32,000 nt of DNA from Candidatus Lokiarchaeum ossiferum (GTDB taxonomy: Archaea; Asgardarchaeota; Lokiarchaeia; Sigyniarchaeales; Promethearchaeaceae): NCBI GenBank assembly GCA_025839675.1, contig CP104013.1, forward strand, positions 2,400,001 through 2,432,000. Reading direction: 5' to 3'. The translations under genes were made by a program, and so were the position numbers. Below the pieces are notes generated by a model. It saw only the letters and a program-made list of their open reading frames with translations. It was not told where the DNA came from and did not search any database. Positions 1-32,000 of the stretch are shown here, one piece after another (the stretch's first letter is position 1; each line of letters starts with the position of its first letter).

Positions 1-1
1 C

Positions 2-691
2 TTTGGCGATCCGCGTACTTGGAGCCTTCAATCGTTAGAAGCTCGAGGTATCCATCCTGATTCAGTTCGACAATCCTTAATTGATTTAGGAATGTCGAAT
101 CGAGGGATAGAATTTGATAAAAACTGGATTTATTCTTACAATACGAAAATAATTGATGCTAACTCCAATCGTTATTGGTTTGTTGAAAATCCAAAAGCCG
201 TGAAAATTTTGGATATTCCTATGGATAAATATGTTGCAAATCCTCTATTAAACCCTCAATTCCCCGAGAAAGGTACGCGCAACGTTCCAATGGGAATTAA
301 CAATCACCAATGTGATGTATTCATGGCTAGTGCAGATTTAGATGCAGTTATAAACCACAAAGGGAAGGTGTTATATCCAGCCATCACAGAAGGACAAGAT
401 ATTCGATTTAAAGATATGTTTAATGTTAAAATTGAGTCCATCGATGAAAATATTACTGCACGGTATCTTTCTTCCGATAAAATCCAAGGAATTCGAAAAA
501 TCCAAGTCGTTCCAGAGTTGAATAACATCCCGATCAAAATTTTACAACCGGATGGGATTGTGACTGAAGGCTTTGGGGAGTCAAATCTCCGCACATTAAA
601 ACCAGGAACCAGTGTTCAATTCGAACGGTATGGGTACGTAAAGTTACGGGACATCTCACCAAATAGTATTTATGGATATTTCACAAACTAA
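2..691 (+). CDS. gltX: Glutamyl-tRNA synthetase, archaeal/eukaryotic class I type, C-terminal part (5' end outside the window)
   Basis: The frame of ORF 92..691 stays open back to nt 2 (FGDPRTWSLQSLEARGIHPDSVRQSLIDLG...), resembling the DPR...RRRG segment of GluRS/GlnRS. The C-terminal anticodon-binding region (RYWFVENP..., ...VQFERYGYVKLRD) is typical of archaeal GluRS. Confidence 0.8.
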   Translation, partial: FGDPRTWSLQSLEARGIHPDSVRQSLIDLGMSNRGIEFDKNWIYSYNTKIIDANSNRYWFVENPKAVKILDIPMDKYVANPLLNPQFPEKGTRNVPMGINNHQCDVFMASADLDAVINHKGKVLYPAITEGQDIRFKDMFNVKIESIDENITARYLSSDKIQGIRKIQVVPELNNIPIKILQPDGIVTEGFGESNLRTLKPGTSVQFERYGYVKLRDISPNSIYGYFTN

Positions 692-705
692 TATTTTTTT
701 TTCTT

Positions 706-1323
706 ATGAATATTTTATTTTTTGTGTTATGCATCATATCAGCATTTAAATGGATTTTTTTACTCATTTACTTGGTATTAAAGATGGCAACAGCTCAAGA
801 AATTAGCTATGATGATTTAGAATTATCTGGATATAATGAATTACTTCCCGTCATTCCTCCCGAAATTGAGCACAATTGTATTGCTTGTTCTCCCACCAAT
901 CCTTATGGAATAAAAATGCGATTTTTTGGAAATAAAGCCAAAGGAGAAATTATTTCGCGCCTCATATTAAAGAAGAATTATTGTGGATTTCCCAACTTTA
1001 CCCATGGGGGGATTATCACATTGATTCTTGACGAATTGATGGCTCATTTACTATATTTATTATATGGTCGTTATGGAGTTACAAAATCAATAAAAGTTGA
1101 ATTTTTACGACCTGTATTGATAGGAAAACCCTTTTATGTACGGGCAGTCCTTGCAAAACCTATGGAAACGGAATTAACTCCCGATGGTCTTTCTGAAGTG
1201 GAAGTAAAATCATCCATTCATGCAGGTTTAAATGAAATGGGTAAAATTTGTGCATCAGCCCAAGCATCCATGGTGATTCTTCCCGATGAACGGTTTGAAT
1301 TGCTTTGGAAATCACAACAATAA
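706..1323 (+). CDS. PaaI/4HBT-type hotdog-fold thioesterase, possibly with an N-terminal membrane anchor
   Basis: CIACSPTNPYGIKMRFF followed by FPNFTHGGIITLILDELMA is the characteristic PaaI-family pattern. The first 26 aa are hydrophobic. An alternative start is ATG 784 (MATAQE...). Confidence 0.7.
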   Translation: MNILFFVLCIISAFKWIFLLIYLVLKMATAQEISYDDLELSGYNELLPVIPPEIEHNCIACSPTNPYGIKMRFFGNKAKGEIISRLILKKNYCGFPNFTHGGIITLILDELMAHLLYLLYGRYGVTKSIKVEFLRPVLIGKPFYVRAVLAKPMETELTPDGLSEVEVKSSIHAGLNEMGKICASAQASMVILPDERFELLWKSQQ

Positions 1324-1339
1324 CACTTAAAGAACTCGA

Positions 1340-2260
1340 ATGAAGAATCGAACATCATATTGCGCAGCAATTTTTTCATTATTGCTCTGGGGAACAACAT
1401 TTGCTCTTGCAAAAATGGTCACTCCTGATCCTTTAAACCCCTTTACCTTCATTGCTCTTCGCTCGTTCTTTGGGTTAATAGTATTGTTTTCCTTCCTAAT
1501 TCTTGCGAAACAAGTAGGTGAATGGTTTCGGGTATTTAAACGACATATCAAATCATTTCTCTTAATCGGCACATTGTTTTTTGCTGTAGCCTATCTATTA
1601 CAATTTTGGGCGTTGTCTATGACAACTGCATCCAATCAATCAATAATTTCAAATACTCAAGCCTTTTGGGTTGTTATATTCAATATCCTTTTCTTCAAAC
1701 AAAAGCCTTCGAAACGATTTATAATGGGACTGATGTTGGCGATGAGTGGCGTATTACTTATAATCATGAATACGGATATAAATATCTCTGGAAATACGAT
1801 CATTGGAGATTTACTCTCACTTCTTTCTTTCATATTCTGGGGTGGATATACGGCTTTCATAAAACCTATCACCACAGAAGAAAAACCGATTTATGTAACC
1901 ACCTCGATAATTTTTGTCGGAGCACTCATTATCATTCCCGCGTCATTATTTTATGGCGCTCCCGCAGAAATGGCACAATTATCCTTGTCTCAATGGGGAA
2001 TTGTGAGCTTTTTAGGGATATTTTGTGTGGGAGTCACTTATCTTTTATGGAATTATGCATTATCCAACAAAGAAATACGTTCTGAAAATATAGCCATCCT
2101 AACAGCTTTAAATCCCGTAATTGGAATCATAACCAGTGTTTTATGGTTGGGAGAAGTATTTTCCCTTCGGATGTTTATCGGATTCGTGTTAATCGTGATT
2201 GCACTCTTTGTATCAGAATATAATCCAAAAAAAGAAATCAAAAAAGGAAATGAAATTTAA
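1340..2260 (+). CDS. EamA/DMT-superfamily permease
   Basis: 306 aa with about 10 hydrophobic helices in two EamA-like halves (LLWGTTFALAKM..., FWGGYTAFIKP...). Confidence 0.8.
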   Translation: MKNRTSYCAAIFSLLLWGTTFALAKMVTPDPLNPFTFIALRSFFGLIVLFSFLILAKQVGEWFRVFKRHIKSFLLIGTLFFAVAYLLQFWALSMTTASNQSIISNTQAFWVVIFNILFFKQKPSKRFIMGLMLAMSGVLLIIMNTDINISGNTIIGDLLSLLSFIFWGGYTAFIKPITTEEKPIYVTTSIIFVGALIIIPASLFYGAPAEMAQLSLSQWGIVSFLGIFCVGVTYLLWNYALSNKEIRSENIAILTALNPVIGIITSVLWLGEVFSLRMFIGFVLIVIALFVSEYNPKKEIKKGNEI

Positions 2261-2279
2261 CTCACACCCAGTACATGTG

Positions 2280-3425
2280 TTATTTTTTTGCTTTATTCTT
2301 TCGTTTAATGTCGGATCTATTCGATTTAATTAACCAATGTAACTTTATATCCGCTTGCTCATCAAACATTACTTGATCTCCCAATACAGTATAACGTAGT
2401 GACACATTATCAATTTCTTGGGCTTTAGCAGGATATTTTTTCCGATAATTTGAAAAGTAATCATTTGTCAAAATCAACCCCTTTGTTCGCAAAGCAAAAT
2501 CGATGATAAACCAATCATCATCAGTGCGTTTTGGAGCTTGTTGGAAATTTTTTCGTCTTAAAACCTGTTCATATTTTTCAGGAGAGCAATCTATTAAATT
2601 ATGACGTAAACTCGCACTAAAAATCACGAAAATTTTATTTTCTGGAACTCCACTTTGAACTAAGGCATCAAATACGTTTAATACATCAGAAATTTTTGCT
2701 TTCTTTGATTGAGTGGTGGTACGCGCAATATTGCTTCCATCTAATACGATCGACTCATATTTCGCATATTTCATTGATTTGAAATCACTGGTAGATTTAA
2801 TTGCATTCAATTTTCGTTTTGTTTTACGCTTCTTTTTTCCATCAATCGGAGATGGAAAATCACCCTTCTGATGATGATGTTTATGATTATTTGAAGATAC
2901 TTGATTTTGAGAAGAGTTAAGACCAACTTTATCACTTTCTGAGATAAATTTTGGTTGAGATAATTCTTCCAATCTCTCCAGTTCCGATGAATCCAATAGC
3001 AATATATTGTCGGAGAAGATCGAGAAAACCAAATTCTGAACCACCATTGAGTTTTGAATTAAAATTGGAATGCTAATGATATCTCCAGATTTTATACGTT
3101 TTCCTTGAGCTGAAACTTCATGATTGTTCACAAAAGTAAGACAATGTTCATTTCGATCATAAATATAATATTTAACACTCTCATCGAGCAAAACTTTTCG
3201 CTCTATGATGAAATGCTCACGTAAACTGTGATTCTCATCTTGCATCTCAACTTCAGTTATGCAGCTGTAGTAGGATTCATTGGTTGTACCGTAGGCGTCT
3301 TCGCACAAATGTTTGATCTGTTCTCGACCTATGAAAATATAATGGTTTTGCGGTAAAGGGATAAAAGAAAGTCGTTCATATTTTTCATTAACTAAAAAGA
3401 GAAACACATTCATCCGATCACTCAC
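2280..3425 (-). CDS. FHA-like domain fused to a Zc3h12a/N4BP1-type NYN ribonuclease domain
   Basis: The C-terminal half matches the RNase_Zc3h12a NYN pattern (IVLDGSNIA...DDDWFIIDFALRTKGLILTNDYF...LRYTVLGDQVMF). The N-terminal half has degenerate FHA-like motifs (IFIGRE, SLREH, YIYDRNEHCLTFVNNHEV...IKSGDIISI). The linker is His- and Lys-rich (NNHKHHHQKG, GKKKRKTKRK). Confidence 0.7.
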   Translation of the reverse strand: MSDRMNVFLFLVNEKYERLSFIPLPQNHYIFIGREQIKHLCEDAYGTTNESYYSCITEVEMQDENHSLREHFIIERKVLLDESVKYYIYDRNEHCLTFVNNHEVSAQGKRIKSGDIISIPILIQNSMVVQNLVFSIFSDNILLLDSSELERLEELSQPKFISESDKVGLNSSQNQVSSNNHKHHHQKGDFPSPIDGKKKRKTKRKLNAIKSTSDFKSMKYAKYESIVLDGSNIARTTTQSKKAKISDVLNVFDALVQSGVPENKIFVIFSASLRHNLIDCSPEKYEQVLRRKNFQQAPKRTDDDWFIIDFALRTKGLILTNDYFSNYRKKYPAKAQEIDNVSLRYTVLGDQVMFDEQADIKLHWLIKSNRSDIKRKNKAKK

Positions 3426-3608
3426 CTATACCCCCAGTGAGAATAATTTTATTTTTACTCCATATAGAACTTTTTGTTTTTTTTTACCTTAGCAAGGGTA
3501 CAATACTTGATCTTTTTTTTGTAAATCAAAAGGTTTGCTTGAGTTATTCAATTTCACGGGAAAAAATTTAAGGGAAAGTTTATTTCCAAATAATAAGTGA
3601 TATTGAAC

Positions 3609-4280
3609 ATGAATGCTAATCCCCAAATGCCACAGATGAATCAACTGACAGATACGCAAAAAATTGAGATGCTGAAGACTGGAACAACCACTATCGGAAT
3701 TGTTTGTGATGGTGCTGTGATCCTCGCCACTGAAAGTCAAGCCACCGCCGGGTTTTTTGTTGCTACTAAGGAAGCTCAAAAATTATATCCAATAAACGAG
3801 TATGTAGGAGCAACTATGGCCGGAGGAGTTGCAGATTGTCAATATGTTATCGGTCAAGTCCAAGCGATCAGCCGTTTGGAACATATTCAGACCGGAAAGA
3901 TCCCCAAAGTAAAGAAAATTGCGAATATAATGCGAAACATCCTCTTCAATGGTAGAAGTTTCTTTTATGCATGGCACATTGTTGGGGGAGTAGAGGAAGA
4001 AGAAGGAAAATGGGTTGGTAAAATCTATCCGATCGATTTTATTGGTTATATGTCGGAAGGTGAACAATTTGCAAGCTTAGGATCAGGAAGTTCTTTTGCT
4101 TTAGGTGTGTTAGAAAATGGATATGAAGAAGGAATGTCAGAAGAAGAAGCCATTGCATTAGCGCGTAAAGCTTTAGATGCGTCACGTGCCCGTGATGCTG
4201 GATCGGGATATGCAGTTCAAATTGTGGTCATTAACAAAGATGGATTAAAAGCCATTGCTGGACCTTTAGCTGAGAAATAA
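3609..4280 (+). CDS. psmB: Proteasome beta subunit (propeptide plus Thr-protease core)
   Basis: LKTGTTTIGIVCDGAVILATESQATAG is the classic propeptide/active-site Thr junction, followed by GSGS and a conserved C-terminal region. The track ORF begins at GTG 3597. ATG 3609 has a GTGAT Shine-Dalgarno-like element 8 nt upstream. Confidence 0.9.
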   Translation: MNANPQMPQMNQLTDTQKIEMLKTGTTTIGIVCDGAVILATESQATAGFFVATKEAQKLYPINEYVGATMAGGVADCQYVIGQVQAISRLEHIQTGKIPKVKKIANIMRNILFNGRSFFYAWHIVGGVEEEEGKWVGKIYPIDFIGYMSEGEQFASLGSGSSFALGVLENGYEEGMSEEEAIALARKALDASRARDAGSGYAVQIVVINKDGLKAIAGPLAEK

Positions 4281-4362
4281 CTCGTTTTTCCATGTTTTTT
4301 CCACTTTTTCTGTAATTTTTACTTTTTATCATATTCTCGGAAACAAATTCTAAAGCCCAACT

Positions 4363-4767
4363 TTGCATATTTACGGGATATTGATTCTTCAAAGGAATTC
4401 AAAGGAATCATATTATGAATTCAATGAAGATGGAGACTATCTGGATCCTGTAGCAATCATTAGATGTATTTGTGATGAGGGAACGACACCCTACAATTCT
4501 GTAATTACAAATTCCAAGGGAATTTCCTATTGGTCTGGAGAAACGGCTCATTTAGGGGGAAGTAATTTAGTGGGAATTATTTCAAAATTTGCTAATGTAT
4601 TCATTGCGCTTGATGAAGTAGAACCTTCTGAAACGGATGAAGCATCCGCAGGAGATCTTTTTCAAAGGCTATTGAACCAAATTTGGACTGTTTCTGGCAT
4701 TATGGCATTAATTGGATTTCTTCTCGGAAGTCTGGTAGTGCTTATTGCAAAATCCAAAAAAAAGTAA
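4363..4767 (+). CDS. Hypothetical tail-anchored protein (single C-terminal TM helix followed by KSKKK)
   Basis: 134-aa ORF with a TTG start and no competing ORF. It has a soluble alpha/beta-looking N-terminal part of about 100 aa, an acidic linker, then IWTVSGIMALIGFLLGSLVVLIAKSKKK. Confidence 0.45.
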   Translation: MHIYGILILQRNSKESYYEFNEDGDYLDPVAIIRCICDEGTTPYNSVITNSKGISYWSGETAHLGGSNLVGIISKFANVFIALDEVEPSETDEASAGDLFQRLLNQIWTVSGIMALIGFLLGSLVVLIAKSKKK

Positions 4768-4890
4768 AATCTCTTGACACCAGATTCATTTTTTGATTTT
4801 GGTTAGTTTTTTCCATTTTCTTTTTTCCAAGTTATAAACACTCTTTCGTTAATGGAAATTGTACAAAAAGATTAGAGAAAAAAGAACTTT

Positions 4891-5793
4891 TTACTCCTTG
4901 ATTGAAGTATCGTGATAAATTTTCCTAACAGTTACTTTCTTTTGTCGGAAATCTTTTGCAAAATCACTAAGAGCTTGCCACCAAATTTCACCGTAACGAT
5001 CAACTATAACGTATTTCATCGATTCAATGATTTGAGGCATACCTAGTTCTTTTTTATGCTTTTCATCCGAACTAATGCAATCAACGTCAGCAAAAGTAAA
5101 AGTATCAAATTCATCCATGAAAGCCAGGGTTTTATCTTGAGGACGAATATCGATGGGAAAAGTAGTGCAAATGTTGAATTTCTTTTTGACCCAATCCATC
5201 CCATGTTCTACATAATACTTGTGGGTAGCACATAAACCATCTTTTGTAAGGAAAATGCAATGATTACTCGGAGGAAATTCAATTTCATTTTCTTCTTCGT
5301 AATCCTCACCATTTTCTTCTTCGTCATCCTCATCCTCACCATCCTCGTCATCCTCCTCCTCACCATCCTCGTCATCATCATCCCCACCATTTTCTTCCTC
5401 GTCATCTTCATCATCATAAATCCATTCTTCGGGGGAACATCGAGTTTTATACAAATCTTCTTCCTTGTCATAATCATCAGGAACAAAAATTTGATCTTTG
5501 GTCTTTTTCAAGAGATTAATGGCATCTTTTTGTAAAAATGATTTTATTTCAGGTAAGATTTTTTGCACTTCTTTGATTTCCTTGGGAGTAACATAACAGC
5601 CGGTATAGCAGCAAAATTGAGAACAATAGGCTTCTTTACCATCTTGGGAAATTATTTTTGGGATACAATCATAATGATAATCCATTAAACGTAGTTCAAC
5701 ATCAATTGTTTGTCCATCGGACGATTCAATGATGACCCAATCTTGACTATCTGAGGGTTTCGCAGTATACTTATCAGTACTTATTATTGCCAT
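4891..5793 (-). CDS. Cys-rich DUF3109/YkgJ-like putative metal-cluster protein with a large acidic insertion
   Basis: CSQFCCYTGCY... and HCIFLTKDGLCATH...KFNICTTFPIDIR resemble the CxxCC / C-x-FL...G-x-C...CxxYP-I-R pattern of the DUF3109/YkgJ family. Residues ~127-170 are almost pure D/E/G/N. Confidence 0.6.
   Translation of the reverse strand: MAIISTDKYTAKPSDSQDWVIIESSDGQTIDVELRLMDYHYDCIPKIISQDGKEAYCSQFCCYTGCYVTPKEIKEVQKILPEIKSFLQKDAINLLKKTKDQIFVPDDYDKEEDLYKTRCSPEEWIYDDEDDEEENGGDDDDEDGEEEDDEDGEDEDDEEENGEDYEEENEIEFPPSNHCIFLTKDGLCATHKYYVEHGMDWVKKKFNICTTFPIDIRPQDKTLAFMDEFDTFTFADVDCISSDEKHKKELGMPQIIESMKYVIVDRYGEIWWQALSDFAKDFRQKKVTVRKIYHDTSIKE
5284..5415 (-). repeat. Cryptic GAT/GAA/GAG-rich coding repeat encoding a poly-acidic stretch of about 44 aa
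   Basis: Encodes DDEDDEEENGGDDDDEDGEEEDDEDGEDEDDEEENGEDYEEENE. The plus strand shows a reiterated ctcaccatcctcgtcatc unit. The two antisense/alternate-frame ORFs in the track (5208..5486, 5260..5535) are artefacts of this repeat. Confidence 0.8.
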
Positions 5794-5828
5794 TACTTAG
5801 ATGTAAAAAATTTTTCATCGTTATTAAG

Positions 5829-6488
5829 ATGGATCTTTGTTGGAACTTTGGTATCATTTTTTTGTTATCCGTTCCTTTTCTAAACAGCATTATGAATTTT
5901 AAGATGAAAGCGGGATTCTTTGTATTAATTCATTTCATTGGGTTTTCTATCTTACTTCTTTTGTTTAACCTCTACTATCCAAATGTTGTATTTTTAAATG
6001 CAGATCTAACTTCATTGGATAAAGTTATTATCCGAACACTCGCAAGCTATTGCAATAATGAACTCAGAAAAGGGTTTTGGATTCAAATCATTAGTTGTTC
6101 CCTCTTTTTAGCTTGTCTCCTTTTGATTATTATTCTAAAATATCCAAACCAGCTTAAAAAATGTCTTTTTCAATGGGTTGGTGTTTATAGTATTCTTTTC
6201 TATTTATTCTGGGTTTTTTCTGTAAATCGCAGAGGAGAAACACATATCACCAATTTTCAAATCTCAAATCAATATCTCTTGCATGCATTAATATTTTTTG
6301 GGATTAATCTCGGAATATTTCTCCTATTTTTTGGGTTGCATATCATTCGAAGAAAATCGAAACAATTACCTGTCGAGAATACACATCTTCCCTCCACAGT
6401 CTTTAAATGTCCCTATTGCCATACGGAATATCTCTCAAATATCCAATTCTGTTCTGTATGTAATAAACTAATCCAACAGGAAAAGTAA
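5829..6488 (+). CDS. Multi-pass membrane protein with a C-terminal zinc ribbon
   Basis: About 6 hydrophobic helices, then CPYCHTEYLSNIQFCSVCNKL (CxxC-x11-CxxC). The track start is TTG 5787, overlapping the divergent gene. ATG 5829 (MDLCWNF) is preferred. Confidence 0.55.
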   Translation: MDLCWNFGIIFLLSVPFLNSIMNFKMKAGFFVLIHFIGFSILLLLFNLYYPNVVFLNADLTSLDKVIIRTLASYCNNELRKGFWIQIISCSLFLACLLLIIILKYPNQLKKCLFQWVGVYSILFYLFWVFSVNRRGETHITNFQISNQYLLHALIFFGINLGIFLLFFGLHIIRRKSKQLPVENTHLPSTVFKCPYCHTEYLSNIQFCSVCNKLIQQEK

Positions 6489-6680
6489 CTTAAAATTTCA
6501 CTTGGATTTACAAATTGAAACCCAAAAGTTTTTAAGTCGTCAATCCGAAATATCATTGCTAAAGCGAAGTAAGTAAACAACTCAATTGAAATTTGAGAAG
6601 TTTCTCGGCTCAATTTCCGAGAATATTACGCAGATATATATAAAATATATGTTTGAACTGAACCTTTACAAAAGGTATTG

Positions 6681-6711
6681 AATTGGGACAATTTCAGTCC
6701 CAATTTTTTTC
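6681..6711 (+). terminator. Perfect 9-bp stem hairpin followed by a T-run (terminator-like)
   Basis: AATTGGGAC-aatttca-GTCCCAATT, then TTTTTT. It lies about 190 nt downstream of the 5829..6488 stop codon, so it may end a long 3' UTR or an unannotated small transcript. Confidence 0.4.
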
Positions 6712-6774
6712 TTTATTTTTTACTAAATTTCCGCTCTATCTGCTTTATAATGGACATTATTTTTAACTTAATTA

Positions 6775-8193
6775 ATGCAAAATTCCAGTAAATCCTATTC
6801 TAGCCACAAAAAACTGCTGGATTCTACAAGAAAATCTCTAAAATTGAATAAAATATCAAAAACTTCTTCATCACTGAACAGACCAGAAATAAACCAAGAA
6901 AAAAACAAGCCAGATTTTCAGATTCCGCAATTTTTTTCTAAAGAATCTCTTCTTACCTTGAATATGGCGGTCCATGTCGAATCCATTTTTCAATATGCCC
7001 AAAATCAGGAAGAATTCCTCGAAATTTTATCCTCCGAATTTTGCCGAAATTCAAAATTGGATCTTTCAACTTTCTCGAGTGCTGGATCTCAGCCATTTTT
7101 AGAAAACAGGTGTATTCTCCCAATCACACCTTATACCCTTCCAAGTCTTAATGGAATTCGAATAGCTGCAGTTGATGGAGGCTTAGGGTTCCGTCAATTC
7201 ATGGGATTACAAATCACTTTAATCAAAGTAGCTGTAGTAATGTATGAATTCAAATCTTCCCAAAAAACAACAATTTATAACTTTCCCCCCCTTCACCGTG
7301 AAGAAAACTATTGTTTTTATTCTGATCAAGGAGCTTTTGAAGAAAATTCGGGTAAAATATTAGCCGGTTTAAGACGAACTATTTCAGAAAACTCGATGCT
7401 TTTGTCTTTTCTTAAAACCAACCCAGAAAAACCAGATATTGTTATTTTAGATGGAAGTTTAAATTTTCCTCCCTTACCTATCTCGGCTCATAATAAAAAA
7501 ACTATTTCCGAACACTATCAAACATGTGTCGAAAGTTTTATCCGATTATATCAATATTGCAATCAAAAGCGCATTAATCTTATCGGATCTATTAAAGATA
7601 CTCATTCCATAGCATTTCGTGATCTAATAAAGCGTTCCTTACCATTTTTTCTTTCAAAAATGAATTCAGCCCAACAATTAAAAAAAATTAGCTATCGAAA
7701 ATATCTTGACCAATTTTTCGATTCAACCCTCTTCTTCAAAATTCTCCAGCCTTTTGAACGGACAAGCATAATTGCAGCAGAGAGTACAACAATTCCAAAA
7801 AGTATTTCTAAAGCAACACCACTGAAATTTCCCTTGATGGCTTCCTATGTCCAATTATCATCTTTTGATATCCCATTACGCTTAGAATTTTTAGGATCTG
7901 AAGATCCTGCATCTTCCATTCAGAAATTTTCTAACCTTATACGAATTCTATATCCCCTCTCAAATATTAATCCTCAATGTACCTTACCCATTCCTCAATT
8001 AGAAGCCCATTTGCGAGCTCATTTACGCGAAGAAGAAATGGAAGTCATAGTACGACAGCTTAAAACACAATATCAGGTCAAAAAAAGCCAGTCGCTTTCA
8101 AAACAGTGGATCAATGAGAAATTTAGTCAAAAAAAGGCACATTTTTCAACCTTTTTAGATTCTCGTCATGATAGAATGGACAATTTGTTTTAA
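6775..8193 (+). CDS. nurA: NurA-domain 5'-3' nuclease-like protein with a Ser/Lys-rich N-terminal extension
   Basis: The NurA motif series is recognisable: IRIAAVDGG (motif I Asp), RRTISEN (Glu), IVILDGSLNFP (motif III Asp), LIGSIKDTHS (motif IV). The first ~60 aa are low complexity. An alternative start is MAVHVESIF. Confidence 0.6.
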   Translation: MQNSSKSYSSHKKLLDSTRKSLKLNKISKTSSSLNRPEINQEKNKPDFQIPQFFSKESLLTLNMAVHVESIFQYAQNQEEFLEILSSEFCRNSKLDLSTFSSAGSQPFLENRCILPITPYTLPSLNGIRIAAVDGGLGFRQFMGLQITLIKVAVVMYEFKSSQKTTIYNFPPLHREENYCFYSDQGAFEENSGKILAGLRRTISENSMLLSFLKTNPEKPDIVILDGSLNFPPLPISAHNKKTISEHYQTCVESFIRLYQYCNQKRINLIGSIKDTHSIAFRDLIKRSLPFFLSKMNSAQQLKKISYRKYLDQFFDSTLFFKILQPFERTSIIAAESTTIPKSISKATPLKFPLMASYVQLSSFDIPLRLEFLGSEDPASSIQKFSNLIRILYPLSNINPQCTLPIPQLEAHLRAHLREEEMEVIVRQLKTQYQVKKSQSLSKQWINEKFSQKKAHFSTFLDSRHDRMDNLF

Positions 8194-8510
8194 TTAGAGA
8201 TTAAAATAATAAGTTTTCCTAAAAAAATGCAGAAACAAAGAATTTTATAGGCAATTTTGTTTTTTTGTACTTGCCAAGAGGTTGTTATAGTTTTGTTTGA
8301 AGCGTATGGTTTTCATGGGATTCTCCCTAGCAATGACAAACAAGCTCTCTCTCTTGGTTCATAAACATTTAAGAATCAATGAACTTCATATTTTTTCATG
8401 TATAAACGTATGTCTAGCTATAGAAATTTTTTAAAGGTTTAATAGCTAACTAAGATCAAATACAAAGATGTAATTACTTTGTGTTCATAAAAAAATAGAC
8501 GTATAAAACC

Positions 8511-9056
8511 ATGAGTTCTGCTCCAGATTTTACCTATAAACTGCTAATGCTTGGTGATGCTTCCGTCGGCAAAACTTCGTTAACTCATCGCTACATTACA
8601 GGTGTTTTTGTCGATTCCCCCCGTTTGACAATAGGAGTGGATTTCTTTTCTAAAAAAATCAAATTAGCCAATGATAAAAAAGTGAAGTTGCAAATTTGGG
8701 ATTTTGGGGGAGAAGAACGTTTCAGATTCTTATTACCAACCTATAGCAAAGGGAGCAATGCAGCCTTGTTTTTATATGATATAACATCGCAAAAAACATT
8801 AGAAAGCCTGCCTCTTTGGATAGATATTGTTAGGAAAAATGCAGGAAATATTCCAATATTTCTTATCGGGAGTAAAAGCGATTTAGAGGATCACCGCGTA
8901 GTTACCAAGGAAGCGGCTTTAGAATATTCCAACAAACATTTATGCACCAAGCACTTAGAATTGTCAGCTAAAACAGGTGCAAATGTAGAAGAATCGTTCG
9001 AGTATATCACAGAATTACTTATGGACGAATCAAAAAAATTGGCAGACACCCAATAA
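8511..9056 (+). CDS. Rab/Ras-like small GTPase with atypical G3 and G4 motifs
   Basis: G1 GDASVGKT, switch I TIGVDF, G3 WDFGGEE (instead of WDTAGQE), G4 GSKSD (instead of NKxD), G5 SAKTG. There is no C-terminal Cys/CAAX. Confidence 0.9.
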   Translation: MSSAPDFTYKLLMLGDASVGKTSLTHRYITGVFVDSPRLTIGVDFFSKKIKLANDKKVKLQIWDFGGEERFRFLLPTYSKGSNAALFLYDITSQKTLESLPLWIDIVRKNAGNIPIFLIGSKSDLEDHRVVTKEAALEYSNKHLCTKHLELSAKTGANVEESFEYITELLMDESKKLADTQ

Positions 9057-9207
9057 TCTTCTTCTTTTTCATTGTTTTTTCCAAAAATTGTTTCAATTCC
9101 TCAAACTACGGATTATGAATATTTTAATTCAATTATTAGAATTCAAGAGAGTGAGTTTAATATTTCATAAAATGGAAGAAAATAATTATAAAAGAAGAAA
9201 TAAGGGA

Positions 9208-9326
9208 GTTTCTCAGTTTGAGGTTTCGCAATATTCGAGATATCACTACTATCCACAACGCATCCGGCCTTAACTTCAGTGTTCGGAATGGGTACTGGTG
9301 TTATTCCGGACCTATGACCGAGAAAC
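9208..9326 (-). rRNA. rrf: 5S ribosomal RNA (119 nt), not linked to 16S/23S in this window
   Basis: The minus-strand sequence GTTTCTCGGTCATAGGTCCGGAATAACACCAGTACCCATTCCGAACACTGAAGTTAAGGCCGGATGCG... carries the universal 5S loop/helix signature (CCGAAC...GAAGTTAAG). The termini pair (GTTTCTCGGT with ACTGAGAAAC, one G-U). A T-rich tract follows the 3' end. Confidence 0.85.
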
Positions 9327-9347
9327 AATTATAATAGTTGTGAGTCC

Positions 9348-9355
9348 TTAATAAA
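9348..9355 (-). promoter_or_regulatory. Candidate TATA box for the 5S rRNA gene
   Basis: The minus strand reads TTTATTAA, centred about 26 nt upstream of the predicted 5S 5' end. This is the canonical spacing for archaeal TBP/TFB promoters. Confidence 0.4.
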
Positions 9356-9400
9356 GATATTGATTTCCTCTTCCCGATATTTAAATTTTACGCCCCATTT

Positions 9401-9440
9401 AGAATTCCTCGCAAATTGGTAATATTTAGTTAGGAATTCT
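9401..9440. promoter_or_regulatory. 9-bp perfect inverted repeat AGAATTCCT-N22-AGGAATTCT upstream of the Lrp-like gene
   Basis: The arms at 9401..9409 and 9432..9440 are exact reverse complements, about 120-155 nt upstream of ATG 9557, in the shared intergenic region with the 5S promoter. Confidence 0.35.
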
Positions 9441-9556
9441 TTACGCAAAATTTTTTTTTATATAAAGCAAAACTCTTTACATAAAGTTATTTAAGTTACT
9501 TATAAAATATAAGAATTGAAGAAGTATTGTAAGATCGTGCTTGGTGAAGACTCTTT

Positions 9557-10102
9557 ATGAAAATAACAAAACTTGATGAAATAGACAAACAATTAATACA
9601 AATGTTGCAAGCTGATTCAAATATAACCCATAGCGAAATAGCGAAGAAATTGGACAGAAGTCAGCCAGCAATTGGTGCACGAATCAAAAAATTAACAGAA
9701 CAAGGCATTCTCGCAACTCAAATAGGCGTAGATTTCTCAAAAACGGAAATCAGTTCAATGTTAAATTTAGTAAAAGTTGAAATGACCACTTCCAAACCAG
9801 AAGTCGTTTTTGACATAGCTCAACACTGTCCTTATATTATAAATGCATTGAAAATGAGTGGTGAATATAATGTATTGCTTTTCATGGCTTGCAGTCGTTT
9901 AAAGCGGTTAGATATAATTTTAGATCGCCATTTTCGCAATCAACCCTATGTAAAAAAAATTCGGATGGACATTATTACCAGTTATGCAAAAGAATTTGTT
10001 TTACCGGTAGATTTTGAGTCAGAAAATTTTGATTCTCCTGATGATCAATGTCATGTCTCTAACTGTCCGTACTGTACCAATTTGGAAGATGAAAAGCAAT
10101 AA
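9557..10102 (+). CDS. Lrp/AsnC-like transcriptional regulator (HTH plus RAM-like domain) with a C-terminal Cys cluster
   Basis: N-terminal LDEIDKQLIQMLQADSNITHSEIAKKLDRSQPAIGARIKKLTEQGIL (AsnC-type HTH). Central VKVEMTT...ALKMSGEYNVLLFMAC (RAM/AsnC_trans_reg-like). Tail CHVSNCPYC. Confidence 0.75.
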   Translation: MKITKLDEIDKQLIQMLQADSNITHSEIAKKLDRSQPAIGARIKKLTEQGILATQIGVDFSKTEISSMLNLVKVEMTTSKPEVVFDIAQHCPYIINALKMSGEYNVLLFMACSRLKRLDIILDRHFRNQPYVKKIRMDIITSYAKEFVLPVDFESENFDSPDDQCHVSNCPYCTNLEDEKQ

Positions 10103-10300
10103 AAACATCCCATTTGTTTTTGTCTCAGAAAATTTTCCATTTATATCCAATTAAGTCCAACTTTTTCTTACTTTTTGAAATTGATTTGTTGAAAAACCCT
10201 TTCTTTTATGAAAAATAAAGCTTATGCTCAAAAATATTCCCCAAAATAAGAAATAGAGTTAAATGAAAAAAAATTATAAATTAGTTAAGGGCGATTAAAA

Positions 10301-10846
10301 ATGAAATACAATGAAATGCTTGATATTGATGAAACGGATAAAAAAATAATTTCAATATTACAGGAAGATCCCGAAACTACCCATTCTGCAATAGCTGAAA
10401 AAGTTCATAAATCACAACCCGCAGTTGGTGCTCGAATAATTAAATTACGACGCAAACACTTAATTACAGAAGCCGTCGGGGCCGAATTCAACCAACTAGA
10501 CTTAAAATTTGCTCGAATCGAATTATCTACTAAAAATGTTTCTAAAATTTGGGAACGCTTTAGAAGTTGTCCGCATGTGGTGAACTGTTTTAAAATGACA
10601 GGCGAGTTTAATTTAATGTTGGAAATTATTGCCCCCAACGTGAAAACAATTGAGCATTTTGTAGATTCATGTTTACGAAAAGATCCCCTTATACTTGATA
10701 TTAGAACAAACTTTGTAATTGATAGTTTACGGAAATATGTAGTACCCTTGTATTTTGAAATAGAAAAATATGAAGAATCCGGATGTTCTTATGAATGTGG
10801 GGGACCCATCACAAAAGCAGATTTGAAAGTACTCATGGATTCTTAA
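10301..10846 (+). CDS. Lrp/AsnC-like transcriptional regulator, paralogue of 9557..10102 with identical length (181 aa)
   Basis: DETDKKIISILQEDPETTHSAIAEKVHKSQPAVGARIIKLRRKHLI and CFKMTGEFNLMLEIIAP are colinear with the upstream paralogue. The C-terminal tail has GCSYECGG. Confidence 0.75.
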   Translation: MKYNEMLDIDETDKKIISILQEDPETTHSAIAEKVHKSQPAVGARIIKLRRKHLITEAVGAEFNQLDLKFARIELSTKNVSKIWERFRSCPHVVNCFKMTGEFNLMLEIIAPNVKTIEHFVDSCLRKDPLILDIRTNFVIDSLRKYVVPLYFEIEKYEESGCSYECGGPITKADLKVLMDS

Positions 10847-10856
10847 CCAAAAACGA

Positions 10857-11843
10857 TTAAATGTCGATTTCTTCTTCTTTTTTATATAATTCTACAGCCA
10901 ATTGTTTAAAAGCTTCATTCACTCCACGTCCTGTTTTTGCGGAACACTCCACATAAAGAAAACCATTTTGCTTAGCATATCTACGAGCTTCCTCTAGAGG
11001 AACCTTTCGCTCGAGGTCCGTTTTATTACCTATCAATAGCGTGGGAACTCTTAACCCTAGATGTTCTTCTAATTCATCAACCCACACTTGCAAATTTTTA
11101 AAAGAAATTGGATTGTTCACATCGTAACAAAGCAGAGCACCTTTAGCATCCCGATAATAAATCCCTCGAATTTTTTCATAGTGAGCTTGTCCAGCAGCAT
11201 CCCAGACATTGAGAGTCGCTTTAAAAGTCCGTGAACCATTAATGAATACATCGTCATCACTTAAATACTCACACGTAATTTCTTTAGATCCGAAATCAAC
11301 CCCTAAAGTGGTTTTTAAGTCCTTTTTAAAATAATTATCGGTGAATCTTACTTTAATGGCCGTTTTTCCAACAGCAGAATCACCAATTTCCACTATTTTA
11401 AAAGAATAATGGTTATGAAGTAAGGATTGCACTTCTTTTTTAGCCCACGGCCCGATGGTATCCCCAGAAATTAAATCTTCACGAATTTCAGTTATTTCTT
11501 CAAATTCAAGGAGAAAGCCTTTAGTATAAGTATCAACTTCCATGTATTCCAAGGCTTTTGTATTAATTGTTTTAATTTTTCCAGAACAAGGCGAATTTAG
11601 AGTAGTAATTCCTTTTTCAGTGACGATACTGGCAAACGGTTCATTTATTTTGATTTCATTTTCTACCAAAATTGTCACAATTTGTGGAGACGCTAAAAAT
11701 GCAAACCCAATTTGGTCCAAACCGATAAGTTTCTTATTTAAATCTAAATATACATGATGATTTTTAGAATAACTCAGATTTTCGGGAATATAATATCGAC
11801 CATTAGCTAGATAGACCATATACAAAATCAATATACACAACAT
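10857..11843 (-). CDS. Fusion protein: N-terminal GcvH-like (lipoyl-carrier-like) domain plus C-terminal Rab-like small GTPase
   Basis: Residues ~18-115 align colinearly by eye with glycine-cleavage H protein (IPENLSYSKNHHVYL / IGLDQIGFAFL / ASIVTEKGITTLNSPCSGKIKTIN / TYTKGFLLEFE). The lipoyl-Lys position is retained, with the same K-x7-P-x-SG spacing as E. coli GcvH. Residues ~150-328 are a canonical GTPase (GDSAVGKT, TLGVDF, WDAAGQ, NKTD, SAKTG). Confidence 0.8.
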   Translation of the reverse strand: MLCILILYMVYLANGRYYIPENLSYSKNHHVYLDLNKKLIGLDQIGFAFLASPQIVTILVENEIKINEPFASIVTEKGITTLNSPCSGKIKTINTKALEYMEVDTYTKGFLLEFEEITEIREDLISGDTIGPWAKKEVQSLLHNHYSFKIVEIGDSAVGKTAIKVRFTDNYFKKDLKTTLGVDFGSKEITCEYLSDDDVFINGSRTFKATLNVWDAAGQAHYEKIRGIYYRDAKGALLCYDVNNPISFKNLQVWVDELEEHLGLRVPTLLIGNKTDLERKVPLEEARRYAKQNGFLYVECSAKTGRGVNEAFKQLAVELYKKEEEIDI

Positions 11844-11891
11844 AGTTTAATAAAACATCTTATTGATGAAAAAATTCCATAAATATAAGAA

Positions 11892-13361
11892 TTGGCGAGT
11901 ATTTCTTTATTGAGAACAGTGAAACCCTTAGCGTTAAAAAAATGTCTTGATATTCTCCAGAATTATTTAGAATATCCCGCTTATTCCTTGGAATCCAGAC
12001 TTCATCATCGGGATGAAAAACAATTCATTGATCAGAATACATACTCGGAGATTCTAAACGACCTACGAGAGATTATGCGATGGTTAAATAAAATTCATTT
12101 CATCACTCAAAAAACCTTACGTGCTTTGAATTTGGATGCAATTACTTATCTACAGAGAGCAGAACTATACTATTCAGTATACTGCGTACATTGGAAGCAA
12201 ATCAAGGGTTTCACTCTGCAAAAAGAATTTGATGAATTTCATAAAACTATCCCAGACTATACGCATCCTAAATGGATTCCCCTTTTAACTCAGTTTTTAG
12301 AGAAAATTAGTCATTTTTCTTGGGAAATTGCCTTGAAAAATAAACCCTTGCCAGAAAAAATCAGCATATTGCAAGCAGTTCCTTCCTTTTTTGTAGAGCA
12401 TTTGTTGCCAGTAATGTCAGAAAAGAAAATTCAAGCCAATGCCAAAGCGATGAATCCTTTTAAAGATCAAAACTATATCGCACTTAGAATAGTACTTGAT
12501 AAGGGAAAGGATGAAACAGCGCTGAATGTGATCAGGGATGAATGTCTTCAATTTTTGCATCGAAGTAGGATTAAGACCAAACTTGATCCCGATATACCTT
12601 TTCTAATCCATATTCCACTGATTCAACGAAAACTTGTGTCAAAATCAAAATTCTATGAATCAAAAAAAGTAATTTTTCAAGATAAATCCGCGATAATCGC
12701 ATGCATACTTGTTGATCCGCAACCCTTGGAATTAATATTAGATGTTTCGGCATCTCCAGGGATGAAAACAAGATTAATCCAAGAATTGACCCAGTTTCAA
12801 AGTGTAATCATTGGCGGAGATATCCGTCGAGATCGGCTTAAAGCAACGGAAAAATTGTTAAATCAGATGGAAACACCAAATACCCATCTCATCCAATGGG
12901 ATGGAGCAAATTTACCTTTACGCATAGGTGACAATTTTCAACAACCAATATTTGATAAAATCTTGTTTGATGCACCATGCTCGGGTTCAGGTACATTTTT
13001 AAACGACCCTGAAATGAAGTGGCATCAAAATAAACATATTTTATTAAAAAATGTCATTATTCAAGAAAAAATTTTGAAACAACTGAAAAAATATATACAA
13101 TCGGGAACGACTTTGATCTATACAACTTGCAGTTTATATCCCGAAGAAGGAGAATATCAAATAAATAAATTAATAAATAAGCCATGGTTCAAAGAAATGA
13201 AACCTCAACCCTTAATGAAAGGCATTTCTCCTTCGTATTCGATTAATGATTCGCTAACAGCCATTTTATCATCTCCAGAAAAACAAATTATTGGATTAGG
13301 TCGAATTTTTCCAGCTAAACAACGTTCCCAAGGGTTTTTTTATGCTAAATTTAAGAAATAA
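11892..13361 (+). CDS. NOL1/NOP2/Sun (RsmB-like) RNA cytosine-C5 methyltransferase with a long N-terminal extension
   Basis: SAM-binding DVSASPGMKT, catalytic FDAPCSGSGT and LIYTTCSLYPEEGE motifs. The start is TTG in the track. Confidence 0.8.
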   Translation: MASISLLRTVKPLALKKCLDILQNYLEYPAYSLESRLHHRDEKQFIDQNTYSEILNDLREIMRWLNKIHFITQKTLRALNLDAITYLQRAELYYSVYCVHWKQIKGFTLQKEFDEFHKTIPDYTHPKWIPLLTQFLEKISHFSWEIALKNKPLPEKISILQAVPSFFVEHLLPVMSEKKIQANAKAMNPFKDQNYIALRIVLDKGKDETALNVIRDECLQFLHRSRIKTKLDPDIPFLIHIPLIQRKLVSKSKFYESKKVIFQDKSAIIACILVDPQPLELILDVSASPGMKTRLIQELTQFQSVIIGGDIRRDRLKATEKLLNQMETPNTHLIQWDGANLPLRIGDNFQQPIFDKILFDAPCSGSGTFLNDPEMKWHQNKHILLKNVIIQEKILKQLKKYIQSGTTLIYTTCSLYPEEGEYQINKLINKPWFKEMKPQPLMKGISPSYSINDSLTAILSSPEKQIIGLGRIFPAKQRSQGFFYAKFKK

Positions 13362-13399
13362 GATTAAAAAAGAAAAAAGATCAAATGGAACCTCAAATT

Positions 13400-13636
13400 T
13401 TATTTCACACATTCGAAAAAGAGTTCCCAACCTTCATCATCATCTAAAATTTCAGTACCCAAAAATTTATGTTTAGTTTTGGCCAAATCTCGGGGAACGG
13501 ATTGACTAGCAGGTTTGTAATCGGTGATTACTTTTAAAATTTGTCCCGGTTGCATACTTCGCAATCGTTTTTTCGTCTTTAAAGCGGGGACTGGGCAAAC
13601 CAATCCACATGTGTCTAATTCTGCATCGAATTTCAT
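13400..13636 (-). CDS. tusA: TusA/SirA-family sulfur-carrier protein
   Basis: 78 aa. MKFDAELDTCGLVCPVPALKTKKRL carries the conserved CPxP persulfide-carrying Cys motif. Confidence 0.85.
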   Translation of the reverse strand: MKFDAELDTCGLVCPVPALKTKKRLRSMQPGQILKVITDYKPASQSVPRDLAKTKHKFLGTEILDDDEGWELFFECVK

Positions 13637-13669
13637 AGGTTATCACTTATTTATTTGTTTTTGAGAAAT

Positions 13670-13693
13670 AAAAAAAAACCGATTATTCATCGG
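13670..13693 (-). terminator. Short hairpin overlapping the stop codon of the FrhB::GltD gene, followed by T9
   Basis: The minus strand reads CCGAT-GAATA-ATCGG, then TTTTTTTTT. Oligo-T tracts are the main archaeal termination signal. Confidence 0.5.
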
Positions 13694-16130
13694 CTAAGGA
13701 AAAGATAGGCTCATCATCTTCAACAGCCATGACCAACTGACCTTTTTGTACTAAACGCAATGCGTTAAAGCGGACATCTTTCACTTTCATATCCAATTTC
13801 TCTCCTAAAGTACTTATTGATCCCGAGCCGTTGAGTTTTAGCCAATTATAGATTTTTTCACGGGGAGTATGAGAATGTTCAAGGATTCGACGTTTCATTT
13901 TCTTATCAATCGCCAGATCAACGGCTTCTTTGGATACAACGCCAGTCACTAATAGATCTGCTTTGAGCATTTCTTGAACAATTCTTTGAGCTCGCTTGGT
14001 CCAAATCACAACGGTTGTGAAATCTTTCTCAGAACCAATCTCACCAGCTGTAATATCAGCATGAATAGCAGCAAAATCTTGACAATGAGAACAAAATCGG
14101 TTACAATTAAAACAGCGGTTTGCTTCTTTAATTGCCATCGATTCATCAAAGATTCCATCAATTTCTTCAAAATTTCGCCAGATTGTTTGGATTTCTTCAG
14201 TAGGAGGTTTTTTCGATTTGTCCTTTGGTGGTAAAATTGGGTGGAAGAACATTTTCGATCGATTAATTCTCCCTTCTTTAAGATCTTGACCTCTCAAATA
14301 TCGATCAATCGATGTTGCAGCTTCTCTTCCATGAGCAATTGCTGCAACCGCCACATTTTTCCCACGCACAATAATATCTCCTCCGGCAAAGATTCCGGGA
14401 AGATTCGTTTCAAAGGTTATCTCATCCACTTTGATTTTACTTCGATCTTTCTCTAATTTTGACCCGCTTGCTTGGTCAATTAAATCTAGATCTCCAGTTT
14501 GTCCAATCGCGATGACAATTGCATCGACATCAAAACTATATTCTGAACCTTCAATTTTTTCAAAATTAGTGCGCCCATTTTCCCCAGGTTGTTGGGAAAC
14601 TTTATGACAATTAAATACTAAGCGACCATCGTCGGTTTGTGAGAATTTTTTAGTTGATGTATCATACTTATATTCAATAAATGGCATTTCTGCAGCAGGA
14701 ATCTCTTCACGAGCCATTTTTAATTGCTCTTCACTTCGGATTTCGACCATGATGGCCTTTTTAGCACCTAAACGAATTGCAGTTTGAGCAACATCAATGG
14801 CAACAGGACCCCCACCCAGAATTCCAACGGTTTTATCCTTGAATTCTTCGAGATTTTCCCAATAGCGATATTTTCTATCCACCAAAAATTCAACAGCAGT
14901 ATGAACATTGGGAAGATCTTCACCTTCCAATTTTAAGGTTAGAGGTTGATATTGACCTACAGCCAAGAAAATTGCTTCATAACCTTGATTTTTTAAATCT
15001 TCGAAGGTCAGGTCAGGTCCAATCGGACTGTTGAGTTTTACATCAACACCTGCTTGTTTTACGAACTCTACATCATAATCTAAGACCTCATCTGGCAAAC
15101 GGAATTTAGGAACCCCAAAGCGAAGCATTCCTCCAGTTTTATCAGATTTTTCAAAAATTGTAGGTTTATATCCCAATTGTGCTAAATAATAACTGGCTGT
15201 GAGTCCTGCTGGGCCTGAACCAATGATGGCCACTTTTTTATTGCCAGATTTTCCAGACTCAATAGGTATTTTACGCCCATGTTCCATTTCCCAATCAGTA
15301 ATATACTTCTTTAATTCCCGAATGGCAATCGGATGATTAGTTCCAATTAAAGTACAATTGTATTCACATTCATGAGTGCATACCCGTCCGCAAATTGATG
15401 GTAGAGGATTCATTTCACGAATCAAGTCAACAGCTTCTTGGAAATTGCCTTGGCGAATTTCGTTAATATATCCAGAAGCATCCACTCCAGCGGGGCAACT
15501 TCGTCGGCACGGTGAATAAATTTCGCCTTCTTCCGATTCACCTCCCCGAATATTTGCATTGCAAAATAGTCCAATTTTGAAAATTTCGGTGTTCATTTCG
15601 TCTTCAATACCTTTTGCACCTCGAATTTCGCATGGAACTCCAACAATACCAACGGGTCCATGATCAGCATCGCCCAATACTTCGACCATTTTTTCTAAAA
15701 CACCGGAGCGTCCATAGGAGACTCCAGAATATTTTCGAACATCATTTGGATCAGAGGTTATTACTGAAACAGGGCGACCATTCATACTTTGAACTTCCAC
15801 CAATTTCTTCACTTTTCCTGATTCCAAAAGATATTTATTTAAAGTAGTGACAAATCCACCACTTACGGCATTTCTATGAATATCTTCATCCGTAGATTTA
15901 AGCGCTAAAATATCTAGAGGTGTTTCCTTAGAGACTTTAGTCAAGCGTATTTGAGGACATTTACTATAGCATTTACCGCAAGCTTCCCCATCTCGTTCCA
16001 TAATACAGAAATCATCAAGAGTTGGTTTGAGATCTTCCATGATCAAATGTTTACATGATCCAGTGCACAATCCACAACCTTGACAAAGTCCTGGATTGAT
16101 AATTTCTTGTTTTAATAATCGAAAACTCAT
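13683..16130 (-). CDS. Multidomain flavo-FeS oxidoreductase: FrhB-N, inserted GltD/NfnB/SudA-like NAD(P)H-FAD module, FrhB-C, C-terminal winged-helix-like tail
   Basis: N-terminal CQGCGLCTGSC...AVSGGFVTTL...VGVPCEIRG...IGLFC (FrhB/FdhB N domain). The middle has CRRSCPAGVDASGYI...NPLPSICGRVCTHECEYNC plus VAIIGSGPAGLTASYYLAQLGY...GGMLRFGVPKFRLP (GltD/NfnB-type). Late CFNCNRFCSHCQDFAAIHADITAGEIG (FrhB C domain). The last ~70 aa resemble a wHTH. Confidence 0.8.
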   Translation of the reverse strand: MSFRLLKQEIINPGLCQGCGLCTGSCKHLIMEDLKPTLDDFCIMERDGEACGKCYSKCPQIRLTKVSKETPLDILALKSTDEDIHRNAVSGGFVTTLNKYLLESGKVKKLVEVQSMNGRPVSVITSDPNDVRKYSGVSYGRSGVLEKMVEVLGDADHGPVGIVGVPCEIRGAKGIEDEMNTEIFKIGLFCNANIRGGESEEGEIYSPCRRSCPAGVDASGYINEIRQGNFQEAVDLIREMNPLPSICGRVCTHECEYNCTLIGTNHPIAIRELKKYITDWEMEHGRKIPIESGKSGNKKVAIIGSGPAGLTASYYLAQLGYKPTIFEKSDKTGGMLRFGVPKFRLPDEVLDYDVEFVKQAGVDVKLNSPIGPDLTFEDLKNQGYEAIFLAVGQYQPLTLKLEGEDLPNVHTAVEFLVDRKYRYWENLEEFKDKTVGILGGGPVAIDVAQTAIRLGAKKAIMVEIRSEEQLKMAREEIPAAEMPFIEYKYDTSTKKFSQTDDGRLVFNCHKVSQQPGENGRTNFEKIEGSEYSFDVDAIVIAIGQTGDLDLIDQASGSKLEKDRSKIKVDEITFETNLPGIFAGGDIIVRGKNVAVAAIAHGREAATSIDRYLRGQDLKEGRINRSKMFFHPILPPKDKSKKPPTEEIQTIWRNFEEIDGIFDESMAIKEANRCFNCNRFCSHCQDFAAIHADITAGEIGSEKDFTTVVIWTKRAQRIVQEMLKADLLVTGVVSKEAVDLAIDKKMKRRILEHSHTPREKIYNWLKLNGSGSISTLGEKLDMKVKDVRFNALRLVQKGQLVMAVEDDEPIFSLADE

Positions 16131-16134
16131 TTTT

Positions 16135-17367
16135 TTAAGCCTCCATTTTAAATTCTGTAATAATTCCTTTCTGATCTAAAGAATATTGGATCTTTCCATG
16201 CTGAAAAGTTCCCGCTTGGGGTTCAAACACTTGATATTTATATGAATCAAAGTCATCTTCTCCCTTTATTGGAGTTTTAAATCCTCCAAAGAAGATATTT
16301 GAAAGATTCATATTTCCAGCAATTGATCGAATGGAATCACAAACACTTGAATAAGCGCTTCCATCTTGAGATTCAATAGCTTTGATCAAATCTTGTTCCA
16401 AAGATCGAAGTTTAATTCTGACTTCAGTAGTTTTGGGTTGGATTTCCATTTCAATTCCCTTTTCTAATGCTTCAATTGAATCAAGTGTAAGTGAAATTGC
16501 AGATTTTCCTCCACAACATCCCATAATTAAAGGTAATTCTTCAATTGGTCTTCCAAGATATATGTCCGTATTTAAATTACCCGAAGACTTTAAACGTCCA
16601 ATCGGCATTTGAGAATCGGCCAGTGTGAAACGGAAGTAATTTCCGGTGACATCAGGATTTGCTTCGGTGATATCATCATCAGCATCGGCTAACTTATCAG
16701 TTCCGCCTTTACCTGTTGCTTCGGTTGCAACTTCAATATTGCCCATCAGAGTTGCAAATAATGCCATCTGTCGCCAACCAGATCTTTCAACGGATGGCTT
16801 ACAGGCACGACAAGGGGCACCAAAATCAATACATCGTTCTTTACATTCCTTTGCAACATATCCAGCACACATAAATCCTAAATCATTGAAACATTGTTCT
16901 TCACCGTCTCCGAATTCTATTTGGCGATGGACTTCTTCTAAATAATCACAAGTTGATTTACGATTACAGGTTTCACAGAGATTTTTTACTCGAGTGGATA
17001 ACTTATTTTCTATTGTTTCTTCCAATGTATCGATCTCGCCCAAACATCCTGCGACCTCAGTTATTGAAGAATGAAGTAGTTTGAGAGGCATTACTTTAAC
17101 CCCGCGCTGATAATTCAATCCAAAAATACCTCCTGTGGTTGTGCACGATCCAAAAGCAATTACCCTATCTGAATTTGCACTAATCTTTTCAATTATGTTT
17201 TTATCATCTTCGAGAAGATACCCTGTTATAATTGCAACATTGAATTTTTCTTCTTTCCAAGTAGCGGGTTCTGGTATGCGAACGATTTCATATTTGTTGA
17301 GAAGTAAAGTCTCATCGAAGCATTTTGAACATCCTCGAAATTGAAAGATACCGAGTTTAAGGCTCAT
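16135..17367 (-). CDS. [NiFe]-hydrogenase small-subunit-like (MvhG/FrhG, Oxidored_q6-like) FeS protein with an uncharacterised C-terminal domain of about 200 aa
   Basis: FRGCSKCF, FGSCTTTGGIFG and VAGCLG resemble the proximal-cluster ligands. CFNDLGFMCAGYVAKECKERCIDFGAPCRACKPS resembles the medial/distal cluster region of group-3 small subunits. I did not recognise any family in residues ~200-410. Confidence 0.6.
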   Translation of the reverse strand: MSLKLGIFQFRGCSKCFDETLLLNKYEIVRIPEPATWKEEKFNVAIITGYLLEDDKNIIEKISANSDRVIAFGSCTTTGGIFGLNYQRGVKVMPLKLLHSSITEVAGCLGEIDTLEETIENKLSTRVKNLCETCNRKSTCDYLEEVHRQIEFGDGEEQCFNDLGFMCAGYVAKECKERCIDFGAPCRACKPSVERSGWRQMALFATLMGNIEVATEATGKGGTDKLADADDDITEANPDVTGNYFRFTLADSQMPIGRLKSSGNLNTDIYLGRPIEELPLIMGCCGGKSAISLTLDSIEALEKGIEMEIQPKTTEVRIKLRSLEQDLIKAIESQDGSAYSSVCDSIRSIAGNMNLSNIFFGGFKTPIKGEDDFDSYKYQVFEPQAGTFQHGKIQYSLDQKGIITEFKMEA

Positions 17368-17777
17368 TAGAAAGTTCCTCCAATTTCTTCTGCTTTTCCT
17401 AAGCGTTCCATTATATCTTCAAAATCTCCAGTAGCCGTGTCTCCTTCTGCGGCTCGAGCGGTGTAATGATTAATCATTTGATCACTATATCCCATTTCTT
17501 TGAAGAATTTTTTCATCAGCTTGATACGATGCATGGAGAGAAAATTGCCATTAAAAAAATGACAAGCGCCAAAACAACAACCAATCACCCCAACAGCATC
17601 TGCCCCATTGTTTAAGGCATCCATGATTTGAATAGGCCCCACTTGTCCGCTACATTTCACTCGAACAATTCGAATTGCGGGATCATAGGCAAGACGAGCC
17701 ACACCAGCAGTATTCGCAGCACCTTGGCCACATTCATCACACATGAAACATACAACATTTTTATTCTTAGTATCCAT
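17367..17777 (-). CDS. mvhD: MvhD/FlpD-type methyl-viologen-reducing hydrogenase delta subunit homologue (Hdr adaptor)
   Basis: VVCFMCDECGQGAA...RIVRVKCSGQV...GADAVGVIGCCFGACHF is the FlpD/MvhD pattern. GGAGG lies 8 nt upstream of the ATG. The start is 1 nt after the hdrA stop. Confidence 0.85.
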   Translation of the reverse strand: MDTKNKNVVCFMCDECGQGAANTAGVARLAYDPAIRIVRVKCSGQVGPIQIMDALNNGADAVGVIGCCFGACHFFNGNFLSMHRIKLMKKFFKEMGYSDQMINHYTARAAEGDTATGDFEDIMERLGKAEEIGGTF

Positions 17778-17778
17778 T

Positions 17779-19779
17779 TTAATTTCCTCCAGTTAAAGCG
17801 ATGATTTCATCATATAATTCATCTTCACGAGAATTTTTTACTTGAATAGCTCCCGTTGGGCACACTGGCTGACACATTCCGCAACCTTTACAAGCCACAT
17901 CTTTGATAACAACCTTTCCATCTTCGCGAGCAATTGCAACAGGACTACACACAGTAATACAAAGTCCGCAATTGACACATTTTGAATAATCAATGGTTGG
18001 AATAATCATTTCTTTCTCAACATAACCGCGCACGAGTGGTTGAGCTGCCAATGCAGCAGCACTTCCTGCTTGAGCTACAGTGGTAGTAATATCTTTTGGT
18101 CCTTGGATAGCTCCAGCCACAAAAATACCATCCTTCGATGACATGGTTGGATTCATTTTAATGTGCTTTTCTTTGAAGAAACCTTCCTTCGTTCGTAGTA
18201 CATGCAATTTTGAACTCAATATTCCAACACCTTTTGGAGGCACCATAGCTGCAGATAACACAACCATATCAGTAGGTATCTGCATAGGAGTTCGAGAGAG
18301 AGTATCTTCCACGAAAACTGATAACTTACCCGTTTTTGGATCTTTTGCAATTTCAGAAGGTCTTCCACGGATAAATTTCACGCCCATTTTTTGAGAATCT
18401 TTATAAAATTCTTCATAATTTAATCCAGGAGTTCGCATGTCAATGTAACAGATAATCACATCCGTATCGGGGAGCATATCTTTAATGATTTGTGCATTTT
18501 TATTGGCAAACATACAACATACCCCAGTACAATATTCAAAACCGACTTGCTCATTTCGACTGCCAACACATTGAATCATAACTACACGTTTTGGAACCTT
18601 ACCATCTGAAGGACGGAGGATTTCACTTCCAGTTAAAGATACGGGATTCATCATCCGTTCCAATTGGAGTTGAGTGATAACATCATCATACCCTTCTTGC
18701 TTGTAATGATATGGTGCGATTTCGGAAGGATCATACTCATCATAACCAGTTGCTACAACGATTGAACCAACTTTCACCTTTGTGATCTTTTTCTTCATGG
18801 AGAAATCGACAGCACCAACTGGACATATATTCACACAAGTTTGGCATTGAATACAATTTTTTTCATCACGCACGTAAGTGGAAGGAATTGCTTGTGGATA
18901 GAGTTTATATATTGCATTTCTTACAGCCATACCAGCATCCCATTCTGCAGGAACTTCAACAGGACAATTAGCAGCACATTCCCCACAAGAAGTACAATTA
19001 TCATGCACATATCGTGGATTCGTTTTAATTTTGGCAGTAAAATTTCCTAAGGATCCTTCAACTTCACCAACTAAAACACTATTTGTGTAAAGAGTTACAA
19101 GGGGATGATTCGCAACACCATTAGTAAGGGGTGAAATACTACATTGAGGACATTCATTTGTTGGAAAAGTTTTATTCAATTGAGTCATATGACCCCCAAT
19201 ACTAGATTGCCGTTCTACTAAATGAACAGGAACACCCAACTCAGCCAAATCACTAGCTGCACGCAATCCTGCAATTCCCGCACCAAGTACTAAAGCAGCT
19301 TTTGTCGTAGGAATTTGTTTGGTTTCAATACCCTCCAATTTTCGTGATCGGTTGATACCAGCTTTCATTATCTTGATAGCTTTATCGGTTGCTTTCTTCT
19401 TTTCCTTTTTATGAACCCAGCTGCAAAATTCACGAACATTGACTTGAAAATGAACATGTTTATTCAATCCTTCTTCTTCAATAGCTTTTGCAAAAGTTCG
19501 CCCATGTTGCATTTTTGAACAAGATGCTACTACCGTCCTATCGCATCCCATCTCATTCACAGCGTCCTTCACCATTTGAACTCCAGCTTTGGAGCACATA
19601 AACATATAATCTTGAGCGACTACCACATTGGGTAAATCTTTAACTTCTTCAATTACTTTTTTCACATCTACTGTGCCAGCAATATTGTGGCCGCAATGGC
19701 AAATGAAGACTCCGATCTTTGGATCTTTTTTAGTATCCATGGTTTGGGCAATATTTGAAATAGTTGTATCATCACTCAC
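17779..19779 (-). CDS. hdrA: Heterodisulfide reductase subunit A, long methanogen-type (FAD plus multiple FeS domains)
   Basis: N-terminal IGVFICHCGHNIAG Cys domain, FAD fold ALVLGAGIAGLRAASDLAELG, inserted ferredoxin CTSCGECAANCP/CIQCQTCVNICP and C-terminal ferredoxin CVNCGLCITVCS/CKGCGMCQPVCP. The GTG start overlaps the hdrB stop (GTGAGTGA). An alternative start is ATG 19740. Confidence 0.92.
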   Translation of the reverse strand: MSDDTTISNIAQTMDTKKDPKIGVFICHCGHNIAGTVDVKKVIEEVKDLPNVVVAQDYMFMCSKAGVQMVKDAVNEMGCDRTVVASCSKMQHGRTFAKAIEEEGLNKHVHFQVNVREFCSWVHKKEKKKATDKAIKIMKAGINRSRKLEGIETKQIPTTKAALVLGAGIAGLRAASDLAELGVPVHLVERQSSIGGHMTQLNKTFPTNECPQCSISPLTNGVANHPLVTLYTNSVLVGEVEGSLGNFTAKIKTNPRYVHDNCTSCGECAANCPVEVPAEWDAGMAVRNAIYKLYPQAIPSTYVRDEKNCIQCQTCVNICPVGAVDFSMKKKITKVKVGSIVVATGYDEYDPSEIAPYHYKQEGYDDVITQLQLERMMNPVSLTGSEILRPSDGKVPKRVVMIQCVGSRNEQVGFEYCTGVCCMFANKNAQIIKDMLPDTDVIICYIDMRTPGLNYEEFYKDSQKMGVKFIRGRPSEIAKDPKTGKLSVFVEDTLSRTPMQIPTDMVVLSAAMVPPKGVGILSSKLHVLRTKEGFFKEKHIKMNPTMSSKDGIFVAGAIQGPKDITTTVAQAGSAAALAAQPLVRGYVEKEMIIPTIDYSKCVNCGLCITVCSPVAIAREDGKVVIKDVACKGCGMCQPVCPTGAIQVKNSREDELYDEIIALTGGN

Positions 19780-20680
19780 TGGATTCGACCTCCACTGAAT
19801 TTAATTTGTACTCTTTCCCCATTTGTTGATATTGTAATCCAACAAATTTTTCATCCATACCCATACAATAGGCGGTGATTTGGGAGAGATGTAATACAGG
19901 ATAATCATAGTTTGTCTCATGATTTTTATTTAAATAATCTTGTCCAGTTTCAAATTGAAGATGACAGAAGGGACAAATATCTAAGATAAAATCAGGTTTG
20001 ACTTCATCAATATTCTCCATTTTGGCACCAAAGACAGTCATACTAGTTTCAGCATAGGCGGCTTTAATACCTCCACCAGCACCACAACAGGTAAGTTTAT
20101 CCCTAAAATCTAAAGATTTTAAGCCGAGAGCTTCGATGAAATCTTCCAAAATAACAGGATTTTCAGGATCATCGATTTCTCGCACCTCTGGAGGTTTAAG
20201 AAAATGACACCCATAATGAATGGCAACATTTCCATGAATTTTCCGAACTAAATAATCCTCAATTTCATAAGGTCCAATTTCCACAGCTAAAAATTCAGCG
20301 ATATGGCGTACATTAATCGTGCCTTGGAATTCATAATCCCCGAGTAGCTTTAATTTTTCATTCACTTCTGCCCGTGCGGCTTCATCCTTTTTTAAATGTT
20401 TATTAATATCAATTAAAGTGCCAAAACATCCATTACAGACAGTAATTAGGTCTACTCCTTGTTTTTCTGCAATACAGATGTTGCGAGCTCCTGCCACCAT
20501 CCAATCAAATTTATTGAAAGAACGTAAAACGCCTGGTGCAGGACAACAAGCAGCACGTTCCATTTCAGCAATACGATATCCCATTTTTTCGAGTAAGAAT
20601 CTCGTAGCCTTTTCAATTTGAGGATAACGATGGGGTGCTAAACATCCTAAATATAGCGCAAATGCTTTTTGTTCTGCCAT
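19772..20680 (-). CDS. hdrB: Heterodisulfide reductase subunit B (two CCG domains)
   Basis: AACCPAPG...VCNGCFG and LTCCGAGGG...ICPFCHLQF correspond to the duplicated CCG motifs that bind the non-cubane FeS clusters. Confidence 0.92.
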   Translation of the reverse strand: MAEQKAFALYLGCLAPHRYPQIEKATRFLLEKMGYRIAEMERAACCPAPGVLRSFNKFDWMVAGARNICIAEKQGVDLITVCNGCFGTLIDINKHLKKDEAARAEVNEKLKLLGDYEFQGTINVRHIAEFLAVEIGPYEIEDYLVRKIHGNVAIHYGCHFLKPPEVREIDDPENPVILEDFIEALGLKSLDFRDKLTCCGAGGGIKAAYAETSMTVFGAKMENIDEVKPDFILDICPFCHLQFETGQDYLNKNHETNYDYPVLHLSQITAYCMGMDEKFVGLQYQQMGKEYKLNSVEVESSE

Positions 20681-20681
20681 T

Positions 20682-21248
20682 CTATTTTACCTCTGTTAAT
20701 TTCTTTGCTTTTTTTTCATCTACGGGAACTAAATTAAATAAATTATCCGCATATTTCTTGAGTTCACTGTCTTCTTCGTTTTTATATTTAAATAGGGTAG
20801 GAGGAAGTTCATCTAATCCTAACTCAATCCGTTGAGCACGTATTTGATCATTAATTGGGACTGCATGTCCGGTTCCTTTTAAATAACCTACCACGGCCCG
20901 ATGAACGGGATGCAAGTTTCCAGCTTTCGCTGCATAATTTCGTAATTCCATAATCACATCGGTGGGACGCACATCTCGAGGACATCGTATATAACACTGA
21001 TAACATGTGGTACATAACCAGATATCTGGATCTTCGAGGACTGTAAGATCACCAAAGGCGGCTTTTCTAACGATTTCTCGAGTTTTCATTGCGGTCCATC
21101 GTCCACTTTCGCAGCTAGACGAACAAGTCCCACATTGAATACATGAAAAGATATTTGCTTTTCGAGCAATATCCTCAAATCGTTTGGGATCAAATTCGTC
21201 ATAGTTGACCAATTTTGTTTTCTTTGCGAGTTCTTTACTGAATACCAT
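20682..21248 (-). CDS. hdrC: Heterodisulfide reductase subunit C (2x[4Fe-4S] ferredoxin-like)
   Basis: CIQCGTCSSSCESG and CTTCYQCYIRCPRDV. The track start is TTG 21269. ATG 21248 (MVFSKELAKK) sits about 26 nt downstream of a TATA-like box, consistent with a leaderless transcript. Confidence 0.9.
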   Translation of the reverse strand: MVFSKELAKKTKLVNYDEFDPKRFEDIARKANIFSCIQCGTCSSSCESGRWTAMKTREIVRKAAFGDLTVLEDPDIWLCTTCYQCYIRCPRDVRPTDVIMELRNYAAKAGNLHPVHRAVVGYLKGTGHAVPINDQIRAQRIELGLDELPPTLFKYKNEEDSELKKYADNLFNLVPVDEKKAKKLTEVK

Positions 21249-21269
21249 TAAAACACCATTATTTTTCAA

Positions 21270-21279
21270 TTTATTAAAG
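21270..21279 (-). promoter_or_regulatory. Candidate TATA box of the hdrCBA-mvhD operon
   Basis: The minus strand reads CTTTAATAAA, 22-31 nt upstream of ATG 21248. Confidence 0.4.
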
Positions 21280-21298
21280 GAATGTATTATTATTTTGT

Positions 21299-21320
21299 TT
21301 GATTTGTTGTTGATTTGTTG
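21299..21320 (+). repeat. Perfect tandem duplication of the 11-mer TTGATTTGTTG just upstream of the hdrC promoter
   Basis: TTGATTTGTTG occurs twice in tandem at 21299..21309 and 21310..21320. The second copy extends to TTGATTTGTTGAAA, an identical 14-mer to 10181..10194. Confidence 0.7.
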
Positions 21321-21331
21321 AAAGCAAAAAA

Positions 21332-21862
21332 CTAGTGAGGTGTCGGGATCGAAACCCGCATGTCTTCTTTAACTTTCTGGAGTACAACTTGGGTGGTTAT
21401 CTCTTCAATCCCCTCAATTTTCTTCACTTTTTCGAGCAGATCGATTTGATTTTCTTTCTCGACACACTTGGCCATGCAAAAAATCGGTTGGTTACCCGAC
21501 ACTTGATAAATCGCATTGATTGCATCGATTGTTTGCAATTGACAGAGTGTATCTTTAATGCTCACGGAAGAGTTCACTTTGATAAAAAGTAAGAGCATTT
21601 CCCGATATCCAATTTTGCAACAATCCAATACAGCAATATAATCTTTGATAACGCCTTGATTCGTTAGGCGTTCAATATGATTTTTTATAGCGGAAATACT
21701 CGATTTAATCCCATATTTTTGTTCCAAGTGTTTCTCGATTTTCCGAAGAGAAGCTTTTCCATCTTCTTGTAAATAGGATAAAATCTTTCGATCTAATTCA
21801 TCTAAATCAATTTTTTCATGGGAAATTGCTTTTCCCGATTGAGCCGAAGTCTTTGACATCAT
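21332..21862 (-). CDS. Lrp/AsnC-family transcriptional regulator
   Basis: LDELDRKILSYLQEDGKASLRKIEKHL... HTH followed by a RAM-like domain (LLLFIKVNSS...YQVSGNQPIFCMAKC). Confidence 0.8.
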   Translation of the reverse strand: MMSKTSAQSGKAISHEKIDLDELDRKILSYLQEDGKASLRKIEKHLEQKYGIKSSISAIKNHIERLTNQGVIKDYIAVLDCCKIGYREMLLLFIKVNSSVSIKDTLCQLQTIDAINAIYQVSGNQPIFCMAKCVEKENQIDLLEKVKKIEGIEEITTQVVLQKVKEDMRVSIPTPH

Positions 21863-21884
21863 AGCACCTTTTTATGCGGTTATT

Positions 21885-21925
21885 AAAAAAAGAAGTGAAA
21901 ATAGATCGCACGAGCCTATTTCACT
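21885..21925 (-). terminator. Intrinsic-terminator-like hairpin plus U-tract between the DsrE3-like gene and lrp
   Basis: The minus strand reads AGTGAAATAG-gctcgtgcgat-CTATTTTCACT (10 bp stem, one bulge), followed by TCTTTTTTT. Confidence 0.5.
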
Positions 21926-21942
21926 GATAACAAGATTTATTC

Positions 21943-22368
21943 TTACAAGCTGATGATACCATCTGCACCGTCGCACATTTCCATAAAGGCTGCGGCACCG
22001 ACTGCAGGTTCAACAAAATCGAAAAGTTGTTCTTTCTTGATTGGGGGTATCATAAGATCCATAGTCATTGAACATGGGTAGAGTTTAATTTTTCCATCTT
22101 CAACCCCGTCTTTGACCATGTCCCACATATCATCATATCCAAAAGATTTCAATTTCTTTTTGAACATAGCTGCCGCCATTGATTTCATTGGAAAGGGCAT
22201 TCCAGCTACTTTTGGATTGAAACTTTTCTTTAACAAATGAAGACCCCAAAAGGTAAAGAAAAAGTTCATTTCTGTTTCCATTGCTGCTCCTGTTGTACCG
22301 AGGATAACCATCATTCCGAATTTTTCAAAAGAATTTTCGGAGACAATAAAATTTAATTTTTTAGGCAT
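21943..22368 (-). CDS. DsrE-superfamily protein of the COG2210 / DsrE2-DsrE3-like type
   Basis: KLNFIVSENSFEKFGMMVILGTTGAAMETEMNFFFTFWGLHLLKK and KLYPCSMTMDLM match the FFTFWGL...C-x-M-S/T-MD pattern of this family, including the conserved Cys. Confidence 0.75.
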   Translation of the reverse strand: MPKKLNFIVSENSFEKFGMMVILGTTGAAMETEMNFFFTFWGLHLLKKSFNPKVAGMPFPMKSMAAAMFKKKLKSFGYDDMWDMVKDGVEDGKIKLYPCSMTMDLMIPPIKKEQLFDFVEPAVGAAAFMEMCDGADGIISL

Positions 22369-22459
22369 TTTTTTTACTCAACCACGTTTTTTTTTTTTTG
22401 GATTGGAATCGAGTCCTTTATCCGGTAATGCATTTTATTATATTTAAAAAAAATATTGA

Positions 22460-22804
22460 TTATAACCAAGAGATAACTCGTTCGGCTGCATCGATTTTAT
22501 CGATCAATTCGGAATAAGTAATACTTTGAATACTAGCAATAACATTTTCAGAAATACCACCACGAGCTTCAACATCTTCCAACAAGTAAAATATCGGAAT
22601 GTTTTGTTGAATTAAACTATGATAAGGAGCATTTTCTTTGGTCATTTCGGCCCCCGTTGGTTTCATTAATCCATTTACACCATCTTCCATCAGAATTACT
22701 GCACACTCTTCTAAACCAATAACAAATTCAGCAAGATTTAGAGTAGGGCCTGATTCGAAACCACTTTGTCCATATAATATTAGATTTTTAACCATTTTCG
22801 ACAC
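22460..22804 (-). CDS. dsrH: DsrH/TusB-like subunit
   Basis: About 110 aa, last in the E-F-H order. MEDGVNGL and FYLLEDVEARG resemble the DsrH signature (eDGV...L..D..ARG). The start is GTG 22804 or ATG 22795. Confidence 0.65.
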   Translation of the reverse strand: MSKMVKNLILYGQSGFESGPTLNLAEFVIGLEECAVILMEDGVNGLMKPTGAEMTKENAPYHSLIQQNIPIFYLLEDVEARGGISENVIASIQSITYSELIDKIDAAERVISWL

Positions 22805-22807
22805 ATC

Positions 22808-23179
22808 CTATATATGAAAAACCGAGGCAAATTCCATCATAATTTTTGAAATTTCGCTCCGGCTGATTACTTGAATTGGAATTTCTTCAAATTCAAATAA
22901 CTCTTCTTTATTCATTCCTCGACGATTCATGTCTTCTTGGGTTACAATGATAGGTAATTCACTCAAATCAGCCATTTCCAACCCTTCTTCCATCGAATCC
23001 ATACCAATTTTTTCAACCATAAGATTATTTTTGACAGTTAACACAGCATCTCCATAAAGAAGAACCTTGCAATCAATATCTTCTCCTAATCCTAGATATC
23101 CTGCACCTAATCGAATTGCTTCATAAGCAGAATTGCTTCCAAAAGGACTTTTATTACATAATATCAAAACTGAATCCAT
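22808..23179 (-). CDS. dsrF: DsrF/TusC-like subunit
   Basis: VLILCNKSPFGSNSAYEAIRLGAG...KVLLYGDAVL is typical of DsrE/F-fold proteins. It holds the middle position of the trio. A GAGGTG Shine-Dalgarno element is present upstream. Confidence 0.7.
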   Translation of the reverse strand: MDSVLILCNKSPFGSNSAYEAIRLGAGYLGLGEDIDCKVLLYGDAVLTVKNNLMVEKIGMDSMEEGLEMADLSELPIIVTQEDMNRRGMNKEELFEFEEIPIQVISRSEISKIMMEFASVFHI

Positions 23180-23191
23180 TCCATTGCACCT

Positions 23192-23548
23192 CTATGCATG
23201 AGCTCCGAATGTAATGAGCTTATCTGCTTCTTTAGTCATATTTGACAGTTCCCCCAATCCAGCAATTTCTGCACCATCGATGATATTATCTGGATATACA
23301 GCATAATTATCCGCCCATGTTTGACAAGCCCACATCGGAACATCTTTTAAGGCTTCCAATGCTAAAGGAATGTTGCGTGTCGTTTTTCCAAGGATAATAT
23401 TTTTTTGAATGTTCAAAACACCAGTGCCGAAAAAGAAAATTCCAACTACAGTATGACCTTTTGCTTTAGCAGTCTCGATTAGCTTCAGCAAAGTATAGAT
23501 TTGTTCATACTTTAGGAATTCAGTCATCACGGTAAATCCGATTTTCAT
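23192..23548 (-). CDS. dsrE: DsrE/TusD-like subunit
   Basis: Colinear with DsrE: KGHTVVGIFFFGTGV, WACQTWA (Cys at the position of the DsrE active-site Cys) and IAGLGELSNMTKEADKLITFG. Confidence 0.75.
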   Translation of the reverse strand: MKIGFTVMTEFLKYEQIYTLLKLIETAKAKGHTVVGIFFFGTGVLNIQKNIILGKTTRNIPLALEALKDVPMWACQTWADNYAVYPDNIIDGAEIAGLGELSNMTKEADKLITFGAHA

Positions 23549-23582
23549 TTTTTTTTCCCTTCGAGTAGAATAGTAAAAAAAA

Positions 23583-23810
23583 TTAGTCTTTCTTTATCAG
23601 AAAAGTAAATACACCGTTATCTTCTTTGATATCCCCAACTAAACTACAACCCGTCTTGTTCAATAATGGTGGGACATCAGCCTTGGCTCCGCCATCATCG
23701 GCGATTAACTCAAACGTTTGTCCGGGTTCCATTTTCTTGATTACTTTTTTCGCTTTCAAGATTGGCATTGGACATTTTAACCCTTTTGCATCTAATGTAA
23801 AATCTGCCAT
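23583..23810 (-). CDS. tusA: TusA/SirA-family sulfur-carrier protein (second copy)
   Basis: MADFTLDAKGLKCPMPILKAKKVIKKM has the CPxP motif. ATG 23810 is chosen because it parallels the start of the other TusA (MKFDAELDTCGLVCPVP). The track ORF extends to 23873 with a 21-aa extension that is not TusA-like. Confidence 0.85.
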   Translation of the reverse strand: MADFTLDAKGLKCPMPILKAKKVIKKMEPGQTFELIADDGGAKADVPPLLNKTGCSLVGDIKEDNGVFTFLIKKD

Positions 23811-23898
23811 ATTTTTCACTTTTTTTTTTTTACCGAAAGTTTGATTTGCCCATGCGAAAAAAGACAAAACCATTTTTCGATCAGATAATATGAAACAC

Positions 23899-23939
23899 TT
23901 TTGATCTTATATATTTAAAGATCAAAACATTTGATCTTA
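23899..23939. promoter_or_regulatory. Three TTTGATCT half-sites (direct, inverted, direct) flanking and overlapping a TATA box upstream of tusA-dsrEFH
   Basis: TTTTGATCTT at 23899..23908, AAGATCAAAA at 23918..23927 and TTTGATCTTA at 23930..23939. The minus strand between the first two reads TTTAAATATATAAG, a strong archaeal TATA-like box. Confidence 0.45.
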
Positions 23940-24275
23940 CTTATACAATTTAACTATATAAAATTTTGTTTCGAAATGCATAAGTAAAAAGAAAATTTGT
24001 TTGGAAAAATGCCATTAAACTGAACTTTTGTGAGTAAAATCGTCAAAAAATGAGACACAAAAAAGTGTACATTTGTATGGAATCATGATCACTTTCACAA
24101 AAAAAACTGACCGAGATTTCCGAATATGATCAATCGGATAAAAAAAGTGATCAACAACTATCACTATTGAAAGTGAAATTAGATTTAATAACTGAAAATA
24201 TTTGATTATCAAGAAAAGAGAAGAATCATTAAATCAAATTTGGGCACTATTCATTTCATCTACTAAAAATATATC

Positions 24276-25364
24276 CTAAAAATGCAAACCACATTTTGAG
24301 CAGAATTTACTATCTGGAAAATTATCCCCTCCACAAATGGGACAGAACTTAGACATCGGAGAAATATTTGTAGGATTCTTATGTGAATAAACAATTTTAC
24401 GATTGGGATCGACCTGAACAGAATTATTAGGGTAAATATGATTTGGAACATAATACCGAGGTACTTGGGGAGTTTGTTGGGGTTGAGGCTGTATGTAAGC
24501 TTTGTTGTTCGGTGGAGAAGAATAATTAGGACGAAGAGGAAAACTTGTGATAGGAGCAGGATATGACACTGGTGGAGAAATTGAACTATCAAAACCATAT
24601 TCCAATGTTTTAGCAGTTTGAAAAAACCCAATTAAGATAACTATGAATCCAGCTAAAACTATCAAAGGTTGGAAACCAAAAAACGGAATGACCACTAAAA
24701 AGATAGATCCATATTGACAAATACTCCCGATGAATATAAGATTAGTCGTCTTGTTAGGATCTTTCAAATATCTCTGATAGGAATATTTAGAAGTCACCAT
24801 ACCAATCCAAGTATGGAACTTAAAATACCCTATGACTTCAAAAATCGGAGGAAATATAGAAAAAATATTAGATCCAGATCCTATGGAAGAAATTTGTGAG
24901 AGCAATGCAGAAAGTTCTGCAAAGGTAGCATTTACAAAATCAAAATTTTGGATAATAACAACTAAACGTATATAATTTATGACCCCAATTATTAAAACTA
25001 TGATGGACAAGATGATTTTTATCACAAATAGCTTATAAATGTTCTTCAATATTTCTGATCCTACGGGACTAATCATGGACAGATTTTTGAATTCAGAAAC
25101 AAATTTATAGAAAAAGGCAAAGGAAATAAGACTAACAAGAGTATTGACTATAATTAAAGTAGTGGCAAGGTTAGTTGCCATAGAAATGAAATTGAGATGA
25201 GAATAACTTAGTAAGGTTGATAGATTTGATAACCCAATGAGAAATGTGACAATATATACTATTATCGGAAGAAATAAACTAACTAGAGCATAGGATCGAA
25301 GCCTATTTGCGAGTGCTGATGTGTCTATTGAATTTTCAGAAGTGGAAATCGGACTAGATTGCAA
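24276..25364 (-). CDS. Multi-pass membrane protein with a Pro/Tyr/Gln-rich linker and C-terminal zinc ribbon
   Basis: About 8 hydrophobic helices, then a P/Q/Y-rich segment (PPVSYPAPITSFPLRPNYSSPP...QPQPQQTPQVPRYYVP), then CPICGGDNFPDSKFCSKCG. The start is TTG. Confidence 0.6.
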   Translation of the reverse strand: MQSSPISTSENSIDTSALANRLRSYALVSLFLPIIVYIVTFLIGLSNLSTLLSYSHLNFISMATNLATTLIIVNTLVSLISFAFFYKFVSEFKNLSMISPVGSEILKNIYKLFVIKIILSIIVLIIGVINYIRLVVIIQNFDFVNATFAELSALLSQISSIGSGSNIFSIFPPIFEVIGYFKFHTWIGMVTSKYSYQRYLKDPNKTTNLIFIGSICQYGSIFLVVIPFFGFQPLIVLAGFIVILIGFFQTAKTLEYGFDSSISPPVSYPAPITSFPLRPNYSSPPNNKAYIQPQPQQTPQVPRYYVPNHIYPNNSVQVDPNRKIVYSHKNPTNISPMSKFCPICGGDNFPDSKFCSKCGLHF

Positions 25365-25594
25365 TTAAATTCACCTAATTGTTAATAAAATATAATTTTC
25401 AAGACTTTTCAATGTATCTTCTATGCGATTTCATTAAGTTTATTTGATTTTTTTTTAAATGGATCACAAATTTGGCTGGAAATCAAGGTTTTCAATCCCA
25501 TGTAAATACATTGTTTTTTTTTGATAACAAATGGGATACTAAATAATATTAAGCAGTAAAAGAAATTTGTATTTACTGAATAGAAGAGAATACT

Positions 25595-26146
25595 ATGAAT
25601 ATTTTACTACTAAATGGAAGTGCTTCGACTACTCAAACGGAGTTTGATCTATTTCTTCAGAGCTTTGAAGGGAAACTTGAAGAACTTGGACATCAAATTT
25701 CGCTTTTGACAATCAAAGACATGCAAATCAATTTTTGTATAGGATGTTTCGGATGTTGGGTGAAGCATCCAGGGAAATGTGTATTTAACGATGAACAGGA
25801 AAAAATATACCGAGCTGTCCTCAAGTCAGATCTTGTTATATTAGGGTCACCCTTAATAATGGGATTTATCAATTCCAATATTAAAAAGGTATGTGATCGC
25901 TTAATTCCATTATTAAGGCCGTATGTTGAGGTATTTAAAGGAGAAATTCGACATGTCCGAAGATATAAAAAATTTCCCAAGTTTGCACTCTTAGTTGAGA
26001 AGGAACTTGATACTGATGAAGAGGATTTAATACTATTGAAAGAAATTTTTGAGAGAACAACCCGAAATTTTCATACTCAATTGATTTATTTAAAAACAAC
26101 ACAAAATTCGATGGAGGAGATTGTTTATGCAACTATTGGCCATTAA
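25595..26146 (+). CDS. Flavodoxin-fold NAD(P)H-dependent FMN reductase / iron-sulfur-flavoprotein-like protein
   Basis: MNILLLNGSAS..., CIGCFGCWVKHPGKCVFND and SDLVILGSPLIMGFINSNIKKVCDRL fit the FMN_red/Isf-like pattern. Confidence 0.7.
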   Translation: MNILLLNGSASTTQTEFDLFLQSFEGKLEELGHQISLLTIKDMQINFCIGCFGCWVKHPGKCVFNDEQEKIYRAVLKSDLVILGSPLIMGFINSNIKKVCDRLIPLLRPYVEVFKGEIRHVRRYKKFPKFALLVEKELDTDEEDLILLKEIFERTTRNFHTQLIYLKTTQNSMEEIVYATIGH

Positions 26147-26789
26147 TGGATCACCAAGAGGGAAAAAATCCAACTCCCGTATAATATTGAAATCAATTAC
26201 AAGTGGAGCAGAGAGTGTAGAAAATTGGAGGACGGACACGATTTATTTAAATCAAGTGAGTTCCTATGAAGAGAGAATAGCTTCGATTACAATAGCTGAT
26301 GTGATTTTACTGATTTTTCCCCTTTATACAGATTCAATGCCAGGTATTGTGATGAAATTTATCGAAGTATTACAAAATAATCGTGAATGTATTGCACAAA
26401 AAAAAATTGGATTCATTATTCAATCAGGATTTCCTGAAAGGCACCACAGTGTCTTCATTCAGAAATATTTCATAAAACTGGCCCAGAAGTTAGATTGTTG
26501 TTATATAGGATCTGCTATTCTAGGAGGCATCGAAGGCATTCAGAACAGTTCTAAGGAAGAATTCGAAGAATATGATATTTTATTCACAGAAATAGGTAGA
26601 ATGATCGTATCTGAAGGGAAAATTGAAGAAGAAATGTTTGATTCTATCAAAGGACCATATAAATTTCCACGATGGGTCGCATTTCTTTTCAAATACATCA
26701 TGAAACTGAAAAAAGGACAATCTTTTTGGGATAATCAGCTGAAAACGAATAATGCCTATGAGCAACGATTTGAGCGCCCTTATGAATAA
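26127..26789 (+). CDS. Flavodoxin-fold NAD(P)H-dependent oxidoreductase, second tandem copy
   Basis: LLAINGSPRGKKSNSRIIL... and ADVILLIFPLYTDSMPGIVMKFIE. ATG 26127 has GGAGG about 10 nt upstream and overlaps the previous gene by 20 nt. Confidence 0.65.
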   Translation: MQLLAINGSPRGKKSNSRIILKSITSGAESVENWRTDTIYLNQVSSYEERIASITIADVILLIFPLYTDSMPGIVMKFIEVLQNNRECIAQKKIGFIIQSGFPERHHSVFIQKYFIKLAQKLDCCYIGSAILGGIEGIQNSSKEEFEEYDILFTEIGRMIVSEGKIEEEMFDSIKGPYKFPRWVAFLFKYIMKLKKGQSFWDNQLKTNNAYEQRFERPYE

Positions 26790-26824
26790 TGTATGGGAAA
26801 CAGAGAAAAAGTAACTCTGGATTT

Positions 26825-27448
26825 TTAGAACAATTTAAATAAAAATTTACCCAAGTTAGCCATCAATGGAGGGATTGCATTCAAAGGTACCCAATACAAT
26901 TGCAGTCGAATTCCACCATATTTTTTTATTTCTATAATATCATCAGGTAATAACCCAGAAGGATGGGGATCTTTTTCCAACCAATTCCAAGATGTTTTTG
27001 GTTGTTCTTCTACACAAATATGAAAGAAAAAGAAATTCAATTTAACGGGCTCTTCGATTTTTGGATATGAAATAAGCATTTCATCCTTTCCTAAATATTC
27101 CTTGATGAAAATTTTCGTTAATCCAGTTTCTTCTTGAACCTCTCTTAAAACTGCATCTTTCAAATCTTCTTTCGGTCCCACTGTTCCTTTTGGAACTTGA
27201 ATCCCAGCTTCTGGAAAATTAACATGAGAAAACACTAAAAGTTGCGAATTATATGTGATATAAGCAACTACTTTTTGTTGAATTCGCACAAGATCAACTA
27301 ATCCCCTATAGATAAAAAAAATTTTGAAATAACTTTGTTCAAAATCGATAAAATTTAATTCAAAAATAGGAAGGGTCGAATTAAATGTGAAATTGATGAA
27401 AATTAGCCCAATAATACCTAATAAGAGACATAAGATTGATGTTACCAT
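26825..27448 (-). CDS. NUDIX hydrolase with an N-terminal TM helix
   Basis: Nudix box GTVGPKEDLKDAVLREVQEETGL (Gx5Ex7REUxEExGU). The N-terminal segment VTSILCLLLGIIGLIFINF is hydrophobic. Confidence 0.8.
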   Translation of the reverse strand: MVTSILCLLLGIIGLIFINFTFNSTLPIFELNFIDFEQSYFKIFFIYRGLVDLVRIQQKVVAYITYNSQLLVFSHVNFPEAGIQVPKGTVGPKEDLKDAVLREVQEETGLTKIFIKEYLGKDEMLISYPKIEEPVKLNFFFFHICVEEQPKTSWNWLEKDPHPSGLLPDDIIEIKKYGGIRLQLYWVPLNAIPPLMANLGKFLFKLF

Positions 27449-27691
27449 TTTATTATCAAAGAAAGTTGAAATTTTTCCGAATATTCATATGAACTTTGCA
27501 TCAAATTGTTCGTTATATCTCAAATGTGAATAGAATTAAATTTTCTTGCCTTAATAAGAAAAAAAGAACTATTCGCAATTTTCACCCATAGAATGGAATA
27601 TAAACAAGAAGACCATGAAACACTTACAATACTGTAATACCAGAAACATGTTTAGGATGCAAAAAATTGATGTAATACATAAAGGTTTTCT

Positions 27692-30082
27692 ATGGGGAGT
27701 CAAGTTAGGATGCAAAATAATTCGATCGTAGAAGAAATTGATAAACTTCGAAAAGAGAATAAAAATTTGAGGAACCAACTCAACTCACTTCCAATATTAA
27801 ATCTAAGCTTTTTGGATTTAGTAGATAACATCATAATTGCTTTAGATGCGCAAGCTGAGGTCAAGTTCATCAATAAAGCTGGTGTAGAGTTGCTAGGTTA
27901 TCCAAAAAATGAAATTTTAGGAGAAAATTGGTTTGAAAAATTTCTTCCCCCAGCGATGAAAAAGGCAGTAATAGAAGTTTTTAATAAAATAATGAATAAA
28001 GAAATGGAATTTGTTGAATATTTTGAAAATTCAGTACTTGATAGGAATGGAAATGAACATTTGATCGGCTGGCACAATTCGTTCAATGTTGATCAGAATG
28101 GAAAAATTATACGTATTATTAGTGCAGGCGTGGATATTACCAAACGAACAAAAGCAGAAAAAGAGCTTAAGAAAGAAGGTGATTTTTTAACCACAGTATT
28201 AAATGCACAGCGCGATACCTTTTTTTTATTTGATCCAATAACAAGAAGAGCCATTCGATGGAACAAAGCATTCCAAGAAATTAGCGGTTATTCTGACAAG
28301 GAAATCGCAATATTAAAAGCCCCAGATTCATATTATGATGAGGAAACATTACAGAAAATAGCAAAATATCTGGATATAATAATTAATACAGGAAGTGGGC
28401 AAATCGAAGCAGATTTAATAGTCAAAGACGGCAACATAATTCCATTTGAATACCAAGTCTCCACAATCAAAGATGAAAATGGAAATGTAAAATATTTTGT
28501 TTCAATTGGACGGGACATTGCAGAGTGGAAGATTGCACAACAGCAATTAGCCTCAGAAAAAGAGAACTTGGCGGTCACTCTTCGAAATATAGGAGAAGGA
28601 GTCATCACGATCAATCGCTATGGAAAAATATTAATATTTAATGAGATGGCTGAAGAAATCACAAATCATTCCTATGAAGAAGCAATTGGAAAAAATATTT
28701 TGGATATATTACCTTTGAATTTGGCAACTCAAAAGGGTACAGCAATGAATTTATTAACAAAAGCTTTATCACTCCATTCCAGAGAGAAATATCAAGGAAC
28801 TTCCATTTTAAAAATGTCTGGCGGGAGTCAAAAAATAATCGATTATAGCATCGCCCCTATAAATAATGGAGAGCAAGGAAATATTGGTTATGTCATCGCA
28901 TTTAGAGATATTTCGATTCAACGACGATTAGAAGAAGAACTTAATCGAAATCAAAGTATCGAATCCATTGGATTGTTAGCCGGGGGAATTGCCCATGATT
29001 TCAACAATATCTTGACTGCAATTCTTGGGAATATTACTTTAGCTAAAATGGAAGCAGAAGAGAATACAGATCTTCTAGAAAGCTTACAAGATGCAGAAAA
29101 GGGAGCCAACCAAGCCCAACGTTTAACAAATCAGTTACTCACTTTTTCAAAGGGAGGGGCTCCAATCAAAGAAGTTGCATCAACAGAGAATTTAATCAAA
29201 GAAGCAGCACGATTTTCCCTCCATGGATCAAGTATTGGGGTCGAGTTTGATATAGAAAATGAAATATGGAACATCAATGTAGATAAAGGACAATTTGGAC
29301 AGGTTATGCAAAATATAGTTCTAAATGCTGTTCAAGCCATGGATGGAAAAGGCATTATCAAAATATCTGCGACTAATTATGAAATTATACAGGACCAAAA
29401 GTTTTTGCATGAAGGGAAATATGTTAATATTCGAATACAAGATACGGGTATAGGTATTTCCGCAGAAAATTTACCAAAAATATTTGATCTCTATTTTTCA
29501 ACAAAGAAGGGACAAAATTTTCATGCTGGAAATGGGCTGGGATTACCAGTCTCTCGCTCAATAATCAAAAAGCATGGAGGTACTATTGATGTAGAATCGG
29601 AGGAAGGAATGGGGACCACTTTTTCTTTCTTCTTTCCTGCCATCGAGCCGAATGGGAAATCAATTAAAAAGCAAAAGCAAGATTTAACTGTTAAAAATCA
29701 GAATTCAAACCAAAGAAAAATCCTTGTTTTAGAAGATGAACCCTTGGTGACGAAAGTTCTTGCAACAATGCTCCGGAAATTGAACTATGTGAGTGATTTT
29801 ACAACCGAAGGAGATATTACCATTAAAAAATATTTTCAAAAACTCAAAGAAAATGATCCCTATGATGTTTTGATCCTTGATTTAACAATTCCAGGTGCTT
29901 TGGGAGGATTAGACACATTTAATGCGTTGAAGAAAATCGATCCTAATTTGAAAGCCATCGTCTCTAGTGGATACGCCACAGGTAATATTATGAGTCATTA
30001 TGAAGAGTTTGGATTCAAAGGGATGTTAGTCAAACCTTACACCATTGGTGAGCTGAAAGAAGTCTTGTTAAATGTGCTATAA
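27692..30082 (+). CDS. Hybrid sensor histidine kinase: coiled coil, three PAS domains, HisKA, HATPase_c, receiver
   Basis: Three PAS-like repeats, H-box GIAHDFNNILTAILG, G-boxes GNGLGLPVSRSIIKKHGGTIDVESEEGMGTTF, and a receiver ILVLEDEP...VLILDLTIPG...LVKPY. Confidence 0.9.
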   Translation: MGSQVRMQNNSIVEEIDKLRKENKNLRNQLNSLPILNLSFLDLVDNIIIALDAQAEVKFINKAGVELLGYPKNEILGENWFEKFLPPAMKKAVIEVFNKIMNKEMEFVEYFENSVLDRNGNEHLIGWHNSFNVDQNGKIIRIISAGVDITKRTKAEKELKKEGDFLTTVLNAQRDTFFLFDPITRRAIRWNKAFQEISGYSDKEIAILKAPDSYYDEETLQKIAKYLDIIINTGSGQIEADLIVKDGNIIPFEYQVSTIKDENGNVKYFVSIGRDIAEWKIAQQQLASEKENLAVTLRNIGEGVITINRYGKILIFNEMAEEITNHSYEEAIGKNILDILPLNLATQKGTAMNLLTKALSLHSREKYQGTSILKMSGGSQKIIDYSIAPINNGEQGNIGYVIAFRDISIQRRLEEELNRNQSIESIGLLAGGIAHDFNNILTAILGNITLAKMEAEENTDLLESLQDAEKGANQAQRLTNQLLTFSKGGAPIKEVASTENLIKEAARFSLHGSSIGVEFDIENEIWNINVDKGQFGQVMQNIVLNAVQAMDGKGIIKISATNYEIIQDQKFLHEGKYVNIRIQDTGIGISAENLPKIFDLYFSTKKGQNFHAGNGLGLPVSRSIIKKHGGTIDVESEEGMGTTFSFFFPAIEPNGKSIKKQKQDLTVKNQNSNQRKILVLEDEPLVTKVLATMLRKLNYVSDFTTEGDITIKKYFQKLKENDPYDVLILDLTIPGALGGLDTFNALKKIDPNLKAIVSSGYATGNIMSHYEEFGFKGMLVKPYTIGELKEVLLNVL

Positions 30083-30105
30083 AATAAAAAAAATTTTGAT
30101 GAAAG

Positions 30106-31107
30106 TTATTTTCGCATTTCGTCTTTGTGATACACGTTTGGTTCATATCCCCACGGCCATTGTGGGGAGTTGTTCAAGACATTCTCAATTAAAAGTAAAA
30201 TTTCGGAAGTCAACTCAATAGAAGAAGCTTCAACATTCTCAATCACCTGTTCTGGTCTGGTTGCCCCAATTATTGCGGCCGAAATTTCAGGACGGCGGAG
30301 AATCCATGCTAATGCTAGTTGACTTGTTTTTATATTTAATGATTTTGCAATTTCACCAAGCTTTCGAACTTGTGCAAGTTTTTCTTCGGTGATTTGAGAT
30401 TTCATATTTTCAGAGCTGGAGGCTCGACTACCTTCTGGAATACCATTATTGTACTTCCCCGTTAATAATCCTTGCGCTAACGGGCTCCAGACTGTAAATC
30501 CCATACCATGAGTTTTTGCAACTTTCATGATTTCAAGTTCTATATGACGAGTAAACATATTATAGGCTGGTTGTTCCACAATGGGTTTATATTGTTTATT
30601 TTCTTTAGCAATGGCATTCACCCGTTCTAATTGGGCTGCAGTCCACATGGAGGTTCCCCAATATCGAATTTTTCCTTCATGAATTAGATCATTAATTACA
30701 TCCACGGTTTCATGCAATGGAGTGGTATAATCATACCGATGCATATAGTATAAGTCCACATAATCAGTATTCAAGCGATCCAAGCTTTCTTCTATAGCAG
30801 TTAGGATATTCTTCCGACCCAAGCCCCATCGATTGATATCCTCATTCATTGGCCAAAACACTTTACTCGAAATTACAAGATGTTTCCGATCCACAGTTTC
30901 ACGAGCTAAAAATTCTCCAATGAGTTGTTCAGCTTTTCCTTTAGCATAGATCTCTGCACTGTCAATAAAATTAATGCCATGATCTAAAGCGGTTTCCATG
31001 CATTTGAAAGTTTGCTCTTTATCAACATTGTGGCCATAGGTCAGCCACGAACCCAAAGCAATTTCGCTAATTCGTAACCCAGATTTTCCTACTCTTCGAT
31101 ATTTCAT
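30106..31107 (-). CDS. Aldo/keto reductase (Kv-beta / YajO-like subgroup)
   Basis: MKYRRVGKSGLRISEIALGSWLTYG, FIDSAEIYAKGKAE, DLYYMHRYD and the AAIIGATRPEQV pattern. Confidence 0.9.
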   Translation of the reverse strand: MKYRRVGKSGLRISEIALGSWLTYGHNVDKEQTFKCMETALDHGINFIDSAEIYAKGKAEQLIGEFLARETVDRKHLVISSKVFWPMNEDINRWGLGRKNILTAIEESLDRLNTDYVDLYYMHRYDYTTPLHETVDVINDLIHEGKIRYWGTSMWTAAQLERVNAIAKENKQYKPIVEQPAYNMFTRHIELEIMKVAKTHGMGFTVWSPLAQGLLTGKYNNGIPEGSRASSSENMKSQITEEKLAQVRKLGEIAKSLNIKTSQLALAWILRRPEISAAIIGATRPEQVIENVEASSIELTSEILLLIENVLNNSPQWPWGYEPNVYHKDEMRK

Positions 31108-31263
31108 TTTTCCTCATCTTTTGAAGACAATTACAATAATTTGGGGTTATTCCTATAAAAGGAAATCTCTTACAATTTGTAATTTGTCGAGATAAATTAC
31201 TTTCAATTTAGAAATTTTCTTCTCAGAAATCAACCAAATAGGAAGTATAACCTTCAAAATCCC

Positions 31264-31860
31264 ATGGTATATAATTTAATCAGAAAACATATGACAAATT
31301 CACCAGAAATAACATTTGATATGGTCACAACAAAAGGCGGAGATAAGGGAAATACTTCCCTCTATGATGGGACTCGTGTTCCTAAAAATGATAATTTAAT
31401 CCACTTTCTTGGGACCATGGATACCTTCACATCCTTTCTTGGATTAGCGAAAGCAAAAACCAACCAAATCCAGTTTTTAAGATCTGAGGAAGTGGCACTT
31501 TTCATAGAGAATGTGCAGCAACGAATTATTTATTTAAATGGAATGGCAGCATCCCCTCATGATAAGAAACCAGGAAATCCGATTGTGGAAGAGGATATCC
31601 ATTTCTTAGAAGAATTTGAAAAATCTTTAATGGAAAAGCTCCAATTGAATCCCCAGTTTATAATTCAAGGTATGTCCGAATTATCTGCCACTTATGATGT
31701 CGCACGGACTTTTTGCCGAGAGGCAGAACGACGAATAGTTGAATTAATTTTTGACCAGAATCGGAGGGATTTACAAACACCTCAGAAATTTCTGAATCGA
31801 TTGGCCGATGTGATTTATATTATCGCCCGATTTATTGACCAAAATTATCTAGAAAAATAA
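31264..31860 (+). CDS. PduO-type ATP:cob(I)alamin adenosyltransferase
   Basis: TKGGDKGNTSLYDGTRVPKNDNLIHFLGTMDTFTSFLGLA and FLNRLADVIYIIARF are the PduO/MMAB family signatures. The true start may be ATG 31291 or 31321. Confidence 0.85.
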   Translation: MVYNLIRKHMTNSPEITFDMVTTKGGDKGNTSLYDGTRVPKNDNLIHFLGTMDTFTSFLGLAKAKTNQIQFLRSEEVALFIENVQQRIIYLNGMAASPHDKKPGNPIVEEDIHFLEEFEKSLMEKLQLNPQFIIQGMSELSATYDVARTFCREAERRIVELIFDQNRRDLQTPQKFLNRLADVIYIIARFIDQNYLEK

Positions 31861-31926
31861 GATATATGAAAAAGGAGGTTTTAATTTGGAGCGAATGGAA
31901 CTATACAGTTCAAAAAGTGAAAAAAA

Positions 31927-32000
31927 TTAAAGACGACGCTTTATCCACCAACCAATGGCAGACAACCCAAGAATAGCACCACCTGTACCACCAAAGATGA
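31927..32000 (-). CDS. 3' end of a CDS running into the window from the right; C-terminal TM anchor
   Basis: The minus-strand frame reads ...IFGGTGGAILGLSAIGWWIKRRL-stop (TAA at 31927..31929). Only 24 codons are visible, so coding status is weakly supported. Confidence 0.3.
   Translation of the reverse strand, partial: IFGGTGGAILGLSAIGWWIKRRL

Follow-up and report, generated by a model that had tools for sequence, protein, structure and literature searches.

A GcvH-fold domain joined to a Rab-like GTPase near an Hdr cluster in Candidatus Lokiarchaeum ossiferum

Small GTPases of Asgard archaea are commonly regarded as precursors of the switches that govern membrane traffic in eukaryotes, and to our knowledge almost none of them has a known partner. 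In the stretch of Candidatus Lokiarchaeum ossiferum DNA analysed here (32,000 nucleotides; hereafter the window), a gene lying near a cluster of Hdr and sulfur-relay genes almost certainly joins, judging by architecture and homology, a GcvH/lipoate-carrier-type domain to a complete Rab-like GTPase. This raises the question of what a carrier fold is doing on a nucleotide switch: is it a working lipoyl arm, as a sequence-only reading of the window had suggested, or has it been put to another use? The literature yielded no description of a GcvH–Rab architecture or of Hdr together with a small GTPase, supplementary tables of asCOG-type surveys lying outside the scope of the search.

One gene, two domains

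The gene is encoded on the reverse strand, and residues are numbered throughout on its 320-aa form. Its upstream element and N-terminal features are:

10857..11843 (-): open reading frame of 328 aa from the ORF list, with an in-frame upstream ATG at 11843
10857..11819 (-): preferred coding sequence of the fusion protein, 320 aa plus stop, starting at M9 of the ORF
11846..11856 (-): TATA-like TTTTATTAAA, 27–37 nt upstream of the ATG at 11819, read from the sequence
11418..11819 (-): GcvH/LbpA-fold domain, residues 1–134, including the C-terminal helix 119–133 (hhalign, profile against PDB, AF2 and Foldseek)
11580..11639 (-): former lipoyl hairpin PFASIVTEKGITTLNSPCSG, residues 61–80 (strands 61–67 and 70–75 in the AF2 model)
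11613–11615 (-): K69, the beta-hairpin tip residue, K-x7-P-x-SG spacing

All homologues begin 'MV...', which corresponds to M9 of the ORF, an NCBI-annotated 320-aa 'GTP-binding protein [Ca. Lokiarchaeum ossiferum]' is 100% identical to the fusion protein, and a TATA-like element lies upstream; the coding sequence is therefore best given in its shorter form, with M9 at nt 11819 as the probable true start. The element falls in a divergent intergenic region of 72 nt, common to the fusion gene and an RsmB-like gene, and is a candidate promoter element of a monocistronic fusion-gene transcript.

Taken singly, the protein matches Pfam GCV_H over ORF residues 25–115 with E = 0.0032 and 17.8 bits, under the gathering score of 22.2. 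Several members of its family do carry PF01597 matches, however, and an exhaustive phmmer search of 1.8 billion proteins with the N-domain matched bona fide PF01597 proteins at E of about 1e-4. Alignment of the family N-domain to GcvH with hhalign gave a probability of 99.8% (E = 1.8e-28), and the family profile found H-proteins as its best matches among PDB sequences (lowest E = 2.8e-6); a lipoyl-bearing E2 chain also appeared among them, at 3.3e-5. The AF2 model of the N-domain (pLDDT 93.4, pTM 0.86) has the hybrid barrel-sandwich, hairpin and C-terminal helix of the H-protein fold, and its top 22 Foldseek matches in the PDB are all H-protein or GcvH-L (E 1e-6 to 5e-4, TM 0.6–0.77). The domain is colinear with GcvH from 'Y(S/T)..H' via the hairpin, 'P.SG' and 'Y..G' to the C-terminal helix, and 'GITTLxSPCSG' is among its most conserved segments; the 'SPCSG' part holds C78, the sole Cys of the N-domain. 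The GcvH similarity noticed from the letters alone is genuine and far over chance, and the sequence-only reading was also right that a Lys occupies the lipoylation position.

The remainder of the protein is the complete Rab/Ras-type G domain which that reading had described:

10884..11411 (-): Rab-like G domain, residues 137–312 (Pfam Ras, E = 5.9e-48)
11361..11384 (-): G1/P-loop GDSAVGKT, residues 146–153; G146, D147, G151 and K152 invariant
11289..11348 (-): switch I region RFTDNYFKKDLKTTLGVDFG, residues 158–177, almost invariant in the family (conservation profile, invariant columns)
11220..11279 (-): extended beta2–beta3 (interswitch) hairpin, exceeding that of Thor-Rab by about 11 residues (alignment gaps against 7EZB)
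11187..11201 (-): G3 DAAGQ with the catalytic Gln, residues 207–211
11016..11027 (-): G4 NKTD, residues 265–268
10935..10943 (-): G5 SAK, residues 293–295
10860..10883 (-): C-terminal tail KKEEEIDI, no Cys

All Ras-superfamily motifs are present, T171 being the switch I Thr, and most G-motif residues are invariant or nearly so in 43 members. The best PDB sequence match of the G domain is a Thorarchaeota Rab (7EZB, E = 5.9e-37; 38–40% identical; PMC10933270), followed by Rab11, Rab2 and Ypt31, and Foldseek matched it to Rab2, Rab11, Rab8 and Rab27, so that eukaryotic Rabs are among its best matches in sequence and structure. Like Thor-Rab, it has all G motifs and no prenylation motif: CC, CXC and CAAX are absent from the C-terminus of the protein and from the family consensus tail, and the only Cys residues of the protein are 78, 183, 231 and 292. 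Unlike Asgard and eukaryotic Rabs, it is preceded by a 134-aa GcvH-fold domain and has a family-specific, near-invariant switch I and a longer interswitch hairpin, a region of low model confidence (pLDDT 54–80 over residues 160–200). In the AF2 model helix 119–133 runs straight into beta-1 of the G domain through about three linker residues, with no flexible tether, but the full-length model has a pTM of only 0.67, so that the inter-domain geometry is tentative; Foldseek found no PDB entry spanning both domains (TMq at most 0.51).

Family and neighbourhood

The fusion protein belongs to an Asgard-specific family of two-domain switch proteins of about 320 aa, defined by 'MV..DGRYELP...IGLDQIG...GITTL.SP(C/V)SG...Y..G...LI.G..IE.WA..E' and then 'GDSAVGKTAIKVRFTD.YFKKDLKTTLGVDFG', a pattern that it matches. 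Full-length homologues number more than 100, in Loki-, Hel-, Hod- and Sigynarchaeota and usually with two paralogues per genome; they come from independent assemblies and include an L. ossiferum record, and the fusion, first noticed in a single assembly, is therefore genuine and not an artefact. Heimdallarchaeota Rab matches with 1.3-kb spans were considered as intein carriers and proved to be tandem Rab genes, and another GTPase at locus L080 was rejected as a family member.

The closest standalone relatives of the N-domain are Asgard GcvH-like proteins. With the family N-domain HMM they score 70–81 bits, against 60–68 for other archaeal GcvH-like proteins and less than 55 for bacterial GcvH, and they share with the N-domain a 'MV..G(Y/F)E(L/V)PD.LYY' start and a 'LI.G..(I/L)E.WA..E' C-terminal helix. 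In the eight of nine whose motif was read, E-A-G-K-G is kept throughout. Three of the five standalone Asgard gcvH genes examined lie in hdrC-hdrB-gcvH operons (L083, L090 and, with overlapping stop and start, L089), and Arf/Ras-like GTPase genes occur 2–3 kb from hdrCB-gcvH in L083 and L090. At the level of sequence relationship, the N-domain is shown to originate from this Asgard GcvH/LbpA-like carrier clade.

The Hdr genes of the window lie upstream of the fusion gene, behind a gene of opposite orientation:

11892..13361 (+): RsmB/F-type methyltransferase gene, separating the fusion gene from tusA (Pfam E = 1.6e-37)
13400–13636 (-): TusA gene, 1,557 nt from the ORF
13400..23873 (-): 'Hdr1' cluster (Pfam), co-directional with the fusion gene

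This geometry is as it had been described. In the direction of transcription Hdr1 reads tusA - dsrE - dsrE - dsrH - dsrE2 - asnC - hdrC - hdrB - hdrA - mvhD - Oxidored_q6-like - frhB/gltD fusion - tusA. The fusion gene does not share an operon with Hdr: the divergent RsmB-like gene lies between, and it has an upstream region of its own. An sHdr identity of the cluster was considered and rejected: HdrA (666 aa) matches methanogen-type 5ODC over its full length (E = 2.5e-190) and sHdrA 6TJR only partially, and a single hdrCB pair is accompanied by mvhD, which makes the cluster HdrABC-MvhD in type.

Association with Hdr recurs elsewhere. Hdr1-type clusters are kept at two Promethearchaeum loci (L007, L010), and in a sister species (L095) the frhB/gltD-tusA ... 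fusion-gene order is kept with different intervening genes, the RsmB-like gene being missing and a 205-aa Zn-ribbon protein and an AsnC regulator occupying the same position. A paralogue clade, clade B, directly flanks hdrCBA-mvhD in seven species and two orientations, with hdrC-hdrB-hdrA-mvhD-fer4 directly upstream on the same strand (L006, L007, L009, L010) or divergent from the fusion gene (L014, L015, L080), and the deep-branching member at L017 flanks hdrCB genes 49–53% identical to the operon-type hdrCB. In the clade-B-linked cluster, HdrB is closer to operon-type HdrB (42–45% identity) than to the window type (35–37%). A conserved 170-aa gene, 'c5', follows the clade-B genes; an initial impression that it encodes a roadblock or longin protein found no Pfam or PDB-profile support. 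The Hdr link of the family is thus real at the genomic level. The family clearly also functions without Hdr adjacency, since clade A (L002–L005, L008, L012, L013, L094) has housekeeping genes as neighbours (RtcB, M18 aminopeptidase, SIS, Orc1/Cdc6) and the Helarchaeota copies have no Hdr neighbours at L018, L019 or L082.

The lipoyl position

A Lys is found at the lipoyl position in the protein studied here and in its 89%-identical orthologue, yet in only 12 of 110 family members (5 of 43 in a smaller alignment). Within the small clade of the fusion gene this column reads K, K, R, N; in the Hdr-adjacent clade it is Q/S/A/T, with no Lys. A reference GcvH alignment has an invariant Glu at -3 of the lipoylation motif, and the eight standalone Asgard relatives whose motif was read keep it; in the fusion family this Glu is missing and variable residues take its place. 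The Cys column, by comparison, holds Cys in 74 members, Val in 30 and Ile in six. Variation of the Lys among orthologues had been named beforehand as a finding that would count against a lipoyl arm, and vary it does.

Two groups resemble the N-domain in being GcvH-like, with genes beside HdrB/HdrC: the standalone clade of Asgard archaea and LbpA, the lipoate-binding proteins of sHdr sulfur oxidation (Cao et al., 2018; PMC6067878). A bona fide LbpA, P0141 (locus L086, in an sHdr/LipS/LplA cluster), is a significant match to it. In both, unlike in the fusion family, the Lys is strictly kept, as it is in all 95 LbpA surveyed (PMC6067878). Most LbpA also have two conserved Cys, which the N-domain lacks, C78 standing alone, and the fusion gene is not placed in an sHdr cluster, marked by a short sHdrA and the order hdrC1B1-A-hyp-hdrC2B2, with dedicated LplA and LipS1/S2 genes: no gene for lipoate ligase (LplA), a LipS-type radical-SAM protein or a standalone GcvH occurs within the 32-kb window. 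Nor do genes for the glycine-cleavage P, T and L proteins occur among those of the window, a further difference from GcvH, in addition to the attached GTPase. GcvH-L (Streptococcus pyogenes 5A35 / S. aureus; Foldseek rank 20) is likewise a divergent GcvH paralogue outside glycine cleavage; unlike the fusion it is standalone and bacterial, and it is still lipoylated (PMC12440151).

The family as a whole is very probably not a lipoyl carrier, and the K69-bearing protein itself is probably not one. Because the attachment Lys is not conserved in the family, the N-domain is most likely a docking module rather than a working cofactor arm. Lipoylation of the K69-bearing paralogue alone may occur, given a Lys at the hairpin tip and the presence of LipS1/S2-type lipoate assembly in Asgard archaea (PMC10332631).

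Possible roles of the fusion

The reading we favour, with about even confidence, is that a pseudo-carrier serves as docking domain of a GTP switch and that this switch is probably linked to Hdr complexes. The N-domain descends from the Asgard carrier clade that keeps E-A-G-K-G, encoded in several lineages within hdrC-hdrB-gcvH operons. After fusion to the Rab-like GTPase, the H-protein fold and the strongly conserved hairpin were kept and the lipoylation motif was lost, a loss that most likely leaves the N-domain a pseudo-carrier, i.e. a carrier-shaped docking module. It is joined rigidly, helix into beta-1, to a G domain that has every catalytic motif and no lipid anchor, and the GTP/GDP state may control, or be reported through, its docking on a carrier-recognising partner. 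The likeliest partner would be HdrB/HdrC within the adjacent Hdr complexes, and the nucleotide switch may thereby regulate a redox complex of Hdr type, assemble it or position it. We put a present-day functional tie of the fusion protein to Hdr at, or somewhat short of, an even chance.

A more specific version, doubtful but worth stating, has the Lys-less domain acting as a GTP-controlled decoy or adaptor at the carrier-docking site of HdrB/HdrC, or as a bridge to another partner, and so switching HdrABC-MvhD on or off or positioning the complex in the cell. Were this true, a Ras-superfamily switch would act on energy metabolism instead of membrane traffic; the protein would be the first pseudo-lipoyl-carrier regulator, and it would also be the first of the Asgard 'eukaryotic signature' GTPases for which a metabolic target is defined.

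The N-domain may instead be a generic accessory module, serving dimerisation, autoinhibition or unrelated effectors, with the Hdr neighbourhood a relic of the fusion site that has no functional meaning today; we regard this as a serious possibility, short of the favoured one. Accessory-domain fusions are common among Asgard GTPases (PMC10933270; bioRxiv 10.1101/2020.10.19.343400), and those with longin or roadblock domains (Rag-like) similarly join a GTPase to a small alpha/beta domain in lineage-restricted, paralogy-expanded families; they differ in that the accessory domain here comes from a metabolic cofactor-carrier family, not one associated with trafficking, and in that its neighbourhood is a redox enzyme cluster. 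The Arf/Ras-like GTPase genes near hdrCB-gcvH would offer a simple route to the fusion by local rearrangement, clade A and the Helarchaeota members do without Hdr neighbours, and 'c5' could be the real partner of the clade-B proteins. Hdr adjacency could also be synteny inherited within one class and not selection. Against a generic module, at least four gene arrangements keep the adjacency (on the same strand, divergent, as at L017, and as in the window and L095), in at least seven species-level genomes, and the hairpin region, which carriers insert into partner enzymes, still ranks with the best-conserved stretches of the domain.

The sequence-only reading had suggested a functional lipoylated or persulfide-bearing swinging arm, with the GTPase gating its delivery to the neighbouring Hdr system. 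K69 does sit exactly at the lipoyl position, lipoate assembly genes are known from this group of organisms, and the relatives of the N-domain are Hdr-coupled carriers. The variable Lys, the lost Glu at -3, an adjacent Hdr of HdrABC-MvhD and not sHdr type, the lack of LplA and LipS genes in the window and a rigid helical junction nevertheless make such an arm very unlikely. Extremely unlikely is a thiol or redox sensor, in which the Cys of 'SPCSG' would sense redox state or sulfane sulfur and couple a DsrE/TusA/Hdr relay to the GTPase. Essentially all Lokiarchaeial Hdr-linked members have this Cys, and the neighbouring cluster encodes the persulfide carriers TusA and DsrE, but Val or Ile replaces it in 36 of the 110 members, including all Helarchaeota-type proteins, GcvH itself has Val there, so that the Cys may be a neutral core substitution, and the N-domain offers it no partner thiol. 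A frameshift or misassembly that fused gcvH and Rab genes has effectively no chance of being the explanation: assemblies from NCBI, JGI, ENA and Logan, one of them the complete chromosome of P. syntrophicum MK-D1, yield more than 100 protein clusters with the same architecture of 315–325 aa, and the junction sequence is conserved.

Returning to the pseudo-carrier docking domain, the family offers a testable candidate class of partner for Asgard small GTPases, Hdr-type redox complexes, and a class of mechanism: the reuse for docking of a cofactor-carrier domain whose cofactor site has been lost. The Lys-bearing hdrC-hdrB-gcvH operons of its standalone relatives suggest, in addition, that chemistry between lipoyl proteins and HdrB extends beyond the sulfur oxidisers with sHdr. 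Should the Hdr link be false, the family would still represent a clean domain exaptation and correct a tempting over-interpretation as lipoyl arm plus GTPase. If it is true, part of the expanded Asgard GTPase repertoire would regulate core anaerobic energy metabolism, and the interpretation of 'eukaryotic signature proteins' would change.

The fusion gene and its two domains

[quoted passage not shown] Because all homologues begin with ‘MV...’ at M9 of this frame, and a TATA-like TTTTATTAAA, read from the sequence, lies 27–37 nt upstream of the M9 ATG, we set the coding sequence at 10857..11819 (residues 1–320). The neighbours are as earlier described (ORF list, Pfam):

Genes from the fusion gene towards the Hdr1 cluster
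11892–13361, +, RsmB/F-type methyltransferase
13400–13636, −, TusA, followed by the rest of the Hdr cluster

Just downstream are encoded a plain Rab-like GTPase of 181 aa and, in tandem, two regulators of the AsnC/Lrp family (8511–9056, 9557–10102, 10301–10846); the second AsnC gene is convergent with the fusion gene, their stop codons 10 nt apart. This Rab/AsnC/AsnC2 arrangement is kept in L095, a locus of a sister species, and an AsnC2 orthologue also adjoins the gene of L001, an uncultured Lokiarchaeial contig. Two further genes are unrelated to the fusion: an FHA plus NYN/Zc3h12a-type RNase fusion (2280–3425, −) and a large histidine kinase that combines three PAS domains with a receiver domain (27692–30082, +).

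More than 100 protein clusters of 315–325 aa match the fusion protein over at least 95% of its length and come from assemblies in NCBI, JGI, ENA and Logan, and the domain junction is conserved across the family (alignment, conservation profile), so that a fusion made by misassembly has a negligible chance of being the explanation. Sources include Promethearchaeum syntrophicum and L. ossiferum (two paralogues each), Harpocratesius, and Hel-, Hod- and Sigynarchaeota; about 20 clusters carry precomputed PF01597 matches. Species-representative genomes hold 19 full-length loci, typically two per genome, and G-domain-only matches without the N-domain occur in Heimdall-, Thor- and other Asgard lineages.

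Pfam GCV_H matches the N-terminal part below threshold (E 0.0032; 17.8 bits against a cut-off of 22.2), but five independent lines agree that this domain is GcvH-like, as had been proposed. An exhaustive phmmer search with residues 1–134 (1.84 billion representative proteins) returned family members first and then genuine PF01597 proteins, 131–151 aa long and aligning end to end at E ~1e-4. A profile of 39 fusion N-domains aligned by hhalign to a small GcvH alignment over 130 columns (probability 99.8%, E 1.8e-28), and against all PDB sequences it placed H-proteins at the top (best E 2.8e-6); a single lipoyl-bearing E2 chain ranks with them (E 3.3e-5), and weaker lipoyl and biotinyl domains come below. 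AF2 models the domain with confidence (pLDDT 93.4, pTM 0.86), and the model's best 22 Foldseek matches in the PDB are all H-protein or GcvH-L structures, biotinyl/lipoyl domains appearing only at E >0.03; the fold is that of H-proteins. A word-seeded protein search with the isolated domain gave no match at E ≤ 0.01 despite more than 100 close relatives in the same database, and a negative from this kind of search is unreliable when the query is short.

The C-terminal half is, as claimed, a complete Rab/Ras-type G domain (Pfam Ras, E 5.9e-48) with all five G-motifs, the catalytic Gln included; most motif residues are invariant or nearly so in the family, and the family-specific switch I, ‘RFTD.YFKKDLKTTLGVDFG’, is almost invariant (conservation profile). 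Among PDB sequences the Thorarchaeota Rab 7EZB matches it best, ahead of Rab11, Rab2 and Ypt31, and a structure search returned Rab2, Rab11, Rab8 and Rab27. By its G-motifs the protein belongs to the Ras superfamily, but no C-terminal Cys motif was found in its sequence, and it lacks the prenylation feature of eukaryotic Rabs. The beta2–beta3 hairpin of Thor-Rab is ~11 residues shorter than that of the fusion family, whose hairpin has low confidence in the AF2 model. In the full-length model (pLDDT 88.9, pTM 0.67) about three linker residues separate beta-1 of the G domain (137–145) from the helix that ends the GcvH domain (119–133), a junction predicted to be rigid, with no tether.

The lipoylation site

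A Lys does occupy the lipoylation position of the window protein: K69 lies at the tip of the beta-hairpin, its K-x7-P-x-SG register identical to that of E. coli GcvH. Its expected constancy in orthologues fails, the column over 110 distinct family members reading:

Residues at the lipoyl-Lys column (110 members)
K 12, N 26, Q 19, R 18, S 10, T 7, I 5, others 13

Lys is found in 5 of 43 members of a smaller alignment, and within the window's own small clade the column reads K, K, R, N. The family also lacks the Glu at −3, a residue that never varies in the reference GcvH alignment and that all eight standalone Asgard relatives with a readable motif have. The fusion N-domain shares fold and homology with GcvH and LbpA but fails their defining feature, the lipoyl Lys being strictly conserved in all 95 LbpA proteins (Cao et al., PMC6067878). 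The flanking strands, ‘PFA.I.T’ and ‘GITTL.SPCSG’, rank among the best-conserved parts of the N-domain; the hairpin is constrained although its tip residue varies.

Judged on these columns, the family is not one of lipoyl carriers, which at family level refutes the proposal of a GTPase with a lipoyl arm. Because Asgard archaea, P. syntrophicum included, possess LipS1/S2-type lipoate assembly (PMC10332631), some chance of lipoylation is left for the few Lys-bearing members, the window protein among them, for which we consider it unlikely.

Hdr genes and the origin of the fusion

Order of the neighbouring Hdr1 cluster (Pfam)
23873 to 13400, −, TusA, DsrE, DsrE, DsrH, DsrE2, AsnC-type regulator, HdrC, HdrB, HdrA, MvhD, 410-aa Oxidored_q6-like protein, 815-aa FrhB/GltD-type fusion, second TusA

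The window HdrA (666 aa) matches methanogen HdrA over its full length (5ODC, E 2.5e-190) and the short sHdrA (6TJR) over residues 333–584 only. This rules out an sHdr identity, that of the system of known LbpA; Hdr1 is an HdrABC-MvhD-type cluster with added sulfur-relay proteins. Genes for LplA, a LipS-type radical-SAM protein or a standalone GcvH were not found in the 32-kb window. The sulfur-relay set comprises two TusA and three DsrE-family proteins and DsrH around methanogen-type HdrA and MvhD, so that Hdr1 joins bifurcating-Hdr features to sHdr-style sulfur transferases; its dsrE/tusA/hdrCB part is 63–86% identical in Promethearchaeum (L007 1–4924, L010 122–4025).

Our most interesting result is that the Hdr association recurs elsewhere, as emerged when window proteins were searched against the 19 full-length loci and all neighbouring ORFs clustered. 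A neighbour-joining tree separates three groups of fusion paralogues. Clade B genes lie on the same strand immediately downstream of hdrC-hdrB-hdrA-mvhD-fer4 in four Promethearchaeum species (L006, L007, L009, L010) and divergent from that cluster in three other taxa, including the second paralogue of L. ossiferum (L014, L015, L080); in MK-D1 (L007) an Hdr1/DsrE orthologue cluster also adjoins the clade B gene, divergently. The window clade comprises the window protein, P0002, P0003 and L001. In L095 (89% identity) the order frhB/gltD – tusA – ... – fusion gene – asnC – asnC is retained, all co-directional, with a Zn-ribbon protein and an AsnC regulator in place of the RsmB-like gene. In L001 (353–2454) window-type and clade B genes are divergent neighbours 176 nt apart, which is consistent with birth of the window-type gene by local duplication. 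A deep-branching member, in Lokiarchaeote CR_4 (L017), adjoins an hdrC-hdrB pair inside a segmental duplication. Clade A genes neighbour RtcB, M18 aminopeptidase, two SIS-like genes and Orc1/Cdc6; no Hdr genes were found at clade A loci or at the Helarchaeota loci examined.

In L017 the fusion gene and a gene for an M20-type peptidase stand between the two copies of the duplication (3576–6053/8553–10474), which takes in the C-terminal half of HdrB, a metallo-beta-lactamase-like ORF and a membrane protein; it is possibly an assembly artefact, the contig containing runs of N. A conserved ~170-aa ORF, c5, directly follows every clade B gene (L007 10966–11484; also L006, L009, L010, L011, L014, L015, L081), in tandem duplicate in L009 and L010; it has an invariant motif (...FIAAL.(M/I)FGEE...I.RI.I.G...E...), gave no Pfam or PDB-profile match, and is a candidate GTPase partner. 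Directly upstream of clade A genes is c12 (L002 9200–9709, L003, L004), a Cys-rich protein of repeated zinc-ribbon-like ‘C..C...H.C’ units; in L017 (11162–11833) it adjoins hdrC, and it may be left over from an ancestral c12-hdrCB-fusion neighbourhood.

Among the closest standalone relatives, P0136 is encoded in an hdrC-hdrB-gcvH operon. So are P0159 and P0160, two relatives of P0136 whose annotation is GcvH of ‘Promethearchaeota archaeon’, Promethearchaeota being the Asgard phylum:

hdrC-hdrB-gcvH operons in Asgard MAGs (GC 55–61%)
L083, 3185–5052
L089, 4639–6447, with overlapping stop and start codons
L090, 3612–6423

The GcvH-like proteins of these operons keep the lipoyl Lys, and two of the three loci have Arf/Ras-like GTPase genes at a distance of 2–3 kb; the operons suggest that a lipoyl protein and HdrBC form a redox couple in organisms other than sHdr sulfur oxidisers. 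Another significant match, P0141, is a textbook LbpA, its gene lying in an sHdr-like cluster that also encodes LplA and LipS-type radical-SAM proteins, and the P0139 gene is flanked by LplA and radical-SAM genes. The low-GC Asgard standalone members P0162 and P0165 show no Hdr link. Against the fusion N-domain HMM the Asgard standalone clade scores 70–81 bits, other archaeal GcvH-like proteins 60–68 and bacterial GcvH <55; E-A-G-K-G is kept in all eight Asgard standalone members with a readable motif. HdrB of the clade B-linked cluster is 42–45% identical to operon-type HdrB and 35–37% to window-type HdrB, and L017 shares 53% identity with L083 in HdrC and 49% in HdrB. The simplest history is one in which an Hdr-coupled Asgard lipoyl carrier fused, in the Loki/Hel lineage, with a Rab-like GTPase encoded close by, the fusion then lost its lipoylation motif and duplicated, and some paralogues stayed beside Hdr genes.

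Possible modes of action

The protein unites an H-protein fold and origin, a lost cofactor site, an intact GTPase with constrained switch I, a junction modelled as rigid and no lipid anchor, and its Hdr adjacency recurs in at least four different arrangements. We suggest that the carrier-shaped N-domain may still dock at carrier sites, most plausibly on HdrB/HdrC, and that the nucleotide state of the G domain would control this docking or pass through the contact, so that the Hdr complex would be regulated, assembled or positioned by what resembles a Rab-like switch with a built-in adaptor. We give this composite reading an even chance. The main rival, in which the N-domain now serves the GTPase as an accessory module of a generic kind and the Hdr synteny is a relic, is a possibility we hold more tentatively. 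A lipoyl swinging arm, for which K69 and its register speak and the variable column does not, is very improbable, and a redox sensor at Cys78 slightly more so.

Papers on Asgard GTPases report longin and roadblock fusions (PMC10933270; bioRxiv 10.1101/2020.10.19.343400; PMC12962969); the GcvH-Rab fusion is absent from these and from targeted full-text literature searches, their scope being main texts. Because of that scope, and because a weak PF01597 match on some members is already visible in databases, we do not rate the fusion as categorically new. What is conserved, unexpected and directly testable is the tie of an Asgard ‘eukaryotic signature’ GTPase family to Hdr redox clusters; the Lys-bearing hdrCB-gcvH operons of Asgard archaea are likewise unexpected and open to direct test.

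Follow-up and report, generated by a model that had tools for sequence, protein, structure and literature searches.

The window analysed here, a 32,000-nucleotide stretch from Candidatus Lokiarchaeum ossiferum, carries a cluster of thirteen minus-strand genes in the order tusA1, DsrE, DsrE/F, DsrH, DrsE_2, lrp, hdrC, hdrB, hdrA, mvhD, MvhG-like, frhB::gltD and tusA2. All thirteen are borne out by Pfam, with one earlier label in need of correction (see below). The genes and features are:

23583..23873, minus: tusA1, first relay gene, canonical TusA-type sulfur carrier, 96 aa (Pfam TusA, E 1.5e-23)
23192..23548, minus: DsrE/TusD-like subunit, 118 aa (Pfam DsrE, E 2e-15; best PDB match YchN)
22808..23179, minus: DsrF/TusC-like subunit, 123 aa (Pfam DsrE, E 1.3e-11)
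22460..22804, minus: DsrH/TusB-like subunit without conserved cysteine, 114 aa (Pfam DsrH, E 5.4e-8)
21943..22368, minus: DsrE2B-like carrier, 141 aa (Pfam DrsE_2, E 3.6e-18; best NCBIfam model DsrE2)
21885..21925, minus: candidate terminator in the gap between the DsrE2B-like gene and lrp, a hairpin followed by the U-run UCUUUUUUU (RNAfold -12.3 kcal/mol for the intergenic region)
21332..21862, minus: lrp, Lrp/AsnC-family regulator (Pfam HTH_24, HTH_AsnC-type, AsnC_trans_reg)
20682..21269, minus: hdrC, Fer4 dicluster protein with two [4Fe-4S] motifs (NCBIfam TIGR03290, 170.4 bits vs cut-off 160)
19772..20680, minus: hdrB, two complete CCG domains (Pfam CCG x2; NCBIfam TIGR03288, 348.3 bits vs cut-off 345.15)
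17779..19779, minus: hdrA, long methanogen-type, 666 aa, comprising an N-terminal Cys domain, a FAD domain and two ferredoxin domains, one inserted and one C-terminal
17367..17777, minus: mvhD (FlpD), adaptor to HdrA (Pfam FlpD, E 8.4e-32)
16135-17367, minus: small-subunit-like protein (MvhG'), 410 aa (Pfam Oxidored_q6)
16597..17367, minus: its MvhG-like part, aa 1-257, with 13 conserved cysteines (profile and Foldseek)
16138..16596, minus: its C-terminal extension, aa 258-410 (profile searches)
16399-16569, minus: degenerate [NiFe] large-subunit L1 region within the extension, residues 267-323, without the Ni-binding cysteines (profile comparison)
13683..16130, minus: frhB::gltD, FrhB/FdhB-like flavoprotein with N-terminal 2x[4Fe-4S] domain, 815 aa (Pfam FrhB_N, Fer4_20, Pyr_redox_2, FrhB_C)
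14169-15545, minus: GltD/NfnB-type FAD and NAD(P)H module bearing two [4Fe-4S] motifs, an insertion spanning about aa 196-654 (Pfam coordinates)
13665..13695, minus: candidate terminator, a 7-bp hairpin overlapping the frhB::gltD stop codon, then T9 (terminator scan; RNAfold -8.1 kcal/mol)
13400..13636, minus: tusA2, second TusA, 78 aa, always directly 3' of the electron-input gene (Pfam TusA, E 1.1e-20)

From hdrC to frhB::gltD, the genes are separated by gaps of +1, -8, +1, -1 and +4 nt, and Shine-Dalgarno-like GGAGG/GAGGT elements lie 8-9 nt 5' of the hdrB, hdrA, mvhD, small-subunit-like and frhB::gltD starts, in line with the tight junctions and start-site elements noted in a preliminary description of this DNA. 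The two hairpin/T-run sites that it listed are likewise present; its TATA element 5' of hdrC is merely AT-rich sequence. For hdrC, the ATG at 21248 is more likely the true start than the TTG at 21269, because a GGAG lies 5 nt upstream of it and the resulting 188 aa match the orthologues. The lrp gene is located within the cluster in L. ossiferum, MK-D1 and Harpocratesius, and most other Asgard genomes have it divergently oriented 5' of tusA1. Since lrp and a terminator-like hairpin separate the relay from the hdr genes in L. ossiferum, co-transcription of the two modules is not assured in this organism.

The core is of the methanogen type, as first described, with a long HdrA, a single HdrB, a single HdrC and MvhD. 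The alignment of HdrA with the enzyme of methanogens (5odc_A, E 2.5e-190, residues 18-659 on 2-646) covers the full length, whereas sHdrA of sulfur oxidisers (6tjr) matches residues 333-584 only. HdrA has the CxxCxxCxxxC motif four times, as well as GxGxxG at residue 166. HdrB shares 44% identity with 5odc_B over 283 aa, and both of its CX31-39CCX35-36CXXC motifs are complete (cysteines 13/45/46/82/85 and 158/198/199/236/239); its CCG domains are the sites for the non-cubane [4Fe-4S] clusters, where the S-S bond chemistry takes place. Cysteines 43/46/49/53 and 86/89/92/96 make up the HdrC motifs, and the six cysteines of MvhD are kept in all 61 orthologues. Given the full-length likeness to the bifurcating methanogen enzyme and the complete CCG motifs, this Hdr looks catalytically intact.

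The protein first described as small-subunit-like is indeed homologous to MvhG, its profile spanning the whole of MvhG (9sw2_E residues 8-301, E 1.7e-22) and its AF2 model retrieving MvhG 5odi_E as top Foldseek match, but it also carries a large-subunit remnant that had been missed. The profile of the C-terminal extension finds residues 44-101 of FrhA as best PDB match (E 0.044), and comparison with FrhA N-terminal fragments by hhalign gives a probability of 78.5%, which becomes 92.3% (E 5.5e-7, 57 columns) once divergent family members are included. These members retain IASR(V/I)(F/Y)G in place of the IASRVCGIC of the large subunit, and HyaB/HybC and HycE align with the remnant weakly, in the same register. 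Among 1.84 billion representatives, the remnant region has no match outside the MvhG' family. By sequence comparison, then, the protein joins a complete MvhG to a degenerate nickel-binding (L1) remnant of the large subunit, which makes the module a fossil, or 'dead', hydrogenase. The motifs RxC[GS]xCxxxH and DPCxxCxx[HR] are absent from every frame of the window and from 62 related loci totalling about 1.0 Mb, and no [NiFe] large subunit adjoins the locus in 61 related genomes, which speaks against the window being a rearrangement of a locus that keeps mvhA in its relatives. 'Hydrogenase-less' holds for the locus but not for the genome, as L. ossiferum makes abundant [NiFe] hydrogenase (PMC11216029) and MK-D1 encodes an MvhA elsewhere (DSAG12_03951).

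In FrhB::GltD, residues 200-680 match NfnA/GltD-type modules in the PDB and residues 5-181 and 665-739 match Fsr/FrhB; the motifs GSGPAG (residue 304) and GGGPVA (residue 439) are present. Orthologues devoid of GltD align solely to aa 1-195 and 655-812: GltD is an optional insertion within FrhB that some lineages lack, so NAD(P)H is not a universal partner.

Turning to the sulfur relay, the active-site cysteine is kept in TusA1 (Cys34 of the CPxP motif, 38/38 orthologues), TusA2 (Cys14 of CPVP, 57/57), the DsrE/TusD-like protein (Cys75, 39/39) and the DsrE2B-like protein (its single Cys99, 45/45), and these carriers look active and dedicated. MK-D1 moreover has a separate TusA-DsrE pair beside IscS/IscU, which was counted toward the carriers of the cluster being dedicated. 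Cys37 of the DsrF/TusC-like subunit occurs in 39/41 orthologues and Cys34 of the DsrH/TusB-like subunit in just 2/42. A second cysteine of TusA2, Cys10, is found in 50/57 orthologues, MK-D1 not among them, and is thus not universal. TusA2 is unusually conserved, with a median orthologue identity of 74% vs 27-40% for DsrE/F/H. The gene at 21943-22368 had been labelled DsrE3-like, an identity that was rejected because the protein lacks the CX7C motif of DsrE3A and has DsrE2 as best NCBIfam model and 2qs7 (E 3.4e-17) as best PDB match; the latter is S. solfataricus SSO1126, a DsrE2B (PMC4175335). Ordinary tRNA-thiolation genes were considered for the DsrEFH-like trio and rejected as well, since the scores lie far below the NCBIfam equivalog cut-offs (TusD/DsrE 44 bits vs 89, TusC/DsrF 28.5 vs 94, TusB/DsrH 38.7 vs 49.2) and neither TusE nor MnmA occurs in the cluster.

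Loci were collected from Asgard species genomes via the MvhG' gene and counted where enough sequence was available. The DsrE2B-like gene lies just 5' of hdrC in 40/40 loci with room, and in most genomes the two share a strand and are a median of 55 nt apart; all five relay genes lie upstream of hdrCBA in 34/34 loci, and tusA2 follows frhB in 54/54 loci with room. The same gene order recurs in a Thorarchaeota-labelled MAG with independent gene and Pfam calls, and Hdr operons flank the relay on both sides in the cultured strain MK-D1. In one metagenome contig (L093), the two modules are swapped, yet adjacent; a few others (L065, L068) contain the relay without hdr downstream. The linkage of relay and Hdr goes far beyond chance, against the rival reading of random co-occurrence that the preliminary description had raised. 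In MK-D1, all genes of the cluster (DSAG12_01139-01151) are transcribed, and their values of 182-348 RPKM resemble the 296-371 RPKM of its MvhA cluster (MvhA, DSAG12_03951; PMC7015854, Supplementary Table 3).

Taken together, there is about an even chance that the cluster is one functional unit of two halves, an Hdr complex and a sulfur relay, with HdrB acting on carrier-held sulfur. The cytoplasmic Hdr complex would comprise HdrABC, MvhD, MvhG' and FrhB::GltD and descends from an Mvh hydrogenase-Hdr complex whose large subunit has degenerated into a remnant lacking cysteines and joined to MvhG, which would leave MvhG' as an iron-sulfur wire only. The FrhB-like flavoprotein, which in L. ossiferum as in most relatives harbours the GltD/NfnB-type NAD(P)H insertion, may then be the new electron entry or exit point. 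Electrons could be exchanged between NAD(P)H and the flavin of HdrA via FrhB::GltD, MvhG' and MvhD, the flavin either bifurcating to, or confurcating from, a ferredoxin branch and the HdrC-HdrB branch. The relay would consist of TusA1, the DsrEFH-like complex, the DsrE2B-like protein and TusA2, of which TusA2 and/or the DsrE2B-like protein would most likely present sulfur to HdrB, whose two non-cubane clusters could make or break an S-S bond on a carrier-held cysteine persulfide, polysulfide or thiosulfonate.

HdrB may, alternatively, act on a small-molecule disulfide, a possibility kept by HdrB and HdrC being methanogen-like enough to score above NCBIfam's equivalog cut-offs for CoB-CoM reductase; CoM, CoB and Mcr families are, as previously stated, absent among the other ORFs of the window. 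That HdrB would act on sulfur carried by TusA/DsrE, coupled to NAD(P)H/ferredoxin bifurcation, is a plausible and testable proposal. With midpoint potentials of about -270 mV for persulfide or S0 reduction and -320 mV for NAD(P)H, however, persulfide or S0 is poorly suited as the high-potential partner when electrons are bifurcated from NAD(P)H to ferredoxin, so that confurcation, a higher-potential S-S species or no bifurcation may apply. The gene arrangement recurs in all related Asgard genomes that were examined, which makes sulfur on the carriers a testable candidate substrate for Asgard Hdr enzymes.

The combination had been described as not known to be characterised; the chemistry is not unprecedented and was partly anticipated by one 2025 preprint and the Flx-Hdr/DsrC model. 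The Nerearchaeum preprint (2025) depicts persulfides on TusA and DsrE as the substrates of Hdr in a different Asgard archaeon, and Imachi et al. 2020 refer to an Flx-Hdr-like complex for Asgard archaea and list the MK-D1 cluster under 'Heterodisulfide reductase complexes'. Further, sHdr clusters with TusA/DsrE (PMC6067878), and an interaction between Flx-Hdr and the protein DsrC has been reported (PMC10504309). The carriers proposed here would take the place that CoM-S-S-CoB holds in methanogens and resemble the role thought to be played by DsrC for Flx-Hdr.

All thirteen minus-strand genes that had been read from the sequence between positions 13400 and 23873 were recovered in the ORF listing and by Pfam, in the order TusA (TusA1), DsrE, DsrE(F), DsrH, DrsE_2, Lrp/AsnC, HdrC, HdrB (two CCG domains), HdrA (666 aa), FlpD/MvhD, Oxidored_q6 (410 aa), a protein combining FrhB_N, Fer4_20, Pyr_redox_2 and FrhB_C (815 aa, FrhB::GltD) and a second TusA (TusA2). 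The compact layout of the operon likewise stood up: from hdrC to frhB::gltD the genes are separated by +1, −8, +1, −1 and +4 nt, GGAGG or GAGGT elements lie 8-9 nt 5' of the starts of hdrB, hdrA, mvhD, the small-subunit-like gene and frhB::gltD, and both hairpin/T-run sites are present. As listed, hdrC opens with a TTG (21269) that lacks a ribosome-binding site; its true start is probably the ATG at 21248, 21 nt downstream, where a GGAG is located 5 nt upstream and the product of 188 aa has the length of its orthologues. The G+C content of the window is ~35%, and a sigma-70 promoter scan, whose model is irrelevant to an archaeon, gave fewer sites than shuffled controls. The 410-aa protein, referred to here as MvhG', matches NEF87_002001 from Candidatus Lokiarchaeum ossiferum with 100% identity. 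The remaining genes of the window are unrelated to methanogenesis (Ras-family GTPases, RsmB, a proteasome subunit, a PAS histidine kinase and others), and no CoM, CoB or Mcr genes were found in it. Among the features outside the cluster are the following:

2280-3425, minus strand: 381-aa protein with FHA and Zc3h12a/NYN-type ribonuclease domains
8511-9056 and 10857-11843: clustered Ras/Roc/Arf-family small GTPase genes, typical of Asgard archaea, one of them encoding 328 aa with an N-terminal extension
9208-9325, minus strand: lone 5S rRNA gene between GTPase genes (Rfam, 67 bits)
9557-10102, plus strand: second Lrp/AsnC-family regulator, adjoining the 5S rRNA gene
10301-10846: 181-aa ORF amid the GTPase genes
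25595-26789, plus strand: two overlapping-to-adjacent FMN_red/flavodoxin-like genes, on the strand opposite tusA1 and ~1.7 kb upstream of it, a position not conserved in related loci

The Hdr core is of the long, methanogen type with a single HdrB and a single HdrC, just as the preliminary description had it. HdrA matches the methanogen subunit 5odc_A over its full length (E 2.5e-190, residues 18-659) and comprises an N-terminal Cys domain, a FAD domain and two ferredoxin domains, with the N-terminal cysteine group, a GxGxxG motif and four CxxCxxCxxxC motifs in place. In HdrB, which is 44% identical to 5odc_B, both CX31-39CCX35-36CXXC motifs are complete; HdrC carries two [4Fe-4S] motifs, and the six cysteines of MvhD (FlpD, E 8.4e-32) are invariant in 61 orthologues. 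HdrB and HdrC also score above the NCBIfam cut-offs for CoB-CoM heterodisulfide reductase (TIGR03288, 348.3 vs 345.15; TIGR03290, 170.4 vs 160). With an HdrB this methanogen-like, the substrate may be a small-molecule disulfide. The complex might reduce a soluble low-molecular-weight disulfide or polysulfide, be it an unknown thiol pair, inorganic polysulfide or a molecule resembling CoM-S-S-CoB, while co-regulated TusA and DsrE proteins only handle the product or supply assimilation. A 2025 preprint on Nerearchaeum, another Asgard archaeon, draws TusA- and DsrE-bound persulfides as Hdr substrates and frames the system as reductive sulfur assimilation, which would suit such a role of the carriers. 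Yet a gene for making a low-molecular-weight thiol cofactor was found neither in nor beside the cluster, in the window and the related loci, and together with the behaviour of the carrier genes described below this renders a soluble substrate rather unlikely.

The same subunits bear on an oxidative, sHdr-like operation, in which carrier-bound sulfane sulfur derived from sulfide or thiosulfate would be oxidised at HdrB and the electrons, together with those of ferredoxin, transferred to NAD(P)+, or in which protein persulfides would be made from sulfide for biosynthesis. The presence of TusA and DsrE2/E3 proteins nearby is a hallmark of sHdr (PMC6067878, PMC4175335). However, HdrA is of the long bifurcating type, the sHdrA structure of a sulfur oxidiser (6tjr) covers its residues 333-584 only, and one HdrB and one HdrC are encoded here. 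Cao et al. describe sHdr genes as 'inevitably associated' with the lipoate-binding protein LbpA (PMC6067878), but neither LbpA nor a lipoate ligase was detected in the window or in the conserved flanks, and the hosts are strictly anaerobic fermenters. We thus regard an oxidative run as unlikely, even considering the variant loci and the energetic estimate that speak for it (see below).

MvhG' is currently annotated as a hydrogenase subunit or as an NADH:ubiquinone oxidoreductase/NuoB-family protein. Its residues 1-257 align across the entire length of MvhG in a profile match, and its 13 cysteines are invariant in 120 orthologues. MvhG is also the top Foldseek match of an AF2 model based on a 120-sequence alignment (pLDDT 79.9); a model from 12 sequences (pLDDT 51) was too poor for use. 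Residues 258-410 have no Pfam match, and when 1.84 billion representatives were scanned in full with HMMER, nothing outside the MvhG' family matched this extension. The family itself is tiny (17 matches at E <= 1e-30) and uniform in length, all full-length members in that scan having 403-421 aa. The extension profile finds its best PDB match in FrhA residues 44-101 (E 0.044), which form the L1 nickel-binding region, and another FrhA is hit at the same place. Direct profile comparisons point to the same region:

Comparison of the C-terminal extension of MvhG' with [NiFe] hydrogenase large subunits by hhalign (the FrhA side consists of five short N-terminal fragments and is usable for the L1 region only)
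Extension profile against FrhA N-terminal fragments: probability 78.5%, E 1.7e-5
Extension plus divergent family members against FrhA fragments: probability 92.3%, E 5.5e-7, 57 columns
Divergent members only against FrhA fragments: probability 90.0%, E 1.6e-6
Extension against E. coli HyaB/HybC: probability 4%, E 0.01, same register, non-significant
Extension against E. coli HycE: probability 2.7%, E 0.017, same register, non-significant

Divergent MvhG' members read IASR(V/I)(F/Y)G(V/S)(R/K)S where large subunits have IASRVCGICP, so that the arginine and glycine of RxCGxC are retained while both nickel ligands are gone. With moderate-to-good confidence, we read the gene as a fusion of MvhG with a decayed portion of MvhA. 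For the C-terminal beta-hairpin of MvhG', an origin from a large-subunit N-terminus by circular permutation was considered and rejected as unsupported (hhalign probability 0.2-0.3%). No large-subunit motif (RxCGxCxxxH, DPCxxCxxH) is present in any frame of the window, nor in ~1.0 Mb covering 62 related loci, and an mvhA gene adjoining the cluster in other genomes was accordingly not encountered. The label 'hydrogenase-less' therefore holds for the locus only, since an abundant [NiFe] hydrogenase is found elsewhere in L. ossiferum (PMC11216029). A fusion of this kind illustrates how a hydrogenase can be retired into an electron wire with the bifurcating core kept, which bears on modular enzyme evolution as well as on annotation.

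Next to this subunit, FrhB::GltD would be the entry or exit point for electrons. Its N-terminal 2x[4Fe-4S]/FrhB_N part and its FrhB_C part resemble Fsr/FrhB-type chains in PDB matches, residues ~200-680 match NfnA and GltD-type modules, and its second Rossmann motif reads GGGPVA. Judging by these domains, the input of the FrhB flavoprotein would usually be NAD(P)H-linked. Orthologues of only 380-399 aa, present in three related loci (L013, L033 and L048), align to residues 1-195 and 655-812 alone, which identifies GltD as an insertion into FrhB that occurs in most but not all lineages. These loci (L013:6440-9379, L033:1955-4966 and L048:11245-14180, from MAGs labelled Hermodarchaeota, Hodarchaeota and Promethearchaeota, respectively) carry an extra hdrC-like and hdrB-like pair after tusA2, and thus a different electron-input/Hdr layout around the same conserved core. 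Such GltD-less variants recall the two HdrBC pairs of sHdr and to that extent favour the oxidative operation. The GltD-less orthologues keep the last ~75 residues of FrhB::GltD (aa ~742-815, window 13683-13907), which have no Pfam match; on visual inspection these resemble a small winged-helix-type domain and might serve in docking.

A search with the MvhG' alignment against one genome per species yielded 61 loci, all from Asgard archaea (records labelled Promethearchaeota, Hermod-, Hod- and Odinarchaeota, Sigynarchaeum, Harpocratesius and MK-D1). These were annotated with the window proteins, and the counts take in only loci with enough sequence:

Conservation of the relay-hdr arrangement among the Asgard loci
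DsrE2B-like (DrsE_2) gene directly 5' of hdrC: 40/40
Complete set of five relay genes: 34/34
tusA2 after frhB: 54/54

Chance co-occurrence of carrier and hdr genes is not borne out by these numbers. In most genomes, lrp stands divergently upstream of tusA1 and the DsrE2B-like gene leads into hdrC on the same strand with a median gap of 55 nt; the insertion of lrp between the two is seen in L. ossiferum, MK-D1 and Harpocratesius. In a MAG labelled Thorarchaeota, gene and Pfam calls made independently give the same order. Rearrangement has not broken the linkage: on a metagenome contig of 51% G+C (L093:1-5486), the module order is swapped, with MvhG', FrhB::GltD and TusA2 preceding TusA1, the DsrE-, DsrF- and DsrH-like proteins and the DsrE2B-like protein. 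The attachment of five carrier genes with conserved active cysteines across Asgard classes, even after such a swap, also argues against carriers that merely serve a soluble disulfide. No additional conserved partner (transporter, rhodanese, DsrC or LbpA) appeared in the flanks of the 61 loci.

In a metagenome search with the DsrE2B-like protein, hdrC follows in 30 of 40 Asgard-like contigs with room for it, and those not running into hdrC mostly hold a paralogous lrp/tusA/dsrE2B-like triad. Two contigs (L065:1954-4489, which also has lrp, and L068:3-765) carry the DsrEFH-like/DsrE2B-like relay with no hdr in the several kb downstream, so that in some lineages the relay can occur apart from hdr or as an additional copy. 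tusA and a DsrE2B-like gene further form a stand-alone paralogous unit, often with a divergent lrp and devoid of DsrEFH and hdr genes (L072, L074, L075, L083, L090, L095, L104-L106, L110, L111, L116 and L118), followed by varying genes for an Old Yellow Enzyme-type flavoprotein, a GNAT acetyltransferase or a nitroreductase. Distant DsrE2B-like relatives on high-GC metagenome contigs are paired with TusA, and the queries used detected no adjoining Hdr there. Taken together, the evidence for a functional link between relay and Hdr is strong. This part of the preliminary description has held; its labels 'DsrE3-like', 'hydrogenase-less' and 'small-subunit-like' needed revision.

Revision of the first of these labels follows from the closest PDB relative of the fifth relay protein, 2qs7 (E 3.4e-17, residues 3-135), which Liu et al. 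list as S. solfataricus SSO1126, a DsrE2B, as opposed to DsrE3A (3mc3) with its CX7C motif; what defines the DsrE2B group is its genetic link with Dsr or Hdr systems (PMC4175335). The CX7C motif is absent from the protein encoded here, and its best NCBIfam model is DsrE2, with a score of 62 against a cut-off of 210 that marks it as a distant member, so that DsrE2B-like is the more fitting name. Its Cys99 is invariant (45/45) and the sole conserved cysteine. Likewise, the CPxP cysteine occurs in all orthologues of both TusA1 and TusA2, and Cys75 of the DsrE-like protein, which aligns with the cysteine region of YchN, is found in 39/39. The DsrH-like protein has no conserved cysteine, Cys34 being present in merely 2 of 42 sequences. 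While the DsrE-, DsrF- and DsrH-like proteins are conserved at 27-40% identity, TusA2 reaches a median of 74%, the same as MvhD. Such conservation would suit a protein docking onto the complex and again speaks against a soluble disulfide as the substrate. A second cysteine of TusA2 (CxxxC) exists in 50 of 57 orthologues, with MK-D1 among the seven sequences that lack it, by which an intramolecular disulfide on TusA2 was ruled out as a universal substrate.

TusB also lacks the cysteine typical of DsrH, as does the DsrH-like protein here. This resemblance raises the question of whether the adjacency is meaningless, with the DsrEFH-like and TusA proteins devoted to TusABCD-type tRNA 2-thiolation or to housekeeping supply of cofactor sulfur beside an Hdr operon. 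The annotation of MK-D1 indeed names the relay genes tRNA 2-thiouridine synthesising proteins A, C and D plus TusB by KEGG labels (PMC7015854 supplement). In contrast, the scores fall far below the NCBIfam equivalog cut-offs (TusD/DsrE, 44 vs 89.25; TusC/DsrF, 28.5 vs 94.15; TusB/DsrH, 38.7 vs 49.2), the cluster has no homologue of TusE or MnmA, and MK-D1 possesses a separate TusA-DsrE pair beside IscS/IscU (PMC7015854 supplement). An identity of the carriers as ordinary TusBCD proteins, named in the preliminary description as a possible refutation, is thereby not borne out. Given also the complete conservation (34/34 and 54/54), the linkage that survives rearrangement and the tight same-strand spacing in most genomes, a housekeeping role is very improbable. 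Even less probable is a traffic of selenium instead of sulfur: both TusA proteins resemble YedF, with NCBIfam YedF scores similar to their TusA scores, and selenoproteins occur among the HdrA and MvhD of Asgard archaea (PMC9723677, PMC13188914), but all YedF scores are far below the cut-offs, in none of the 13 genes does an in-frame stop line up with a cysteine at any of the 61 loci, and the cluster is present in MAGs labelled Hodarchaeota, Hermodarchaeota and Sigynarchaeum.

The cluster is expressed in MK-D1, where all of its genes (DSAG12_01139-01151) are transcribed at 182-348 RPKM, a level comparable to that of the true MvhA cluster DSAG12_03951-54 (296-371 RPKM; PMC7015854 supplement). 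In this strain, a second hdrC-hdrB-hdrA-mvhD-ferredoxin operon (L002:1-3084, DSAG12_01134-01138) lies divergent from tusA1, so that the relay has Hdr operons on both sides. For Asgard archaea including MK-D1, Imachi et al. mention a FlxABCD-HdrABC complex, which they call an oxidoreductase 'of unknown function'. In the literature library searched, no paper combines Asgard archaea, HdrABC and TusA, and no reports were found of a conserved synteny of 12-13 genes, an MvhG-MvhA-remnant fusion or a GltD insertion into FrhB. Outside the Asgard archaea, Methanococcus maripaludis has an operon of unknown function that responds to selenium (MMJJ_16800-16910) and encodes HdrB/C homologues and a DsrE/DsrF-like protein (PMC11097638), which may be another Hdr-carrier pairing.

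The best-supported reading is a single unit, in which an Hdr complex would act on sulfur held by its own carrier proteins and a retired hydrogenase, wired to an FrhB flavoprotein, would form the input arm. The analysis establishes which genes are present, that their cofactor motifs are intact, the ancestry, the linkage and the transcription; we infer that HdrABC, MvhD, MvhG' and FrhB::GltD assemble, that the substrate is a carrier-bound S-S bond, that ferredoxin is the second partner, and in which direction electrons flow. By textbook potentials, bifurcation from NAD(P)H to ferredoxin would have a weak high-potential partner in a persulfide or S0. Our own midpoint-potential estimate favours the confurcation of electrons from sulfide and ferredoxin to NAD(P)+ over the reverse, which lends support to the oxidative operation. 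Conceivably, the actual chemistry of the single unit is confurcation as well, or may involve other S-S species such as a thiosulfonate, by analogy to the thiosulfonate chemistry shown for DsrE3A/TusA (PMC4175335). In its widest form, the single-unit reading would describe a protein-based 'heterodisulfide' cycle of Asgard archaea, with sulfur bound to TusA or the DsrE2B-like protein as the high-potential partner of a bifurcating or confurcating Hdr, a fossil Mvh hydrogenase rewired to NAD(P)H as input, and the whole forming an ancestral module at the centre of energy conservation in the archaea related to eukaryotes. We put this forward tentatively; if true, it would couple the redox balance of Asgard archaea directly to the chemistry of sulfur.

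Many organisms that do not synthesise CoM or CoB nevertheless possess Hdr complexes, and the substrate that these reduce has long been a matter of debate. The six carrier genes invariantly attached to the operon provide concrete candidate substrates for the Asgard enzyme, in an arrangement that is universal in the Asgard genomes sampled via MvhG'. Hdr-linked electron bifurcation in these archaea is central to current syntrophy and hydrogen/sulfur partnership models of eukaryote origin, and with L. ossiferum and MK-D1 two hosts of the cluster are in culture.

The system is a variant that draws on Mvh-Hdr, Flx-Hdr and sHdr-type carrier linkage, not a new category. With MvhADG-HdrABC (5odc, 9sw2) it shares full-length HdrA, HdrB, HdrC and MvhD homologues with intact cofactor motifs as well as an MvhG homologue with 13 conserved cysteines. 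Unlike that complex, it has no functional MvhA but a ~57-residue L1 remnant fused to MvhG and devoid of Ni-binding cysteines, as well as an added FrhB::GltD and six attached sulfur-carrier genes, and CoM, CoB and Mcr genes are absent nearby. FlxABCD-HdrABC of sulfate reducers and syntrophic bacteria similarly combines HdrABC with an MvhD-like adaptor (FlxD), a pyridine-nucleotide flavoprotein drive and no hydrogenase, and a cysteine-bearing sulfur carrier is its proposed partner (a Flx-Hdr/DsrC interaction has been reported). In the Asgard cluster, however, a GltD/NfnB-type module inserted into FrhB provides for NAD(P)H in place of FlxA, whose domain is not among the Pfam hits of the cluster; the iron-sulfur wire is the fossil MvhG-MvhA in place of FlxBC; and TusA, DsrEFH-like and DsrE2B-like proteins are encoded instead of DsrC/TusE, a family without a match in cluster or window.

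As in sHdr systems, CCG-domain Hdr genes are tied genetically to TusA and a DsrE2B-type protein. These systems differ in an HdrA of ~340 aa instead of 666 aa, in the order hdrC1B1A-hyp-C2B2 instead of single HdrB and HdrC, and in LbpA and lipoate ligase, which are absent here, whereas MvhD, MvhG' and FrhB are present and the host is an anaerobic fermenter. The three consecutive DsrE, DsrE(F) and DsrH folds with a conserved cysteine in the E subunit resemble DsrEFH/TusBCD heterohexamers, from which they depart in that all three score far under the family cut-offs, the H subunit has no conserved cysteine and a DsrC/TusE gene is missing. The DsrE2B-like protein agrees with DsrE2B in its sequence similarity to SSO1126 and in its linkage to hdrC in 40/40 loci. 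Finally, FdhAB-MvhD-HdrABC and the HdrA clusters of ANME archaea likewise replace the hydrogenase input by an FrhB/FdhB flavoprotein acting via MvhD, and the ANME clusters also keep a dead ancestral subunit, an inactive molybdopterin protein, as a scaffold (PMC12054007). Unlike in these formate- or F420-linked Hdr systems, GltD interrupts FrhB in the Asgard cluster, the dead subunit is a hydrogenase and not a molybdopterin protein, and a sulfur relay is linked to the operon.
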